Made by a program: the position numbers and the translations under genes. Below the pieces are notes generated by a model. The model was not told the DNA's origin and searched no databases. It worked only from the letters and a program-made list of their open reading frames with translations. Source: Candidatus Uhrbacteria bacterium (GTDB lineage: Bacteria > Patescibacteriota > Patescibacteriia > SG8-24). From it: 64,000 nucleotides of DNA. Positions 1 through 64,000 of the stretch are shown here, in pieces (the stretch's first letter is position 1; every line of letters begins with the position of its first letter). Where the stretch lies: the NCBI GenBank assembly GCA_016929435.1, contig JAFGIV010000005.1, positions 23,596 to 87,595 of the forward strand, read 5' to 3'.

Positions 1-407
1 CCGGTTTGGGGAACGGGTTCGTGCCGGGCGATCCGGCGCCGTTCAACGAGGGGATGGGGGGACTTTCCGCCCAATCGGCGGGGACCATCAACCTGATGGT
101 AGTAATCAACCGTCCCCTGACGGAAAAGTCCCTGGCCGAAGCCGCCTCGGTGGCGGTCATGTCCAAGACCCACGCCCTGGTCTCGCATGGGGCGGTTAAC
201 GGTTCCGGTCGCGGCCCGATCGCCGGGACGGGAACGGACTGCATAGTGATCGTTTGCCCGAATCCAACGGGGGATAACGGGCCAAAACCGCTCAAATATT
301 CCGGAATGGGGACGGTCCTTGGGGAGGCCGTGGGGAAAACGGTTTCCCAGGCCGTCCTTAGGGCCATCGGCACACAAAACGGGGATGGCATCGCAAGTAA
401 GAACTGA
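1..407 (+). CDS. Conserved hypothetical protein, 5'-truncated at the window edge; weak resemblance to the CbiZ-like adenosylcobinamide amidohydrolase family
   Basis: ORF is open from the window start (the listed start at 6 is a TTG and the frame continues upstream). High-GC coding bias; followed by an intrinsic terminator at 427-454. The family call rests on motif memory only. Confidence 0.45.
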   Translation, partial: GLGNGFVPGDPAPFNEGMGGLSAQSAGTINLMVVINRPLTEKSLAEAASVAVMSKTHALVSHGAVNGSGRGPIAGTGTDCIVIVCPNPTGDNGPKPLKYSGMGTVLGEAVGKTVSQAVLRAIGTQNGDGIASKN

Positions 408-426
408 CCAATCGCTCCAACCAAAA

Positions 427-454
427 CGCACCAGCCGAGCCGGTGCGTTTTTTT
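427..454 (+). terminator. Rho-independent terminator of the upstream + ORF
   Basis: CGCACC...GGTGCG 6-bp GC stem followed by TTTTTTT. Confidence 0.6.
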
Positions 455-460
455 CGTGGA

Positions 461-537
461 TGGTGCGCCCAGGACGATTCGAACGTCCGACCTGCTGCTT
501 AGAAGGCAGCCGCTCTATCCGACTGAGCTATGGGCGC
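461..537 (-). tRNA. tRNA-Arg (anticodon TCT)
   Basis: Reverse complement folds as GCGCCCA-TA-GCTC...GAGC-G-GCTGC-CTTCTAA-GCAGC-...-TTCGAAT-...-TGGGCGC-A-CCA. The anticodon loop CTTCTAA gives UCU. CCA is encoded; total 77 nt. Confidence 0.88.
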
Positions 538-579
538 ACAATTTGGTTTTCCGACCCGTTAATCTTGAACCGAAAGACC

Positions 580-1539
580 CTACCCGTCAACCTTCCCTCC
601 CCTTTTCCTGTCATGGAACGACTCGTATATCTCCTTCAGCCGGCTGTCCGTAACGTGGGTGTAGATCTGGGTGGTGGTGATGGAGGAGTGCCCCAACATG
701 GCCTGGACGCTCCGGATATCCGCCCCGTTGCGCAGCAGGTCCGTGGCGAAGGTGTGGCGCATGGTGTGGGGGGTAATCGGCTTGGTGATGCCGGCCGCCC
801 GGGCATACCGCTCCACCAGACGCTGGACGCTCCGGGGCGTGAGACCGGACGATTCCCGGCCGGAAGCGGCCCGATCGTGGCTGACGAACAGGTGCGGATC
901 CATGTCGCCCCGCCTGTTCAGGTACAGTTTCAGCCAATACCGGGCCTGGTTGGACAGGAACACCACCCGCAGCCTGCTGCCCTTTCCGCGCACGGTGAAT
1001 TCCTCGTTCTTGAGATTAACCTGGCTTTTGGTCAGGCCGGCCAATTCCGAAACTCGCAGGCCGGTCGAGAAAAGCGTCTCCAAAATTGCCTTGTCCCTAA
1101 GCCGAACGATGGGCAAAGCCGATTCCGGCAGGGCGTGCCCCTGGCCGTCCTGCAGCGGCACCCTCAAAATGCGCTCCAACTCGTCGTTTTCCAGGAAAGA
1201 GACGCTCCGTTCCGGCATTTTGGCCAGGTCCACCTTTTCCGTAGCCAGGCTGCGGACGTCGTTCCGGGACAGGTATTTCAGGAAGGACCGCAGGGCAATC
1301 AGGTGGTAATTTTGCGTGCTCTTGCCCAAAAGCTCCCCGTTTGCGCCTTTCAGCCTATTAAGCCAAAGCCGGTATTGCCTGACCTTGTCGTGGGTGATTC
1401 CGGCCGGCGGGGGCCACCCGGCCCACTCGAAAAACCGGCGCAAATAGAAATCATAGTTGCGGACGGTCCGCAGGGACCGGTTCTTCTCTATCTCCAAATG
1501 CTGCAGGTATTCGTTCAGAATCTTCTTGCTGTCCGCCAT
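580..1539 (-). CDS. xerC: Tyrosine site-specific recombinase, XerC/XerD family
   Basis: N-terminal SAM-like core-binding domain (LRTVRNYDFYLRRF). C-terminal catalytic motifs HTMRHTFATDLL...LGHSSITTTQIYTHV with R-H-R-Y residues, typical of XerD/XerC. Confidence 0.85.
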   Translation of the reverse strand: MADSKKILNEYLQHLEIEKNRSLRTVRNYDFYLRRFFEWAGWPPPAGITHDKVRQYRLWLNRLKGANGELLGKSTQNYHLIALRSFLKYLSRNDVRSLATEKVDLAKMPERSVSFLENDELERILRVPLQDGQGHALPESALPIVRLRDKAILETLFSTGLRVSELAGLTKSQVNLKNEEFTVRGKGSRLRVVFLSNQARYWLKLYLNRRGDMDPHLFVSHDRAASGRESSGLTPRSVQRLVERYARAAGITKPITPHTMRHTFATDLLRNGADIRSVQAMLGHSSITTTQIYTHVTDSRLKEIYESFHDRKRGGKVDG

Positions 1540-1708
1540 ATATCTATATTATACGACACAAAGATATTAGAGGCCAGCCCTTGCCACAATAAAGGATAGA
1601 TGCTAATCTCCCTTCGTAACCAATGCGGCCATTTGGCCCGGCCTTCGGACCCGGCTCGATGAACCGTTAACCGCCCCCCATACTACATATGTAAGGGGAC
1701 CGAGAGAT

Positions 1709-1969
1709 ATGCTGGACAAGAACCAAAAGGAGAAGATCATCGCCAAATTCAAGACCCACGAGTCGGATACCGGCTCCCCGCAGGTCCAGATCGCCATCCT
1801 GACGGCCGAAATCAAGGACCTGACCGATCACCTGATCAACCACAAGAAGGACTTCTCATCCCGAAAGGGCCTGTTGCGCAAGGTAAGCGAACGGCGTCGC
1901 CTGATCAAGTACCTGAAGCGCGAGGACCCGTCCGGATACGATGACCTGGCGACAAAACTGAAGATATAA
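1709..1969 (+). CDS. rpsO: 30S ribosomal protein S15
   Basis: 86 aa. The GSPQVQIAILTAEIKDLTDHL...LLRKVSERRRLIKYL motif is a canonical S15 sequence. Confidence 0.93.
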   Translation: MLDKNQKEKIIAKFKTHESDTGSPQVQIAILTAEIKDLTDHLINHKKDFSSRKGLLRKVSERRRLIKYLKREDPSGYDDLATKLKI

Positions 1970-1976
1970 ATCGGTA

Positions 1977-2005
1977 AGGCACCGGGTTTTCTCGGTGCCT
2001 TATTG
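1977..2005 (+). terminator. rpsO terminator/attenuator hairpin (AAGGCACCG...CGGTGCCTT + TT)
   Basis: 9-bp stem immediately after the rpsO stop, as in the classical rpsO-pnp arrangement. Confidence 0.55.
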
Positions 2006-2050
2006 GAATTTCGGACCGGATTCCCATCCTTCCGGAAAAGACAGCGCCAT

Positions 2051-2671
2051 ATGATAAAACACGAACACCAACGGGTAGGCGTCTTCATCGACGTCCAGAA
2101 CATGTACTATACGGCCAAGAAGATATGGAACTCCAGGGTTGACTTCGGAAACATCCTGGAGACGGCCGTGGCCGGACGGCAATACATCCGAGGCATCGCC
2201 TATGTGGTGGAGGCCACCGGCGACGAAAAGCCGTTCTTTGAGGCCCTGCACCAGCGCGGCCTGGAGACCAAGATGCGGGAAGTGACGGTCTTTGCCAGCG
2301 GGGCCAAGAAGGCGGACTGGGACGTCGGCATGGCCGTGGATGCCATCCGAATCGGGGAGATCCTGGACGTGGTGGTGCTGGTCACCGGGGACGGCGATTT
2401 TGTCGAACTGGTCGAGTATCTCCGCCACCACGGCCGCCAGGTGGAGGTGATTGCCTTCAAGGAAACCACCTCGGCCAAGCTGATCGATGCGGCCGACGAC
2501 TACACCAACCTGTCCGACGACCTGGGCCGCTTCCTGATCCGTCCGCATCGCCGACAGAACGCCGAACCGGAAGCCAAGACTTCCGTCGCCGTCCCGCCGG
2601 AAACCGAAAAGGGGCATCCTGCCCAACCGGCCAGGGCGCCCAAGGGGAACCACCCCCGAAACAGCCGTTAG
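2051..2671 (+). CDS. NYN-domain (LabA-like, predicted RNase) protein; an alternative TTG start at 2003 is possible
   Basis: VGVFIDVQNMYY...VVLVTGDGDF is the typical NYN/LabA PIN-like nuclease motif, followed by a low-complexity Pro/Ala/Lys tail. It sits between rpsO and pnp. Confidence 0.75.
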   Translation: MIKHEHQRVGVFIDVQNMYYTAKKIWNSRVDFGNILETAVAGRQYIRGIAYVVEATGDEKPFFEALHQRGLETKMREVTVFASGAKKADWDVGMAVDAIRIGEILDVVVLVTGDGDFVELVEYLRHHGRQVEVIAFKETTSAKLIDAADDYTNLSDDLGRFLIRPHRRQNAEPEAKTSVAVPPETEKGHPAQPARAPKGNHPRNSR

Positions 2672-2835
2672 GAAAAACAAAAGGACAGGCACTATTCACT
2701 GCGGTCGGCATTGCCGTTTCGCCGGAAGACACAAAGACCATCGCCTGAAGGTTCGGGCACCGTGGTCTCAAGCCTTCCTACGACGGGCCACCGGCCGCCT
2801 ATCGTCCCCGATTGCCGCAAGGCCGGGGAAAAACT

Positions 2836-5097
2836 ATGGAAACCAAGAGATTCGAGGCTGACTGGGGCGGCCGCAAGCTGGTCGTCGAGACCGGACTTCT
2901 GGCTCCCCGCGCCAATGCCTCCGTCACCGTCCGCTATGGCGACAGCGTTGTCCTGGCGACCGCGGTCATGTCCAAGCAGGCCAGGGAGAACATCGATTTT
3001 TTTCCCCTGACCGTAGAGTACGAAGAGAGGCTTTACGCCTCGGGAAAGATCAAGAGCTCCCGTTTCATCAAGCGGGAGGGCCGGCCGTCCGACGAGGCGG
3101 TCATGACCGGAAGGATGATCGATCGGGCCATCCGCCCGCTTTTTCCGGCCGATGTCCGGCATGAGGTACAGGTCGTCCTGACCGTACTGTCCGCCGACAT
3201 GGAAAACGACACCGACATCGTCGGCATGATCGGCGCCTCCTGCGTACTGGCCATGTCCGACATCCCCTGGAAAGGGCCGATCGCCGGTGTCCGAATAGGC
3301 CGGGTCAACGGCCAACTCGTCGTCAACCCGACCCTTAGGCAGGTGGACGATGAAAGCGACATTGACATGATCGTCGCCGGAACCACGGAAAGGACCGTCA
3401 TGCTGGAGGCCAACGGCAAGCAGGTTCCGGAGGCGGACATGAAGGCCGCCGTATTTTTCGGCATGGAAAGCCTGAAGGCCCCGATTGACCTCATCAGCCG
3501 CATTGTCGCCGAAATCGGAAAGGCCAAGATCGACCCGTCCAGGCTGACCGGATCGGATCCGGACGAGACCGAGAAGCAGAGGAGGGAAATGGAGGCTAAC
3601 CGGGCCAAGGCCGCCGAGTTCCTCAAGTCCCGCCTGCCGGCCGTACTGTTCGACAACCCCAAGTTCACCAAATCCGAACGGCAGGAAGCCCTGGATCGGC
3701 TGAAACATGAGGCCGACGAATACCTGAAATCCGAACAGTTCGGAAAGGACAGGCGGACCAGGGTACTGGACGGTTTCTATAAGATGATCGGGGCTGCGGC
3801 CACCGAAGCCATCCTGGACGGAGACAGGCGGGTGGACGGCCGATCACTGACCGATGTCCGGCCCCTTTTCGGCCAGGTCGGCCTGCTCCCGCGGACCCAC
3901 GGTTCCGGACTGTTCCAGCGCGGCGAAACCCAGGTCCTTTCCGTCACCACCCTTGGCGGCCCCGGCGACGCCCAGATACTGGACGGCATGGACCAACCGA
4001 ACCTCCGGAAACGCTACATGCACCACTACAACTTTCCGCCGTATTCCTGCGGGGAGACCGGCCGGATCGGCGGCACCGGACGGAGGGAAATCGGGCATGG
4101 GGGCCTGGCTGAAAGGGCCCTGATCCCGGTCCTTCCCCCCAAGGAGGAGTTCCCCTACGTGATCCGGGTCGTTTCCGAGGTCCTTTCCTCCAACGGATCC
4201 AGCTCCCAGGCCTCAATATGCGGATCGACCCTGTCGCTTATGGATGCCGGCGTTCCCATCAGGGAGCCGGTGGCCGGCATTGCCATGGGCCTGGCCTCAA
4301 ACTCCGACATGAGCCGGTGGAAGGTGCTGACTGACATCCAGGACATAGAGGACGGCGACGGCGGGATGGACTTCAAGATCGGCGGCACCAGAAACGGCGT
4401 CTGCACCATCCAGCTGGACACCAAAACCATCGGCCTGACCAGGGAAATAATAGAGAAGACCCTGATACAGGGACGGGAGGCCCTGGACCGAATCCTGGCG
4501 GAGATGTCCAAGACCATCCCTGCCCCGCGTCCGGAACTGGCCCCGCACGCCCCGCGAATCGTCACCGTGAAGATTGCCGTTGACCAGATCAGGGACGTCA
4601 TCGGTCCGGGCGGAAAGATGATCAACGAAATCGTCAGCACCACCGGAGTCAAGATGGACGTGGAGGACGACGGGACGATAACCATCACATCCGCCAACCG
4701 CGAGGGCCTGGAGGCGGCCGTCCGGAGGATCAAGGAGATTACCAGGAAGGTTGAGGTGGGGGAAATGTTCCGCGGCAAGGTGGTCCGGATAATGGATTTC
4801 GGGGCTTTCGTGGAACTGACCCCGGGACAGGACGGGATGGTTCACATCTCTGACCTGGCCCCTTGGCATGTCGGGAAGGTTACTGACCTGGTCAATGTCG
4901 GGGACGTCATTCCGGTTAAGGTCATCAAGATAGACGAGTTGGGACGAATCAACCTTTCCATGAAGGAAGCCAAGAAGGAGTTGGGGGAGGAGCAGGTCCC
5001 GCCGCCGGGATACAACCCGCGACCGCCGATGGGCGGGGGACGGCCTTTCGGCAGCGGTCCCCGTCCAACCGGAGGGCAAGGCGGGTTCCGTCACTAG
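2836..5097 (+). CDS. pnp: Polynucleotide phosphorylase (PNPase)
   Basis: Two RNase PH domains, KH (GPGGKMINEI) and S1 (GKVVRIMDFGAFVEL) domains, and a Gly/Pro-rich C-terminal tail. 754 aa from the ATG at 2836. Confidence 0.95.
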   Translation: METKRFEADWGGRKLVVETGLLAPRANASVTVRYGDSVVLATAVMSKQARENIDFFPLTVEYEERLYASGKIKSSRFIKREGRPSDEAVMTGRMIDRAIRPLFPADVRHEVQVVLTVLSADMENDTDIVGMIGASCVLAMSDIPWKGPIAGVRIGRVNGQLVVNPTLRQVDDESDIDMIVAGTTERTVMLEANGKQVPEADMKAAVFFGMESLKAPIDLISRIVAEIGKAKIDPSRLTGSDPDETEKQRREMEANRAKAAEFLKSRLPAVLFDNPKFTKSERQEALDRLKHEADEYLKSEQFGKDRRTRVLDGFYKMIGAAATEAILDGDRRVDGRSLTDVRPLFGQVGLLPRTHGSGLFQRGETQVLSVTTLGGPGDAQILDGMDQPNLRKRYMHHYNFPPYSCGETGRIGGTGRREIGHGGLAERALIPVLPPKEEFPYVIRVVSEVLSSNGSSSQASICGSTLSLMDAGVPIREPVAGIAMGLASNSDMSRWKVLTDIQDIEDGDGGMDFKIGGTRNGVCTIQLDTKTIGLTREIIEKTLIQGREALDRILAEMSKTIPAPRPELAPHAPRIVTVKIAVDQIRDVIGPGGKMINEIVSTTGVKMDVEDDGTITITSANREGLEAAVRRIKEITRKVEVGEMFRGKVVRIMDFGAFVELTPGQDGMVHISDLAPWHVGKVTDLVNVGDVIPVKVIKIDELGRINLSMKEAKKELGEEQVPPPGYNPRPPMGGGRPFGSGPRPTGGQGGFRH

Positions 5098-5204
5098 GAA
5101 CAAATAACCCGACTGGAACAGGCGGGCATAGGGAAAAACAAGACGGGTTAACGCAGGACAGCCGGGGTTGGAGACCATCTCCGGCCCCGGCTGTCCCTTA
5201 AGCC

Positions 5205-6614
5205 ATGAAAACAGCGCTGAAAAACGGTCCAAAAAACACCTTGACGGAAAGGGTGACGGTACTGAAAAAACGGCTGGCCGCAACCGCAGCCGTCTTTTTG
5301 GCGATCCTTTCGGCCCTATCCGTCTTTATGGTCACCAATGCCGTGATTCTCCCGAAAGACAGCCTTTCCCGGTTCGTGCCCCATGACTCCATCGGTTACC
5401 TCCATGCCGACCTGACCGCCCCGGTTCGTCCCCGATCCCAGGAGACGATCGACGTCCCGTTCGGGATGGGGCCGGACGAGGCTGCCCGTTTTGTGGCCCT
5501 TTCCAACGGCCAACTAGAGTCCGGATGGATTCTGGCCTGGCACAGGCACGGGCCGTCCGTCGCTGAAAGGGAACGGTTGGCGGACGAGGGGGCTGTCCAA
5601 CTGCTCCCCAACGGAACGGCCTGGATAATCGCCCCGCAGGACCTGGTAGACCGGTGCCGGGAATCCCTGTCCCGGGGATCAACACTGGCAAATGACCCGA
5701 AAATGTCCAAAGGCCTTAAGCTTGCCCGTGACCTCTACCCTGTCCAATTCATGCTAAATCCCAACCGCCTCCCAGAAACCGGAAGGGCAGACCCCGTCAT
5801 GGACGATTTCCGGCAAATGGGTCCGATCGTCGGATCCTCCTCTGACCAGGAATTTTCCAGGGGGATTGTCCTTGCGTTTCCCGATTCCGGGCCGCCAGAA
5901 AAAGGAATCCTGTCCCAAAAACCGGACATTTTCTGGGGGGAAGGCGCGGTCTTGGCCTATGCGGGGGAAAACACTGACACCAACTGGATGGCCGTGGTGT
6001 TCGGGCAGATAAACGACTGGCGGATATCCCTTGGCCTGGATCCGGCCGGGATCCCGAACCCGAAAACGATCCATGACGGTCGGGTATCCATGGTCTTTTT
6101 CCCTACGGAAAAAGACCGTCCCGAATTCACCGTTCGCCTGGAGGAAACGGATCTGGAAGAAATTTACGGAAAATTGAGGATTTTCCTGGATAGGGTCGTT
6201 CCCGGCCGGCAAGTTACCAACCTGCCTGACGGGGATCGGGTTATTGAGCTGGTGACCGTCGCCGGCACCGAAGGTTTGGGGACAGGTGAAAGCATACAAT
6301 CGGGCATTACCGTCAACATAACCGCCAAACCGGAATTTTACCTTCACTTGCGGCAGGAGGGCAGGGATGTTGCCATGTATTCCAGTCAGCGCATGATCGA
6401 TTTGCCAAAAAACAGGGTGGATCTTACCGACTGCGGACAGCATAAAGGTAACCGGCTGATAACCCAAAATTCGTATTTCAGTACCCTACTGAATCTATTG
6501 GGTGTCAACAACGGAACAGGGGAAGGTTTTCGTTTATTCATAGAGAAACAATACAATCTGTGGATAACATGCAGGTTATCCACAATCGTGGTGGATAACT
6601 TACAATCAAACTGA
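5205..6614 (+). CDS. Hypothetical protein with an N-terminal transmembrane anchor
   Basis: 469-aa ORF with coding-like composition and one N-terminal TM helix. No recognisable domain. Confidence 0.55.
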   Translation: MKTALKNGPKNTLTERVTVLKKRLAATAAVFLAILSALSVFMVTNAVILPKDSLSRFVPHDSIGYLHADLTAPVRPRSQETIDVPFGMGPDEAARFVALSNGQLESGWILAWHRHGPSVAERERLADEGAVQLLPNGTAWIIAPQDLVDRCRESLSRGSTLANDPKMSKGLKLARDLYPVQFMLNPNRLPETGRADPVMDDFRQMGPIVGSSSDQEFSRGIVLAFPDSGPPEKGILSQKPDIFWGEGAVLAYAGENTDTNWMAVVFGQINDWRISLGLDPAGIPNPKTIHDGRVSMVFFPTEKDRPEFTVRLEETDLEEIYGKLRIFLDRVVPGRQVTNLPDGDRVIELVTVAGTEGLGTGESIQSGITVNITAKPEFYLHLRQEGRDVAMYSSQRMIDLPKNRVDLTDCGQHKGNRLITQNSYFSTLLNLLGVNNGTGEGFRLFIEKQYNLWITCRLSTIVVDNLQSN

Positions 6615-6681
6615 ACAGAAAAAAGGTTCATTGTTTTTTAAAAAAATGTTTTTTACCTAAAACCAGCTAAAATTTACCATA

Positions 6682-6710
6682 TTGACAGTATGCGCCACTG
6701 TTGATATACT
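6682..6710 (+). promoter_or_regulatory. Consensus sigma70 promoter (TTGACA, 17-bp spacer, TATACT)
   Basis: TTGACA at 6682-6687, 17-bp spacer, TATACT at 6705-6710. Predicted transcription start site near 6717. Confidence 0.6.
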
Positions 6711-6716
6711 AAACGT

Positions 6717-7072
6717 GTTGATAGATCATGTTCCTTACACAAAACAAGAAACAAGGGGATCTCTCCCGGAGCACGGTCTCGGAGCGAGTTCCCCCTTCTC
6801 TACTGATTCCGCACACCAACCTTAGAAACCAAAACAAAATTTCTAAAAATCTTGTGCTTGGTATCCTCCCGCTTGGGTGGCCACTACCAAGAATCGGTAA
6901 AGAAGTGCACTTGGGTTAGGGAATCATGTTCAGAGCAGGCGCTTTGCCTGCACCCCCACAGGGGGTATAGACAATGCGCCTGCATGAGCTACTTTCCCAC
7001 AAACCCCACGGCGTAAGATGCCTTTGAGACTACCATTTGGCTACACTTACGCCGTTTTTTTTATCCAAAAAA
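6717..7072 (+). ncRNA. Candidate ~345-nt structured non-coding RNA of unidentified class
   Basis: Strong promoter upstream and an intrinsic terminator at the 3' end (GGCGTAAG...CTTACGCC + TTTTTTTT at ~7024-7072). Multiple internal hairpins (CTTGGTA...TACCAAG; CAGGCGC...GCGCCTG; CCCCCACAGGGGG). Lower GC than neighbouring genes; the only ORF is 63 aa and not protein-like. Confidence 0.45.
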
Positions 7073-7088
7073 TACCTTTCCGCACCTA

Positions 7089-7117
7089 TTGACTGGCGTT
7101 GATTAAACCTATATATT
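7089..7117 (+). promoter_or_regulatory. Sigma70-like promoter (TTGACT, 17-bp spacer, TATATT) for the dksA-like gene
   Basis: Hexamer match with correct spacing. Confidence 0.45.
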
Positions 7118-7181
7118 GTTTACTGTTACCGGCCTGCCTGAAATCGGATCATGGCCGTATTATATAGCGGAAAACACGACT

Positions 7182-7553
7182 ATGAACAAGGACCTAATAA
7201 AGGAAATGGAAAGCCGGCTGAACAGCGAAAGGACCCGCCTTAAGGAAGAGTTGGAATCGTTTGCCAGCCAAAACCCGAAAAACTCCCAAGACTATAACGC
7301 CAACTTCCCCAACCTTGGGGATAAGGAGGACGAGAACGCCGAAGAGGTCGATACCTTCAGCACCAACCTGGCCCTGGAAAGGACCCTGGAATCAAACCTG
7401 AGGGATATTGACGATGCCCTTGACCGAATCGGTAAGGGCATCTACGGCATCTGCAAATACTGCGGAAAGGAGATAGACGAGAAACGCCTGCAGGCCAGAC
7501 CGGCCTCCAGCTCGTGTATAGAATGTAAGAAATCGTTCACTAGGGAAATCTAA
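7182..7553 (+). CDS. DksA/TraR-family C4-type zinc-finger protein
   Basis: N-terminal coiled coil, then CKYCGKEI...CIECK, a CxxC-x17-CxxC zinc finger. A TTG at 7116 is an alternative start. Confidence 0.8.
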   Translation: MNKDLIKEMESRLNSERTRLKEELESFASQNPKNSQDYNANFPNLGDKEDENAEEVDTFSTNLALERTLESNLRDIDDALDRIGKGIYGICKYCGKEIDEKRLQARPASSSCIECKKSFTREI

Positions 7554-7617
7554 CGAATCCCGTAACCGGCCTGACCGTTCCGTCGGTCCCCTTGGGACTT
7601 TCCCGCAGTGATGGGCC

Positions 7618-8121
7618 ATGCCAAACCTGAGCGAGTCCCCGAAAAAACAAGGACGTCCGTGGGCGCTTATCATGTCTGCGGCGGTTCTTTTGTCAGCGGA
7701 CCGCTGGTTCAAGGGGTTGGCAATGGCCACCGGAGCGGAGGGGCTTTGGGAAAATGCCTTCGGCCTGCCGGTTGACTTCCGGCTTTTCCTGAATCCCGGC
7801 ATTGTCTTCAGCCTGCCGCTGCCTGATCTCGTCTTCTGGCCGACAGCGACTTTGGCCGGCGGAGCCCTAATCTGTGCCTTGGCCAAAACCTGGAGACCGC
7901 AGCCGGCCGTGGCTACGGCCCTAATCTTCGTGGTCTTGGGCGGACTGTCCAATGTCGTTGACCGCATGCTGGTCGGTTCGGTAATCGATTACCTGATTTT
8001 CTTCGACTTGTCGGCCGTGAACATCGCCGACGGGATGATCCTGGGCGGGGCGATCGGGGCGTATTGGATAACGCGGAAAGACGGAAAGAACGGCTCTTTC
8101 GCAGCGGGAGGCAGGGGATAA
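7618..8121 (+). CDS. lspA: Lipoprotein signal peptidase (signal peptidase II)
   Basis: Four TM segments; conserved LGGLSNVVDRMLVGSVIDYL and NIADGMILGG motifs. Confidence 0.85.
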   Translation: MPNLSESPKKQGRPWALIMSAAVLLSADRWFKGLAMATGAEGLWENAFGLPVDFRLFLNPGIVFSLPLPDLVFWPTATLAGGALICALAKTWRPQPAVATALIFVVLGGLSNVVDRMLVGSVIDYLIFFDLSAVNIADGMILGGAIGAYWITRKDGKNGSFAAGGRG

Positions 8122-8206
8122 GTGTGGCGGGATAGACATGGAAGGCAGAAAACAAAAGAGGGGACGGATCAATCAGACCCGCCCCCTTTTTACAATCCAA
8201 TCCCTG

Positions 8207-8782
8207 CTAAAGATCCTGCAAGGTCTGCAAGAACTCCTCCTTTTTCCATTCCTCCCATTTCAATTTCACCCGAAAGAGAAAATATCTGTCGAAACCCCTG
8301 TATTTTTCAATATCCTCGACGAATTTTACTTCATCTGGACAAACTTGATCATCGAAAAAAGGCACTATGGGACGGATTACTTTTAGAACCACCATTCCAT
8401 TCCCCAAAAACTCCACCAGCTCGACTAACGATCCAAACCCCAGGGTACACTCCTCTATTTCCTCATTTCCCGAAAGGGATGAAGGGGATTTTGTTTTGTA
8501 CTGTATCACCCCATTCATACATATTCGATCCCCTTTTTGAGGGAGCTCACTTTGACCCTTATGCCCTTGACACAATTTTATATCTATCCCTGTTTCGACT
8601 TCTTTCGACTGATCCTTCGCCTGATTTTCCGTTTTTGACTGACCCTCAACCGCCTTCTCCTGCGCCGTATCCTGAACCTGACATGAATCCAGCCGTTCAG
8701 ACATGACGCTTATCCTGTATTGAAGGCTCACCAGCCACGAAGCGAAAAAAATACCTGTTACCGTCAGAATGATGCTTTTCAT
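8207..8782 (-). CDS. Hypothetical secreted/membrane-anchored protein in a low-GC islet
   Basis: 191 aa with an N-terminal hydrophobic segment and a good RBS (AGGAAGAGGA). The local drop in GC (8.13-8.9 kb) matches this ORF's composition. Confidence 0.55.
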   Translation of the reverse strand: MKSIILTVTGIFFASWLVSLQYRISVMSERLDSCQVQDTAQEKAVEGQSKTENQAKDQSKEVETGIDIKLCQGHKGQSELPQKGDRICMNGVIQYKTKSPSSLSGNEEIEECTLGFGSLVELVEFLGNGMVVLKVIRPIVPFFDDQVCPDEVKFVEDIEKYRGFDRYFLFRVKLKWEEWKKEEFLQTLQDL

Positions 8783-8979
8783 TGCGATATCCTCTTCCTT
8801 TTTCTATGGTCGTCACCTTTTCCGTGACGACATTTTTAAAATGTTCTTTCTCCTGCTCACCAACCTAATGATAGGGATAGCATAAAAACGCAATCCTGTC
8901 AAGCCTTAAACCCCAACGTTTTGACACCGAAAACCGTCTCGTGTAAGAATATCGCGCCTTAAAAAATAACCGCGAAAAA

Positions 8980-10521
8980 ATGCCCGCAAAAACCGTATCC
9001 GCGGCGGTCGTCGGACTGACGGCCGTTCCGGTAGAGGTGGAGTCCTCGGTCAGCCTAGGACTGCCGAAATTCCTGGTCGTCGGCCTGCCGGACGCCTCGG
9101 TCCAGGAATCCCGGGAACGGGTTACGGCCGCCGTGAAGAACAGCGGGCTGCCGTTCCCAAAGAACCGGCTGACCGTCAACTTGGCCCCGGCCGACATCCG
9201 GAAGGAGGGACCGTCCTATGACCTGCCCATCGCCGTCTCCATCCTGCTCAAGGGCGGGGCCCTTAAGCAGAAGGATATCGAGGGACGGCTCTTCCTGGGG
9301 GAACTGGCCCTGGACGGTCAGCTCCGTCCGGTGGCCGGCGTTCTCCCCGTCGTCCTGATGGCAATAGAGCAGGGATTCAGTGAAATATATGTCCCGTCCG
9401 GAAACGCCGCTGAAGCCGGTTTGGCCATTCGCGAGCCGAAAATCGCCGACCGGACCAAAATATACCCGGTCACCGACCTGGCAGGATTGGTCCGTCACCT
9501 AAGGGGAAAGGGGAGGATTGAACCGGTCTCCCCGTCCGAAGGCGACACCGAAACAACGGAAAAGGCCGATTCGGATTTCGATTTCGCCAACATCAAGGGA
9601 CAGCACCAGGCCAAACGGGCCCTGGAGATTGCGGCTGCCGGCGGCCACAATATCCTGCTTTCCGGACCGCCGGGAGCGGGAAAGACACTCCTGGCCCGCT
9701 CCCTTCCCGGAATCCTGCCTAAAATGACCTGGGAGGAAACCCTGGAGGTGACCAAGATATACAGCATCGCCGGACTGACCGGGCAGGGACGGGTGATCAC
9801 CCGCCGTCCTTTCCGTTCACCGCACCATACCGCTTCCGGGGCCTCCCTGATCGGCGGCGGCAGTTGGCCCAAGCCGGGTGAGGTCAGCCTGGCCCACCGG
9901 GGAGTGCTTTTCCTGGATGAGTTCCCGGAATTCACCCGCCAGGTACTGGAAAACCTACGCCAGCCGCTGGAGGACGGGTTTGTCACCATTTCCCGGGCGC
10001 AGTGCCGGCTCCGCTTCCCCACAAAGTTCATCCTGGTGGCGGCCCTGAACCCCTGCCCGTGCGGCTATGCCTCGGATCCCGACAGGGAGTGCACCTGCAG
10101 CCCGATGCAGATCGCCAGCTACGGCAAACGCATCTCCGGACCCATGCTGGACCGGATAGATCTCCATCTGGAGGTGCCCAAACTGGGGACCAAGGACATT
10201 TTTCGCGCACAGCCGGCGGAAAGTTCGGAGACTGTCCGCGGGAGGGTTCAGGCTGCCCGCGACCGCCAACAGGCCAGGTTCAACGACGGAAAGACGTTCA
10301 CCAACTCTGAAATGGGGCAGCAGGCCATCCTTCAGCACTGCGGGCTGGACAGGGAGGGGGAGAGGCTGATCGAATCGGCGGTTACCCGCCTGCATCTCTC
10401 GGCCCGCGCCTATTCCCGAATCCTGAAAATCTCCCGAACCATCGCCGACCTGTCCGGTTCGGAAAGGATAGCGGCGGAAAACGTGGCCGAGGCGCTGCAG
10501 TTCAGGGAACGGGGGAAGTGA
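8980..10521 (+). CDS. YifB/ComM-family Mg-chelatase-like AAA+ ATPase
   Basis: N-terminal Lon-like domain, Walker A (GPPGAGKT), Walker B (LFLDEF), and C-terminal ChlI motifs. Confidence 0.9.
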   Translation: MPAKTVSAAVVGLTAVPVEVESSVSLGLPKFLVVGLPDASVQESRERVTAAVKNSGLPFPKNRLTVNLAPADIRKEGPSYDLPIAVSILLKGGALKQKDIEGRLFLGELALDGQLRPVAGVLPVVLMAIEQGFSEIYVPSGNAAEAGLAIREPKIADRTKIYPVTDLAGLVRHLRGKGRIEPVSPSEGDTETTEKADSDFDFANIKGQHQAKRALEIAAAGGHNILLSGPPGAGKTLLARSLPGILPKMTWEETLEVTKIYSIAGLTGQGRVITRRPFRSPHHTASGASLIGGGSWPKPGEVSLAHRGVLFLDEFPEFTRQVLENLRQPLEDGFVTISRAQCRLRFPTKFILVAALNPCPCGYASDPDRECTCSPMQIASYGKRISGPMLDRIDLHLEVPKLGTKDIFRAQPAESSETVRGRVQAARDRQQARFNDGKTFTNSEMGQQAILQHCGLDREGERLIESAVTRLHLSARAYSRILKISRTIADLSGSERIAAENVAEALQFRERGK

Positions 10522-10583
10522 ACGCCTCTTTTAGCCCCGTCTCCTGAATCTTGATAAAACCTTCAAAACATGTTATGGTCTCA

Positions 10584-10675
10584 GCGGCAATGGTCGACAT
10601 AAGGGAGATGGTCTCGCCCTCCAGGGTGGTGTCGACAACCGAAGGGTTTCGGGTTCGAATCCCCCGTTGCCGCCA
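10584..10675 (+). other. tRNA-like element (degenerate/atypical tRNA or tRNA fragment), about 90 nt
   Basis: An 8-bp acceptor-like stem (GCGGCAAT / GTTGCCGC), then CCA. T-loop GGGTTCGAATCCC, but only a 3-bp T stem. Internal GTCGAC...GTCGAC stem; no canonical D or anticodon arm. Followed by the terminator at 10705-10737. Confidence 0.35.
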
Positions 10676-10704
10676 GGCACATCGACAATCGCCGACCTAA
10701 AAGC

Positions 10705-10737
10705 CCCAGGCTGAACCAGGGGCTTTTTTTTGGCGAG
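10705..10737. terminator. Bidirectional intrinsic terminator (GCCCC..GGGGC flanked by A- and T-runs)
   Basis: aaaaGCCCCaggctgaaccaGGGGCtttttttt. It serves the tRNA-like element (+) and the M23 peptidase gene (-). Confidence 0.7.
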
Positions 10738-10750
10738 TGTCCGGTATAAC

Positions 10751-12133
10751 CTACCGGATGTAGTTAAGCGGGTTGACCCGGTTATAGACCGAGCCGACCG
10801 CCACCTCAAAGTGGATGTGCGGGCCGGTAGACCGGCCGGTTGATCCCATTAGGGCGATGGTGTCCCCGCGATTTACCTGGTCCCCCTTCCGGACCAGCAG
10901 TTGGGTGGCATGGGCATATCGGGTGAAGAGCCCGCCCCCGTGGTCAACCAGGACCATGTTCCCGTATCCGCCGCTGTTCCATCCGGAGAATATTACGGTT
11001 CCGCTTTCCGCGGCATAGAGGGGCGTGCGCATCGGTCCGGCGATATCCAGGCCGTTATGGAGACGCGTGTAGTATTGGGTGATGCGCCTGGCCGATGTCG
11101 GCCAAAGGAGTTTGGTGTCGGGCGAAAGGTCCGGGGCGGAGGCAGTCACCGGACTTGCGCTTACCGAAGCGTATCTGGTGACCGGCTTCGGTGCCGGAGG
11201 GGGGGCCGGCAACTTACCCCCGGGAACGGCCAACACCATCCCAACCGCCAGGTCATTCGGGGAAATCCCGTTGATCTCCGCTATGCTTTCCGGTTCGGCT
11301 CCGTATTTGGCGGCCAAACTGTTGACGGTATCCCCGGACCTGACCGTGTGGATCACCCCATCAACGGGGGGGATCGACATCTTCCGCCCAATCCCCAGAA
11401 CAGACCGGGAACCCAACCCGTTGCATTCCAAAACGGTCTTGGTGGACAGTCCAAACTTTCGGGCAATCGATTCGGCATTGTCCCCCGACTCCACGACATA
11501 CTCGACTATCCTGGTCCTGGTCCTGACCGTCTCGGTTTCAGCGGTCGTCCCGTCAGCTTCCGGAATGTTGCGCAGCGCACTTATGGCCGTGTTGCCGTAT
11601 CCGTAGTAATACCCGGATGCACTGTCTTCTTCGGCAACCAGACCGCCGTCAATACCCTGCCCGGCGTAGAAATCACGGATGTCCACGGCCTGTCCGTCCA
11701 GGTATCCGGCATCGCTGGATATCCCCGGGTCGTAATCGGCCTCCTCCAAAAGCAGCTCATCCTCCAGCCCCACCGTCATCTTCATCATCAGGTTGTGGTG
11801 TTCGTCAACCCCACCGACCGGTTCGGTGACCGCACTGGCGTAGATGTTGGTTCCGGTCACCAGGAACACGAACAGGAATATCACTGTCCCAAACAGGTAC
11901 CTGTGGGAAAAAATCCTGCCCACCTGCCCCTGACCGGACAGGTTATCAAGGAAAATTTTCCTTAACCTTAAGTGAACCTGGTACGCATTAACCAGCAATG
12001 GGCAGAAAAACACTTTCCATAGCCAAAATAACGGATTTTTCAACAAAAGCGCCAAAAGGGTTAACCCCCTCCTTAAGGCAACTAACCCCCCAAAAAACCA
12101 CAGCAGTATCCTTATTCCTATTTTTTTGGCCAA
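10751..12133 (-). CDS. LysM-domain M23-family metallopeptidase (peptidoglycan endopeptidase)
   Basis: Two LysM repeats (YVVESGDNAESIARKFG..; HTVRSGDTVNSLAAKYG..). C-terminal M23 motifs HNGLDIA...GSTGRSTGPHIHFEV. N-terminal TM. Confidence 0.88.
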   Translation of the reverse strand: MAKKIGIRILLWFFGGLVALRRGLTLLALLLKNPLFWLWKVFFCPLLVNAYQVHLRLRKIFLDNLSGQGQVGRIFSHRYLFGTVIFLFVFLVTGTNIYASAVTEPVGGVDEHHNLMMKMTVGLEDELLLEEADYDPGISSDAGYLDGQAVDIRDFYAGQGIDGGLVAEEDSASGYYYGYGNTAISALRNIPEADGTTAETETVRTRTRIVEYVVESGDNAESIARKFGLSTKTVLECNGLGSRSVLGIGRKMSIPPVDGVIHTVRSGDTVNSLAAKYGAEPESIAEINGISPNDLAVGMVLAVPGGKLPAPPPAPKPVTRYASVSASPVTASAPDLSPDTKLLWPTSARRITQYYTRLHNGLDIAGPMRTPLYAAESGTVIFSGWNSGGYGNMVLVDHGGGLFTRYAHATQLLVRKGDQVNRGDTIALMGSTGRSTGPHIHFEVAVGSVYNRVNPLNYIR

Positions 12134-12292
12134 AAGAGGTATATGGTTACCTTAAAATTTAGCTTAACGTAGATAAAATAACCTTTTGCTGATAACCGGC
12201 CCACATGGCTATTGTATCCCCTGCACCGCAATCAGGTCAAAGGAATTATATACATAATAGCGGCAATGTGGCAATATCCCCCTTCCCGGCAA

Positions 12293-12322
12293 TTGACAGA
12301 CCAAACTCCTTACCTTTATATT
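12293..12322 (+). promoter_or_regulatory. Sigma70-like promoter upstream of hppA (TTGACA, 17/18-bp spacer, TATATT)
   Basis: Perfect -35 hexamer at 12293-12298; AT-rich -10 at ~12316-12322. Confidence 0.45.
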
Positions 12323-12374
12323 TCCATTAAGGAACGGGTGGAATTTTTTATTTTTAACGGAAAAAGACTGACGT

Positions 12375-14384
12375 ATGTCCTATCCCCTAACGATAGCGAT
12401 CGTCGCCTCCGGGCTGGCCATCGCCTATGGGGCGCTTCTCATCCGGTGGGTACTGTCGAAACCCCAGGGTGACGAAAAAATGCGCTCCATCGCCAAAGCC
12501 ATCCAGGAAGGCGCCTCCGCCTACCTGATGAGGCAAAACAAGACCGCCGCCGTGGTGGCGGTTGTCCTGTTCCTGCTGATCGGTTGGCAATTGGCCTGGG
12601 TTACGGCCTTCGGCTTCCTTATTGGGGCAATCCTTTCGGGATTGGCCGGATTCATCGGCATGCAGGTTTCGGTCCGGGCCAATGTCCGCACCACGGAAGC
12701 CGCCAAATCCGGTCTTGGCAGTGCCCTGACCATGGCTTTCCGCGGCGGCACCGTAACCGGCATGTTCGTAGTCGGGCTTGGCCTTTTGGGGGTCACGGTT
12801 TTCTATGCGGTAACGAAGGACATCGGCGCCCTGATCGGACTCGGTTTCGGCGGATCCCTGGTCTCCATCTTTGCCCGACTGGGGGGCGGCATCTTCACCA
12901 AGGCCGCCGATGTGGGGGCTGACCTGGTCGGTAAGGTAGAGGCGGGCATTCCGGAGGATGACCCGCGAAACCCGGCCGTCATTGCCGACAACGTCGGGGA
13001 TAACGTCGGCGACTGCGCCGGAATGGCCGCTGACCTGTTCGAAACCTATGCGGTCACGGCCGTAGCCGCAATGCTTCTCGGTTCACTGGTCTTCGTCGGC
13101 AACGAAAACGCCGTCACCTACCCGCTGGCCCTGGGGGGCGTCTCCATCCTGGCTTCCGTTGTGGGCAGCCTGTTCGTCCGGCTGGGAACGAAAAAAAACA
13201 TCATGGGAGCCCTCTACAAGGGGCTGATCGCCGCGGGCATGGTGGCTGCCGTCCTGTTTTACCCGGTGACATCGTGGCTTATGGCCGAAAACGGCCTCTA
13301 TACGGTCACGTCCATCTATCTGGCCTCCCTGGTCGGCATCCTCGTTACGGCCGCCATTGTCCTCATTACCGAATACTACACCGGCACCAAATGGAAGCCG
13401 GTCCGTTCCATTGCCAAGGCCTCTGAAACCGGCCACGGCACCAACATCATAGCCGGACTGGCCGTATCGATGAAATCCACCGCCTGGCCTGTCGTGGCCA
13501 TTGCCGTCGGCATTGCCGCCGCCTATGCCCTGGCAGAGGAGTTCGGCGTGGCCATCGCCTCCATGTCCATGCTTTCCCTTACCGGAATCATCGTGGCCAT
13601 CGACTCCTTCGGCCCGATCACCGACAACGCCGGAGGGATCGCCGAAATGTCCGAATTGCCGGAAAGCGTCCGTAACGTAACCGATCCCCTTGACGCCGTA
13701 GGAAACACCACCAAGGCCGTTACCAAGGGCTATGCCATCGGTTCGGCCGGATTGGCGGCCGTGGTCCTCTTTTCGGACTATACCCATGCCCTATCCGAAA
13801 CCACGGGTAGGAATTTCGTGTTTTCCCTGTCTGACCACAAGGTCCTGATCGGTCTGTTCATCGGCGGGCTGATAACCTACCTGTTCGGGTCAATCGCCAT
13901 GGAATCGGTTGGGAGAGCCGCCGGTTCGGTGGTGGAGGAGGTCCGCCGGCAGTTCCGGGAAATCAAGGGAATCATGGAGGGACAGGCCAAACCCGACTAT
14001 GCCGCCTGCGTGGACATCGTCACCAAGGCGGCCCTCAGGGAAATGGTCGTACCGGCACTCCTGCCTGTAGCCGCCCCGATAGTGGTCGGGGTGATCCTGA
14101 AAAACCAGCTTGGTCCGGAGGCCTTGGGCGGCATGCTGGTCGGCGCCATCGTCACAGGACTGTTCATGGCCATCTCAATGACCACCGGAGGGGCGGCCTG
14201 GGACAACGCCAAAAAGTACATAGAGACGGGTGCCCACGGCGGCAAACGCTCCCTGGCTCACCAGGCTGCCGTTACTGGGGATACGGTCGGCGACCCCTAC
14301 AAGGATACCGCCGGACCGGCCATTAACCCGATGATCAAGATACTGAATATCGTTGCCCTTCTTATAGTCGGGCTGATGGTCTGA
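12375..14384 (+). CDS. hppA: Membrane-bound H+-translocating pyrophosphatase
   Basis: 669 aa, polytopic. Signature [20 protein letters not shown] plus [21 protein letters not shown]. Confidence 0.95.
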
Positions 14385-14407
14385 TTGGAAACTTGGGGAT
14401 TCGGACA

Positions 14408-14443
14408 GGGCACTGCCCCAATGCGGGGCAGTGCCCTTTGTTT
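14408..14443 (+). terminator. hppA intrinsic terminator
   Basis: GGGCACTGCCCC-aat-GCGGGGCAGTGCCC followed by TTTGTTT. Confidence 0.7.
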
Positions 14444-14452
14444 AAAAAAAAC

Positions 14453-14485
14453 GCTTCGGTTGAATCCACCGAAGCGTCACGTGCA
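14453..14485 (-). terminator. Intrinsic terminator of the small minus-strand membrane protein gene
   Basis: ACGCTTCGGT..ACCGAAGCGT hairpin with a T-run on the minus strand. Confidence 0.6.
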
Positions 14486-14490
14486 TTGCG

Positions 14491-14796
14491 TCAGGCCCTC
14501 AGAAAACCCTCGATTTCCGACCTGGCCGATTTGGTAAGCCTATATGAGGCCTCGCAACAGCCCTCCACTTCCTCCACGGCCCCTATGGCATAAAGGGCCC
14601 CAACGGCCACTAACACCCCCAACCTGTCGAGGAAACCCAAGTCACCGATCAGGAAACCCACCCCCACAACCATTTCCGTGATCACCACCGGTCTTGACAG
14701 GGTGAACATGACGGTTGCCACCGCAACGATCACCGGTTCTCCGGAATCGTCCGAAAAAAAACTGCTGAGTATTTTCTTATTTAACCTGTTTCCCAT
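14491..14796 (-). CDS. Small hypothetical membrane protein (101 aa)
   Basis: Start MGNRLNKK with RBS AAGGAAAGGGA. Two hydrophobic helices; own terminator. The longer listed ORF (to 15057) overlaps the tig promoter and is rejected. Confidence 0.55.
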   Translation of the reverse strand: MGNRLNKKILSSFFSDDSGEPVIVAVATVMFTLSRPVVITEMVVGVGFLIGDLGFLDRLGVLVAVGALYAIGAVEEVEGCCEASYRLTKSARSEIEGFLRA

Positions 14797-14878
14797 CCAG
14801 ATCCCTTTCCTTTCCCGTATTCCCAAACGCTTTTCATAAAACCTACCAATTCTTGGCAATATCGTAAAGGGACGGGTT

Positions 14879-14907
14879 TTGACACGGCGGTGGTTTTCGG
14901 CTAAAAT
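14879..14907 (+). promoter_or_regulatory. Sigma70 promoter for tig (TTGACA, 17-bp spacer, TAAAAT)
   Basis: Perfect -35 with correct spacing, ~28 bp upstream of the tig ATG. Confidence 0.5.
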
Positions 14908-14935
14908 CCGAAAACAGTACTCATAAGAGCAAACT

Positions 14936-16222
14936 ATGGAAATCACCGTCAAAAAACTGCCGGGAAGCCTGGTGGAAATATCCGTGGAAATCAACCCGGA
15001 AGACGCCAGGCCCCACCTGGAATCGGCTGCCGCCCGCCTTTCCAAGGAAAGGCCCATCGACGGTTTTCGGCCGGGCCACGCCCCATACGAATCGGTTGTC
15101 CGGGCCTATGGGGACATGGCGATCCACGAAACGGCCCTACAGACGGCTGTCGTCAAGACCTACGCCAAGGCCGTAACGGACAACGGGATCCAGACATACG
15201 GCGAGCCGAAAATCGAGGTGAAAAAACTGGTTCCGGGTGAGGGGATTGCCTTCACGGCCACCGTGGCCGTCGTACCCAAGGTAACGGGTCTGGCTGACCT
15301 GAAAAAGATCAGCGTAAGAAAAGAGCCCAAAAAGGTAGGGGACAGTGACGTGGACAGGGCAATCAACGAACTGTGCCGGATGCGGACCAAGGAATCGGCC
15401 GTCAGCCGTCCGGTCGAGTCCAAGGACAAGGTTGTGGTCGACATGGACATGAAGGTGGACGGTGTCCCGATAGAGGGGGGACAGGCCAGGAACCACGGCA
15501 TCTATCTTGACGAGGAATACTACGTGCCCGGACTGAAGGAAAAACTGATCGGATCCGAACCAGAACAGACCCTGGTTTTTAACCTGCCGTTCCCAAAGGA
15601 CCATTTCCAGAAGACGCTGGCCGGAAAGGATGTCGAGTTTACCGTAACCGTCCGGCAGGTCTTCCGGCTGGAGCCTCCGGCCGCTGATGACGAACTGGCC
15701 AAATCGCTTGGCCAGGAATCGATGTCCAAACTCAGGGAACTGATTGCGGAAAACATGGGAAGGGAGGCGGAAGAGACGGCCCGCAGGCAGGCCCAGGAGA
15801 AGGTTATTGACCTGATGCTGGAAAAAACCGGGTTCGAGGACATCCCCGACATCATGGTCAACCAGGAGGTTCACAACATGATCCACGAGTTGGAACACGA
15901 CCTTTCCCATAGGGGACTGGACATGGATCGGTACCTGGAAAGCATCGGAAGGAGTCTTGGCCAACTCAAGCTGGATTTCGCTGCCAACGCCCTGAAGAGG
16001 GTAAAGGTCGCCCTGATGATGAGGGCGATCGGGGACAGTCAGGGTACGGCGGTCAGCGATGCGGAGGTGCTGGAAGAGCAGGGGAAACTGGTCAACCGTT
16101 ATGCCAATGACCCAGAGGCACAGGAACGGGTCAGGGGTGATGACTTCGCGGATTACCTGAGGGCCAATATCCGCAACCGAAAGATAATGGAATATCTGAC
16201 GGAAAACGCCGTCATTGACTGA
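14936..16222 (+). CDS. tig: Trigger factor
   Basis: N-terminal ribosome-binding domain (GFRPGHAPYESV), FKBP-like PPIase middle domain, C-terminal chaperone domain. Confidence 0.92.
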   Translation: MEITVKKLPGSLVEISVEINPEDARPHLESAAARLSKERPIDGFRPGHAPYESVVRAYGDMAIHETALQTAVVKTYAKAVTDNGIQTYGEPKIEVKKLVPGEGIAFTATVAVVPKVTGLADLKKISVRKEPKKVGDSDVDRAINELCRMRTKESAVSRPVESKDKVVVDMDMKVDGVPIEGGQARNHGIYLDEEYYVPGLKEKLIGSEPEQTLVFNLPFPKDHFQKTLAGKDVEFTVTVRQVFRLEPPAADDELAKSLGQESMSKLRELIAENMGREAEETARRQAQEKVIDLMLEKTGFEDIPDIMVNQEVHNMIHELEHDLSHRGLDMDRYLESIGRSLGQLKLDFAANALKRVKVALMMRAIGDSQGTAVSDAEVLEEQGKLVNRYANDPEAQERVRGDDFADYLRANIRNRKIMEYLTENAVID

Positions 16223-16311
16223 AACGAAAACTTACCCGGGAAGGGCCGTTCCGCTATAATAGGAACGGCTTTTCCGTTGGCCGATCGGGCCGCCCCTAAG
16301 AAGATAAAACC

Positions 16312-17175
16312 ATGCCACTGCTCGGTGCCCACGTCTCCGCCTCCGGCGGCCTTTATAGGGCCGCGGAAGAGGCTGCCGCCCTTAAGCTGGACTCGTTCCA
16401 GTTCTTTACCCGTCCGCCACAGACCGGAAGGGCCCCGGAAATATCCGAACTGGAGGCGGAAAAATTCCTGTCCTCCTGCGGCAAACACGGACTGAAAACC
16501 TGGCATGTCCATGCCCCATACGTCATCAACCTGGCTTCTCCAGAGGGACGGATTCGCGGAAACTCCATACGCCTGCTGCGGGAAGAACTGGAAAGGGCCG
16601 ATAGGCTGAAAAGCCGATCGGTCATTGCCCATGTCGGAAGTGCCGCAGGAAACGACCGGGAAACCGGAATGGGTATGGTTATTGACGGCATCAGGGACAT
16701 TTTGAGAGGTTACGGCGGCAATGCCCTGTTTGCCGTTGAGACGACCGCCGGATCGGGCCACACCCTCTGTTCCTCCTTTGGTGAGATTGCCATGATCCTG
16801 AGGGAAATCGACAGCCAAAAACTGGCGGTTTGCCTGGATACGGCCCATGTGTTTGCGGCCGGATACGGCCTGGAAACCCAAGAGGAGGCCTCAAAGACAC
16901 TGGGGGAGTTTGACGGGACCGTAGGAATAAAAAACCTGATTGCCGTTCACCTCAACGACTCCAGAGTAGGAAGGGGAAGCAGGCGGGACCGCCACGAACA
17001 CCTCGGTTACGGAAAGATAGGTTCGGAAGGGCTTTTTAGCCTGCTGAACCACAGGAGCCTGAAGGATGTTGATTTCATAATGGAGACTCCGAACGATGCA
17101 CGGCGGAAGGAGGACATTGCCACAGCCCGCCGCTGGCTGTCGGGGGAAATGTTTTTCCCTATTAAAAAAACATGA
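16312..17175 (+). CDS. nfo: Endonuclease IV (AP endonuclease, Nfo family)
   Basis: TIM-barrel Xyl-isomerase-like fold. Motifs AHVGS, HLNDS and the HEHLGYGKIG metal ligands. Confidence 0.9.
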   Translation: MPLLGAHVSASGGLYRAAEEAAALKLDSFQFFTRPPQTGRAPEISELEAEKFLSSCGKHGLKTWHVHAPYVINLASPEGRIRGNSIRLLREELERADRLKSRSVIAHVGSAAGNDRETGMGMVIDGIRDILRGYGGNALFAVETTAGSGHTLCSSFGEIAMILREIDSQKLAVCLDTAHVFAAGYGLETQEEASKTLGEFDGTVGIKNLIAVHLNDSRVGRGSRRDRHEHLGYGKIGSEGLFSLLNHRSLKDVDFIMETPNDARRKEDIATARRWLSGEMFFPIKKT

Positions 17176-17405
17176 AATACGTTACCGTTTCCGCCAAAGT
17201 CAAGACCCACGCCAAAACCCGCGGTTTGGAGGTTGACGAGCGGGGAATCTACCAGATAAAGACACCCTTGGCTCCGGATAGGGGAAAGGCCAACGGTGAC
17301 GTCATCGGCATCATAGCCGAACATTTCAAGACCAGTCGGGGATGCGTAACGATCGTCAGCGGCCAGACCAGCAACCGCAAGCTGATAAAGGTGCTGGTGC
17401 CGTAA
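17172..17405 (+). CDS. DUF167/YggU-family protein
   Basis: 77 aa. The KVKTHAKTRGL...PDRGKANGDVIGIIAEHFK...RKLIKVL pattern is typical of UPF0235. Overlaps nfo by 4 nt. Confidence 0.75.
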   Translation: MKYVTVSAKVKTHAKTRGLEVDERGIYQIKTPLAPDRGKANGDVIGIIAEHFKTSRGCVTIVSGQTSNRKLIKVLVP

Positions 17406-17421
17406 CCGCAACCCCAAATCC

Positions 17422-17685
17422 CTAAACCGGGTCGTTTCCGCCCCTGTTCCACGGATTACACCGCAACAGGCGACGAAAACCGAGGTAACATCCCCGCAGG
17501 ATCCCGTGCCTGACTATGGCCTGATATGCGTATTCCGAACAGGTAGGCCTAAAGCGACAGCAACCGAAAGGGAAAAGAAACCGGAAAATTCCGCTATCTG
17601 GGGATAAGACCCGCTGGTATACCCTAATTGTCCACAGGACAGGTTTTTTGGGGATATCCATTAAGTTTTCCAGTTTCTTTTTCAT
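17422..17685 (-). CDS. yidD: Membrane protein insertion efficiency factor YidD
   Basis: The CRFRPTCSEYAYQAI motif; overlaps rnpA by 4 nt. Confidence 0.9.
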   Translation of the reverse strand: MKKKLENLMDIPKKPVLWTIRVYQRVLSPDSGIFRFLFPFGCCRFRPTCSEYAYQAIVRHGILRGCYLGFRRLLRCNPWNRGGNDPV

Positions 17686-18023
17686 ACCAACAGGTTGGCC
17701 TTTTTCAGCAGACCATAAACCAAAACGGATAATTCATCAAAATTTAGCCCTAAAACCTTCTTATCAGCGACAAATACGCAATCAAAACCCTGCCTTATTT
17801 CCCCAACCCTGGCCCTGACCATTTCCCTCATCTGTCTCTGGAGGCGATTGCGGACCACGGCCCTCTTATCCACCTTAGTCCCCACCGTAAACCCAAAACG
17901 GCTGTCACCCAAACCGTTCTGGACAACCACGATCCTAAGCCCGGGGACAAAAAAACGCCTTCCCCTGCGGAAAATTCGACGAAAGTCACGTTCAGCGGTC
18001 AGGCGGTTCTTTCTGTTCAACAT
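17682..18023 (-). CDS. rnpA: Ribonuclease P protein component
   Basis: 113 aa, basic, with the RNR-like motif FGFTVGTKVDKRAVVRNRLQRQMRE. Confidence 0.9.
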   Translation of the reverse strand: MLNRKNRLTAERDFRRIFRRGRRFFVPGLRIVVVQNGLGDSRFGFTVGTKVDKRAVVRNRLQRQMREMVRARVGEIRQGFDCVFVADKKVLGLNFDELSVLVYGLLKKANLLV

Positions 18024-18103
18024 ACCTGTATTTTAACCTAATTTTAGATACAAGAAAAACCGCGTTTCAGTGCGGTTTTCCGACTTCAGGATGATGGATG
18101 GGG

Positions 18104-18253
18104 TTATTCTTCAGAAACGGTCAGTTTCTTGCGTCCCTTCGCCCGCCGCCTTTTCAGAATATTACGCCCGGTTGGGGAACTCATCCGGTTTCGAAAACCA
18201 TGTGTCTTCGCCCTTTTTCTCTTTTTCGGCTGGTATGTTCTCTTGGTGGACAT
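18104..18253 (-). CDS. rpmH: 50S ribosomal protein L34
   Basis: Not in the ORF track (<60 aa). Manual translation gives [49 protein letters not shown], upstream of rnpA as expected. Confidence 0.88.
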
Positions 18254-18501
18254 AATTACGCATAATTAAACCGTGCGGTTGGATTGTGCCACAAACCAAA
18301 ACGAAACGCAACCCCCTTGACGGTTATCGGTGTTTTGGTGTGGTGTAGTCTGTGGGTACCGGGATCGGTTGGGTTTATTCACAAACCTTACACAGGTTAT
18401 GAACAAATTCACCCTTTCCAAATATCCACAGGTGTTTTAAACTACCTGAAGCCTCCATTCGGGGCTGGATATCCGGTTTTATTCCTATAGACTATTGAGG
18501 T
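18254..18501. promoter_or_regulatory. dnaA upstream region / candidate oriC segment with DnaA-box-like 9-mers
   Basis: TTATTCACA and ATATCCACA (one mismatch each from TTATCCACA), plus AT-rich stretches, between rpmH and dnaA. Confidence 0.45.
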
Positions 18502-19914
18502 ATGACCAATCATGAGCTTTGGCAGGCGGTATTGGGTGAGCTTGAGCTGAACCTAAGCAAGGCCAACTTCACGACTTGGTTCAGGAATACCGGAATATCC
18601 TCCTTTGGGGACGAGCAGGTGGTCATTAGCGTCCCCAATACCTTCACCAAGGCCTGGTTGGAGAAAAAATACAATGATTCCATCCTGAAATCCATCAGAA
18701 ACGTCAGCGGCAACCAGATAAGGAACTTATCCTATAGGGTCGATGCGCGCCCTGTATCCAAGCAGGTTTCCGAATCCCAGAACCAACAGTCCAATTACGG
18801 GACGCAGACGTCGACGGCCACCGCCATCCGGACCGACGAGAGGGACTTTCCGGAATGCTTTCCGGACACGGCCGCAAAACGGTCCGGTGAGGGGCGGTTG
18901 AACCCCAAATACACCTTTGATACGTTCGTGGTCGGCAAGGGAAACGAGTTGGCCAACGCGGCGGCGGCGGCCGTAGCCGAAAAGCCGGGGATAAAGTACA
19001 ACCCCCTGTTCGTCTATGGCGGTGTCGGACTGGGAAAGACCCATATCCTTCAGGCCATCGGGAACGAGATGACCCGCCATAACCCGGACACCAAGGTGAT
19101 GTACGTCACCTGCGAAAAGTTCACGAACGATTTCATCAGCGCAATCAAACACGGTCACGGCAAGGAATTCAAGGACAACTACCGTAACGTTGACCTCCTT
19201 CTCATAGACGACATCCAGTTCCTCACCGGAAAAGACGGGACACAGGAGGAATTTTTCCATACCTTCAACACGCTCCACGAGGCCAACAAGCAGGTCGTCC
19301 TGACTTCCGATCGCCCGCCGAAACAGATACCTGCCCTTGAACACCGCCTGGTTTCCCGTTTTGAGTGGGGAATGACCGTAGACATATCCAGCCCTGACCT
19401 GGAGACCAGGATCGCCATCCTGGAGACTAAATGCAAGGAAAGGAATTATGACCTTGACCGGGAGATAATCCACCACATTGCCACGGTCATCCAATCGAAT
19501 GTCAGGGAACTGGAAGGGGCACTGAACAAGATAATCGCCTTCCACCAGTTCAAGAACATACGTCCCACGCTTGAGGCGGCCAAATCTCTCCTTTCCAGTT
19601 TTGGGGCGACCCATTCCAAAAAATCCGTTACCCCAAAAACCGTCCTGGACGCCGTCAGCGGATACTTCGACGTCAGTATCCAGGACATGCTCGGTCCAAG
19701 CAGGGAGAAAAAACTGGCCTTTCCCAGGCAGGTGATAATGTTCCTGATGAGGGAGGAGACCAGCATCTCGTACCCCAACATCGGCAAGGAGCTGGGGAAT
19801 CGCGACCACTCGACGGCCATGCACGCCTGCGACAAGATAAGGAAGCAGCTGGAACACGACACCAAACTGCGGCAGGACATTGAGCTTATCCGACAGAGGA
19901 TGTTCAGTGCTTAG
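18502..19914 (+). CDS. dnaA: Chromosomal replication initiator protein DnaA
   Basis: Walker A GGVGLGKTHIL, sensor motifs and a C-terminal HTH (DHSTAMHA). Confidence 0.96.
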   Translation: MTNHELWQAVLGELELNLSKANFTTWFRNTGISSFGDEQVVISVPNTFTKAWLEKKYNDSILKSIRNVSGNQIRNLSYRVDARPVSKQVSESQNQQSNYGTQTSTATAIRTDERDFPECFPDTAAKRSGEGRLNPKYTFDTFVVGKGNELANAAAAAVAEKPGIKYNPLFVYGGVGLGKTHILQAIGNEMTRHNPDTKVMYVTCEKFTNDFISAIKHGHGKEFKDNYRNVDLLLIDDIQFLTGKDGTQEEFFHTFNTLHEANKQVVLTSDRPPKQIPALEHRLVSRFEWGMTVDISSPDLETRIAILETKCKERNYDLDREIIHHIATVIQSNVRELEGALNKIIAFHQFKNIRPTLEAAKSLLSSFGATHSKKSVTPKTVLDAVSGYFDVSIQDMLGPSREKKLAFPRQVIMFLMREETSISYPNIGKELGNRDHSTAMHACDKIRKQLEHDTKLRQDIELIRQRMFSA

Positions 19915-20205
19915 GGAACAAGGGGTCGGCTGTTGAAAACCTGTTGAAATGCGGATAAGCTGACGGGATATTGTTCGGTGCGGCGGTAAAACCTAGGCAA
20001 AACCGCCTAAACCGCCAACACTGTTTCCACACCCATGAAAGACCGGACAGGATGTTTCCCCAAAAGATCCATAAAGGCATCCCATGATCCGAACAGGGAT
20101 ACCGATGAAAAAACCGCTTGGCTCAGCCTTTTTCCCCGACCTATCCCCACTTTCCACACCCCTACCGTTACCACTACATAAATTACTAACCCTAGTTGAA
20201 CCGCT
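19915..20205. promoter_or_regulatory. dnaA-dnaN intergenic region with weak DnaA-box-like motifs
   Basis: TTTCCACAC appears twice. It is an alternative oriC location, as in many bacteria. Confidence 0.3.
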
Positions 20206-21366
20206 GTGAAATTCTCCTGCACCCAAGAAAACCTGAACCAGGGACTGTCCGTGGTCAGCCACATCGCCGGGAAGAACATCAATCTCCCGATATTGGGCAA
20301 TGTACTGGTTCAGAGCGGTGAGAACCGCATTCTCCGTTTCATGACCACCAACCTGGAGATCGCAATCAACTGCACCGTCCGCGGAAAGGTGGAGGAACCC
20401 GGGGAATTCACCATTCCCTCCAGGCTGTTTTCCGACTACGTTTCCCTGCTTCCCAAGGAAAGGGTGGATGTCGTTCAGGAAGACAATTCGGTAACCGTTT
20501 CCTGCGGGACATACCAGACCAAAATGAATGGGATTCCGGCCTCGGAATTTCCGCTTATCCCGTCCGTCGAAAGGAAACAGAGGTTTCGCCTGAAGGTGGG
20601 GAATTTTCGGCGTTCGGTGGGCCAGGTCCTGTTCGCCGTCGCGCCCAACGAGTCGCGTCCGGAGATTAGCGGTGTCCTTTTCCGTTTTACGTCCGGAAAG
20701 GGAAACCCGAGACTCGTTCTTGCCGCCACGGACAGCTATAGGCTGGCGGAAAAGTCCATTCCCCTTTCCGCGGAAGGTTTTGCGGGCATCGGGGATGACC
20801 TGACGGTCATAGTTCCGTCCCGGACGGTTTCGGAGGTGGTCCGCATCCTGGGCCTTTTCAGGGACGGTATCGGGCTGGATGAGAACCTGGAGATTGGGAT
20901 GGGCGACAACCAGGTGGTTTTCAGCTACGATAACGTCGAGATAACCTCCCGCGTGATTGAGGGCCGTTACCCCGACTATCGCCAGCTGATACCGGAATCG
21001 TGCGAAACAGATTCCGTAATCAGGAAGGATGACCTTCAGAGGGCCGTTAAGACCGCCAGTCTTTTTTCCAAGGTCGGACTGAACGATGTCCGGCTTGAGT
21101 TCAATCAGGACCGGGGAATACACCTCAGTTCGGTCAATTCCCAGACAGGCGAACACGCCGTTGATTTGGAGGGCAAGGTAAAAGGCAAGGATAACGGCGT
21201 TACCCTTAACTTCAAGTATTTTCTTGACGGTATAGGAAACATAGAGAGCGATACGGTCGCCGTTCAGATGGTGGACGGAAACAGCCCGGTGGTTATACGC
21301 CCAGTTTCCGAATCCGGGGATGTTTCCGACGATTACCTTTACATCATCATGCCGATCAGGCAGTAG
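20206..21366 (+). CDS. dnaN: DNA polymerase III beta sliding clamp
   Basis: GTG start; MKFSCTQENL... with three-domain clamp architecture. Confidence 0.93.
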   Translation: MKFSCTQENLNQGLSVVSHIAGKNINLPILGNVLVQSGENRILRFMTTNLEIAINCTVRGKVEEPGEFTIPSRLFSDYVSLLPKERVDVVQEDNSVTVSCGTYQTKMNGIPASEFPLIPSVERKQRFRLKVGNFRRSVGQVLFAVAPNESRPEISGVLFRFTSGKGNPRLVLAATDSYRLAEKSIPLSAEGFAGIGDDLTVIVPSRTVSEVVRILGLFRDGIGLDENLEIGMGDNQVVFSYDNVEITSRVIEGRYPDYRQLIPESCETDSVIRKDDLQRAVKTASLFSKVGLNDVRLEFNQDRGIHLSSVNSQTGEHAVDLEGKVKGKDNGVTLNFKYFLDGIGNIESDTVAVQMVDGNSPVVIRPVSESGDVSDDYLYIIMPIRQ

Positions 21367-21382
21367 GAAAAAATCACAGCGA

Positions 21383-21415
21383 AACAAAACACCCCGATAA
21401 GGGGGTGTTTTGTTT
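21383..21415. terminator. Bidirectional intrinsic terminator between dnaN and the PBP1A gene
   Basis: AAACAAAACACCCC-gataa-GGGGGTGTTTTGTTT. Confidence 0.75.
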
Positions 21416-21438
21416 ATGGTGATTGGGCCTGCCTATCC

Positions 21439-24291
21439 CTAATTCGTGACCCAAACCGACATCTCTTGCATTTGGACAGTCCCGTCGTTTAGGGTAATTT
21501 TGGCCGTTATCCGGTAGGTTCCGGATTGGGTCGGGGGCCTTTTCCAGGTGAAGGTCAGGTTGGGCAATGCGGGGTTCCTGACGGTACCTATCATTTCCAC
21601 TGTCCCACTGCCGTTACTGACGGCCGATAGGCTGAATTCGGATATTGCCCGGTGTTCATCCAGCCTGATCGTTATGGGGTAGGGGAAGTCGCTCGAATGG
21701 AGTCGGGAATTCTGGTTGAGGTTTAGCCAGTATATCCCTATCGGACCAGGATCGGCGACCAGGTTTATGGTTATTGCCCGGGATTCGTTCCGGTTTCCGA
21801 CGTCATCATAGGCCTTGGCGGTCAGTTGCCTGTAGCCCTTACCGAAACGGTTGGGGACAGTGGCTAACCCGCCGAACGGGGAGGAATCGAATGTCGCCAT
21901 TACCTCGCCGTCCAGAAGGTATTCCACGCTCCTGATGCCCCTGGGAGCCGAGGCCTGGACCGAAAGGTAAACTTGCCTGTCTGTCCACGTGGAACCGTTC
22001 TGGGGGGCAGTTATCGATACCGTAGGGGTGTTTTCCGGGGTGTGAACGTCGTCTTTTTCGGTTGGTGGCGGCCTGAGCGTGATTCCCTCCCTTTCTGCCC
22101 ATGCCGTAACCCCTTCCTCCCACCGGTAATATTGCGGGTCAACGGAAGGGTCGGCCGGCGGTTCCCCCCTGGGGTCACCCCTATCGACAAAATGGAGTAT
22201 GGAATGAGGGGATGAGAATTCCATTTCCTCAACCATGTCCTCCGGCGTGTTTTCCGTTGCCAGCTTTCCGCTGACCTTGTCTATCCTGACCGTCATTGAT
22301 GTGGAAGGTTGGCCGTCCAATACCGGTTTTCCGGTTACCGTTGGCTCGGGCGGAACGAATGCCTCTATAGGCGTGCCTTCCAGGGCCGTTTTCATGAAAA
22401 CGTTCCATATCGGGGCGGCCACCCGGCTGGAATCCGCCCCTGGTTTCATTTCCGTCCCGTTCGAGTTTCCTACCCATACTCCGGACAGGAGGGAAGGGGT
22501 ATATCCGACCGTCCAGGCATCCTTGAACCGGTTGGTGGTTCCAGTTTTGGCGGCTACCGGACGGTTACCGAGTGTCAGGTGGTTGTTTTCCCCGAAGATG
22601 TAGGCCCTGGAGGCGTTATCGGACAGTATGGAGGTTATTTGTCTGGCGGTCTGTGCGGAAACCACCCTCCTGGCCGGGACGGTCTCCGAGTCGTCCAGGA
22701 CAGTCTTTCCGTCCGTGTCCTCCACCCTGACTATCAGTTTGGCCGGTCGAAATTCCCCGTCCTGCGGGAATACGGAAAAGGCGTTGATGTGCTCGAACGG
22801 GTAGACTTCCCCCCCGCCCAGGACCAGGGACAGGCCGAGTCGTCCCGGGTCGTTTAGGGTGGTGTACCCGAACCTCTCTGAATATTCGGCGAAAGCCCTC
22901 ATTCCGACAAGGTATAGGGCCTTCACTGCCGGGATGTTCAGGGATCCGGCCAGGGCCTGTCGGATGGTGACAGGTCCGCGTTCCAAGCCGTCGTAGTTGC
23001 TCGGCCGGTATTCCGTTGAGAATTCCGTGTCCACGTCATAAAGCACGGTATCCGGGGTGTACCCCCTTTCGAAGGCAGCGGCGTAGACGATCGGCTTGAT
23101 GGACGATCCTGGTTGGAGATACCCAAATATGTGGTTGAACTTTCCGTTATGCTCGTCATCGAAATAGTCGGCTGATCCGACCATTGCCATAACCTCGCCG
23201 TTTTTGGGGTTCATGGCCATGAGGGCGGCGTTCGACCCCCCCCACTTCTCAATGTTCTCCATGTTGTCCAAAATCGCCCTTTCCGCCTTTTCCTGCATTC
23301 CGGCATCCAGGGTGGTGATGACCTTCAGACCGCCGGATTCGGCCTGGTCACCGAATTTTTCCGCCAGTATTTCCCGGACCAGGAAAACGAAATGGGGGGC
23401 AATGATGTTGTCTATCCTCGGTTGGAGCCTGGAAAGGACATCGTCCGACTTGGCCCCATCCGCCTCATCCCTTGTCGCCATACCCAACTCGACCATGGTT
23501 TCGATCACGAAATGCGACCGGTCAACCAGCTCCTTGCGGTGGTTTCCGAACGGCGCATAGTAGGTCGATGCCTTCGGGATGGAGGCCAGCAGCGCGGCTT
23601 CTGATAGGGTAAGGTCCAGGGACGGTTTTCCGAAATAGCTTTGGGAGGCCGACTCTATCCCGTAGATCACCGAACCGTAGGGAATCTCGTTAAGGTACAT
23701 TTTCAGGATTTCGTCCTTGGTGAACCGCCTTTCCATCTCTATCGACAGCACCAGTTCCTTAGCCTTCCTGGTGTAGGTTTTTTCCTTGGTCAGCATGGAA
23801 AGCTTCACCAGCTGTTGGGTAATGGTCGATCCGCCCTCGCCGCGGATGGTCCTGTTGAGGGTATTTTTCAGCAATGCCCGCAGGAACCCCTTTACGGAAA
23901 AGCCGTTATGGACGTAGAAATTCCTGTCTTCGGCGGCAATGGTGGCGTTTATGAGGTGGGGGGAGATTCTGTCCAGCCCCACAACCGTCCGTTTCTGGTC
24001 ACCGTGGATCTCGTACAGGACGATTTCCCCGGTCCGGTCGAATATGCGGGTTGTCTGGGGCGGGTTTTGGAATTTGATGTTGTTGGGGTCAGGAAGGTCC
24101 TTGGCCAACCAGGCGAACGTTACGGCAGCGGTCACCAGTCCCGCTAAAGTCATTGCCGCCAATACGGTAACGGCCGTAAGCAGGTAATGCCTGGGGCGTC
24201 GCCCACCCTTTCCGTAGCCCCTTAAGGCAAACCTCCGGGAAAACGTCTTCCGCATCCCCCTGTCGATTATGTTATCCAGTCTTTTTTTCAT
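21439..24291 (-). CDS. Class A penicillin-binding protein (PBP1A-type transglycosylase/transpeptidase) with a C-terminal Ig-like extension
   Basis: Transglycosylase motifs EDRNFYVHNGF and GGSTITQQLVK. Transpeptidase motifs SSIKP and KTGTT. About 250 aa of beta-rich C-terminal repeats. Confidence 0.93.
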   Translation of the reverse strand: MKKRLDNIIDRGMRKTFSRRFALRGYGKGGRRPRHYLLTAVTVLAAMTLAGLVTAAVTFAWLAKDLPDPNNIKFQNPPQTTRIFDRTGEIVLYEIHGDQKRTVVGLDRISPHLINATIAAEDRNFYVHNGFSVKGFLRALLKNTLNRTIRGEGGSTITQQLVKLSMLTKEKTYTRKAKELVLSIEMERRFTKDEILKMYLNEIPYGSVIYGIESASQSYFGKPSLDLTLSEAALLASIPKASTYYAPFGNHRKELVDRSHFVIETMVELGMATRDEADGAKSDDVLSRLQPRIDNIIAPHFVFLVREILAEKFGDQAESGGLKVITTLDAGMQEKAERAILDNMENIEKWGGSNAALMAMNPKNGEVMAMVGSADYFDDEHNGKFNHIFGYLQPGSSIKPIVYAAAFERGYTPDTVLYDVDTEFSTEYRPSNYDGLERGPVTIRQALAGSLNIPAVKALYLVGMRAFAEYSERFGYTTLNDPGRLGLSLVLGGGEVYPFEHINAFSVFPQDGEFRPAKLIVRVEDTDGKTVLDDSETVPARRVVSAQTARQITSILSDNASRAYIFGENNHLTLGNRPVAAKTGTTNRFKDAWTVGYTPSLLSGVWVGNSNGTEMKPGADSSRVAAPIWNVFMKTALEGTPIEAFVPPEPTVTGKPVLDGQPSTSMTVRIDKVSGKLATENTPEDMVEEMEFSSPHSILHFVDRGDPRGEPPADPSVDPQYYRWEEGVTAWAEREGITLRPPPTEKDDVHTPENTPTVSITAPQNGSTWTDRQVYLSVQASAPRGIRSVEYLLDGEVMATFDSSPFGGLATVPNRFGKGYRQLTAKAYDDVGNRNESRAITINLVADPGPIGIYWLNLNQNSRLHSSDFPYPITIRLDEHRAISEFSLSAVSNGSGTVEMIGTVRNPALPNLTFTWKRPPTQSGTYRITAKITLNDGTVQMQEMSVWVTN

Positions 24292-24303
24292 CTGGTTTGG
24301 CGT

Positions 24304-25242
24304 TTAGGATGCGTTATCGGAAGCCATAATGGCCGCACCGATTACGTTGGCGTCCGTACCCAGCAATGACCGGGTTATCTTGGTTTTCAGCAGGGGGCGG
24401 TAGGGGACGGCTTTGCGAAATTCTGACTTGGCTTCAGCCAGCAGCCCGTGAACCGAATTCAAACCCCCGCCGACGACAATTATCTCCGGGTTGATGACCT
24501 GGGCGATTGCCGCCAGGCCCATACCCAACCAATACCCCGTCTCCAGGATCGATTCCCTGGCGAAAGGATCCCCCTTCCGGGATTTTTCCGAAATTTCCTT
24601 GGGGGTGTTTTCCTGACCGGTCTTTTCCAGGTAGCGGCGGACAATGGCCCTCCCCGAAACCAGTGATTCCAAATGGCCGTTCATTCCGCACGGGCAGGCC
24701 GGCCCGTTTTTTCCGCTGACCGTCATGTGCCCGATTTCCCCGGCCCCGTTGTCGTGGCCGCGGAAAACCGCACCGTTCAGCACGAGACCGCTTCCGACCC
24801 CTGTCCCTATCGTCAGGCCAACCATGTCCCCCAACCCCTTTCCGGCCCCGTGGCAGTGTTCGCCCAAGGCAAAACAGCGGGCATCGTTATCAACGGTTAC
24901 CGGTCGACCGTACCTTTTCCTTACCATTCCGGCGATGTCCGCATTGTCCCATGACTTGGGCAGGTTGGGCCCCCTAATCAGCTTCCCCTTACGGAAATCG
25001 ACCATTCCGGCGATTCCGACCCCAATGGCCGAAGCTTGCCTGTCCCAAACCGAATCAATGGCCTCAAACATCCTGGAAACGGACATTTTTCCAGTTTTGG
25101 GGTCAACAGTCGGGATGGATATCGATTTTAGGACGGTTCCGCGTGAATTTACCAGTCCGGATTTGATTTTGGTTCCCCCGAAATCAACCCCAATAAACAG
25201 TTTTTTGCCCATATTGCGGCCAAAATTAGATTTCTCCTCCAA
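24304..25242 (-). CDS. ROK-family sugar kinase (glucokinase-like); the start is uncertain between the TTG at 25242 and the ATG at 25212
   Basis: FIGVDFGGTKIKSGLV, zinc-binding CxCGxxGHLE (CPCGMNGHLE) and the ExGH motif. Confidence 0.88.
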   Translation of the reverse strand: MEEKSNFGRNMGKKLFIGVDFGGTKIKSGLVNSRGTVLKSISIPTVDPKTGKMSVSRMFEAIDSVWDRQASAIGVGIAGMVDFRKGKLIRGPNLPKSWDNADIAGMVRKRYGRPVTVDNDARCFALGEHCHGAGKGLGDMVGLTIGTGVGSGLVLNGAVFRGHDNGAGEIGHMTVSGKNGPACPCGMNGHLESLVSGRAIVRRYLEKTGQENTPKEISEKSRKGDPFARESILETGYWLGMGLAAIAQVINPEIIVVGGGLNSVHGLLAEAKSEFRKAVPYRPLLKTKITRSLLGTDANVIGAAIMASDNAS

Positions 25243-25279
25243 GCCTCCCTATATGTCCTATCCTTAATTTATATACAAT

Positions 25280-25366
25280 TTATCCACTATTATCAATAAG
25301 CTTGAATTTGGGGCCTGTTTTGTGGTTTGGGGATAACATGTGGGGCTTATCCATATTTTATCCACA
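25280..25366. promoter_or_regulatory. Cluster of four DnaA-box-like 9-mers
   Basis: TTATCCACT (25280-88), TTATCCCCA on the minus strand (~25326-36), TTATCCATA (25347-55), and a perfect TTATCCACA (25358-66), in an AT-rich stretch. Confidence 0.4.
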
Positions 25367-25471
25367 CCTTATCTGTTGTTTTTCCTTTAGTCATTCCCTC
25401 CGCAACGGTTGGGGTTTTTTGGAAGGGGACTGGAAACGTCCGAAACGGTATCGTGGTATCATTAATACGCT

Positions 25472-26941
25472 ATGACACCTCAAGTTACCAAAGCCGGTTC
25501 GGTCAGGTTTTTCTTGAAACGAAACTGGCAGGTCATCTATGCCGTCATCCTGATCGTCCTGATTCCCGTAACGGTGGTGACGAACACCTTTTTCATAGTC
25601 AGCCGTTTTCGGAAGACGGTCGATGTTGAGCTCCAGCGGACCGCCCTGATCATCGGAAGGATGGTAAACATCACCGTCCAGGAATCGTTCGGGGACACGG
25701 CGGCCCTCCAGGAGAGGCTAATGACGGTGTCTGAGGCCGTTCCGGAGGTCAGGACAATGGACATACTTTCCCGGGAAGGGGATGACTTTAGGGTGGTCGC
25801 CAGTACGGACAGATCGGCGATCGGAAGGCTGGCGCACGGGCAGCAGAACGTGCTTTCCTGGTACGATACCCGACCGATCGCCTACCTGACCCGGAGCGGG
25901 CGATCGGCCGGCATGGACGACAGGCTTACCGCCCAGGAAACGAGGGGCAGCGAAAGGTTTTGGGGCGTGGTCATGCCCCTGACCGATGCGGACGGCGAGC
26001 GCCAATACCTGCTGTCGGCCAAGATGTCTTTGGGGCTGATGGATAGCCTGGTCCGGTCCAACCTTCTCTGGTCCTATATCTGGCTGGCCATCACCGTCCT
26101 GATGATAATACTGGTTTTGGCCTCCAATACCCGACTGTTCGAATACGCCATCCTGTTCCGGAAACTGAAGGAAGTGGACAAGATGAAGGACGACTTCATT
26201 TCCATGGCTTCCCACGAGCTGAGGGCCCCGATCACCGCCATTCGCGGATACCTTTCCCTTTTTCTGGAGGGCGCCTTCGGGAAGATGGAGGAGAAGCCGA
26301 AGGAGGTCATGAACACCACCCTCCACATCGCCAACCACCTGTCCGGATTGGTGGAGGATCTCCTGGACGTTTCCCGCATCGAGCAGGGTAGGATGGGGAT
26401 GGAATACGAGGACGTTCAGGTGGAGGGCCTGATTACGGAAATAGTCGAGCAGCTTCGTTTCGAGGCCGAAAGGAAAGGGCTGTCTTTCGGCTGTGTCCGG
26501 CCGGAAACCCCGCTTCCGCCCATCCGCATCGACCGTTCCCGGATGAAACAGGTCCTCATCAACATATGTTCCAACGCCATAAAGTACACCCCCAAGGGCA
26601 GCGTGACGGTCACCTCGGTCCTGGACGGAAACGGCAGGGTGGAGATCAGGGTGACCGATACTGGTGTGGGCATGTCTTCGGAAGCCAGGGAGAGGCTGTT
26701 CCAGAAGTTCTATCGGGTTAAGACCGAGGAGACCAGGGATATTCCGGGAACTGGGCTGGGGCTATGGATAACCAAGCAGATCGTGGAGATCATGGGAGGG
26801 AAGGTGTTCGTGGATTCCATTGAGGGGATAGGTACCCAGGCCAGCGTGGTCTTTCCTGTTTCCGGTTCGGTCCGGGATTTAGGGCAGGGGGATGTGGGGG
26901 AAACGGATGTCCCGAAAGGGCCGGATGACGACCTGATCTGA
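25472..26941 (+). CDS. Sensor histidine kinase
   Basis: Two TM segments flanking an extracytoplasmic sensor region. HisKA H-box SHELRAPITAIRGY; HATPase N, G1 and G2 boxes (NAIKYT, DTGVGM, GTGLGL). Confidence 0.9.
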   Translation: MTPQVTKAGSVRFFLKRNWQVIYAVILIVLIPVTVVTNTFFIVSRFRKTVDVELQRTALIIGRMVNITVQESFGDTAALQERLMTVSEAVPEVRTMDILSREGDDFRVVASTDRSAIGRLAHGQQNVLSWYDTRPIAYLTRSGRSAGMDDRLTAQETRGSERFWGVVMPLTDADGERQYLLSAKMSLGLMDSLVRSNLLWSYIWLAITVLMIILVLASNTRLFEYAILFRKLKEVDKMKDDFISMASHELRAPITAIRGYLSLFLEGAFGKMEEKPKEVMNTTLHIANHLSGLVEDLLDVSRIEQGRMGMEYEDVQVEGLITEIVEQLRFEAERKGLSFGCVRPETPLPPIRIDRSRMKQVLINICSNAIKYTPKGSVTVTSVLDGNGRVEIRVTDTGVGMSSEARERLFQKFYRVKTEETRDIPGTGLGLWITKQIVEIMGGKVFVDSIEGIGTQASVVFPVSGSVRDLGQGDVGETDVPKGPDDDLI

Positions 26942-27033
26942 TGTTTTGGTATAGGGGCCTGTTTGGCATAAAACGCCCGCCAGCCAAAACGGCTTGCGGG
27001 CACCCTTGTCTTTGTTCCGGCCGGACCGAGGCG

Positions 27034-28092
27034 TCAGCGGGGCGTTTGGGCATGGGGAGCCCTGTCTTTACGCATCAGTTCCCTGGCCGTTTCCCACATC
27101 TCCGGTCGGTCATGCTGCCTTAGCCAGTACCACCACTCCACTCCCCAGAGATAGGCCTCGTCCATACCCATTCTCCTGGCGAACGAGACGTTGGACATTA
27201 GGCGCTTGGGATCCATGATGTCCGTCTGCCTGTCCAGGGGGATGTTCTCGATCGGCCCATCGGTCCACGGTTCGGCCTGGAGCTCGCTGATGATTGTCTT
27301 TCGGACCAGCGGACCGATCGCCTCGGCTCGGTGGCGGTAGGAGTTTGGGGTAACCGGCCAGTACAGGTTACCGAAGTACCGTGACCACACTACCCGGTAG
27401 GTGCTGATCCCAAGGATGTCCGCCAGGCCGGCGGCCCTGACCCAGGTGGAAAGCTCCCCGGATTCCGTGACCATCACCGGGCGGGCGTCAAGGGATTTAA
27501 CCAGCGATATCTCCTGCTTTAGGAAATCGGCATCCGGTTTCGGACATTCCCCGAACGGGAAGAAAGGCTCGTTTTCCACCTGCCAGACTGTGACTGTCGG
27601 GTTGTCGCGGTATCTGATGACCGTAGCCTCCATGGCCTTGAGCAGACGCTGCCGGATCACTTCCTCGGGGAGGTATTTGGCCCATTCCGGAACGTGACAT
27701 TCCGGCCAACGCGGCAGCTTCCGGCCGATCGCCAGGATCACCGTTCCCTGCCGTTTGGATATTTCCTCCAGTTGCCAGTCCAAAACGGAAAAGTCGTAGG
27801 ACCACGGTTCAGGCTCCAGCTCGTCCCAATAGGCCGGTATCCTCCAATGGATTATGCCCAATTCGTCCATCGAGTCGGTAAGGGCGGTTTTCCAGTCCAA
27901 CCCGAGCTGTTCGGCGTAAGGCTTGGAAAAGGTGGCCCCAAAGGTGACCGGCCGCTCCTCCAGACCAAGGTTGAGGGCAATTGCCCTGACCAGCAACAGG
28001 CCAAGGGCCAGGGACAGGAAAAATGCCGTCCAAACCGCTGTCCGCCTCCCTTGCCGAAACCACCCCCTTATTTTTTGTATGGCTCCCCGCAT
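27034..28092 (-). CDS. Membrane-anchored glycoside hydrolase-like TIM-barrel protein (GH5/GH113-like)
   Basis: N-terminal TM; VWQVENEPF is the typical NEP catalytic acid/base motif of clan GH-A enzymes. The family is uncertain. Confidence 0.6.
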   Translation of the reverse strand: MRGAIQKIRGWFRQGRRTAVWTAFFLSLALGLLLVRAIALNLGLEERPVTFGATFSKPYAEQLGLDWKTALTDSMDELGIIHWRIPAYWDELEPEPWSYDFSVLDWQLEEISKRQGTVILAIGRKLPRWPECHVPEWAKYLPEEVIRQRLLKAMEATVIRYRDNPTVTVWQVENEPFFPFGECPKPDADFLKQEISLVKSLDARPVMVTESGELSTWVRAAGLADILGISTYRVVWSRYFGNLYWPVTPNSYRHRAEAIGPLVRKTIISELQAEPWTDGPIENIPLDRQTDIMDPKRLMSNVSFARRMGMDEAYLWGVEWWYWLRQHDRPEMWETARELMRKDRAPHAQTPR

Positions 28093-28143
28093 GTCCTGAT
28101 TATATCACGGCGCTTACGGCAATCGCGCCGCTACCCAAAATTC

Positions 28144-28172
28144 TTGACGGTTTTTCTGGAATCGGGTAACAT
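28144..28172 (+). promoter_or_regulatory. Sigma70-like promoter for rpsT (TTGACG, 17-bp spacer, TAACAT)
   Basis: Hexamer match with correct spacing, ~30 bp upstream of the S20 start. Confidence 0.45.
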
Positions 28173-28201
28173 CCCTATTGTTCGCATAAGTAAGGTATAA
28201 T

Positions 28202-28483
28202 ATGCCAAACAAGAAATCGGCTTCCAAAGCCCTGCGTCAGTCCGAAAAGCGGTCCGTAAGGAACCGCAACGTCAAGGATTCCATCACCTACGGGCGTCGG
28301 ATGCTTCGGAAGGCCATGGAGAGCAATGACATCCCGAAGGCCCAGGAATTGGCCAAAAGTGTCGTTAAGGGAGTGGATAAGGCTGTCCAGAACAAGGTGG
28401 TGAAGAAAAACACCGGCAGCCGAATCAAGTCCCGGACCGTCAAGGCCCTGAATCGCCTGGTTGCGGAACCGAAGGGAAAGTAA
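28202..28483 (+). CDS. rpsT: 30S ribosomal protein S20
   Basis: MPNKKSASKALRQSEKRSVRNR...; 93 aa, basic. Confidence 0.92.
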   Translation: MPNKKSASKALRQSEKRSVRNRNVKDSITYGRRMLRKAMESNDIPKAQELAKSVVKGVDKAVQNKVVKKNTGSRIKSRTVKALNRLVAEPKGK

Positions 28484-28513
28484 GCAAAAGCCGGAATCGG
28501 CGCACGTGCCTGT

Positions 28514-28558
28514 GCCCCGTTGCCGAAAGGCGGCGGGGTTTGCTTTTGGTGTTTTTCG
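28514..28558. terminator. Intrinsic terminator between rpsT and holA
   Basis: CCCCG...CGGGG stem followed by TTTGCTTTTGGTGTTTTT. Confidence 0.6.
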
Positions 28559-28566
28559 TAACCCCC

Positions 28567-29553
28567 CTATCTTTCCCTTGTTTTCAGGGCACAGATCTTG
28601 GCCGTCAGGTTGGCGGTGAACAGGCCAAGGCTTATTTTGGGGAGGGCTGAGCCGGTTTTCAGTCCCCTTTCGATTCTTGCCAGGTCCCGCATCAGTTTTT
28701 CCAGAAGGCGGGAATCGTATCTTTGGGCCGCCTGCCAGGCTTTCTTGGCGGCAAACGGGTGCACACCCAACCGGGTCGCGGCGTTGGCCTGTCCTGTCCC
28801 GTTGGCCATCATGTCCCGGCAGAGCGCAATCAGGCGGAAATGGCGCTGCAGCAGGGAAACAACCTGGATTTCCGGCTCCCCGGCGGCCAGGAGGTTCTCC
28901 AGGGAAGTCATGGCCATGGTCCCGTTCCCGTCCGTGCAGGCATCGATGTACCTGAACACCGATTCCTCTCGGCTGCCGGTCACCAGGGAATCGACGTCCT
29001 GGACCGTTATCCGGTCCCTCTTGCCCGACAGGACCAGGGCCGTCAGCTTGGCGGTCTCTTGGTGGATGCGCCAGGAATCGGATTCAACCGCTTCCGTCAG
29101 CTTCCGCAGGGCCGCGGATTCGAAACAGACCCCACCTTCCGAGGCCGCATCCACGGCTGACCGCCCGGCCTCAAGCGGGGACATTGTCCGGTATTCCCGG
29201 CTGTATTTCTGCCTGAAAATGAGGTTAAACAGGGGTGATTTCGCCAGTTTTTTCGGGTCGGATTCCTCAAAAAAAACAACCACCGTACTTTCCGGCTTCC
29301 GCCCGATTATCCCCGCCAATTCCTCCTGGTCCCCCTTTGGCAGGCTGCAGAACCCCTCCAGGATGAGCATTTTCCTTTCAGCCAGGAAGGGAGAGGCGAA
29401 AATTTCGTTTCTGGCCCTTTCCAGTCCGTTCTGGGATGTCAGGCGGACGGTGTTTAGGCCGGAGGAGTCGCGGTCATGGCAGAACTTGGCCTTGGTCGCC
29501 CGAAGGGCCCGGCGGGACCTGAAGGTATCCTCTCCGTATATCAGGAAGAACAT
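28567..29553 (-). CDS. holA: DNA polymerase III delta subunit
   Basis: MFFLIYGEDTF... N-terminal clamp-loader delta motif; 328 aa. Confidence 0.8.
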   Translation of the reverse strand: MFFLIYGEDTFRSRRALRATKAKFCHDRDSSGLNTVRLTSQNGLERARNEIFASPFLAERKMLILEGFCSLPKGDQEELAGIIGRKPESTVVVFFEESDPKKLAKSPLFNLIFRQKYSREYRTMSPLEAGRSAVDAASEGGVCFESAALRKLTEAVESDSWRIHQETAKLTALVLSGKRDRITVQDVDSLVTGSREESVFRYIDACTDGNGTMAMTSLENLLAAGEPEIQVVSLLQRHFRLIALCRDMMANGTGQANAATRLGVHPFAAKKAWQAAQRYDSRLLEKLMRDLARIERGLKTGSALPKISLGLFTANLTAKICALKTRER

Positions 29554-29562
29554 GCGTTTTCG

Positions 29563-32325
29563 TTAGGTTAATTCCAATTCCCCCATCCTTCCCCAATCCC
29601 GGCCGACCTTAAGCTTTACCTCGATCGGTACGGTCAGGTCGGTTACGGAAGCCATGGTGTCCCGGATGACCGGTCCGGCCCCCCTTTCCAGGCCCTCGTC
29701 CATTTCGAAGATCAGCTCGTCGTGAACCTGGATTATCATCCTGACGCCATCCCCAAAGCCGTCGCGGAGACGGCGGTCCAGGCGGATCATGGCCAGCTTG
29801 ATCATGTCCGCCTCGCTTCCCTGGATCGGTGTGTTGATGGCCTGCCGTTCCGCCTCGGCCCGTTCCCTCTGGTTCATGGCCCAGAAATTCCGGAAGAACC
29901 GCCGGCGTCCGAAGATGGTCTCCACGTACCCGTCCCTGGCGACCTTGGCCTTGGTTTCCGAGATGTAGCGGGCCAGTCCGGGATGGATGGCGAAATACTG
30001 GTCAATGTATTCCTGGGCCTCCGCCCGCCCTATGTTGGCGCTGGCGGCCAGCCGGTTGGCGCCCATTCCGAACAGGATGCCGAAGTTGATGGCCTTGGCC
30101 ACCCTCCGCTTTCCCTCCGCTTCCCCCTCCCCGAACATGGCGGCGGCCGTGCGCCAATGGATATCCTCCCCCCTCCGGAAGGATTCGATCATCATCTCCT
30201 CTTGGGCGATATGGGCGGCAATCCGCAGTTCGATCTGTGAATAGTCCGCGGCCAGGAGAACGGATCCCTTCGGAGCGACGAATCCCCGGCGGACCCGTTC
30301 CGCCCACTGGCTGTCCCGGGTCGGTATGTTCTGGAGGTTGGGGTCGGACGAGGAGAGCCTTCCCGTGGCGGTTACGGCCTGGTTGAACCGGGCGTGGATG
30401 CGCCCGCTGTCCGGATCGGCCATTTCCGGAAGGGTATCGGCATAGGTGGACCGGATCTTGGTCGCCTCCCGGTAGGCCAGTATCGGTTCGATGATCGGGT
30501 GGAGTCCGGCCATTTTTTCCAGTTCGGATGCGGCCGTGGACATCTCCCTGTTCTTTGCCGTCCTCTTCAGTCCGGCTACGTTCAGGGCCAGGCGCCCGAA
30601 CAGGATTTCCTGCAGCTGTTTGGGCGAGTTGATGTTGAATTTCTCCCCGGCCAGCCGGTGTATCTCTCCGGTCAGGGCATCCAGCCGTTCCTTCAGTTCC
30701 GCCGAAAGATTCCGGAAATAGTCCCTGTCCACCATGACCCCAAACCTTTCCATTCCGGAAAGGACCGGCGCCAGGGGAACCTCAATGTCCCGATAGAGCG
30801 GGGTCATGCCCGACTTCTCGATCTGGCCGAGGAACTCGTCTGTCAGGGGGATGAGGTGCGGAAGTTCAGCGGCCAACCTTTCCCTCTTCCCGGCCGAATC
30901 GCGGTTTTTCGGCTCCGGTTCGATGTCCCGGTAATAGGCCAGCAGGGAAGGCAATTCGCTCTTGCGTTCCCCGGCCAGCATCAGGTAGGAGGCCAGCATC
31001 AGGTCATTGACCGTTCCGCCGGTCTTTAGCCCCAGGCTGCCCAAGGCCGTGGTCTCCCTCTTCAGGTCATGGCAATACTTGGTCGATTCGGGCGATGACA
31101 GTATTTTTTTCAGGGCATCCAGGTTTCTTTTGACGGTCGGGAGATCGAGAAAACGGTTTTGTCGGCCGTCGTTGATGCCGATGCCCAGTATTTCCGGGGA
31201 GGACGGACGGTCATCGGCCAGAAGGCACCGGAAGGCCATTTTTTCCGCTTTCCGGAGATTTTCCAGGAAAACGACCAATCCATCCTCTGTTCCGGTTTCC
31301 GGAAATTCCGTTCTTTCCGTCCGGGTGTCGGGTTCCTTCCCTTCCTTTTTTTTGGGGGTGACCGTGGTTTTCCCTTCCTCCCGCTCCTCCCGCGGGGAGG
31401 TAGGGGGAGATTCCTTGCCGTCCGGCCACTGCTCCAGCAGGCGGTTGAACTGCAGTTCCTCAAACAGCGGCTCAATCCTTGATTTGGGGACGGTCCGGTA
31501 TTCGGCGGCCTTCAGGTCCAGGTCAATCGGCACGTCGGTCCTGATCCGGACCAGGTCCAGGGCCTTCAGGGCGTCGTTTTTTCCGTTAATGAGCCTCTCC
31601 CTGACCGATGCCCTCATCTTGTCGGATGGCCCCTTTTCCCCCTCGATCGTTCGGTAGAGTTTTTCGATTGAACCGAATTCCGAAATCAGTTGGCTGGCCG
31701 TCTTTTCCCCGATTCCCCTGACTCCGGGGATGTTGTCGGACGGATCCCCGCGTAGGGCCTTGTAGTCGATCATCTGGGACGGCCGGAGTCCGTAGCGCTC
31801 CTCCACACGGGCCGGGTCGTACGTGACCGTATCGGTCAGGCCGCGACGCATGGTGAAGACATGGACCCGGTCGTTGACCAGTTGGAGGGTGTCCAGGTCA
31901 CCGGTCACGATGACCGTCCGCATCTCCCGGTCGGCTTCGCTGGCCATCCGGGCGACCGTACCGATGACGTCGTCCGCCTCATACCCCTCGGCGGTCAGGA
32001 CCGGCACCCCCATCCGTTCCAGGATGCCTTCGACGATCGGAATCTGGGCGTAGAGCTCATCCGGGTGTTTGGCCCGTCCGGCCTTGTATTCGCCGTATTT
32101 CTCGTGCCGGAAGGTCGGCTGGGCCAGGTCAAAGGTGACTATCAGGTGACTGGGGCTGAATTTCCTGACGGCGGAAAGCATGGTCATCATGAATCCGTAG
32201 GCTCCGGAAATCACCCGCCCGTCCCTGGTGGCGAGCGGCGGCAGGGCATGCCAGGCCCGATGGAGGACGGCATTGCCGTCAATCAGGATCAGCAGCCTTT
32301 TCTGGTCGTTTTTCGGTTCGGTCAT
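29563..32325 (-). CDS. polA: DNA polymerase I
   Basis: 5'-3' exonuclease domain (LLILIDGNAVLHRAWHA), polymerase motifs A (DYSQIELR), B (RRxxKxxNFGxxYG) and C (QVHDEL). Contains a Glu/Lys/Thr-rich low-complexity insertion. Confidence 0.95.
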   Translation of the reverse strand: MTEPKNDQKRLLILIDGNAVLHRAWHALPPLATRDGRVISGAYGFMMTMLSAVRKFSPSHLIVTFDLAQPTFRHEKYGEYKAGRAKHPDELYAQIPIVEGILERMGVPVLTAEGYEADDVIGTVARMASEADREMRTVIVTGDLDTLQLVNDRVHVFTMRRGLTDTVTYDPARVEERYGLRPSQMIDYKALRGDPSDNIPGVRGIGEKTASQLISEFGSIEKLYRTIEGEKGPSDKMRASVRERLINGKNDALKALDLVRIRTDVPIDLDLKAAEYRTVPKSRIEPLFEELQFNRLLEQWPDGKESPPTSPREEREEGKTTVTPKKKEGKEPDTRTERTEFPETGTEDGLVVFLENLRKAEKMAFRCLLADDRPSSPEILGIGINDGRQNRFLDLPTVKRNLDALKKILSSPESTKYCHDLKRETTALGSLGLKTGGTVNDLMLASYLMLAGERKSELPSLLAYYRDIEPEPKNRDSAGKRERLAAELPHLIPLTDEFLGQIEKSGMTPLYRDIEVPLAPVLSGMERFGVMVDRDYFRNLSAELKERLDALTGEIHRLAGEKFNINSPKQLQEILFGRLALNVAGLKRTAKNREMSTAASELEKMAGLHPIIEPILAYREATKIRSTYADTLPEMADPDSGRIHARFNQAVTATGRLSSSDPNLQNIPTRDSQWAERVRRGFVAPKGSVLLAADYSQIELRIAAHIAQEEMMIESFRRGEDIHWRTAAAMFGEGEAEGKRRVAKAINFGILFGMGANRLAASANIGRAEAQEYIDQYFAIHPGLARYISETKAKVARDGYVETIFGRRRFFRNFWAMNQRERAEAERQAINTPIQGSEADMIKLAMIRLDRRLRDGFGDGVRMIIQVHDELIFEMDEGLERGAGPVIRDTMASVTDLTVPIEVKLKVGRDWGRMGELELT

Positions 32326-32453
32326 ACGGCCTTATTCTATCAGATGGGGGACTTGCCGTCTTTCGCCCGAATGTTGCGGGAACCGGAAGGGGACTTGTTT
32401 TTTGGGCGGTTTCCGGTTAAGGTCGAATCAAGTAAAACAAAAAGGAGGAAACC

Positions 32454-33086
32454 TTGACAATCAAGGCCATTTTGTCTGATCTGGGCAATGTCGTCGCCGG
32501 ATTTAAAACGCAGAGATACACTGACTGCTATGCGGACATCCCGTCGGTTCGCCGTCACCTGAACGGCGATCGAGAGGCAGCGGAAGGGCTGGAGGAAAAA
32601 ATTCGGGATGTGCACCGTAGGGTCGAGATCGGTCTCCTGACCGAACCGGAATTCCGAAGGGAAATTTCCTGTTGTCTGGGCCTCAGACGAACCATCAGTT
32701 GGAAAGAGATGTATCGTCGTTTCTACGGCATCTTTACCCTGAACGAACCGATCCGGTACCTGTGGGAGAGATTAAGAAGGTCAGGATTGGTCTTGGTGGC
32801 CGTATCCAATGTCTGTCCAGGACAGGAGGAGGGAATGAGAAGGATCGGGGCCTTGGCCCCGTTCGATCATCTGGTCATGTCTTACAGGGAGGGTATTGTC
32901 AAGCCGTCCACGGAACTGATGGTTCGGGCCCTGGATCGGGCCGGGGCAGCGGCGGAAGAGGCGGTGTTCATCGACGACACGGAAAAAAACCTGGATCCGG
33001 CCATTGAATTGGGAATAAGGACCCATTGTTTCCGTGGATTTACTGGATTGCTCGCCTTTTTAGTGGATTGCGGGTTGGTTTCTTAA
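32454..33086 (+). CDS. HAD-superfamily hydrolase
   Basis: Motif I LSDLGNV (DxG-like), with downstream VAVSN and FIDD motifs. Confidence 0.75.
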   Translation: MTIKAILSDLGNVVAGFKTQRYTDCYADIPSVRRHLNGDREAAEGLEEKIRDVHRRVEIGLLTEPEFRREISCCLGLRRTISWKEMYRRFYGIFTLNEPIRYLWERLRRSGLVLVAVSNVCPGQEEGMRRIGALAPFDHLVMSYREGIVKPSTELMVRALDRAGAAAEEAVFIDDTEKNLDPAIELGIRTHCFRGFTGLLAFLVDCGLVS

Positions 33087-33126
33087 AAGGGGAAATCTCC
33101 GTTCGTAAGGGACGGCATCTTCGTTA

Positions 33127-33165
33127 AAAGACATCCGGGCACACTGTTTCGGATGTCTTTTGTCA
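33127..33165 (+). terminator. Intrinsic terminator of the HAD hydrolase gene
   Basis: AAAAGACATCCG...CGGATGTCTTTT followed by GTCATTT. Confidence 0.6.
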
Positions 33166-33171
33166 TTTCAA

Positions 33172-33198
33172 TTCAAAACACCCCGCCGCCGGGGTGTT
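33172..33198 (-). terminator. Intrinsic terminator downstream of tRNA-Cys
   Basis: AACACCCCGGCGGCGGGGTGTT followed by TTTG on the minus strand. Confidence 0.55.
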
Positions 33199-33208
33199 CG
33201 TTCGTCTC

Positions 33209-33283
33209 TGGAGGCCCGGGCGGGAATTGCACCCGCGCATAAGGGTTTTGCAGACCCGTGCCTTACTGCTTGGCTACCGGGCC
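33209..33283 (-). tRNA. tRNA-Cys (anticodon GCA)
   Basis: Reverse complement: GGCCCGG-TA-GCC..GGC-A-CGGGT-CTGCAAA-ACCCT-...-CCGGGCC-T-CCA. Anticodon loop CTGCAAA; discriminator U73 as in tRNA-Cys. CCA encoded; 75 nt. Confidence 0.85.
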
Positions 33284-33417
33284 GAATGGTAGCGATGTTT
33301 TTTTACCATGTTTTCCGGTCCGGCGCAAATTCCGGGTCAGGGGATTGGGTATTGTGTTGCGGGTAAGGATATCCCAAACAATAAGTCCCCGGTATTGGGA
33401 AATTCGGGAGGAAACCG

Positions 33418-34785
33418 CTATGGCCAGACGTAATTGTCCCAAACCCATGTTACCGCCCGTTCGGTCTCGCTGAAAACCCAATTCTGGGCATCGCTTCCGA
33501 AAATGACGGCAATGACCGGCCTTTTCCTGTGGTCCCTTACCTTAAGGGCCAGGTTCCACTGTGATTCGATCAGGTATCCGGTCTTTCCGCCCAACACATA
33601 CAGTCCGTTGTTCGGATCGGTCAGCAGTTTGTTGGTGTGCTCCAGTTCGCGGATTTCACCGTCCATGGACATTACCGTCTGTTTCGACGTACTGGCGGCC
33701 CTACGAATTTCGTGGTAGTTGTCCATGGCGTAGGCCAGCATGACCGCCACTTCCCTGGCATTGGATACGTTATCCAACTCCAGTCCGGTCGGGTCGGCGA
33801 AGGCGGTTTCGGTCAGTCCGATCTCCTCGGCCTTCCGGTTCATCTCGGCCACGAATTCGGGGATGGACAGGCCGGTGGATCGGGCCAGGGCGTGGGCAGT
33901 GTTGTTGGCCGATCCGATTAGGGTGGCGTAGAGGAGGTTCTGGACCGTCAGCCGGCTGCCGACATCCATCCTTAACCGGGCCCCTCCCACCTCGTCCTGG
34001 GTCTCCAGTGTCATTACCCTGTTCAGGGGAATGCCACTATCAAGCACCACCATGGCCGTCATCAGTTTGGTGATGGACGCGATCGGCCATTGGGCGAGCG
34101 AATTTTTGGACAGCAGAACCTCCCCGCTGGCCGCATCCGCCACCAGCAGGCTGTCGGCCGTAACCAGACTGAACGGAAAGGAGGCCCCGGCTTTCATGGT
34201 CGGACCCCTTCCGTTCGCCCCGGGAAGGTCCAGCGGGGAGAGCGGATCGATTTTTCCCGCCGTGGTTTCCGGTGCGGTCCTGTCCGCGGTCTCGTCGGTG
34301 TCTGACGGTGCGGGAACGTCCTTTTCGGCAATGTCGTCGGGGGAATAGAAATACAGGTCTGACGGGTATTCCCCGTATCCCCACTTCCTTGCCCAATCTT
34401 CCAGATCGGTCAGTTGGTGGGTATCGGCCGCCGGACGGATGTTCCAGGTGGACGGATCAAAGATTTTCTGCAGGTCGGTTCGTTGGTTATAGATGTTTTT
34501 CAGGACTTCCCGGCAGGCCAGGTATTCGGAGCCGGGGGAATAGTCCCGGAGCCGTTCCGGGTATTCCCCGTATCCCCATTTTTTCGCCCAATCCTCCAGA
34601 TCGGTCAGGTCATGCTTGGCGGTTTGGGTGTCCCTGATCCTCCAGTCCGTGTCCCGAAATACCGCCTGCAGGTCTGGTCTTTCGTGATAAACATCCCTAA
34701 GTTCCTCGGTGGGGGCGGCTTGGGAGAGGAATGGAAAAAACAGGATTGCCGAAAAGGCCAAGACCGATAGTGAGTGCCGTTTCAT
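33418..34785 (-). CDS. D-alanyl-D-alanine carboxypeptidase (S11 family) with two N-terminal ~45-aa repeats
   Basis: Signal peptide. Tandem repeats ...HDLTDLEDWAKKWGYGEYP / ...HQLTDLEDWARKWGYGEYP. Catalytic SITKLMT (SxxK), SANN (SxN) and KTG motifs. Confidence 0.88.
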   Translation of the reverse strand: MKRHSLSVLAFSAILFFPFLSQAAPTEELRDVYHERPDLQAVFRDTDWRIRDTQTAKHDLTDLEDWAKKWGYGEYPERLRDYSPGSEYLACREVLKNIYNQRTDLQKIFDPSTWNIRPAADTHQLTDLEDWARKWGYGEYPSDLYFYSPDDIAEKDVPAPSDTDETADRTAPETTAGKIDPLSPLDLPGANGRGPTMKAGASFPFSLVTADSLLVADAASGEVLLSKNSLAQWPIASITKLMTAMVVLDSGIPLNRVMTLETQDEVGGARLRMDVGSRLTVQNLLYATLIGSANNTAHALARSTGLSIPEFVAEMNRKAEEIGLTETAFADPTGLELDNVSNAREVAVMLAYAMDNYHEIRRAASTSKQTVMSMDGEIRELEHTNKLLTDPNNGLYVLGGKTGYLIESQWNLALKVRDHRKRPVIAVIFGSDAQNWVFSETERAVTWVWDNYVWP

Positions 34786-34786
34786 C

Positions 34787-36613
34787 CTAGTACATTGACC
34801 TTATTTCCGCCCCCGTATAGTAGTATTTCAGGATATCGATCCAGTTGGCCCCAAGGTGCTTGGCCCGGCCGTAGGCGTCGTTGGCGCTCATGCCGACCCC
34901 GTGTCCCCACAGGTCCAGGCCCGCATCGTAGGGGGCGGGGACGGAGACCAGCCAGGGGTGGGGGGTTGAGCTCCAGACCTCGGTCCAGGCGCGGGTGCGG
35001 CCGTCCGAGCGGGAGAAATAGGGGGTAACGACGATTTCCCCGCCGTACGTGACCACCTTACCCCGGGTCTCCTCCACGGCTTGCACCACTTGGGGACGGA
35101 TCAGCTCTGAGGTGTAGCCGCGATACACCTGGTCGTTGCCGGTGGTGTCCAGGTCAAAGTATTCCGCCTTGTGCTTTCCGCCGATCAGCTTGACGAACAG
35201 GGCATAGGTTCGGGCCGCGGTGACAAGGGATTTCTGGTATTCCAGCGGCGAGCCGTTCGACGTTTCCGCCAGTCCGCGCATGTAATCCTCCACAGGCAGA
35301 TCCTCCACCACCCACAGCTTGCCGGTGGCGGAGATGAAATGGAAGTCTATCTGCCCGCGGAACCGGTTGTAGTTGACCGTGGTGTCCCACACCGGGCGGT
35401 CCTCGTGGCTGGTGATCTCGAAGATGGTCGTGTCCGGGTTGACCGGCCGGAAATGGACGTGCTTGTGGGACTCGTAGGTGTAGCTGCCGTTGGTGACGGT
35501 GTATTTCCTGGTGGCAAAATCAAAGGTGGCGGTCGTCGTTCCGGAGAGGGTGACGACCGGTTGGTGGTCCCCGTCGATCAGGGTATAGGGGCCTTCGGCC
35601 CGGAGGGTCATCGATCCGGCCGATTCGAACAGGCCGATGCGGATGTTCGGTCCCTTGGGTCCGGAGGCGGACAGTTCCGGCTCGTATACCGTGCCGGACG
35701 AATCGCTGCCGGAACCGGTGGTGTAGCTGGGTGGGGTGGGGGAGAAGCCGTATACCTCGATCGGTACGCTGATTGTCCCGCCGTCCATCGGTTCCCCGTT
35801 GACGGACAGGCTGAAGCTGGCGGTGTACCGGCCGTTAGCGGACGGGGCCCTCAGGTTGATGTCGAAGAAGGATATCTGGCCCGGGCGTATCTCCTCGTCC
35901 TTCAGGGCGGCGGCCACCTCACCGTTCCAGTCCCCGCTTCGGAAGGAATAGGCGTTGCCGGCCTGGGCCATTAGCTGCGGGGTAGGGTTGCCGTTTCTCT
36001 TCCATATCTTCTGCCCGATGTTCTTGAAGGCGATTCGGAAATTTTCCGTTTCCCCCGCCCTGATGGACAGGCTGTCCGCGGAGGTCATCAGCTTGATTGC
36101 CCTGTATCCGGCGGTAGGCTTTCCGGAATCCTCGCTTACCTCGATGTTGACCGTGAACTGTCCCCCCTGGATCCAGGCGGTGTCTTCGGCGGCCAGGCGG
36201 AAGGATTCCCTGTACTGTCCGGGATTGAGCGGGGCCTGGAGCACGAACCTGAACCTTCCCGTTGCGCCGGGTCTGACTTCCGTCTCCTCCAGCCGCGTCG
36301 GCTGTTCCGCGGACATCCAGGAATTGTCCGTGAAGGCGCTGTTGCGGTAGTTCGGATCGGCGGTATAGGCGGAGACGAACCGCCGGTCATCCCGCCGCCA
36401 GGTGGCCTGCCCGGTGTTCTTGAAGACGATGGAGAATTCGGTCGATTCGCCCGGGGCCATGGTGACCGATACGGTTTCCGAACGGAGCATCTCTTGGGCG
36501 GACCAAAGAGGTGCGGCGGCCTTGGTCGAGGCAGGCAGGACCGATGCGAGGACGGAAATGGCCAGGAACGTCGCCGCAGTTTTGAGTGTTGTCTTTGGGC
36601 TTGGTTTTCTCAT
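34787..36613 (-). CDS. SpoIID/LytB-domain protein with N-terminal Ig-like repeats
   Basis: Signal peptide. C-terminal SpoIID motifs VTAARTYA, QVYRGY, ETRGKVVTYGG and WGHGVGMSANDAYGRAKHLGANWIDILKYYYTG. Confidence 0.85.
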   Translation of the reverse strand: MRKPSPKTTLKTAATFLAISVLASVLPASTKAAAPLWSAQEMLRSETVSVTMAPGESTEFSIVFKNTGQATWRRDDRRFVSAYTADPNYRNSAFTDNSWMSAEQPTRLEETEVRPGATGRFRFVLQAPLNPGQYRESFRLAAEDTAWIQGGQFTVNIEVSEDSGKPTAGYRAIKLMTSADSLSIRAGETENFRIAFKNIGQKIWKRNGNPTPQLMAQAGNAYSFRSGDWNGEVAAALKDEEIRPGQISFFDINLRAPSANGRYTASFSLSVNGEPMDGGTISVPIEVYGFSPTPPSYTTGSGSDSSGTVYEPELSASGPKGPNIRIGLFESAGSMTLRAEGPYTLIDGDHQPVVTLSGTTTATFDFATRKYTVTNGSYTYESHKHVHFRPVNPDTTIFEITSHEDRPVWDTTVNYNRFRGQIDFHFISATGKLWVVEDLPVEDYMRGLAETSNGSPLEYQKSLVTAARTYALFVKLIGGKHKAEYFDLDTTGNDQVYRGYTSELIRPQVVQAVEETRGKVVTYGGEIVVTPYFSRSDGRTRAWTEVWSSTPHPWLVSVPAPYDAGLDLWGHGVGMSANDAYGRAKHLGANWIDILKYYYTGAEIRSMY

Positions 36614-36656
36614 ATGCCTTAATTATATCATGGGGGGTGCTATAATTGCCCATGTC

Positions 36657-38084
36657 ATGTCTTTGACCAACCGCATCCTGGGCAATACGGTCATGCAGGT
36701 CGGCGGCAAGTTCGCGGGCACTTTTTTCGGTATCCTGACGGTAATGGTCATGACCCGGCATTTGGGACTGGAGGGTTACGGCCAGTTCACCACCGCCACC
36801 TCCTTCCTGCAGTTTTTCGGCGTTTTGGCGGATTTTGGCCTGACCCTGACCCTGATGCGGATGATCGCCAGGCCCGGGGCGGATGAGACGGGGCTTTCCG
36901 GAAACGTTTTTGGCCTGCGCCTGCTGTCGGCCGTCGCCTGTTTCGGCGGGGCGGCCCTGTTGGGCCTGGCCTTTCCCTACCCGCCGATAGTCAAGCTGTC
37001 CATTGCCGTCGGTTCCCTCTCCTTCCTGTTCATGTCCCTGACGTCGGTCTTGGGAGGGGTCTTCCAGAAACGGCTGGCTACGGCCAGGTTTGCCCTGGCC
37101 GAGGTTTTCGGGCGGCTGTTGCTGTTTATGGGGGTTTTGCTTGTCGGTTGGCTCGGTTACGGTCTCCTGGCGGTCATCCTGATGCTGGTCTTGGGCAATG
37201 CCCTGCAGTTCGCCATGAGTTGGGTCTTTCTCCGCCGCCTTGTTCCGGTCCGGCCCCTTTTCGAGATGTCGGTCTGGCGGGAGATAGTTTCGGAAAGCTG
37301 GCCCATCGGCGTGACCACGGCCCTGAACCTGGTCTATCTCAAGGGTGACGTCATTGTCCTGTCCCTTTTCCGTTCCCAATCCGAGATTGGCGTTTATGGG
37401 GCGGCCTACAAGGTTCTGGACGTCATCACCGTCATCCCCGTGGTCTTCATGGGCCTGGTAATGCCGGTTCTGGCAGCGGCCTGGTCATCCGGGGATAGGT
37501 CTCTTTTTTCCCGCCGGCTGGACCGTTCCTTCGGGTTCATGACCATGCTCGCCCTGCCGCTGGCCGCCGGGGCCTGGGCGGTCAGCGACGACCTCATGGT
37601 CCTGGTCGCCGGAACGGATTTCGTCCGGTCCGGTCCGATCCTGGCGATCCTGATGGTCGGGGCGGCCATGGTCTTTTGGGGCGGGCTGTTCGGCCATGCC
37701 ATCGTGTCCCTGGGCCTGCAGCGAAAGATCATCTGGGCCTATGCCGCCGATGCGGCCGTCTCCTTTGCCCTGTATTTTGCCTTGGTTCCGGACTACGGAA
37801 ACGTGGCGGCGGCCTGGGTGACGGTTTTTTCCGAGGCCTTCATCGCCGTGGCTACGGCGGCCATGGTGTTGGGCAGGAGCAGGGCCCGCCTCTCCCTTTC
37901 CCTGCCTGCGAAGAGTTTCCTGGCCAGCGGATTGATGTATGCCGCCCTTTTGGCCTTGCCGGATTTTCATGTCCTGTTGAGGGTCTTGTCGGGTACGGTC
38001 GTCTATTTCGGCCTGCTGTTCCTGATGGGGGGGTTGAAACGGGAGATGTTGGTGGGGGTGTTGGGGCGTCCCATATCCCCTTGA
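36657..38084 (+). CDS. MOP-superfamily polysaccharide/lipid-linked oligosaccharide flippase (Wzx/MurJ-like)
   Basis: 14 predicted TM segments; typical polysaccharide-biosynthesis-protein N-terminus. The ATG at 36657 lies after the upstream minus-strand gene ends. Confidence 0.85.
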   Translation: MSLTNRILGNTVMQVGGKFAGTFFGILTVMVMTRHLGLEGYGQFTTATSFLQFFGVLADFGLTLTLMRMIARPGADETGLSGNVFGLRLLSAVACFGGAALLGLAFPYPPIVKLSIAVGSLSFLFMSLTSVLGGVFQKRLATARFALAEVFGRLLLFMGVLLVGWLGYGLLAVILMLVLGNALQFAMSWVFLRRLVPVRPLFEMSVWREIVSESWPIGVTTALNLVYLKGDVIVLSLFRSQSEIGVYGAAYKVLDVITVIPVVFMGLVMPVLAAAWSSGDRSLFSRRLDRSFGFMTMLALPLAAGAWAVSDDLMVLVAGTDFVRSGPILAILMVGAAMVFWGGLFGHAIVSLGLQRKIIWAYAADAAVSFALYFALVPDYGNVAAAWVTVFSEAFIAVATAAMVLGRSRARLSLSLPAKSFLASGLMYAALLALPDFHVLLRVLSGTVVYFGLLFLMGGLKREMLVGVLGRPISP

Positions 38085-38244
38085 CAAAACCGTATTTTCG
38101 TGCGATTATTTCCGCAATGTCGGAACCTTAAAAAATCGGGGAAACCCGGCGGAAATGCGGCAGGCCTGGTGTCCGGCAATCGTGCCGGACCGGAAGCGGG
38201 CCGCAAGAACGGCGACCGGAACGGTCGCAGATCGGAGGTGTCTA

Positions 38245-38748
38245 ATGACACACAACCATTACTTGGTCAATGCCAACCTTTCGGAGTTCTCGTCCTGCCC
38301 GACCGAGGAAAATATGAAGAGGTCGGGTGAGTTCAACTGGGCGTCGGACATCTTCGACGGACGGGAGTGGAATGACTCCTACCGTCTGGACGGCAAGGAA
38401 GTCCCCAACCCCGCCAAGGAAGGGGAAGAGAACTTCTTGGTGAAGGTGAAGGATTTCGGAATGGACATCTTGTCCGAGGACGCCATCAGGTGGGGACTGA
38501 ACGAGAAGAGTGAATTCGCCCCGGACGGATCTAGGCCGGCGACCTTGGCGGAGGGCCGGGCATTCGCTAAGGCTCACCCGACCCTTCAGTTGAATTTTCC
38601 AGTCGTTCTTTTGGGCTCGTTCGCCCTGCGCAGCGGCTATCGCCGTGTGGCGGTGCTGGACCGGTGCGGCGGCAGGCGCGGTCTCGGCGGTGGCTGGTTC
38701 GATTACGGCTGGGGCGGTGGCTATCGGTTTCTCTTCGTCCGCAAGTAG
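38245..38748 (+). CDS. Hypothetical protein with a Gly/Trp-rich C-terminus
   Basis: Good RBS (GGAGGTG) before the ATG at 38245. No recognisable domain. Confidence 0.5.
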   Translation: MTHNHYLVNANLSEFSSCPTEENMKRSGEFNWASDIFDGREWNDSYRLDGKEVPNPAKEGEENFLVKVKDFGMDILSEDAIRWGLNEKSEFAPDGSRPATLAEGRAFAKAHPTLQLNFPVVLLGSFALRSGYRRVAVLDRCGGRRGLGGGWFDYGWGGGYRFLFVRK

Positions 38749-38945
38749 CCTTCCGGTTAGGAACTTGGTTCCGTCAGCTCGCATCGTTTCGGTGTGGGTT
38801 GGCGGGACTTTTTTATATTCGGGCCTCTTTAGGCACGGTGACGCTAAAATAACCTGCGGGAAGAGATTGGAATATCCATTGGCTGTCCGGTGAGGGATAG
38901 CCGAACCGTATTTTAAGCGTTTGTTTGCTATAATCAAACAGCCTT

Positions 38946-40223
38946 ATGACCCCAATCGGAATAGCAACATTGGCCATCCCCACCCTCGGCTTCCTGGCCT
39001 TGGGCTATTACCGGCGCAGTTGGGCCATAGCCGTTTTCTGCGCCCTGCTGCCGGTCTATCTGATCCGCCTCAAGCTCGGTTTTCCTGGCTTGCCGGAGAT
39101 CCCCTCGACTTTTCTGGAGGTCCTGTTTGCGGCGATTTTTGTCCCGTGGTTTTTTGGCCGGGGGTTGAGGCCGGAATCGTGGGCCGGACTGCGCCGTTGG
39201 GCCATCCCCATCACCCTGATCCTGACCGGCTCGGCGATCGGAATCCTGGTTTCCCCGGATCGCCTCGGCGGTTTGGGCCTGTGGCGGGCGTATTTTTTGG
39301 AGCCCATCCTCTTTTTCGCCGTTTTTACCGATACCGTCCGCGTTTCCAAAGACCGGGCGGCCGTTTTGGCGGGGATGGCCGTCAGTCTGGCCGCCATTGC
39401 CCTGACCGCCGTTTTCCAGAAGTTCACCGGCTACGGCATCCCTGATCCGTGGTGGACGGCATCGGTCCGGCGGGTCACCTCCTTCTACGGGTTCCCGAAC
39501 GCCATCGGACTGTACCTGGCGCCGATCGTCGTCTTGGTGTCCGCCTGGGCCGCCGACCTGTTTTTCCGTCCCGGCGGCCGCCGTCGGCCGTGGCCGTACC
39601 TGCTGGCCGTCGTCGCTGTCCTGGGTTTCTTGGCCTGCCTGTTTGCGGTCTCTAAAGGCGCCCTGATCGGTATGGCCGTGGCTTTGGCCGTTTATGGGCT
39701 GTCGGTCAGGAGACTCCGACCGCTGGCCCTCACGGCCGTCATCGCCGTCTGTCTGGCCGTCAGCCTATACCGCCCGCTCACCAGCCTGGCCGGAAACATC
39801 TTCGCCGGCCGCGACGCCTCCAGTTCGGTCCGGCTGGTCATCTGGAACGAGACCCTGAACATGCTGTCCGACCGGCCGATATTCGGGGGCGGCCTGTCCG
39901 GCTATCGCCAGTCGGTCGAACCGTATCACCGGGCCGGACACATCGAGCTTTTCATGTATCCGCACAGCCTGCCGCTCAATCTCTGGACCGAAATCGGCCT
40001 GATCGGGCTGGTCGGGTTCGTTTGGCTGTTAGTCCTGTTTTTCGTCCGCAACATCAGGGTCGCCCGGAGAGGCCGATCCTGGTTGCCGACGGCCCTGCTG
40101 TCCGCCATGGTCTGCATCCTTATTCACGGTCTGGTGGATGTCCCGTACTTGAAGAACGACCTGGCCTTTCAGTTCTGGATCCTCGTCGGTTTGGCGGAGA
40201 GTCTGACGGTGTATGAAATATGA
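38946..40223 (+). CDS. O-antigen ligase/polymerase-like (Wzy_C-type) integral membrane protein
   Basis: About 11 TM segments and a large loop with R/H residues (...YHRAGHIELFMYPHSLPLNLWTEIG...) typical of WaaL/Wzy. Confidence 0.75.
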   Translation: MTPIGIATLAIPTLGFLALGYYRRSWAIAVFCALLPVYLIRLKLGFPGLPEIPSTFLEVLFAAIFVPWFFGRGLRPESWAGLRRWAIPITLILTGSAIGILVSPDRLGGLGLWRAYFLEPILFFAVFTDTVRVSKDRAAVLAGMAVSLAAIALTAVFQKFTGYGIPDPWWTASVRRVTSFYGFPNAIGLYLAPIVVLVSAWAADLFFRPGGRRRPWPYLLAVVAVLGFLACLFAVSKGALIGMAVALAVYGLSVRRLRPLALTAVIAVCLAVSLYRPLTSLAGNIFAGRDASSSVRLVIWNETLNMLSDRPIFGGGLSGYRQSVEPYHRAGHIELFMYPHSLPLNLWTEIGLIGLVGFVWLLVLFFVRNIRVARRGRSWLPTALLSAMVCILIHGLVDVPYLKNDLAFQFWILVGLAESLTVYEI

Positions 40224-40786
40224 AAAAAGAAGTTGAGATCCTCTGCCGCTTGGGCGGAACGAAAAGGACGGCCCTGCGGAAACTGTCCGCCCTGGAGCCG
40301 GTGGGCACCAAGCGGACGGTCGATACCTACTATTTTGACCCCAAGCGCCCGGCCCTCCGGCCCAAGAAAGGCCGGCTGACGGAATGTTTCCGCTTGCGCC
40401 GGCAGGGGGACGGGTGCCGTCTGGCCTACAAGGTGGACCATTTCCGCCGGGGGGAGTGGATGTATTCCGACGAGCACGAGACGGCCGTGGCCGAAGCCGA
40501 TGTGATGGAGGCCATTGTCTGCCGTTTGGGGCTGAAGCCGCTTGTTGTGGTGGACATGGTCAAGCACCTGTTCCGTTCCCCGGAATACGAGGTGGCGGTG
40601 GAGGAGGTTCGCAGTTTGGGCCTTTTCATCGAAGTCGAGAGCCGGAGGGCGGTGACGGAGGGGGAAGTGGCGGCCGAACGCCGCCGGATACGCGCCTTCC
40701 TTTCCGGTTTGGGTCTGGCCGTGGGGGAGGAGATGAACTCCGGCAAGCCGGAGCTGCTGCTGGCCCAAAAGCCGGGGAAGGGGTAG
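40220..40786 (+). CDS. CYTH-domain protein (CyaB/thiamine-triphosphatase-like)
   Basis: N-terminal EVEILCRLGG (ExExK-like) and the beta-barrel CYTH pattern. Overlaps the upstream gene by 4 nt. Confidence 0.7.
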   Translation: MKKEVEILCRLGGTKRTALRKLSALEPVGTKRTVDTYYFDPKRPALRPKKGRLTECFRLRRQGDGCRLAYKVDHFRRGEWMYSDEHETAVAEADVMEAIVCRLGLKPLVVVDMVKHLFRSPEYEVAVEEVRSLGLFIEVESRRAVTEGEVAAERRRIRAFLSGLGLAVGEEMNSGKPELLLAQKPGKG

Positions 40787-40842
40787 TTTTGCGGGCTGAA
40801 CCGGGCATGTTCCCGTTTCCCCCGGTCTGGACGATTGGAATT

Positions 40843-40953
40843 GGCCGTGATAGTTTGTTGTAGTCGGTGCGGATCGGCGGTGAAAGTCCCCGTGTGCGCC
40901 TACGCCTATGGCATTACGGACACGGTGAGGGGGGATTTTAGCAATAAAACAAA
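40843..40953 (+). repeat. Copy 1 of a ~110-nt repeated structured element
   Basis: About 85% identical to 46184-46293, with conserved ends GGCCGTGAT..GTTTGTTG and ..GGACACGGTGAGGGGG.ATTTTAGCAATAAAACAAA. Internal stem CCCCGTGT/ACACGG(TGA)GGGG; the variable central hairpin shows partly compensatory changes. Confidence 0.7.
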
Positions 40954-40978
40954 AACGAGATAGGTTTTAGGTTTTCAC

Positions 40979-41068
40979 GGAGGGGTGCCTGAGAGGTCGA
41001 AAGGGACGCACTCGAAATGCGTTGTCCGGGCAACTGGACCGTGGGTTCGAATCCCACCCCCTCCGCCA
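40979..41068 (+). tRNA. tRNA-Ser (anticodon CGA), class II with a long variable arm
   Basis: GGAGGGG...ACGCA-CTCGAAA-TGCGT...long arm...GTGGG-TTCGAAT-CCCAC-CCCCTCC-G-CCA; 90 nt. Confidence 0.85.
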
Positions 41069-41305
41069 GATTTTCATAAATGAGGGGAAGGATCGATCCG
41101 AAAACGGTCATCTATCCGGACGGTTGGGGCGGCCACGGCGGTCTTGTGGAGACGTAGGTTATCACGGACATTTCCGATGTGTTACCATAAAACCGTAAAG
41201 GTTGTCGCATTTAAGTTATTTTGCCCTCGGTATTCAGCGTCTTGAATTGCTTGAAATGCGGCTTGGGAGAATCTCAAACGAAGGTATCGGTAAACCAGCA
41301 AAAAT

Positions 41306-43264
41306 ATGAGAAGAATGGGGCGGGTAAAAGGGTTTAAGAAATTTTTTGCGCTCAGAAAAAATACTCTCGAGAAAGGCCGGTGGTTTTATGGGCCACGGAC
41401 GAGGCGCACCCGTGTTGAAGTTCCGCGGTCGCAAAGGCTGTTTTCCGGCGCCCTAAGGGGCGGACTCACTGTTTTTATCTCTGTTTTGATAGTTTGCGGG
41501 GTTGCTTATGCCGGCACCATAACTCCGCCGAGCGGAACACCCTCGGCCCAATTCTACACTCTTTCGGAAATCTACAACTTTATAACCGACAATACCGCCG
41601 CAACCGAGGGTGACCATGATTTCACCTTTTCAGACGGCCTAGCCGGCACAGGCCGCACCCTAACCGAAATTTACGGCGCCTTGGCCGGTTTGATTTCCGC
41701 CGATCAGGTCAAAAAAGACAGGACTTATCTCGGGGTAACGGGCACCTTAACTCCCGATGGCGGCACGGCCGTTGTCGCCGACCTGTTCAACGGCAAGACC
41801 GCCAACCTGACGGGCGATTGGAATCTGGACGGGGGGACCCTTAGTCTTGCCTGCGATACCGCAACCTTTGATGGTGCGGGAAATTTAGTTTCCGATACCC
41901 ATGACGGAGACGGAGACGGAACGAATAGGTGGTGCATAACGGATACTGATGACGTAACGGCCGCTGATGTGCTATCCGGCAAAATGGCGTGGATTAACGG
42001 CGCTGCCGCAACAGGCACCATGGCCAATAACGGCGCGTTCGCCCTAACCGCCAGCTCAACGGATCAGGAAATCGCCGCCGGCTATTGGGACGCGGGCACT
42101 TTGGCGGGAGACGCGGATTTGGTGGCGGGAAACGTCAGAAACGGCGTCAGCATATTCGGGGTAGTCGGCAACATGGTTGCGGGCTACCTTTTTGGGGACG
42201 GCGATGCTTCGAAAGTGCTTACTTCCGCTGCGGGCAATGACGGGGACAGCTCCTATTTGGCCGACAACCTGACGGCATCAACGGTTAAGAAGGGCGTTGG
42301 TTTCGGGGTGGGTCCGCTTACGGGGCTGTTTTTCGGCGACACCGACGCTTCCAGGGTTTTGACCACCGCGGATGGCGGCGGTGCGGCAAAGGGAACCTAT
42401 GACGCGTCAAATTTGTCGCCGACAACGGTTAGAAAAGGGACGGCTTTCGGGGTTTCCTCAACCGGCGCGTATTCTGGCTATCCGGGGTCTGGATGGGCAG
42501 GGTCAGGCGGTTCGACGGGCGCCTATTCGTGTGAATATTGGGACGATGACGGTAACCCGGGAACGCCTGATGTCGCCACGGGATGGTATTGGTTTGAGGA
42601 CGGTAACGGCGACGGTGACGATGCCGATCCGGATGATCCGGAGGACGGTCTTTGTGTCCAGGCCGCATCACGCGCCGCCGGCTTGTCGTGGAACGGCTAC
42701 GATTACGAAACCAATTACGATGCCACCTACATTGCGGGCTATACGTGTTTCGGCAGCTTCCCCAACGGCACGGTCAGTTCGTATAACGGCCTTGACTCCA
42801 CCGGCGCGCTCGATACGACATGGAATGACGGGGATTGCGCGTTGTGCCAAGCCGATTGTTATGATGGGGTAAAGGACTTGCCCGACCAAGGGTCATACAC
42901 GTGCGAGGGCGGGTGTGTTGCCGGGGCCGACGGCTATAACGGGCCCCTAACGCCGGGGGCTTTGGGCAATTGGAAGGGAACCAGATTGCCGAGTTCCGCC
43001 GAATTTTTCGGATTCTGTAGCACTGGCGGGACTAATTCGGGGGTAGGCGAATACGAGACGGGCTGCTCATCCGATGTTACGGGCGGCACCTATGGCGTAC
43101 AGGTCGGCAGAACGGGTGAATGCATAGACCCCATTGGCTGGGAATGGCTTTCGGAGCAGCACTCCACCACCTCTGCGCGGGTAGCCGGCAGTTACGCCTG
43201 TTCCAACTTCAGTTACGGTTATGTCTACTTTGGCTTCAGGTTCCGTGCCGTCTTCCGCCCGTAG
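41306..43264 (+). CDS. Large Gly/Asp/Thr-rich cell-surface protein with an N-terminal membrane anchor and internal repeats
   Basis: TM segment LTVFISVLIVCGVAYAG. Repeated ~40-aa units (…NVRNGVSIFGVVGNMVAGYLFGDGDASKVLT… / …VKKGVGFGVGPLTGLFFGDTDASRVLT… / …VRKGTAFGVSSTG…). Cys-rich C-terminal region. The start is uncertain (41306 or a downstream M). Confidence 0.65.
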   Translation: MRRMGRVKGFKKFFALRKNTLEKGRWFYGPRTRRTRVEVPRSQRLFSGALRGGLTVFISVLIVCGVAYAGTITPPSGTPSAQFYTLSEIYNFITDNTAATEGDHDFTFSDGLAGTGRTLTEIYGALAGLISADQVKKDRTYLGVTGTLTPDGGTAVVADLFNGKTANLTGDWNLDGGTLSLACDTATFDGAGNLVSDTHDGDGDGTNRWCITDTDDVTAADVLSGKMAWINGAAATGTMANNGAFALTASSTDQEIAAGYWDAGTLAGDADLVAGNVRNGVSIFGVVGNMVAGYLFGDGDASKVLTSAAGNDGDSSYLADNLTASTVKKGVGFGVGPLTGLFFGDTDASRVLTTADGGGAAKGTYDASNLSPTTVRKGTAFGVSSTGAYSGYPGSGWAGSGGSTGAYSCEYWDDDGNPGTPDVATGWYWFEDGNGDGDDADPDDPEDGLCVQAASRAAGLSWNGYDYETNYDATYIAGYTCFGSFPNGTVSSYNGLDSTGALDTTWNDGDCALCQADCYDGVKDLPDQGSYTCEGGCVAGADGYNGPLTPGALGNWKGTRLPSSAEFFGFCSTGGTNSGVGEYETGCSSDVTGGTYGVQVGRTGECIDPIGWEWLSEQHSTTSARVAGSYACSNFSYGYVYFGFRFRAVFRP

Positions 43265-43518
43265 TGATTTCCCGTCTTGACGATTTGGCAATTGGATTGA
43301 TTTGAATATTTGAACCTCGAAATTCATTTGTAAACCTTTCGTCGTCAAAGACGGCAAAGGGGCCATCGAAAACCGTGTCGCAGGCTCGGGACGTGTCGCC
43401 CGGATCGAGTGCCTTCGGGACTTTCTGGCTGAAATGCCACAGTTTGCTTTTGGGTTTTTTCACGGGGTTGCGGCCTATCGCCAAATGGTTATGTGGTATG
43501 ATTATTCCGTAGGCACTT

Positions 43519-45783
43519 ATGGGCAGGGAAATTCCGAATAGAAATTTATTTTTTGCCTTGTTTTTAACGCTTCTCATAGGCGGGTCTTTTTCGCTTTTCG
43601 GTAAATCCGCCCTGGCCTCGTCCACCGACGGCACTGTTGATGGGAGTTTCAAATACGCTTGGGGAGAGAACGTCGGATGGATTAATTTCGGCTGCGATAA
43701 CTGCAGTGTCCACGTTACGGACTCCGCTCTTTCCGGCCATGCTTTGGGCGAAACCGTCGGTTGGATAAATCTGGAAGACGTGGTGAACGACGGCCAGGGC
43801 AGCCTGTCAGGCTACGCTTGGGGAGAGAACGTCGGTTACATAAAATTCAATCCGGCCGGCGGCGGGGTAAACATTGACCCTTCCGGTGAATTTACCGGAT
43901 CGGCTTTGGGGGAAAACGTCGGCTGGGTGGTTTTTGGCGGGGATTACGGGGTCAAGACCGATTGGCGGCCGCAGGGCGCAAGGCCTGCCTGCAACAACTC
44001 CTTGGATGATGACGGCGACGGCAAGATCGATTACCCGGCAGACCCGGGATGTTCTTCCTTGGACGATACGGATGAGACGGATCCCGTTTTTGGCGGAGGC
44101 GGAGGCGGAGGCGGAGGCGGTGGAGGCGGAGGAGGCGGGGGTTTGCCGCCAGAGGCGTACAATCCGCCGACAGCGCCCGAAGGCGGGTTTGGGATTTTAA
44201 TAAACGACAACGCTGCGGAGACCGATTCCCGGAGGGTTACCCTGACCCTAATGGGCGGATCGGATACCAAGACGGTTTGGATTTCCGAAAAATTTCAATT
44301 TCCGGAAGGTTTCCAGGTTTCCTACGATTCTTCCTTGCCGCAAGTCCCGGTTTCTTTTGACCTGTCCTCGGGCGAAGGCACAAAAATCGTTTACGCCAAG
44401 TTCTGCACTCAGTGGGGCCGGTGTTCCGATGTTGTTTTTGACGGCATAATAAGGGTCGGGGAAACGGTGGTTGAAAAGATAGTGGAAGTCCCGAAAAAAA
44501 TCGTTGAGGAAATCAGGAAGGTCCCGGGAGTTATCGCCCCGCTAATTCCCGATTTTTCGAAGCCCAAGCCACCCGAAGTGCCGGATGGGAAATCGGCGCT
44601 CAGGGAAGCCCCCCCGGTCTTTCGGGGCAAATGGCGGCTTCTGCCCTCTGACCCGATCAGGGAGTTTGTCTTGGCTCCCCTGCCCAAAGGAATCAGGAAC
44701 CTGGCCAGAAAATTTCCGGAACTCGAGATAACCCTTAGGGAAGTCGGCGTCAGCAGAATTACGGATGTCGCCAAACTAAAATCCGTAAAACTGACCCTGC
44801 CCGGGATGACGGAAAGAGTCGGATTGCCGACGGCAAGGATTGAACCCGGCAAGTTTGCCCCGCCCCAAGGCGTTCCCGTAGCCAGGCTTTCTCCGGCGGC
44901 TAAACAGCAATTGCCGACGGAAATCGTCTTTGCCAAAACCGGCGGCGAATTAGTTGATTTCAGCATTGCCCTGACGGTTAACGATAGGGGCGAACCGCAG
45001 CAGAGAATTTCCACGATTTCCGGCAAGCCCCTGCAATTGGCGGTGAAACCCGACAGTCCGGTCAGGGGCGTCAGGGGTTACGTGGTGTTCAGGTCCAGGG
45101 CCAGCCAAGCCGCATCCGTTGATGTCCCGCTCGGTTCCTTGTTGGCATCGGTGGTTTTTGCCAACCCGGCTTTTGCCAAGACGCAGGACCAGCCCGTCAG
45201 GGTTGAGGAAAAGCTGGTTTTGCTGGAGTTCGAGTATGCCGATCCAGACGGCGACGGAATCTATACCGCGGAGATTGACGCGCCGTTGGTTGCGGGCGAA
45301 TACGAGATCATCACGGTCATGGATTTCGATGATTCGGGGCTCGGGAAAAAGGAAATCCGTTTGACCGTTGTGGTCGATCCCGAAGGGTACGTTTATGAGC
45401 GGGACGGCGACAGGGAAACCCGCATCCCGGGAGCCGTTGTCTCCATTTATTGGCTGAATCCCGAAACGAAACAATATGAGATGTGGCCGGCAGGGGAATA
45501 CCAGCAGGAAAATCCGCAGACCACCGATGTCAGGGGCACCTACTCGTTTTTGGTGCCAGAGGGCCACTATTACCTTAAGGCCGAGACTCCGGGTTATCTT
45601 GCCTACGACGGCAGGCCGTTTGAGGTCAGGGAAGGCTCCGGCGTCCACATCAATATTGAAATCAAGACTAAATACCGGTGGCTGAAGATCGTCGATTGGA
45701 GAACGATTTTACTGGCCATCGTAATAATTCTGCTGCTCTATAACTTTTATCGTGATAAAGCCAGAGAGCGGTCGGTGAGGTAA
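43519..45783 (+). CDS. Surface protein with four WGENVGWINF repeats, a poly-Gly linker, a CarboxypepD_reg-like domain and a C-terminal TM anchor
   Basis: Signal peptide. Four repeats of (A/Y)(W/L)GE(N/T)VGW(I/V)NF. G17 linker encoded by a (GGCGGA)n tract at 44092-44145. The region DVRGTYSFLVPEGHYYLKAETPGY. C-terminal helix ILLAIVIILLLY. Confidence 0.7.
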   Translation: MGREIPNRNLFFALFLTLLIGGSFSLFGKSALASSTDGTVDGSFKYAWGENVGWINFGCDNCSVHVTDSALSGHALGETVGWINLEDVVNDGQGSLSGYAWGENVGYIKFNPAGGGVNIDPSGEFTGSALGENVGWVVFGGDYGVKTDWRPQGARPACNNSLDDDGDGKIDYPADPGCSSLDDTDETDPVFGGGGGGGGGGGGGGGGGLPPEAYNPPTAPEGGFGILINDNAAETDSRRVTLTLMGGSDTKTVWISEKFQFPEGFQVSYDSSLPQVPVSFDLSSGEGTKIVYAKFCTQWGRCSDVVFDGIIRVGETVVEKIVEVPKKIVEEIRKVPGVIAPLIPDFSKPKPPEVPDGKSALREAPPVFRGKWRLLPSDPIREFVLAPLPKGIRNLARKFPELEITLREVGVSRITDVAKLKSVKLTLPGMTERVGLPTARIEPGKFAPPQGVPVARLSPAAKQQLPTEIVFAKTGGELVDFSIALTVNDRGEPQQRISTISGKPLQLAVKPDSPVRGVRGYVVFRSRASQAASVDVPLGSLLASVVFANPAFAKTQDQPVRVEEKLVLLEFEYADPDGDGIYTAEIDAPLVAGEYEIITVMDFDDSGLGKKEIRLTVVVDPEGYVYERDGDRETRIPGAVVSIYWLNPETKQYEMWPAGEYQQENPQTTDVRGTYSFLVPEGHYYLKAETPGYLAYDGRPFEVREGSGVHINIEIKTKYRWLKIVDWRTILLAIVIILLLYNFYRDKARERSVR

Positions 45784-45791
45784 GGAAATCT

Positions 45792-46154
45792 ATGAATAAA
45801 CCAAAAACAACCCCGGTCCTTGTCGCGGTTCTGCTCGTCGGCACCGTCTTTTTGGGCGTCAGGTACTTTTCCGTCGCCAAGGAGCTTCGTCAGACCCGAA
45901 GCGCACTGCAGACCCAAACGGTTAACGAAAAAGTTCTGGAGTTCACCAAATTCTTCATTGGCGAGGTTTTGAGGGCGGACGGTGAAATTGATTTTGACAC
46001 AAGGTTGAAACTGGAGATTGCCGTCGGAAATCTGGATGATGGGGAAATTTTGAGCCAATGGAAGAGGTTTGTTGGCTCAGAGACCGAAGCCGAAGCGCAG
46101 GAAGAAGTCAAAAATCTCCTGGAATTGCTGGTGGGCAAGGTGAAGGTCAGGTAA
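45792..46154 (+). CDS. Small hypothetical membrane-anchored protein (120 aa)
   Basis: RBS AAGGAAA; N-terminal TM; coiled-coil C-terminus. Confidence 0.5.
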   Translation: MNKPKTTPVLVAVLLVGTVFLGVRYFSVAKELRQTRSALQTQTVNEKVLEFTKFFIGEVLRADGEIDFDTRLKLEIAVGNLDDGEILSQWKRFVGSETEAEAQEEVKNLLELLVGKVKVR

Positions 46155-46183
46155 AAAACCGTGTGTAACGGGAAACAAAACCG

Positions 46184-46293
46184 GCCGTGATGGTTTGTTG
46201 CGGTCGGTGCGGACGTGCGGCAAGAGTCCCCGTGTGCGCCTATGCAAGGGCATGGCGGACACGGTGAGGGGGAATTTTAGCAATAAAACAAAT
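46184..46293 (+). repeat. Copy 2 of the ~110-nt repeated structured element
   Basis: Direct repeat of 40843-40953. Followed at ~46300-46345 by a hairpin + U-run (ACCGTCC..GGGCGGT-TTTTTT), then a low-GC island. Confidence 0.7.
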
Positions 46294-46409
46294 AAGGGTT
46301 TGTCGAGACAAACGCAAGACCGTCCGGAGGGGCGGTTTTTTGATGAAATTGACTATCTTGTGCTTATGCTGTACTGTAGCCTGTCACAGTCTGGTATACT
46401 AAACATAAT

Positions 46410-46949
46410 ATGGGTCAACCAGATAAGCTCCGAAATTTAATCCTATATATCCTGTCCCACCAGGATTATCAGGAGGGCGGCGTAAAGAAGCTGAACAAGC
46501 TGCTTTATTTTATTGATTTTTATTTTTATCGCGATCATGAGCGGTTAATTTCTGATGCAAAATACGCCAAGGCCCCAATGGGGCCAGTCATTGATTCTTA
46601 TCAGGAGGTATTTGCCAAACTTGTTGCGGACGGAGACTTGAGGCTGATTGAAGATGTCAGCACGAAGGTATACAAGCCACTTCGTCAGGCTGAGGTAGGG
46701 ATGTTTACTTCCGAGCAGGTCGATCACATATCCAAGGTGCTTGATCGATACGGAAAATTGTCGGGACGCGATCTCGAGTGGATCTCCCACCAGCAGCAGC
46801 CGTGGGTTCTGACCGAGAATTTTGGCGACATCATTGATCCCGACCTTGCCTTGTTGATTGATGATGAGGTGAGCGATTCCGACACCAGTTTTATAGAAAA
46901 CGAGAATCTTAGGAACGAGCTGCAAAATCTCGCCAACCAGGCCGATTAG
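46410..46949 (+). CDS. Panacea-domain (DUF4065, SocA-like) protein; putative antitoxin
   Basis: KLRNLILYILSH...GGVKKLNKLLYFIDFYFYRDHERLISDAKYAKAPMGPV matches the DUF4065/Panacea N-terminal core. Low-GC gene. Confidence 0.65.
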   Translation: MGQPDKLRNLILYILSHQDYQEGGVKKLNKLLYFIDFYFYRDHERLISDAKYAKAPMGPVIDSYQEVFAKLVADGDLRLIEDVSTKVYKPLRQAEVGMFTSEQVDHISKVLDRYGKLSGRDLEWISHQQQPWVLTENFGDIIDPDLALLIDDEVSDSDTSFIENENLRNELQNLANQAD

Positions 46950-46962
46950 GGAGAGGCTTGCT

Positions 46963-47304
46963 ATGGGAGAAATCGTAATCGAGGTAATTGAGTCGTTGGA
47001 TAGACAGGTCAACGACCTTTCCTCGTCGGATTCAAAAATCAGGAAGCTGTTCAATAAACAGCGGCGGTTCATGTCACTGAACCCGCATTACTCATCGTTA
47101 GGAAGGAAGAAATTGCAGAACGTATTTGATCAGTACGGGAACCAATTGGAGGAAATCAGGCTAAACAGGTACTGGCGGATCGTATTTATCGTCAGGGATG
47201 AGGGGCAGAGGGTGGTTTGGTTGAAGCTTTGCGATCACGATGAAATTGCAAGAAACAACCGACTGTTCATTGATGGCCATCCGGAAGGGCCGCCGGCCAT
47301 TTGA
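46963..47304 (+). CDS. RelE/ParE/HigB-fold putative toxin (113 aa)
   Basis: C-terminal pattern KKLQNVFDQYGNQLEEIRLNRYWRIVFIVRDEGQRVVWLKLCDHDE resembles the RelE/HigB core (YRI.F.v.d...v.iL.i.dHd). It lies 13 nt after the Panacea gene. Confidence 0.5.
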   Translation: MGEIVIEVIESLDRQVNDLSSSDSKIRKLFNKQRRFMSLNPHYSSLGRKKLQNVFDQYGNQLEEIRLNRYWRIVFIVRDEGQRVVWLKLCDHDEIARNNRLFIDGHPEGPPAI

Positions 47305-47313
47305 TTAATTTGA

Positions 47314-47415
47314 GTGGGGAAGCCCCCGGACAAAACCGCCCTTCCGGGCGGTTTTGTCCGGAACCCGTTGGATTATTTGACCCCTTTTTTCAAACCCAAA
47401 AGGGGCTTTTTGGGG
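47314..47415 (+). terminator. Two consecutive terminator hairpins after the putative TA pair
   Basis: GGACAAAACCGCCC-ttcc-GGGCGGTTTTGTCC, then CCCCTTTTTTcaaacccAAAAGGGG + CTTTTT. Confidence 0.55.
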
Positions 47416-47537
47416 AGAGAGCCGGGTCTCCCGAATCTTGACCTATTCGGACAGGAATGCTAAGGTGAGTCCGTTGCGGGCGATGGTGCCCATAAACGGC
47501 ATTCTTTAAAAATTTTAGAACGGAGGAAAAGAGTAAA

Positions 47538-48536
47538 ATGGGTTTTAAAAAAACAAAGAAGATCAAAAGGTTAATGGAAAGATATCCTTTCGTGTCCGAC
47601 ATCCTGTCGGAAGACCTGGAGCCGCTCGACGGCAACGGCGGAACGGAGGTTAACGAACTTGCCGTCAGCGTAGAGACGGCCGACGGGAACCTGATGTTTC
47701 GCCGCGCCAACAATGTCGGCCTCGGCGACTCGTCGTTCGCATTCTGCATCAAGGGGGGCAAACACGAGGGCCAGGTCATGAAAAAACGGGGGGAATATTT
47801 CTTTGCCGTTGACGGCGACGGGAAAATCATAAATCGTCTCAATTGGCCAAGGAATGACGGGGAAAGCAGGCAAATAGGGGACGAGATTTACGCCCACAGT
47901 ATATTTTGGGTGGAAAGGGAATCCGGCCTTGACTCTACGGAAAGCCGGATGCCAATTTGGGACAAGGTCCGGTACCTTGTCTGGGTTACGGTAGAGGCGT
48001 GGCATGCCCATACAAAGGGCGAATTATTCAGTGAAAGTTATTCGCGTTCGGTCAGGGTCACGATCTATCGCGCGCCGGGTCAGGGTTTCAGGCGGTTGTA
48101 TCAGTCATCAAGCCCTTATAGGAATCTCTCGCTCGACAAGCGAATGGTGGAACGCAGCCTGAAAAGGGGGGACTGTTGTGTCGTGGGCATGCTGGGCATG
48201 CTTTACGAGTTGGGTATGTCTTTTCGAGACAAGGTGTGCCCAAACGGGGTGAATCGGAGGCCTAATAGTGGGGGTAGGGTTTTCTGGATTTTCGAAAACT
48301 TTTGGATAGAGCGCGTGGTGCGAGCCGGACACGATCGAATAACGATCGGGGAAGGTCCGGCATATATCACGGGGATGGAGGGTCAAGTCTACGTTGTGTT
48401 TGAGTTTTTCCGGAATTCGGACATGAACGTTCCCGACCAGCGAGGTACCGTTCCCCAAATCCGCAACCTCGTGAGAAAGGCAATGCGTATTTTTGAGGAA
48501 AACCCGAGGATACGCAGGGCTTTCCGGTCCGTGTAG
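47538..48536 (+). CDS. Hypothetical protein (332 aa), no recognisable domain
   Basis: RBS GGAGGAAAAGAG; low-GC codon usage. Rich in W/R/F residues. Confidence 0.55.
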   Translation: MGFKKTKKIKRLMERYPFVSDILSEDLEPLDGNGGTEVNELAVSVETADGNLMFRRANNVGLGDSSFAFCIKGGKHEGQVMKKRGEYFFAVDGDGKIINRLNWPRNDGESRQIGDEIYAHSIFWVERESGLDSTESRMPIWDKVRYLVWVTVEAWHAHTKGELFSESYSRSVRVTIYRAPGQGFRRLYQSSSPYRNLSLDKRMVERSLKRGDCCVVGMLGMLYELGMSFRDKVCPNGVNRRPNSGGRVFWIFENFWIERVVRAGHDRITIGEGPAYITGMEGQVYVVFEFFRNSDMNVPDQRGTVPQIRNLVRKAMRIFEENPRIRRAFRSV

Positions 48537-48689
48537 TATGCAGTAGGTAGGTAACGTGTGGCATAAGGGGTGTGCGTAGGGAAATCCGCGCACCCCCTAT
48601 TTTTTTTGCCGCCCTTTCCCGAATGTGCTATAATAAAAAAATCAAACGTCCCACCGGGACCGCATAACTCAAAGCTAAGCGTAAATCGT

Positions 48690-49307
48690 ATGGGAAACAG
48701 GTTTTTGGCCATTGGCGTCTCCGTGCTCGTTTTTGCCTTTGCGACCGGGGCACATGCCGTTGCCCCGAACGGGGAAAGCGGAACGGGAAACCGCGTTCAG
48801 CAACAGGCCCAAACCGCCAACCGGGGCGAAACAACCCAGCTCCAGAACGGCGAGCGGCAGCAGGCACGGGCACCGGGGAATTCGGACCTGGCCGAACGGA
48901 GAAGGAGTCGGGTGGCTGATGCCGTGCGGGAGATGCTGCAGGTCGCAGACAGGAGCGGCGGAATCGGCCAGCAGGTGCGGGATATTGCCCGGGCCCAAAT
49001 CCAGGGCCATGAGGGACTGGAGGCAAACCTGGAAAGGATCCGGGGCCGAAGCGGTCTTGCCAGGTTTTTTTTCGGTCCGAACTACGGTGAGATAAACAGC
49101 GCCCAAAGGGCACTGGAAACGAACAGGGAACAGGTCAGGGAGCTGAACCGGGCCCAAGGGCAGGTCGTCGATCAGGGTGAAGCGCAGGAATTGGCCCAAC
49201 AGATCCGGGTTTTGGAGGAGGTTAACCTGGAGATCGAAGGTTCCCTGGAGGGGGAACGGAAGGGGTTCAGCCTGTTTGGCTGGATATTCAGGGCCTTTTC
49301 CGACTGA
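48690..49307 (+). CDS. Secreted Gln/Arg/Glu-rich coiled-coil protein
   Basis: Signal peptide MGNRFLAIGVSVLVFAFATGAHA; heptad-like Q/E/R repeats. Confidence 0.55.
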   Translation: MGNRFLAIGVSVLVFAFATGAHAVAPNGESGTGNRVQQQAQTANRGETTQLQNGERQQARAPGNSDLAERRRSRVADAVREMLQVADRSGGIGQQVRDIARAQIQGHEGLEANLERIRGRSGLARFFFGPNYGEINSAQRALETNREQVRELNRAQGQVVDQGEAQELAQQIRVLEEVNLEIEGSLEGERKGFSLFGWIFRAFSD

Positions 49308-49379
49308 CCTGCCTTTTTGGGGCGGGTTTCGGTACGGTTTTGTCGTTATCCCCCCGTTTCCGTGACAAAACGCACGCCT

Positions 49380-50396
49380 ATGAATACCCTAAGGGTCGGC
49401 TTGGCGGAATTTCCCCCGCTGGTATCCGGCGATTACGGCCATTTCCGCGGTTTTGAGGTTGACCTGTGGGAAACGGTCGCCGGAGAGCTTGGTTTTCAGT
49501 TCGAATACCGGAAATACCCGTTCCAGAAACTGATTCCGATGCTGGCCGAGGGGAAGCTGGATGTTGCCATGGCGGGGATCACCATCAACGAGGATAGGGA
49601 AAGGATCATCGATTTCTCCCACCCGACCATGGATTCCGGACTGGTGATTGCGGTGGATCGGGACCGTAACCGGTTGAGGCTGTCCGAAACGGTCAGGGCG
49701 GTCGTTGGTTCGGGGTACCGGACCGTAAGCCTGACCCTGCTTGCCGTCCTTTCCTTCATCTTCGCCCTGGGGAACCTCCTGTGGCTGGCGGAAAGGGGGG
49801 TCGGGACGTTCAGTGAAGGTTATTTTCCCGGCGTTTTCGAGGCCTCCTGGCTGGTGTTCTCTTCCGTTACGACCGTCACGTTCGGGGATTTTTATCCGAA
49901 TACCTGGCTCGGCCGGGCAGTCGTTTTCGTTTCCGTAGTGGGGGGTGTCGGCATCCTGGCGACTTTGGTGGCGCGGTTCACCGCCTTTTTGGCGACCAGG
50001 AAGGTCTGGCGGGAAATCGCCGGGATTTCGGACCTGTCCGGCAGGAAGGTGGCGGCCGTCAGCGGATCCACCAGCGAGCAGGCCCTGACGAGACTGGGCA
50101 CGGATGTCACCGGCACGGAAACGGTCGGTGAGGCCCTCATGCTCCTGGAACGGCGGGAGGTGGAGGCGGTCGTTGCCGATGCCCCTGTCTTGGCGCATCA
50201 CCTCAAGGACAGCAGGGGAGGTCGAGTGGAGACCGTTGGGGATGTTTTTGACGGGCAGAAATACGGCATTGCCCTTCAACAGGGGAGTCCCCTGCGGGAA
50301 AACGTCAACCGGACCCTGCTCCGCCTGATCGAGTCGGGCCGGTACGGCGCGCTTTACCGCCAGTGGTTCGGCCAGGATCCGTCGATGGAGATATAG
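49380..50396 (+). CDS. Ionotropic-glutamate-receptor-like ligand-gated channel (SBP_bac_3 domain interrupted by a K+-channel pore module)
   Basis: N-terminal SBP lobe (RVGLAEFPPL..GFEVDL...KLDVAMAGITINEDR). M1 helix, then a pore helix + TVTFGDFYP filter-like sequence and an M2 helix. Second SBP lobe (KVAAVSGSTSE...VEAVVADAPVL). No obvious signal peptide; a TTG at 49317 is an alternative start. Confidence 0.65.
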   Translation: MNTLRVGLAEFPPLVSGDYGHFRGFEVDLWETVAGELGFQFEYRKYPFQKLIPMLAEGKLDVAMAGITINEDRERIIDFSHPTMDSGLVIAVDRDRNRLRLSETVRAVVGSGYRTVSLTLLAVLSFIFALGNLLWLAERGVGTFSEGYFPGVFEASWLVFSSVTTVTFGDFYPNTWLGRAVVFVSVVGGVGILATLVARFTAFLATRKVWREIAGISDLSGRKVAAVSGSTSEQALTRLGTDVTGTETVGEALMLLERREVEAVVADAPVLAHHLKDSRGGRVETVGDVFDGQKYGIALQQGSPLRENVNRTLLRLIESGRYGALYRQWFGQDPSMEI

Positions 50397-50592
50397 GAGA
50401 GGCTGTTTTGCGTTGCGTTTTGTCCGGTGCCGAAACCATGACGATCCGAAGGCTTCCAAACGCGAAAAGGAAAGGTCCGTTTTTGACGCAGGCGTCTTGG
50501 CGGACGGGATCGCCCGAATCGTCAGGATCGAATCCGATACGGTTTAGGGTGTCTTCCCGGCAGATTGAAAGACCTCGCTTGAGGGGGTATGG

Positions 50593-51186
50593 TTGGCCTG
50601 TATGAGGGAACCCTATTCGGAAAAAATCGGCCAAGGAAACCACGGGGAGGTTTTCGGTGGGGAAAGAACGGTCGTAAAAAGGACCTTTGTCAGCCATTTG
50701 AGTGCCGGTAAGGAAGCGTTGGTAGGCAAGGAAATGCCTAACATAGTCAGGTATTTCAACCTTAAGAAGGGGGACGGCGGGGACATTGAACTGGAGATGG
50801 AAAAGCTGGAGGATCCAGTTTTTTCAGCGGCAGAAAAGGAGGTTATCGGTAGGTTTTTCGGGTTTGTGGAACGCAGAATAGTCGAAATACGGAAAGAACA
50901 CCCGGAGTATCTGGAATTTCTCGATTTTGAGGAGATTTTCGGAAAGCTCAAGGAGCATTATTCCGAAAAAATAAGGGAATTCACAGGTTGTCCAGAGGCA
51001 AAAAATTATTTTCAGGATGCGCTTTCTTGTTTTGGGGCGGACGGGCGCATCCATAAAGTCCTCGGGGACGCATTTATTGGCATCAGATCGCTGTTGACTA
51101 ACGGTGTGGCTCCCGACGATCTTAAGGCTGAACACGTCATGTATTCGGAAAATGAAGATGCCTATAAGCTGATTGACATCATTTAG
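50593..51186 (+). CDS. Small protein-kinase-like fold protein (197 aa), atypical
   Basis: Gly-rich loop-like EKIGQGNHGEVF, VVKRTF (beta3 Lys?), catalytic-loop-like APDDLKAEHVMY (cf. HRDLKPEN) and YKLIDI (DFG-like). Weak; the similarity is Bud32/Rio/KdkA-like in size only. Confidence 0.4.
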   Translation: MACMREPYSEKIGQGNHGEVFGGERTVVKRTFVSHLSAGKEALVGKEMPNIVRYFNLKKGDGGDIELEMEKLEDPVFSAAEKEVIGRFFGFVERRIVEIRKEHPEYLEFLDFEEIFGKLKEHYSEKIREFTGCPEAKNYFQDALSCFGADGRIHKVLGDAFIGIRSLLTNGVAPDDLKAEHVMYSENEDAYKLIDII

Positions 51187-51313
51187 TACGGAATGTTGAA
51201 GGCTTATGGATCGGCTTGCGATAAGCGTCGGTATTTTCCGAAAATTGCCATTTGATGGCCTTTCGTTTTTATGGATACGGCGAATATGTCTCAACCTTTA
51301 AAACCCCGCAAAC

Positions 51314-51571
51314 ATGTCAATTAAGACCCGAATCGCGATCTATTTGGCCGTCCTGCTGCTCGGTCTGGCGGCCTTTGCCTATGTCTCCAAACCGACCTGG
51401 TCGCCTTGGTATTGCGGCCAGTTTTCCGGGTTCCATTCACATGCCTGGAACAACTCCTTCAGCCAATCCAGCCTTTGCGTGAAGAACGGGTGTCGGGTGA
51501 TCAAGCTGCAGGAGATGGACGACCCTGACCTGTTTGATGACGACGGCTACCTTTTCCGCTGCGTGCGGTAA
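51314..51571 (+). CDS. Small secreted Cys-containing protein (85 aa)
   Basis: Signal peptide; four Cys residues; D-rich C-terminus. Confidence 0.45.
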   Translation: MSIKTRIAIYLAVLLLGLAAFAYVSKPTWSPWYCGQFSGFHSHAWNNSFSQSSLCVKNGCRVIKLQEMDDPDLFDDDGYLFRCVR

Positions 51572-51724
51572 CCCGTTCGGCGGCCGAATGTCCCCAACCC
51601 CTAGTTATCGGCCCTTGTTCTCGGTGATGGTCCGTTCGACGGACAACACCGTTTGTTGACGGTATCTGTTTGCTGTGTTAGGTTACGGTTGGTTCGTTAT
51701 TGGTTTCAAGAGCAAGGAGGAAGA

Positions 51725-52228
51725 ATGTCAGTAGAAAAAGTGGAAAAAATCGAGTATCCGTTCCTTCCGGAAGGCCGGGAAATAAGGTATGTCGGCCCGG
51801 ACGACCGGTTCATGGCGATGGCCAAGGATTTCGCCAGGAGCAATTCCCTGGACAGGGTCATGCCTGGGGCGGCGGTGGTGGTGAGGGACGATGTCGTGTT
51901 GGGAATCGGCGCCAACGGCAGCGATTACCACCGGACACACGGATGTAAGAGGGTGGCCTTAGGCTGCCGGACCGGTGAGGGGTATGATCTGTGCGAAGGG
52001 TGTCACCCGAAGAACCACAGTGAAGCAAGCGCCATCCGCGAAGCCCAAAAAAACGGCCACGACACGGCCGGTGCTGACCTTTATCTTTGGGGCCACTGGT
52101 GGTGCTGCCAACCGTGTTGGGAGGCGATGGTAAGGGCGGGGATCAGTCGCGTCTTCCTCTTGGAGGGAAGCGAAATCCTGTTCAACAAGGACCATCCCGG
52201 CAACATCGTCGGGCGGCAATTCGAGTGA
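51725..52228 (+). CDS. CMP/dCMP deaminase zinc-binding family (dCMP deaminase-like)
   Basis: Perfect SD AAGGAGG 5 nt upstream. Zinc motifs HSEASAI (H[AC]E) and WWCCQPCWEA (PCxxC). Confidence 0.8.
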   Translation: MSVEKVEKIEYPFLPEGREIRYVGPDDRFMAMAKDFARSNSLDRVMPGAAVVVRDDVVLGIGANGSDYHRTHGCKRVALGCRTGEGYDLCEGCHPKNHSEASAIREAQKNGHDTAGADLYLWGHWWCCQPCWEAMVRAGISRVFLLEGSEILFNKDHPGNIVGRQFE

Positions 52229-52331
52229 GGGTTTTTCCGTAAGATTTTGATATTTGATTCGTGCCGGGCAAGTGCCCGGCATTTTTTTTCCGTATGGCCA
52301 CCGGTTCCCCGGTCTGGTATCATTGTCTGGT

Positions 52332-53708
52332 ATGAAGAGAGCCCTGTTTCCCCTGGTTATTGTTGCCCTGACCCTGGTCGGGGCCGGTTGCCTGAACGGC
52401 CAGCCCAAGATGACCCCCGTCACCCTGGAATATTGGCGCATGGAGGACGACCCGTCCGACCTGGATCCGGTCATTGCGGCCTACCGGGAGACTCACCCCC
52501 AAGTGACCGTCAATGTCACCCGCTTTCCCAGGGAGGATTACCGGAAAACCCTGCTGACGGCCCTGGCCGAGGGCCGCGGACCGGACATGTTCAACGTTCC
52601 GCACGCCTGGCTGCGGGGTTGGATGAAAAAAATATCCCCAATGCCGGCCGAACGGTCAGTGGTCGAGCGGACGGCGGACGAATCCGGGCAGCCGGTAAAT
52701 GTCGTCCGGAAGAAGCCGGCCATGAGCCTGCTGCAGCTGGACCGGGATTTTGCGGAAGTGGCGGCCAAGGCCGTGGTTTTCGAGGTCATAACGGACGAGA
52801 AGGCCAACACCAGGGAAAGGCAGGTTTTCGCCCTGCCGTTCTCGGCCGATACCCTGGCCATGTACTACAACCGGGACCTCCTCCGCAACGCCAACATCGG
52901 CGAGCCCCCCAAGACCTGGGCCCAGCTCCAGGAACAGGCAGCCATCCTTAGCCGGAAGGGGGAGGACGGGAAACTGGAGCAGTCCGGGGCGGCCTTGGGG
53001 TGGTCGAACGTCGGGCGGAACACCGAACTCCTGGCGGCCTTGATGGCCCAGAACGGCGCGCCCATGAACAACGCCGGACGGCCGTATTTCTGGTCCGCTC
53101 CGGCCAAGTGGGACAGGGGAACCCTTCCCGGGGTGGAGGCCCTGGGCTTTTACCGCAGTTTTTCGGACCCCAATTCCTCCAACCGGTCCTGGGACCGTGA
53201 TTTCAGCAATGACCTGGATACCTTCATCGCCGGGCGGACGGCCTATTATTTCGGGTTGCCGGAAGACGCCAAAAGGATTCGGGCCATGGCCCCGCGGCTC
53301 GATCTCGGCGTTGCCCCGTTGCCCCAGATCAAGGCGGACAGGAGAATAAACATCCCGCTGTTTCCCGTGGAGACCGTCTCGAAGGACTCCAGATACCCGG
53401 GTTATGCCTGGGATTTCCTGGAGTTCGCCGCTTCGGCGGACCAGGTCAGGGGTTTCCTCTCGTCTTCCGGCAGGCCGGCGGCCCTGCGTGACCTGATTGA
53501 GGAACAGAGGGGCGACGCTGCCGTAGGCCCGTTTGTCGGCCAGGTCCTGACCGCCGAGAGCTGGTATTTGGGGTACGACTACGCGAAGACCGAAAGCCTG
53601 TTCCGTGATATGGTGGAAACCGAGCCCAGCCGGGAAAACACCTACGTGAAGATCCTTACCGAATACGGCAGCCAGGTTTCCCGGACCTACGTCGCCCCTA
53701 ACTACTGA
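52332..53708 (+). CDS. Extracellular solute-binding lipoprotein (SBP family 1, sugar-ABC-like), orphan
   Basis: Lipobox LVGAGC; SBP_bac_1-like length and motifs. No adjacent permease or ATPase genes. Confidence 0.7.
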   Translation: MKRALFPLVIVALTLVGAGCLNGQPKMTPVTLEYWRMEDDPSDLDPVIAAYRETHPQVTVNVTRFPREDYRKTLLTALAEGRGPDMFNVPHAWLRGWMKKISPMPAERSVVERTADESGQPVNVVRKKPAMSLLQLDRDFAEVAAKAVVFEVITDEKANTRERQVFALPFSADTLAMYYNRDLLRNANIGEPPKTWAQLQEQAAILSRKGEDGKLEQSGAALGWSNVGRNTELLAALMAQNGAPMNNAGRPYFWSAPAKWDRGTLPGVEALGFYRSFSDPNSSNRSWDRDFSNDLDTFIAGRTAYYFGLPEDAKRIRAMAPRLDLGVAPLPQIKADRRINIPLFPVETVSKDSRYPGYAWDFLEFAASADQVRGFLSSSGRPAALRDLIEEQRGDAAVGPFVGQVLTAESWYLGYDYAKTESLFRDMVETEPSRENTYVKILTEYGSQVSRTYVAPNY

Positions 53709-53714
53709 TACGCT

Positions 53715-54599
53715 ATGAGAAAGATCAGGAAAGCCATCATCCCGGTCGCCGGCTTGGCCACCCGTTTCCTTCCGGCCACCAAGGCCCAACCCAAGACCAT
53801 GATGACCCTGGTGGACAAGCCCATCATCCAGTACATCGTGGAGGAGGCCGTGGCCGCCGGAATTGAGCAGGTGATTTTCGTCACCGGTTCCAACCAGAAC
53901 TCCATCCAGGACCACTTTGACAGCAATTTCGAGCTGGAACACGTCCTTCAGCAGAGGGGAAAGCTCAAGGAACTGGAGGAGGTCGTCCGGACCACCAACA
54001 TGGCCAAGTTCGTCTATACCCGCCAGCATTCCCCGCGCGGCGACGGGCACGCCATCCTGATGGCCAAGGACCTTGTCGAGAACGAGCCGGTGGTCGTCAT
54101 GTACGGGGACGACATCTTCGACGCCCGGGTTCCGGTGACCGCCCAACTGATCGAGACCTACGAGAAATACGGCGAACCGGTGATTGCCCTATACGACGTC
54201 GGGCGGGAGAACGTCTCCAAGTACGGAATTGCCGGGGGGCGGATGCGGGACGATCGGGTCATGGAGGTGGAGGGTTACGTGGAGAAGCCCAATATCGGGG
54301 AGGCGCCGTCGAGCTATGCCGGCGTGGCCCGGTATGTCGTCACCCCGGAGTTGATGGCCGTCCTGGCCAGGCAAAAGGGCGGTTTTGACGGGGAGATCCG
54401 TCTGGCCGATGCCTTTACCGAATACCTGTCCGAAGGCCTGGGGAAGGTCGCCGGAAGGATAGTCGATGCCCGCCGTTACGACTGCGGCGACAAGACCGAG
54501 TTCGTCAAGGCAACCCTGGATTTCGCACTGAAGAACGGGGAGGTAAACCGGGACGGGGTCCTGACCGAATACGTCAGGCACCGGGCGTCCGAACTTTAG
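53715..54599 (+). CDS. galU: UTP-glucose-1-phosphate uridylyltransferase
   Basis: KAIIPVAGLATRFLPATKAQPKTMMTLVDKPIIQYIVEE is the canonical GalU N-terminus. Confidence 0.93.
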   Translation: MRKIRKAIIPVAGLATRFLPATKAQPKTMMTLVDKPIIQYIVEEAVAAGIEQVIFVTGSNQNSIQDHFDSNFELEHVLQQRGKLKELEEVVRTTNMAKFVYTRQHSPRGDGHAILMAKDLVENEPVVVMYGDDIFDARVPVTAQLIETYEKYGEPVIALYDVGRENVSKYGIAGGRMRDDRVMEVEGYVEKPNIGEAPSSYAGVARYVVTPELMAVLARQKGGFDGEIRLADAFTEYLSEGLGKVAGRIVDARRYDCGDKTEFVKATLDFALKNGEVNRDGVLTEYVRHRASEL

Positions 54600-54608
54600 C
54601 CGGAACCT

Positions 54609-56036
54609 ATGGAAGGACCGATTCGTTTGGGAAGGAGGGGAACGGCAACCAGGCTGTTGCCTGCGCTGCTGGCCGCGGCGATCCTGGCCTTCGGCGGTTT
54701 CGGCTGCAAGGTCGAAAGCCGGGAGATAAGGGAGAAGACCCAGCCGGTAACGCTCAGGTGGTGGAGCGTTTTCAGCGACTACAGCGCCCTGGCCCCCGTC
54801 ATCAGGGATTTCAGGGTACGGCACCCGAACGTCAAGGTGGAATACCGCAAGTTCGGGTTCGACGAGTACGAGCAGGCCGTCCTGGACGCCATGGCCGAGG
54901 GCCGCGGACCGGATGTCCTGAGCCTTCACCACACCTGGCTTCGGGAATGGCAGGAACGGTTGGTGCCGTCTCCGGCCACCCTGGAGATGGCTTTCGTCGA
55001 GATACAGGGATCAATCAAGAAGGAACAGGTGACGGTTTTGCGCGAGGTTTCCGGGGCGACTCCCGGGCAGGTAAACAACGATTTCCTGGATGTCGTGTCC
55101 GGGGACGTGATCCTTCCGGTTCCCCAATCCGATCCGCGCCTTCCCCCCGTGTCCAGGGTTTTCGGGCTGCCGCTGTCCGTTGACACCATGGTGATGTACT
55201 ACAACCGGGGAATCCTGGATGCGGCGGAGATACCCAAGCCGGCCCAGGACTGGGGAGAGTTCCAGCAACAGGTCCGCAGCCTGACGAAACTGGACGAGTC
55301 CGGTGGGCTGGTCCAGTCGGCCGTGTCCCTCGGGACGGCCGACAACGTCGAGCGGGCCGCGGACATCCTGTCCCTGCTCATGATCCAGAACGGAACGCCC
55401 ATGTCCGACCAGACCGGCGGGGTTACCTTTGACCGGCATTCGGAGGCGACGGTCGGGCAGCCGATGACCCCCGGAGCCACGGCCCTGGTCTTCTACAACG
55501 ATTTCGCCAATCCCCTGAAGGAGGTCTATACCTGGAACGAGGAACAGCCCGATTCCCTCCAGGCCTTCATGTCCGGAAAGACCGCCTATTTCTTCGGCTA
55601 TTCCTATCACCTGCCGCAGATCCGGGCCCAGGCCCCTGACCTGAACCTGGGGATTGCCGCCATGCCGCAGATTGCCGGGAACCAGCCGGTCAACTACGCC
55701 AACTACTGGGTGGAGACGGTTTCCGGGAAGACGGCCCACCTGGATGAGGCCTGGAGCCTGGTCCGTTTCGTCACCCAGGCCGATAACGCCAAGAAATACC
55801 TCTCTTCAGCCGGGCGGCCCACGGCCCTTCGGCAGCTGGTTAACGGGCAGCTGGAGGAGAGCGACATGTCGGCGTTCGCCTCCCAGCTCCCTTCGGCTCG
55901 GAGCTGGTATCGGGGAAAGGACGGTCAGGCCACGGAGCGGGTGTTCCTGGACATGATATCGGCCATGCTCCAGCCGGAGGCCGATCCCCAAAGGATTCTG
56001 GAGGTGGGGGCGGTCAAGGTCAACCAGACCCTTTAA
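54609..56036 (+). CDS. Extracellular solute-binding lipoprotein (SBP family 1), paralog of 52332-53708
   Basis: Lipobox FGGFGC. Conserved blocks are shared with the upstream paralog (VTL.YW..., AEGRGPD, TWL..W, YYNRD/YYNRG, LD.AW, GRP.ALR). Confidence 0.7.
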   Translation: MEGPIRLGRRGTATRLLPALLAAAILAFGGFGCKVESREIREKTQPVTLRWWSVFSDYSALAPVIRDFRVRHPNVKVEYRKFGFDEYEQAVLDAMAEGRGPDVLSLHHTWLREWQERLVPSPATLEMAFVEIQGSIKKEQVTVLREVSGATPGQVNNDFLDVVSGDVILPVPQSDPRLPPVSRVFGLPLSVDTMVMYYNRGILDAAEIPKPAQDWGEFQQQVRSLTKLDESGGLVQSAVSLGTADNVERAADILSLLMIQNGTPMSDQTGGVTFDRHSEATVGQPMTPGATALVFYNDFANPLKEVYTWNEEQPDSLQAFMSGKTAYFFGYSYHLPQIRAQAPDLNLGIAAMPQIAGNQPVNYANYWVETVSGKTAHLDEAWSLVRFVTQADNAKKYLSSAGRPTALRQLVNGQLEESDMSAFASQLPSARSWYRGKDGQATERVFLDMISAMLQPEADPQRILEVGAVKVNQTL

Positions 56037-56072
56037 TTCGGGACACCGGTTCTTCCCGGAAATACGACGGTT

Positions 56073-56621
56073 ATGACAGGAAAGACAAGACGAACGGCGG
56101 CCGCCTCGGCCCTCATGGCCCTCTCCCTTCTTTTTGGGGCGGCCGTGGCCGGACCGGTCCTGGCCCAGGCGGAGATGGATTTCACGGAACAGGAGGTGGC
56201 GGACTACCAGGCCGCCACGACCCGGAGGGCGTTCGTGATCGTCCCGGAATGCGCCAGGGCCACGCCGGCCAACACCATCCCCCAACTGTCCTGCGTCATG
56301 GAGATGTTCGGCAATGTCGCCACCATGATCCTGGGGGTGACGGGCAGTTTTGCCCTGCTGATGTTCGTATACGGCGGTTTCCTGATGGTGACCTCGGCCG
56401 GAGACTCCTCAAAGGTGTCGGCCGGAAAGAAGGTCCTGACCAACGCCGTAATCGGCATATTCATCATCATGGTTTCCGGCATTGCCCTGCGCTATGCCTT
56501 GGGCATCCTGGTCCGGAACAACAACTTCCGGCTGGTCGGACAGCCCTGTGCCGGGAAGACCGGACAGGTCTACGTGCTCATGCCGGACGGATCGATCGGC
56601 TGTGCCGCCGTTTCCCAGTGA
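56073..56621 (+). CDS. VirB2/TrbC-like (T4SS-pilin family, PF18895-type) small secreted membrane protein, paralog 1
   Basis: Signal peptide, variable Cys-containing mature N-terminus, conserved C-terminal ~70-aa two-helix module (ILGVTGSFALLMFVYGGFLMVTSAGDSSKVSAGKKVLTNAVIGIFIIMVSGIA). Confidence 0.7.
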   Translation: MTGKTRRTAAASALMALSLLFGAAVAGPVLAQAEMDFTEQEVADYQAATTRRAFVIVPECARATPANTIPQLSCVMEMFGNVATMILGVTGSFALLMFVYGGFLMVTSAGDSSKVSAGKKVLTNAVIGIFIIMVSGIALRYALGILVRNNNFRLVGQPCAGKTGQVYVLMPDGSIGCAAVSQ

Positions 56622-56648
56622 CGGGGGCGGATTTTACCCAGAACACCT

Positions 56649-57164
56649 ATGCTTACCGGAAGAACACTGGCGACAGCGGCCCTTCTGGCCACGATCGGCT
56701 GTTACGTGGCCGGCCCGGCCCTGGCGGAGGAGGCCTTTATTTGCGAAGGCACCGACGACAACCCCTACCCCACGGCCGAAGCCTGTGACATGAACTGCCT
56801 GGGGGAATGCACGACCGTCAACCTGACGCCGGAAGGGTCGGTCGATACCACTGTTTCGGGGGGCGCCAAACCAACGGAGGCCACTCCGGCCTTCCAGACC
56901 AGGATCCTGGAAAACCCCCTGGGAAAGGAGGATATGGACATCCCCATGGTCATAGCCCGGGTGATTGAGGTTTTCACGGGAATCGTCGGGTCCTTGGCCC
57001 TGCTGGTTTTCATCTACGGCAGCTTCCTGCTCATGACCTCGGCCGGGGAAAGCAAGAGGGTGGAGTCCGGAAAGCAAGCCATGTTTTGGGCGGTCGGCGG
57101 CCTGGTCGTCATGTTCGCGTCCTACGCCTTCCTGAAGGTCCTGTTGAGGGGGTTGGGAACCTGA
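56649..57164 (+). CDS. T4SS-pilin-like small protein, paralog 2
   Basis: Same architecture. Cys-rich N-terminal region; FTGIVGSLALLVFIYGSFLLMTSAGESKRVESGKQAMFWAVGGLVVMFASYAF. Confidence 0.7.
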   Translation: MLTGRTLATAALLATIGCYVAGPALAEEAFICEGTDDNPYPTAEACDMNCLGECTTVNLTPEGSVDTTVSGGAKPTEATPAFQTRILENPLGKEDMDIPMVIARVIEVFTGIVGSLALLVFIYGSFLLMTSAGESKRVESGKQAMFWAVGGLVVMFASYAFLKVLLRGLGT

Positions 57165-57191
57165 CGGCCCTGAAATAACAAAGACATTGGT

Positions 57192-57572
57192 ATGGCAAAA
57201 AGGCTCAAAAGGCGGTTGGCGGGTTTGGCGGCTGCCGCGGTTGTCGCGCACCAGTCGTTCCTGTCGGCAGGATCGGCCCTGGCCCAGGGTGAGGGGCAGA
57301 GTTCCGGCAACGTCGGCGTGCCGACTCCGGTCGGCGGGGACGTGACCCTGTCCGAATACGTCGGCCGGTTCATCAACGGGGCCTTGGGCCTGACCGGCGT
57401 GGTGGCCCTGGCGGTTTTCGTTTATGCCGGTTTCCTGATGATGACCGCCCGGGGTAACGCCAAGCAGGACGAGAAAGCCAAGCAGACCATGTTTTGGGCC
57501 TCCATCGGCCTTTTGGGGGTGTTCGCCTCCTATGCGGCACTTAGGTTCGTCCTGCAGATGTTGGGGGCCTGA
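57192..57572 (+). CDS. T4SS-pilin-like small protein, paralog 3
   Basis: FINGALGLTGVVALAVFVYAGFLMMTARGNAKQDEKAKQTMFWASIGLLGVFASYAA. Confidence 0.7.
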   Translation: MAKRLKRRLAGLAAAAVVAHQSFLSAGSALAQGEGQSSGNVGVPTPVGGDVTLSEYVGRFINGALGLTGVVALAVFVYAGFLMMTARGNAKQDEKAKQTMFWASIGLLGVFASYAALRFVLQMLGA

Positions 57573-57584
57573 GTTTTGTTTGGC

Positions 57585-57613
57585 TTAACCTTGGCCCGAA
57601 AATGCGGTATAAT
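57585..57613 (+). promoter_or_regulatory. Internal promoter in the pilin array (TTAACC, 17-bp spacer, TATAAT)
   Basis: Perfect -10 TATAAT at 57608-57613; an RBS AAGGGGGTGA precedes the ATG at 57668. Confidence 0.45.
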
Positions 57614-57667
57614 GCACTTAGGCATTTTGTGGATATTTTCCACTGTCTTGAAAGGGGGTGAGCAAAT

Positions 57668-58045
57668 ATGAACAAGTTACTAACCAAGAAGATCGCCGTC
57701 GGTGCGGCCATGGCAGCCGCCATGTTGCCGATCGTGGCCATGGCCCAGGGGCCGGATCTCGGCCTGGAATACGCCACGGCCACCGGGTTGACCTCCACTG
57801 ACGTCCGTACCACGATCTCCATGCTGATCAATGCCTTCATGGGGCTTTTGGGCATCGTGGCGGTGTGTCTAATCCTTTTCGGCGGTTTCAAGTGGATGAT
57901 GGCGGCCGGCAACACGGAAAGGGTGGAAGAGGCCAAGAAACTGATGATTTCCGGCGTCATCGGCCTGATCATCATCATGACCTCCTACTCCATTGCCCAG
58001 TTCGTCATCGGTGCCATCCAGAAGGGAACCTCGGGTGAGATATAG
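57668..58045 (+). CDS. T4SS-pilin-like small protein, paralog 4
   Basis: LINAFMGLLGIVAVCLILFGGFKWMMAAGNTERVEEAKKLMISGVIGLIIIMTSYSIAQFV. Confidence 0.7.
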   Translation: MNKLLTKKIAVGAAMAAAMLPIVAMAQGPDLGLEYATATGLTSTDVRTTISMLINAFMGLLGIVAVCLILFGGFKWMMAAGNTERVEEAKKLMISGVIGLIIIMTSYSIAQFVIGAIQKGTSGEI

Positions 58046-58135
58046 GAAACTGGATAGCAAAGCTTTGCCCCGAATCCTTCCGGATCGGGGAGTGTTGCCT
58101 CCGGCACCGCTCCCCGGTCCGGAAAAAGACCGCCT

Positions 58136-58558
58136 ATGGAAGGGAAAACAGTAAGGAATTTCATCGTTTGCCTGTCGTTCGCCTTCGTGGCGGCGGCTTT
58201 CGGTACCTTCGGTCCGCTGGCTTCCGCCCCGGCCCTGGCCTTGGATACGGGTTTGGAGAGCACGGCCCTGCATGCCGGACTTTCCGAGGGTGATGACGGT
58301 TCCAATGCCGACGTTGCCATAATCGCCGGGCGGGTGATCAACGCCCTTTTGGGGCTGGTTGGGGTGGTTTTCCTGGTCCTGGTGATATTCGCCGGATACA
58401 AGTGGATGATGGCCCGCGGCAACGCCAAGGAAACGGAGGACGCCAAGAACATGCTTGTTCAGGCCGTGATCGGACTGCTCATCATCTTCGCCGCCTATGT
58501 CCTGGTGGATTACCTCCTGGGATTGGCCATCTTTGAGGTGGTGGGGGTGGACCTGTAG
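58136..58558 (+). CDS. T4SS-pilin-like small protein, paralog 5
   Basis: VINALLGLVGVVFLVLVIFAGYKWMMARGNAKETEDAKNMLVQAVIGLLIIFAAYVLVDYL. Confidence 0.7.
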   Translation: MEGKTVRNFIVCLSFAFVAAAFGTFGPLASAPALALDTGLESTALHAGLSEGDDGSNADVAIIAGRVINALLGLVGVVFLVLVIFAGYKWMMARGNAKETEDAKNMLVQAVIGLLIIFAAYVLVDYLLGLAIFEVVGVDL

Positions 58559-58639
58559 TCCTTGCGTTTTTCTCGGATAAGGCCGCATAATAAGGATAAT
58601 TAGACCTAAATCTAAAACCGTTTTAACTAAGCCGTAATT

Positions 58640-59092
58640 ATGAAAAGACTAACCAAGAATCTGGCGGCGTTCGGCCTGACAGTGGCCCTCTGCCTGCCGT
58701 TGGCCGCCATGGCCGTTTCCCCGGTCAGCGGCGATGCCGGCGGGAATGCGGTCAGGTTGGCCCAACAGGGGGATCTGGGGGACATCACCTCCAATTTCGA
58801 GAAGGTCGGCACCAGTTCCGGCCTGTCCGGTTCCGCATCACGGGACCTGCCCACCATCATCGGGGCGATCATCAACGCCTTCCTGGGGCTCTTGGGCATC
58901 GTGCTGGTGGTCATCATCATCTTCGCCGGCTACAAGTGGATGATGGCCCGCGGAAACACCAAGGATGTTGACGATGCCAAGACCATGATCCTCAATGCGG
59001 TCATCGGCATGGTGATCCTGATGGCGGCCTATGCCATTGCCCAGTTCGTCCTGAAGGCCGTGGCCAAGGGCACGACCGGCACTGATTTCTAG
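58640..59092 (+). CDS. T4SS-pilin-like small protein, paralog 6
   Basis: IINAFLGLLGIVLVVIIIFAGYKWMMARGNTKDVDDAKTMILNAVIGMVILMAAYAIAQFV. Confidence 0.7.
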   Translation: MKRLTKNLAAFGLTVALCLPLAAMAVSPVSGDAGGNAVRLAQQGDLGDITSNFEKVGTSSGLSGSASRDLPTIIGAIINAFLGLLGIVLVVIIIFAGYKWMMARGNTKDVDDAKTMILNAVIGMVILMAAYAIAQFVLKAVAKGTTGTDF

Positions 59093-59106
59093 AACCGCCC
59101 GAATCA

Positions 59107-59150
59107 ACAAAAAACCCCTCCGGAAAGCTCCGGAGGGGTTTTGCTTTTTT
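59107..59150. terminator. Bidirectional intrinsic terminator
   Basis: AAAAAACCCCTCCGG-aaagct-CCGGAGGGGTTTTGCTTTTTT. Confidence 0.75.
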
Positions 59151-59169
59151 GGCTTTCTGTCAGACCTTT

Positions 59170-59871
59170 TCAGTGTACCTGGTGGCGTCGAATGAGACGC
59201 CAGTCAAGCCACTCGTGATAGCCCAATTGGGCTTCTCCGGTTTTTATCTCAAAAGAGAACCTTAACATCTCCACGGGGACCGGTTCCCGGACCGTATAGG
59301 CCACGCCGGCCACGACATGCCGGCCCGGTTTGTTGAGGCAAAGGTGGATTACGGATTTTGGGGGCATATAGGGCAATGCGCCCTGTCCGCCCCGGACCTC
59401 AACCGGTTCCCCGTCCAGCATCAGCCGGACGGAGAAATTGGTTGGATTGTGTATCCTCATGTGCAACGGCGTGTTTTGGCACGCCGTTGGTTCACTGTTG
59501 AGCCAGGACATGTTTTGGGGAGGGTTGGGCATGTCATGCCCGTCCCTTGCCTGATTTCGGTCGATCCGTCCGGATCCGGATCCGTATCCGCCGTAGCCGT
59601 AGAAACCGGCTTCGTCGCCCATTCCGTAATGGCCGTAGCCGCGGTCCCCGGGGCAGATTACCCCGGTGTCCCCGTTTTCCCGGGCAGCCCAACATCGGCG
59701 CAGGGATTCTTGTTTTATTTGCGTCTCTCCGATCGTGTAGGCCATACCCTCTGGATTGTGGGCATGGCCGTGGATTTCCGAATCCCCAACCCGAGATTCG
59801 AACCGGGCGTGGCCGCCGCCGCAGCCGATGGCTATGGCCATGACGGCCCAGATCACGGTTGTTCTTTTCAT
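59170..59871 (-). CDS. Hypothetical lipoprotein (Gly/Tyr-rich)
   Basis: Lipobox AIGCGGG; GYGGYGSGSG low-complexity region. No known domain. Confidence 0.55.
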   Translation of the reverse strand: MKRTTVIWAVMAIAIGCGGGHARFESRVGDSEIHGHAHNPEGMAYTIGETQIKQESLRRCWAARENGDTGVICPGDRGYGHYGMGDEAGFYGYGGYGSGSGRIDRNQARDGHDMPNPPQNMSWLNSEPTACQNTPLHMRIHNPTNFSVRLMLDGEPVEVRGGQGALPYMPPKSVIHLCLNKPGRHVVAGVAYTVREPVPVEMLRFSFEIKTGEAQLGYHEWLDWRLIRRHQVH

Positions 59872-60223
59872 TTCTTATCTCTCCTTTTTTGTTGAGAATG
59901 TCCTTAGGCCGAAGATTAGCAAAATTTTTAGGTGGTGTCAACGGTGGCCTTTCTTGTTTCATTTTTGCGGACCGGGCGTCCGTTGGCGACCCCCGTTGGC
60001 CCGCATCAGCTGTCTGATGTCCCTTCGGCCCGACCCCCCTTGCCCCGCACCGGCGGACCGACCCGCCTTCGGCCCCCTCTCCCTTTGGGAGACTGCCGTA
60101 AAGGGGGCCGGACCGACGCATCCGGTCGGGGAATCATTGGGGGAAATATAAAAAATATCCTCCACTTAAGCCCCTGAAGCGTAAGTCTCCCGCGGGGAGG
60201 GGGTTTGGGGGGCAGGACTGGAT

Positions 60224-60256
60224 AAAAAATCACCCCCGTTTTTAGCGGGGGTGAGA
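60224..60256 (-). terminator. Intrinsic terminator of the 512-aa membrane-protein gene
   Basis: TCACCCCCGC-taaaaa-CGGGGGTGA followed by TTTTTT on the minus strand. Confidence 0.65.
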
Positions 60257-60283
60257 GAGAAAGAGCTTTTTGAGACGTGTCAG

Positions 60284-61822
60284 TCAGAATGCCGAGATTA
60301 CCTGAGACGGTATCTCGGCAAGGTTGTTAAGAAGGTGAGGGAAGCTCCCGTGTCGGAGCTTCTTTGGCCGGTCCACCGTTTGGGCGGCGGACGGTTGTCG
60401 TCGGATGGGGGGTGGGGGAGAGAAGGCAACCCCGGCGGCCGTTGTTTCAGGTATGGCCGGAACGGTCATGTCGGCCTGTTCGGTTGCCGCTTTGGTTGTT
60501 GCCGTTTCGGTCTTGTTGGGCCAGAACTGTATAGACAAGGCCACGATCGCGGCCATGGCCGCAATCGTGATGGCGGCCTTGGGCTGCCTGATGATCAGGA
60601 AGACCATCAGGGCGATTCCGCCCACGATAGAGATGATCACCCACCCGGATGGCCCTTTGCCGTTATCCGGGGTAGATATTCCGGCCTGTTGGCGGATAAA
60701 GGTTCCGGCTTTGGCTGCCGGAATTTTTCTCTCAACCAACTCCGCATAGCGGGTCTTGTACTGTTCGCACGGCCCGGCGAACTGGCCGCCGCAATCTACT
60801 ACAACCGCATTCTCGATGGCCGTTTTTTCGGCCACGAGAGCCAATTCCAACCGCTCGTTGACGGCACTTTCCGCAGCCGTCTCCATTCCGAAATCCAGGT
60901 GATTTCGGATTCCGCGGAAGGCACCGGGAAACGCCAGGGACAGCAGGGCGACGGCCGCCCCGACCATCGCCACATTCACGGCCATCTTTTTCATTAGGTC
61001 GGTTTTCGACCAGCCTGCTGAATAGGCCGCTGCCAGGAGCATGATGCAGGTGGCGACGGCTCCCAAAGCCGACAGGCTCCGGTATAGAGGAACCACTTGG
61101 GCGATCAGGCCGAGCAGGGCGGCCCAGGCGCAGTATCCGGACAGCCACCTGAAGAGACTGTCCGTTTTGGTTATCGGGATTTCCGGGATTTTTCCGGAAA
61201 TTGCGTGACTGGCAACGGAAGCCAGCCTGGTGGCCTCGATGCCGAGCATGGCCCGGAACCGGAACAGCGCCGTGAACCCCAAGGCCCCTATTACCGTTGC
61301 CACGGCTATGAGCCCCTGGCCCACCTCTTCCTGGTCAGCCGATAGGTTTTTCGACATGGCGACGGCGATCCCGATAAGGGAAAGCATGAGGATCAGCCTA
61401 GCGCCGATTTTTGACTCAACCAAGGATATCTCATACGTGATGTCCTTGGTTTTCTGGTCGGCGTCGTTTCTGGATCCGCCATTTTTGGTGTTCTTGGTTT
61501 TCCCGGCTTTTTTCAGCCTTTTTCTTAGGCATAGACACGCCCAGATTTTGGGCGCGGCAAATATTAGGGTTACCAGAGCCAAGATTATTGTGACCTTGGT
61601 TCCCGCCATCATACCGAACCGTCCGGTGGCGATTCCGATGGCAAACGTGATTAGGGTCATTATGACGGTTAACTTCACCAGCATCAGGCTGGCCTTGATA
61701 AACCGTTCGGCCGTTTCAGCTACACCCATTGCCTTGTCGGCGACGGAATACCGGATCAGTCTCCCGAACTCCGTCCCGAAGGCGGCGATGCCGCCCACCA
61801 ACATCAGAATTACTTCTTTCAT
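60284..61822 (-). CDS. Polytopic integral membrane protein (512 aa), function unknown
   Basis: About 10-12 TM helices with a central cytoplasmic Cys-containing segment. A VirB6/TrbL-like role is speculative. Confidence 0.6.
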   Translation of the reverse strand: MKEVILMLVGGIAAFGTEFGRLIRYSVADKAMGVAETAERFIKASLMLVKLTVIMTLITFAIGIATGRFGMMAGTKVTIILALVTLIFAAPKIWACLCLRKRLKKAGKTKNTKNGGSRNDADQKTKDITYEISLVESKIGARLILMLSLIGIAVAMSKNLSADQEEVGQGLIAVATVIGALGFTALFRFRAMLGIEATRLASVASHAISGKIPEIPITKTDSLFRWLSGYCAWAALLGLIAQVVPLYRSLSALGAVATCIMLLAAAYSAGWSKTDLMKKMAVNVAMVGAAVALLSLAFPGAFRGIRNHLDFGMETAAESAVNERLELALVAEKTAIENAVVVDCGGQFAGPCEQYKTRYAELVERKIPAAKAGTFIRQQAGISTPDNGKGPSGWVIISIVGGIALMVFLIIRQPKAAITIAAMAAIVALSIQFWPNKTETATTKAATEQADMTVPAIPETTAAGVAFSPPPPIRRQPSAAQTVDRPKKLRHGSFPHLLNNLAEIPSQVISAF

Positions 61823-61846
61823 TTTTTTACTCCGTATTTTTTCAGA

Positions 61847-62704
61847 TCAGAGGCCGAACATGTCCAACGGGCCGACCGGTTTCTTTTTATTCTTCCGGTC
61901 GTTAAATTTTCGTTCGGCCTCATCGGCCTCCTCTCGGTATTTCTCATCCCATTTCTTGAAATGGGATGAGATGGTGGCCTCGCCCTCTTTGGCCGGTTCC
62001 GACACCCTTTTCAGGAACCGGGCGATCGTTCCGCCCAGTCCCCGTTCCTTTTTCGAGGTCACCAGCTTGTCCAAGTGCCTCAGCCGTTTTTTCTCGTCGA
62101 TTGACATGAGGCCGACAAGCTCAAGGACAGAAGATATCGCCCACATCTGCTCTGCGAGCTCGTCATATTCTGTTTCGGAGAGATGGTCTACCCACTCTTT
62201 CATGTCCTCAAAGACATCAGGGCGGTTCTGTTTGAGCCACCCAAGAATCTCGGCGAAGGACATGTCGGCCAGGCCGTCCCTGTAGTTGTTCGACTGTTTC
62301 TCGAAATCGTTGAGGGCCTTTTCGGCCGCTGATTTTGTTGCTTTCGATACCGTTTCTTTTTCGGCGTCTGACATCTGGGAAGGTTTTTTCTTCAACAGCG
62401 CCTCTCCGATCTTGTTGCTTAATTCTCTGGCGAATAGCTCCGCCAACTTTGAGAACCAACCGTCGGATTTTATGCTGTTTAGGGCCACAATTATGGCGTT
62501 TGGCCCGAATTTTCCGACCAGACAGACCATTTCTTTCGGCAGGTTCTCGCGAACCCATCGAAATATTCCGGCCTTTTCGATTTTAGCCACCCATTTGGTG
62601 ACCAGTTGGTCTACTTGCGGCTCGATCACGGCGTGCTGATCGGCGTTTCCGATCAACTTATCCATAAGGCTGGATACCGACCATTCTTTATTGTCGCTAC
62701 TCAT
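61847..62704 (-). CDS. Hypothetical hydrophilic Lys/Glu-rich protein (285 aa)
   Basis: Start MSSDNKEW preceded by RBS GAAGGAG. The first 54 codons of the listed ORF are discounted. Lower GC than the surroundings. Confidence 0.55.
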   Translation of the reverse strand: MSSDNKEWSVSSLMDKLIGNADQHAVIEPQVDQLVTKWVAKIEKAGIFRWVRENLPKEMVCLVGKFGPNAIIVALNSIKSDGWFSKLAELFARELSNKIGEALLKKKPSQMSDAEKETVSKATKSAAEKALNDFEKQSNNYRDGLADMSFAEILGWLKQNRPDVFEDMKEWVDHLSETEYDELAEQMWAISSVLELVGLMSIDEKKRLRHLDKLVTSKKERGLGGTIARFLKRVSEPAKEGEATISSHFKKWDEKYREEADEAERKFNDRKNKKKPVGPLDMFGL

Positions 62705-62846
62705 GTCTACTCCTTCTTTCTGACCCGGTTGGACCGGGTGTTTTTTACGGTTCAGGTTCTGTTGCGGAGAGTCCCCACAACATCGCACCTTACAGTATTT
62801 TGGCGATTTTGTCAACAGTTTTGGGCAAAGAGTGTAGAATGTAAGC

Positions 62847-64000
62847 ATGATTGCCGTCTTGACCAAAAAAACTCTGTCTTGGGCAGGAAAGGCCGGTTCG
62901 TCCGTCTTGGCCCGTCCCCGGACCGCCCTGCTGATCTTGATCGGGATGCATGCCGTTTTTTGGAGTGCGGTTTGCCTATGGAAATACGGTTTTTTCCTGT
63001 ATAACGGTTTTGATCTGGCCTATTTCGGCCAGGTTTTCTGGAACTCCCTGCATGGGGACCTTTTCGCCCAGACCCTCCATCCGCACCTGTCCTTGGGTGA
63101 CCATGCCGAGTTGGCAATTCCCCTCCTCCTTCCGCTTTACGCCGTTTGGGCCGATCCCCGGATGCTGCTCATCCTGCAGCAGGCGGCCTTGGCAGGGGCG
63201 GCCTGGCCGATTTACCTTCTGGCCGTCCGGCGGTTCTCGGCTTCCGGCGCGACTGGCAAGTGGCTCAAGGCCGGCCCCCTGATTTTGGCGGCCTCTTGGC
63301 TTCTATGCCCGTCGGTGCAGAATTTGGGGCTGTTCGAGTTCCATATCCTGCCGTTTGCCCTCCTGCCGCTGTTTTTCTTACTTCTGGAATACGACCGGGG
63401 CCGGCTGAAGCCGTTCCTGTTCTGGACGGTCCTGGCCCTGCTGGTCCGGGAGGACGTGGCTTTGGCGGTTTTCGCTGTCGGGATCCTGGCTTGGATCGAG
63501 GGGAAGCCGAAAATATGGCGCTGGCTGCCGGTCGTTCTGGCCGCCGCCTGGTTTGCCCTGTCCATGCTCGTCATCTCCCGTTTCTCCCTGGGCGGCGGAT
63601 ACAAGTTCATGGTCTATTATTCCTGGCTCGGGGAAACGCCGTGGCAGGCGGCTTGGGGGATCGTTCGCCATCCGGTCGCGGTCCTTCGCCATGTCCTGAC
63701 GGTCTTCAATTTCGAGATGGTCTTGGGGTTCCTGATGCCGATGGCTTTCCTGCCGCTTTTGGCCCCGCGGTTCCTGGTTTTGGCGATCCTGCCCCTGCTC
63801 CAGATAATCCTGGGGGCTCCGGGCGGCGGGGCCCTGGTGGTCAATACGCACTATGCCACCCTGTTTCTTCCGGCGGTATTTTTCGGGGCCGCTGTCGGCC
63901 TGGTCCGGTTGCCGGGCCTTTTGTCCAGGTTGGCGATATTCGGCTCTGGTCAGGTGAATTCCGTGTCCGGCGGCCTCCTGGCCCTGACCGTCACCTATTC
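62847..64000 (+). CDS. DUF2079-family integral membrane protein (GT-C-like), 3'-truncated at the window end
   Basis: The frame is open from the ATG at 62847 to the window end and is absent from the ORF track because there is no stop. YGFFLYNGFDLAYFGQVFWNSLHGDLF...LGDHAELAIPLLLPLYA matches DUF2079. Confidence 0.75.
   Translation, partial: MIAVLTKKTLSWAGKAGSSVLARPRTALLILIGMHAVFWSAVCLWKYGFFLYNGFDLAYFGQVFWNSLHGDLFAQTLHPHLSLGDHAELAIPLLLPLYAVWADPRMLLILQQAALAGAAWPIYLLAVRRFSASGATGKWLKAGPLILAASWLLCPSVQNLGLFEFHILPFALLPLFFLLLEYDRGRLKPFLFWTVLALLVREDVALAVFAVGILAWIEGKPKIWRWLPVVLAAAWFALSMLVISRFSLGGGYKFMVYYSWLGETPWQAAWGIVRHPVAVLRHVLTVFNFEMVLGFLMPMAFLPLLAPRFLVLAILPLLQIILGAPGGGALVVNTHYATLFLPAVFFGAAVGLVRLPGLLSRLAIFGSGQVNSVSGGLLALTVTY

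Follow-up and report, generated by a model that had tools for sequence, protein, structure and literature searches.

Tandem arrays of divergent VirB2-like pilin genes have been known in Patescibacteria since reports published in 2023-2025. The searched text of Quiñonero-Coronel et al. (2025, PMC12102498) describes 441 VirB2 arrays of 2-11 genes in these bacteria, with copies sharing a mean identity of 25% and a maximum of 54%. [quoted passage not shown] In Ca. Southlakia epibionticum ML1, six PF18895 genes (SEML1_0014-0019) lie inside the T4SS cluster and are themselves essential, according to the searched text of Wang et al. (2023, PMC10633639). Patescibacterial T4SSs have been reported to be of MPF-FATA ancestry. 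Multiplication in tandem and divergence of T4SS pilin genes also occurred among the VirB2 paralogs of Bartonella and Anaplasma, which are read as a source of antigenic or host-range variation (cited in the searched text of PMC12102498), and it is by analogy with these paralogs that the same text raises the idea of variation for Patescibacterial arrays.

We analyzed a 64-kb stretch of DNA (the window) from a ‘Candidatus Uhrbacteria bacterium’ metagenome-assembled genome, a source that bears out the CPR origin suggested by a preliminary description made from the sequence. The genome table of PMC12102498, in the part searched, places Uhrbacteria in the Patescibacterial class ABY1. Six consecutive, co-directional genes on the + strand occupy positions 56073-59092, precisely the limits previously given, separated by intergenic gaps of 27-95 nt: pilin 1 (56073-56621, 182 aa), pilin 2 (56649-57164, 171 aa), pilin 3 (57192-57572, 126 aa), pilin 4 (57668-58045, 125 aa), pilin 5 (58136-58558, 140 aa) and pilin 6 (58640-59092, 150 aa). 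Identical proteins are on record as JW899_00795-00820, and the identical six genes are called, and annotated as PF18895, in an independent assembly (L001). We start pilin 3 at the ATG at 57192, which yields a charged n-region, while a public gene call begins at 57225. The genes end an operon-like chromosomal module in the order SBP-A, galU, SBP-B, pilins 1-6, located in the origin-proximal chromosomal region (dnaA at 18.5 kb), and the array shows neither a mobile-element nor a relaxase context. GC3 is uniform at 0.76-0.84 from SBP-A through pilin 6, as against 0.56-0.57 in the opposite-strand shadow ORFs of the pilin genes.

The locus has the features that define the published arrays, namely at least two pilin genes in tandem (or with one non-pilin gene between), divergent copies and a Patescibacterial host, and it resembles the Southlakia array in being chromosomal, tandem, composed of PF18895 genes and six genes long. 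Pairwise identity among the six paralogs is 20-52%, restricted to the hairpin described below, comparable to the low copy identity of the published arrays. It differs from the Southlakia array in lying outside, and not adjoining, a T4SS cluster. It differs from the published arrays more generally in its class, the compared arrays belonging to Saccharimonadia or Microgenomatia, in the SBP_bac_1 lipoprotein and galU genes upstream, in a fixed order of subtypes, and in that one gene stands out by its expression signals.

The preliminary description had proposed that these genes encode T4SS pilins, and profile searches upheld the assignment. All six proteins matched the Pfam T4SS_pilin model PF18895 (E from 4e-7 to 6e-13), scoring 32.7, 30.5, 32.5, 49.1, 36.4 and 44.2 bits for pilins 1 to 6 against a gathering score of 26.6 bits, and a six-gene PF18895 array is thereby confirmed. 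The TrbC/VirB2 model PF04956 came just short: pilin 5 scored best, its match spanning nearly the whole profile (positions 11-98 of 98) with 26.7 bits (E 6.6e-6) against a gathering score of 27.9 bits, three other pilins reached 14.7-20.2 bits, and pilins 1 and 4 had no match at E≤1. These scores amount to remote similarity to PF04956 and not formal membership. Both models are found on many homologs, several of which NCBI names ‘pilin’. An independent model, NCBIfam NF045849 (Mbov_0395 family pilin-like conjugal transfer protein; cut-off 40 bits), matched pilin 4 at 46.2 bits and pilin 6 at 41.4 bits, with pilins 2, 3 and 5 under the cut-off at 27.7-35.1 bits and no match to pilin 1. The Mbov_0395 family name is an annotation of putative function.

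Heuristic checks recovered the proposed architecture in every copy. All six begin with a positively charged n-region followed by a hydrophobic h-region, with an AXA-type site at residues 25-35, and hydropathy places two hydrophobic segments after this predicted Sec-type signal peptide. Each is thus predicted to carry a variable extracytoplasmic N-terminus followed by a helix-loop-helix membrane hairpin, whose short, polar loop includes a near-invariant lysine. An AlphaFold2 model of pilin 4 has the same form, with helices at residues 46-78 and 83-121 and a pLDDT of about 90. The sequence consensus given in the preliminary description, IF.G(Y/F)KWMMA.GN, fits pilins 4-6, while pilins 1-3 carry a looser version.

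Short hydrophobic proteins can match a model by composition, and the six might on that account be generic small membrane proteins, holin-like or other: the PF18895 model is hydrophobic and has just 71 positions, sub-threshold matches to holin, FixQ and DctQ models were also seen, and a Foldseek search of the pilin 4 model against the PDB was non-specific, returning generic helical hairpins alone (E≥1). Yet all six proteins exceed a curated threshold and two exceed that of NF045849, non-hydrophobic positions are conserved across 57 sequences (the loop G-N…A-K, and D45), and arrays of the family recur in a conserved gene context. We regard the generic reading as largely refuted already, and the chance that it is correct as very slim.

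Among characterized pilins, A. tumefaciens VirB2, RP4 TrbC and R388 TrwL offer the closest likeness. They share with the Uhrbacteria proteins a long signal peptide, a small two-helix mature protein, a short charged loop and, by the model, an outside location of both termini, and the near-threshold TrbC matches point the same way. There are also differences. Pfam scores are sub-threshold; an hhalign comparison of the 57-sequence profile with the bona fide VirB2 TrwL, a weak test given a template of a single sequence, gave a probability of 0.3; and an hmmsearch of PDB sequences with the family profile found nothing relevant. The searched portions of the literature on such pilins describe no pilus for any PF18895 protein. 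Unlike the Gram-negative systems, the host is a monoderm, virB3 and virB4 do not adjoin the genes, there are six paralogs in place of one, and the N-terminal extensions are long and variable. The Mbov_0395/MMCAP2_0565 proteins of Mycoplasma integrative elements (NF045849) are alike in the above-cut-off scores of pilins 4 and 6 and in having monoderm hosts, which fits the reported MPF-FATA ancestry of Patescibacterial T4SSs. There, however, a single copy lies on a mobile element beside conjugation genes, and here six genes form a chromosomal array.

Given how far the six copies have diverged, we asked how they compare between genomes. Most of 54 related genome loci, all Patescibacterial, carry arrays of 5-11 genes, and the subtype order 1-2-(3)-4-6n (n, repeated copies) recurs in two independent locus sets covering more than 80 loci. 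Pilins 1 to 4 represent subtypes 1 to 4, pilin 5 is subtype 6-like and pilin 6 is subtype 6, the last two being 49-52% identical to each other. Subtype 1 is always the first gene after the solute-binding protein gene; pilin 1 consists of a signal peptide, a cysteine-containing N-terminal region, the hairpin and a cysteine-containing C-terminal extension (cysteines at residues 60, 74, 159 and 177), and its VPECA…C motifs are kept in the orthologs P0046 and P0102. Pilin 2 has a long mature N-terminus with four cysteines (residues 32, 46, 50 and 54). Cysteines in the mature part, which the preliminary description had considered frequent, are confined to these two proteins and absent from pilins 3-6. 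Pilin 4 is the best-conserved paralog; many proteins of about 124 aa share 65-73% identity with it. In L138, the closest genome, each of the six paralogs has a 1:1 ortholog, their order is the same, and identities are 48-65% (49% for pilin 2), on par with galU (50%) and SBP-A (52%), SBP-B being at 67%. We gauged divergence by protein identity, as synonymous sites are saturated at these distances.

These comparisons bear on whether the array is a variation cassette, in which six interchangeable pilin versions diversify under selection to evade or match hosts. Some features would suit it: the low identity among paralogs, N-termini that differ in both length and sequence, ortholog N-termini less conserved than the hairpin (22% versus 66% in subtype 1, 38% versus 74% in subtype 6), and subtype 6 copy numbers that range from 1 to 8 between genomes. 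To that extent the N-terminal variability previously noted stands. It does not extend to subtype 4, whose mature N-terminus is 61% identical among orthologs, and the claim of ongoing diversifying selection does not hold up. That the six 1:1 orthologs are as conserved as galU argues against ongoing hypervariation, and the copies do not diversify faster than the genome background, as would be expected of a Bartonella- or Anaplasma-type family. The order kept across loci, the conserved cysteine motifs of subtype 1 and its fixed place beside the solute-binding protein, and the strong expression signals on a single gene also speak against interchangeable copies. We therefore think a variation cassette improbable; the six paralogs are, by these sequence comparisons, ancient, ordered subtypes, stable and orthologous where the Bartonella and Anaplasma paralogs are read as variants.

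The signals for expression single out subtype 4. A sigma-70-like promoter-like site (TTAACC-17-TATAAT, 57585-57613, + strand), present as previously described, lies upstream of pilin 4 and matches the consensus at 10 of 12 positions. Across the 7-kb region, 3 sites of at least 10/12 were observed versus 2.0 expected from shuffles; among 39 related loci, 11 have such a site upstream of the subtype-4 gene and 2 have one downstream. A strong Shine-Dalgarno sequence, GAAAGGGGGTGA, read from the + strand at 57650-57661, leaves 6 nt to the start codon of pilin 4, and the same motif, GAAAGG(G/T)GGTGA, is found ahead of the subtype-4 gene at many loci. No comparable site was found at the remaining five pilin genes of the array. 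Immediately 3' of pilin 4, a 90-nt spacer contains an intercistronic RNA hairpin of about 21 bp with no T-run after it (58078-58124, + strand). The spacer has a minimum free energy of -45.2 kcal/mol (z = -5.2; none of 200 shuffles was as stable), and the hairpin could act as an attenuator or 3' stabilizer. Spacers after subtype-4 genes have a median length of 92 nt versus 7 nt for other intra-array gaps (67 versus 13 nt in a second set), and hairpins with z<-2 follow subtype-4 genes in 30/31 and 25/29 loci of the two sets. Such hairpins also occur in 28 of 45 control spacers, making the enrichment after subtype 4 moderate. The array ends, again as described, in a bidirectional intrinsic-terminator hairpin (59111-59142; 14 bp, with T-runs on both strands) closing the array and the convergent genes; its spacer folds at -30.8 kcal/mol (z = -3.3).

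We consider subtype 4 the likely candidate for the major subunit because no other paralog is as well conserved, a promoter-like site of its own precedes it, its ribosome binding site is the sole strong one in the array, and a hairpin directly follows it. This reading is indirect and draws on expression signals, among which the promoter is a consensus match and the hairpins are common in the controls. In chaperone-usher (pap/fim) and type IV pilus operons, a stem-loop separates one highly expressed subunit gene from the accessory subunit genes downstream, and a binding protein accompanies the accessories. The likeness to the Uhrbacteria locus would be an analogy of organization only, as the proteins belong to unrelated families and are assembled by unrelated machines.

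Upstream of the array lies a partner that the preliminary description overlooked. SBP-B (54609-56036, + strand), directly 5' of pilin 1, encodes an oligosaccharide-type SBP_bac_1 lipoprotein (PF01547, 1.4e-23; PF13416) whose lipobox Cys33 is invariant in 53 orthologs. Its AlphaFold2 model (pLDDT 91.8) has a class I/II periplasmic-binding fold, and Foldseek aligned it with sugar-binding proteins of the GacH, CbpB and MalE class (E down to 5e-23, TM about 0.75). It is preceded by a galU-like UTP-glucose-1-phosphate uridylyltransferase gene (53715-54599, + strand; PF00483, 1.4e-21), and galU in turn, across a gap of 6 nt, by the gene for another SBP_bac_1 solute-binding protein, SBP-A (52272-53708, + strand; PF01547/PF13416 in L001). 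SBP-A has a lipoprotein-like signal (…LVGAGC), belongs to the same co-directional cluster (GC3 0.80) and has its ortholog at the equivalent position in L138. A pilin gene lies directly 3' of the SBP gene in 22/22 SBP-carrying genome loci and in 64 of the 70 metagenome loci that had enough downstream sequence. SBP-B is thus a near-universal upstream neighbor and a conserved partner of the pilin array. The galU family precedes the SBP family in 10 genome loci, and roughly half of the metagenome loci have galU upstream of the SBP gene. No ABC permease or ABC ATPase genes were found among the window ORFs scanned, in the L138 neighborhood or among the recurrent neighbor families. The convergent genes beyond the array, previously raised as possible partners, are not supported in that role: their weakly similar counterparts (25-33% identity) are confined to one genome, the closest.

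The constancy of these neighbors stands beside an absence of T4SS machinery nearby. As previously stated, the window holds no VirB4 or VirD4: a scan of all ORFs of 400 aa or more turned up no T4SS ATPase. No T4SS genes were found in about 10 kb of flanking genome to the right (L002), within ±10 kb of the 54 related arrays or around 80 SBP-anchored loci (±7 kb); in all, VirB4, VirB6 and VirD4 are absent near about 130 arrays of this lineage. The VirB3, VirB4 and VirB6 machinery expected beside TrbC/VirB2 pilins is likewise not adjacent here. This leaves room for a T4SS-independent envelope system, in which the two-helix proteins are membrane or surface components working with a sugar-binding lipoprotein and galU. 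Their task might be to anchor or organize a structure for glycan capture or at the cell surface, or a non-VirB4 machine might assemble them. Such a system would suit the constant SBP_bac_1 lipoprotein and frequent galU, the further neighbors at related loci, which are envelope genes (GT2 and GT-C-like glycosyltransferases, a flippase, Lgt and PBP1A), and pilins that neither sequence nor fold ties to a solved pilus subunit. Against it, PF18895 genes in Saccharimonadia sit inside the essential T4SS cluster, pilin genes are near virB4 in the majority of the surveyed assemblies cited above, PF18895, TrbC and NF045849 all indicate conjugation-type pilins, and genes for pilins and their assembly machine are often genomically unlinked. 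We hold an envelope system of this kind to be possible but unlikely.

The preliminary description was, overall, partly supported. We favor, with some reservation, a chromosomal SBP/galU/pilin module encoding differentiated pilin-like proteins of the VirB2/TrbC superfamily for a T4SS-assembled structure, and we infer that a type IV secretion system assembles the six proteins. In such a module, cleavage by signal peptidase would leave the hairpins in the membrane as a pool, from which a Patescibacterial VirB4/VirB6 machine of the monoderm, MPF-FATA-like kind, its genes lying elsewhere in the genome, would extract and polymerize them into a pilus or a short conduit for host-cell contact. On the outside would be the variable N-termini, along with the C-terminal extension that subtype 1 carries. 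Subtype 4 would be the major subunit, its transcript raised relative to the downstream genes by the hairpin at its 3' end, with subtypes 1-3 and 5/6 as accessory subunits, and the SBP lipoprotein may work with the accessory pilins, for example in glycan recognition.

The Uhrbacteria locus is accordingly another example of the tandem, divergent pilin arrays already described in Patescibacteria. The searched text of PMC12102498 and PMC10633639 mentions neither an SBP_bac_1 partner nor a fixed order of subtypes, and it is these two features, the set order of its genes and the conserved partner with a sugar-binding fold, that the locus adds to the published arrays.

The array consists of six plus-strand open reading frames at 56073-59092, exactly the limits first proposed, which encode proteins of 182, 171, 126, 125, 140 and 150 aa (pilins 1-6) and are separated by gaps of 27-95 nt. 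Their GC3 is 0.76-0.84, versus 0.56-0.57 in the overlapping antisense ORFs. All six exceed the gathering score of the Pfam HMM PF18895 (T4SS_pilin), at 30.5-49.1 bits, confirming the family assignment made in the preliminary description. Pilins 4 and 6 also pass the cut-off of NCBIfam NF045849, the 'Mbov_0395 family pilin-like conjugal transfer protein' known from Mycoplasma ICEs. Kinship with bona fide VirB2 is remote. The best match to TrbC/VirB2 (PF04956) spans nearly the full profile at 26.7 bits (E 6.6e-6) and does not reach the threshold of 27.9, comparison of the pilin profile with R388 TrwL by hhalign gave no match, and PDB comparisons by sequence and by fold were uninformative on this kinship.

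The predicted architecture is also that of a pilin. In every protein, a predicted signal peptide (charged n-region, hydrophobic core, AXA site at residues 25-35) precedes a pair of hydrophobic segments corresponding to the two-helix module previously suggested. An AlphaFold2 model of pilin 4, computed from a 57-sequence alignment, is a helical hairpin (H46-78 and H83-121, pLDDT ~90). For pilin 3, the public annotation begins at a TTG at 57225 (115 aa) and cuts off the signal peptide's charged n-region; read from the ATG at 57192, the protein has 126 aa and a normal signal peptide. We rejected a reading of pilin 2 as a lipoprotein because its lipobox (…TIGC) is atypical and is followed by an AXA site. 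Both transcriptional signals noted earlier are present, a promoter-like site at 57585-57613 and a bidirectional 14-bp terminator at 59111-59142.

Proteins identical to the six pilins are deposited as JW899_00795 to JW899_00820 from a 'Candidatus Uhrbacteria bacterium' MAG (111-kb contig), and Uhrbacteria are placed in the Patescibacteria class ABY1 (genome table, PMC12102498). The window is ordinary chromosome, with genes for PNPase, a ComM-like protein, H+-PPase, trigger factor, PBP1A, PolA and three tRNAs, and dnaA at 18502-19914. The cumulative GC-skew minimum and the point where gene orientation switches both fall near 30-38 kb, although dnaA is at 18.5 kb. The pilin cluster, on the plus strand and in positive skew, lies 20-37 kb from this dnaA/skew switch region, a position that fits the origin-proximal placement of T4SS genes reported in Patescibacteria (PMC12102498). 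In several relatives the array directly adjoins dnaA, dnaN and PBP1A. Elsewhere in the window, a 359-aa protein (49317-50396) combines an SBP_bac_3/glutamate-binding domain with an ion-channel pore (Ion_trans_2, Lig_chan), the architecture of a prokaryotic GluR0-like ligand-gated channel. A SocA/Panacea antitoxin-like gene followed by a ParE-like toxin gene (46410-47304; toxin Pfam match 22.8 bits, below the 24.4 cut-off) occupies the window's lowest-GC stretch (GC 0.49, 46-48 kb). Two large genes at 41306-45783 encode 652- and 754-aa proteins of no assigned function and no T4SS-related match; the larger has a carboxypeptidase-regulatory-like domain match of 25.9 bits, below the cut-off of 32.3.

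Such arrays have been described before. Southlakia epibionticum encodes six PF18895 genes (SEML1_0014-0019) within an essential T4SS cluster (Wang et al., 2023; PMC10633639), and a search of 3,035 genomes with PF18895 and PF04956 found 441 arrays of 2-11 pilin genes, in which identity averaged 25% (Quiñonero-Coronel et al., 2025; PMC12102498). Pilin arrays were also highlighted in a 2025 review. Given the first two studies, the array in the window is one more example of a published system, and nothing about it is categorically new.

For comparison with related arrays, an alignment of all six paralogs proved too divergent as a query and was dropped; pilins 4-6 were used instead against species-representative genomes. 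The scan returned 54 Patescibacterial loci, most with 5-11 tandem pilin genes, and their neighbouring genes were clustered into families. Many records with these arrays and otherwise typical Patescibacterial gene content are titled 'uncultured Gammaproteobacteria bacterium' (loci L003, L008, L009, L011-L013, L016, L018, L022-L024, L026, L035, L038, L042, L049), and the organism names given to these third-party assemblies appear to be mistaken. In some Patescibacteria, a signal peptide and pilin hairpin form the N-terminus of very large proteins of 579-3345 aa (L004 at 7640-9880 and 9899-19936; also L007, L009, L015, L043-L045, L054, L056), often two in tandem downstream of lepB, hisS, rpsU and a gatB/yqeY-like gene. 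These appear to be giant surface proteins, with a pilin-like hairpin as a putative anchor.

By their order and orthology, the paralogs are ordered subtypes, not variable copies. The closest loci show the subtype order 1-2-3-4-6-6…; the pattern 1-2-(3)-4-6n is seen repeatedly in the genome and metagenome data sets alike. Subtype 1 is marked by conserved Cys motifs and an extended C-terminus, and it always comes next after an upstream gene for a solute-binding lipoprotein of the SBP_bac_1 family. In the closest related genome, L138 (1.5-Mb contig), the cluster likewise comprises SBP, galU, SBP and six pilins. These pilins are 1:1 orthologs of pilins 1-6, with identities of 56, 49, 48, 65, 51 and 60%, against reference values of 50% for galU, 52% for the first SBP (SBP-A, 52272-53708 in the window) and 67% for the second (SBP-B). 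Since the orthology is 1:1 at galU-like identity, the differences between paralogs are old and stable. The N-termini evolve faster than the hairpin, a contrast much smaller in subtype 4, and had earlier been read as signs of diversifying selection; the stable orthologs in L138 do not support that claim. Synonymous sites are saturated, giving no dN/dS value, because the closest relatives are just 48-67% identical at the protein level. The same stable orthology disfavours the idea that the six paralogs constitute a variation cassette.

One subtype, 4, resembles a major subunit. It is the best conserved, with 65-73% identity to many proteins of ~124 aa. The long spacer 5' of pilin 4 contains the promoter-like site and the array's sole strong Shine-Dalgarno, GAAAGGGGGTGA, a motif found before subtype 4 in many loci. 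The spacer after subtype 4 is also long (median 92 or 67 nt in the two data sets, where the remaining gaps have medians of 7 or 13 nt). In the window, this 90-nt spacer (58046-58135) folds at -45.2 kcal/mol (z -5.2) and holds a stable plus-strand hairpin at 58078-58124. Hairpins with z < -2 follow subtype 4 in 30/31 and 25/29 loci of the two sets, and control spacers have hairpins in 28 of 45 cases, with a mean z of -3.0, making the feature supporting, not decisive, evidence that subtype 4 is distinct. With no Rfam match and hairpins so frequent in controls, we rejected it as a new RNA family and treat it as a putative terminator- or attenuator-like element.

The actual conserved partner of the array is the upstream SBP_bac_1 gene. 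It is the sole strongly recurrent neighbour, matching SBP-B of the window (54609-56036), directly upstream of pilin 1. In the genome set the SBP occurs in 22 other loci, with a pilin gene next in every one and galU (53715-54599 in the window) often before it. The reverse test agrees: among 70 metagenome loci found by the SBP alone and having at least 450 nt of downstream sequence, a pilin gene begins within 150 nt in 64. The lipobox Cys is invariant among SBP orthologs, and the confidently modelled structure adopts the fold of an oligosaccharide-binding SBP, matching GacH, CbpB and the MalE class in Foldseek at E values down to 5e-23. No permease or ABC ATPase gene was found near the SBP among window ORFs, in the L138 neighbourhood or among recurrent neighbour families. 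The searched portions of the text of PMC10633639 and PMC12102498 do not mention an SBP-pilin link. In some loci (L023, L042, L048, L096, L115, L124, L127, L132) a ComM/YifB-type (Mg-chelatase-like) ATPase gene, often with smc, lies just 5' of the SBP-pilin module, and genes for RodZ-like, methyltransferase, small membrane and YraN-like proteins separate the subtype-1 pilin from the remaining array.

The preliminary description had instead considered the convergent downstream genes as possible partners. These minus-strand genes (59170-62866) encode a 233-aa lipoprotein-like, a 512-aa polytopic and a 285/339-aa K/E-rich protein, none with a Pfam or NCBIfam match. We discarded the idea that they are conserved partners: apart from weak homologs (25-33% identity) at the same position in L138, none turned up near other arrays, and their GC3 is distinct (0.63-0.70 versus about 0.8). 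With conserved DUF2079 and GT2 genes flanking it, the stretch looks like a fast-evolving islet.

The reported absence of a VirB4/VirD4-type ATPase from the window holds among ORFs of at least 400 aa, and none was found in ~10 kb to its right. Flanks of 10 kb on either side of the 54 genome loci, and of 7 kb on either side of 80 metagenome loci, contained no VirB4-like gene. The search, by Pfam on large window ORFs and on 32 large genes representative of those around related arrays and by Walker-A scans, yielded only FtsH, IF-2, ComM and SMC. This lack of linkage to T4SS genes keeps alive the main rival explanation, in which the SBP-pilin module works without a T4SS in this lineage, as an envelope or glycan-related structure. 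In the T4SS reading, with family membership, signal peptides, hairpin architecture, ordered orthologous subtypes and SBP linkage established, the PF18895 family, Southlakia and general knowledge of VirB2 pilins suggest how assembly might proceed. Sec would export the pilins, which after cleavage would stay in the membrane until a VirB4/VirB6 machine encoded elsewhere extracted them and built a pilus or conduit for contact with the host. Subtype 4 would make up the bulk of this structure, with accessory or recognition roles for the remaining subtypes and for the SBP lipoprotein.

Patescibacteria account for a large part of the diversity of bacteria, and most of them live attached to other microbes. 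Their T4SS and its pilin array are essential in Southlakia, the only species tested (PMC10633639). The significance of our findings is modest and lies mainly in the SBP-pilin linkage and the major/accessory organization, which offer testable leads on Patescibacterial T4SS function: the ABY1 array travels with a dedicated sugar-binding lipoprotein, not with secretion ATPases; its paralogs are fixed, ordered subtypes, not variable copies; and a single subtype is the apparent major subunit. We also put forward, as a long shot, a glycan-recognising complex made up of the SBP_bac_1 lipoprotein and subtypes 1-3, the ordered accessory pilins, and carried on a mainly subtype-4 pilus with a receptor-binding part recruited from an ABC-transporter binding protein and with genes unlinked from those for T4SS ATPases. 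If true, such a pilus would belong to a monoderm, ultrasmall bacterium, and ABY1 Patescibacteria would use a sugar-sensing T4SS pilus to recognise or tap their hosts.
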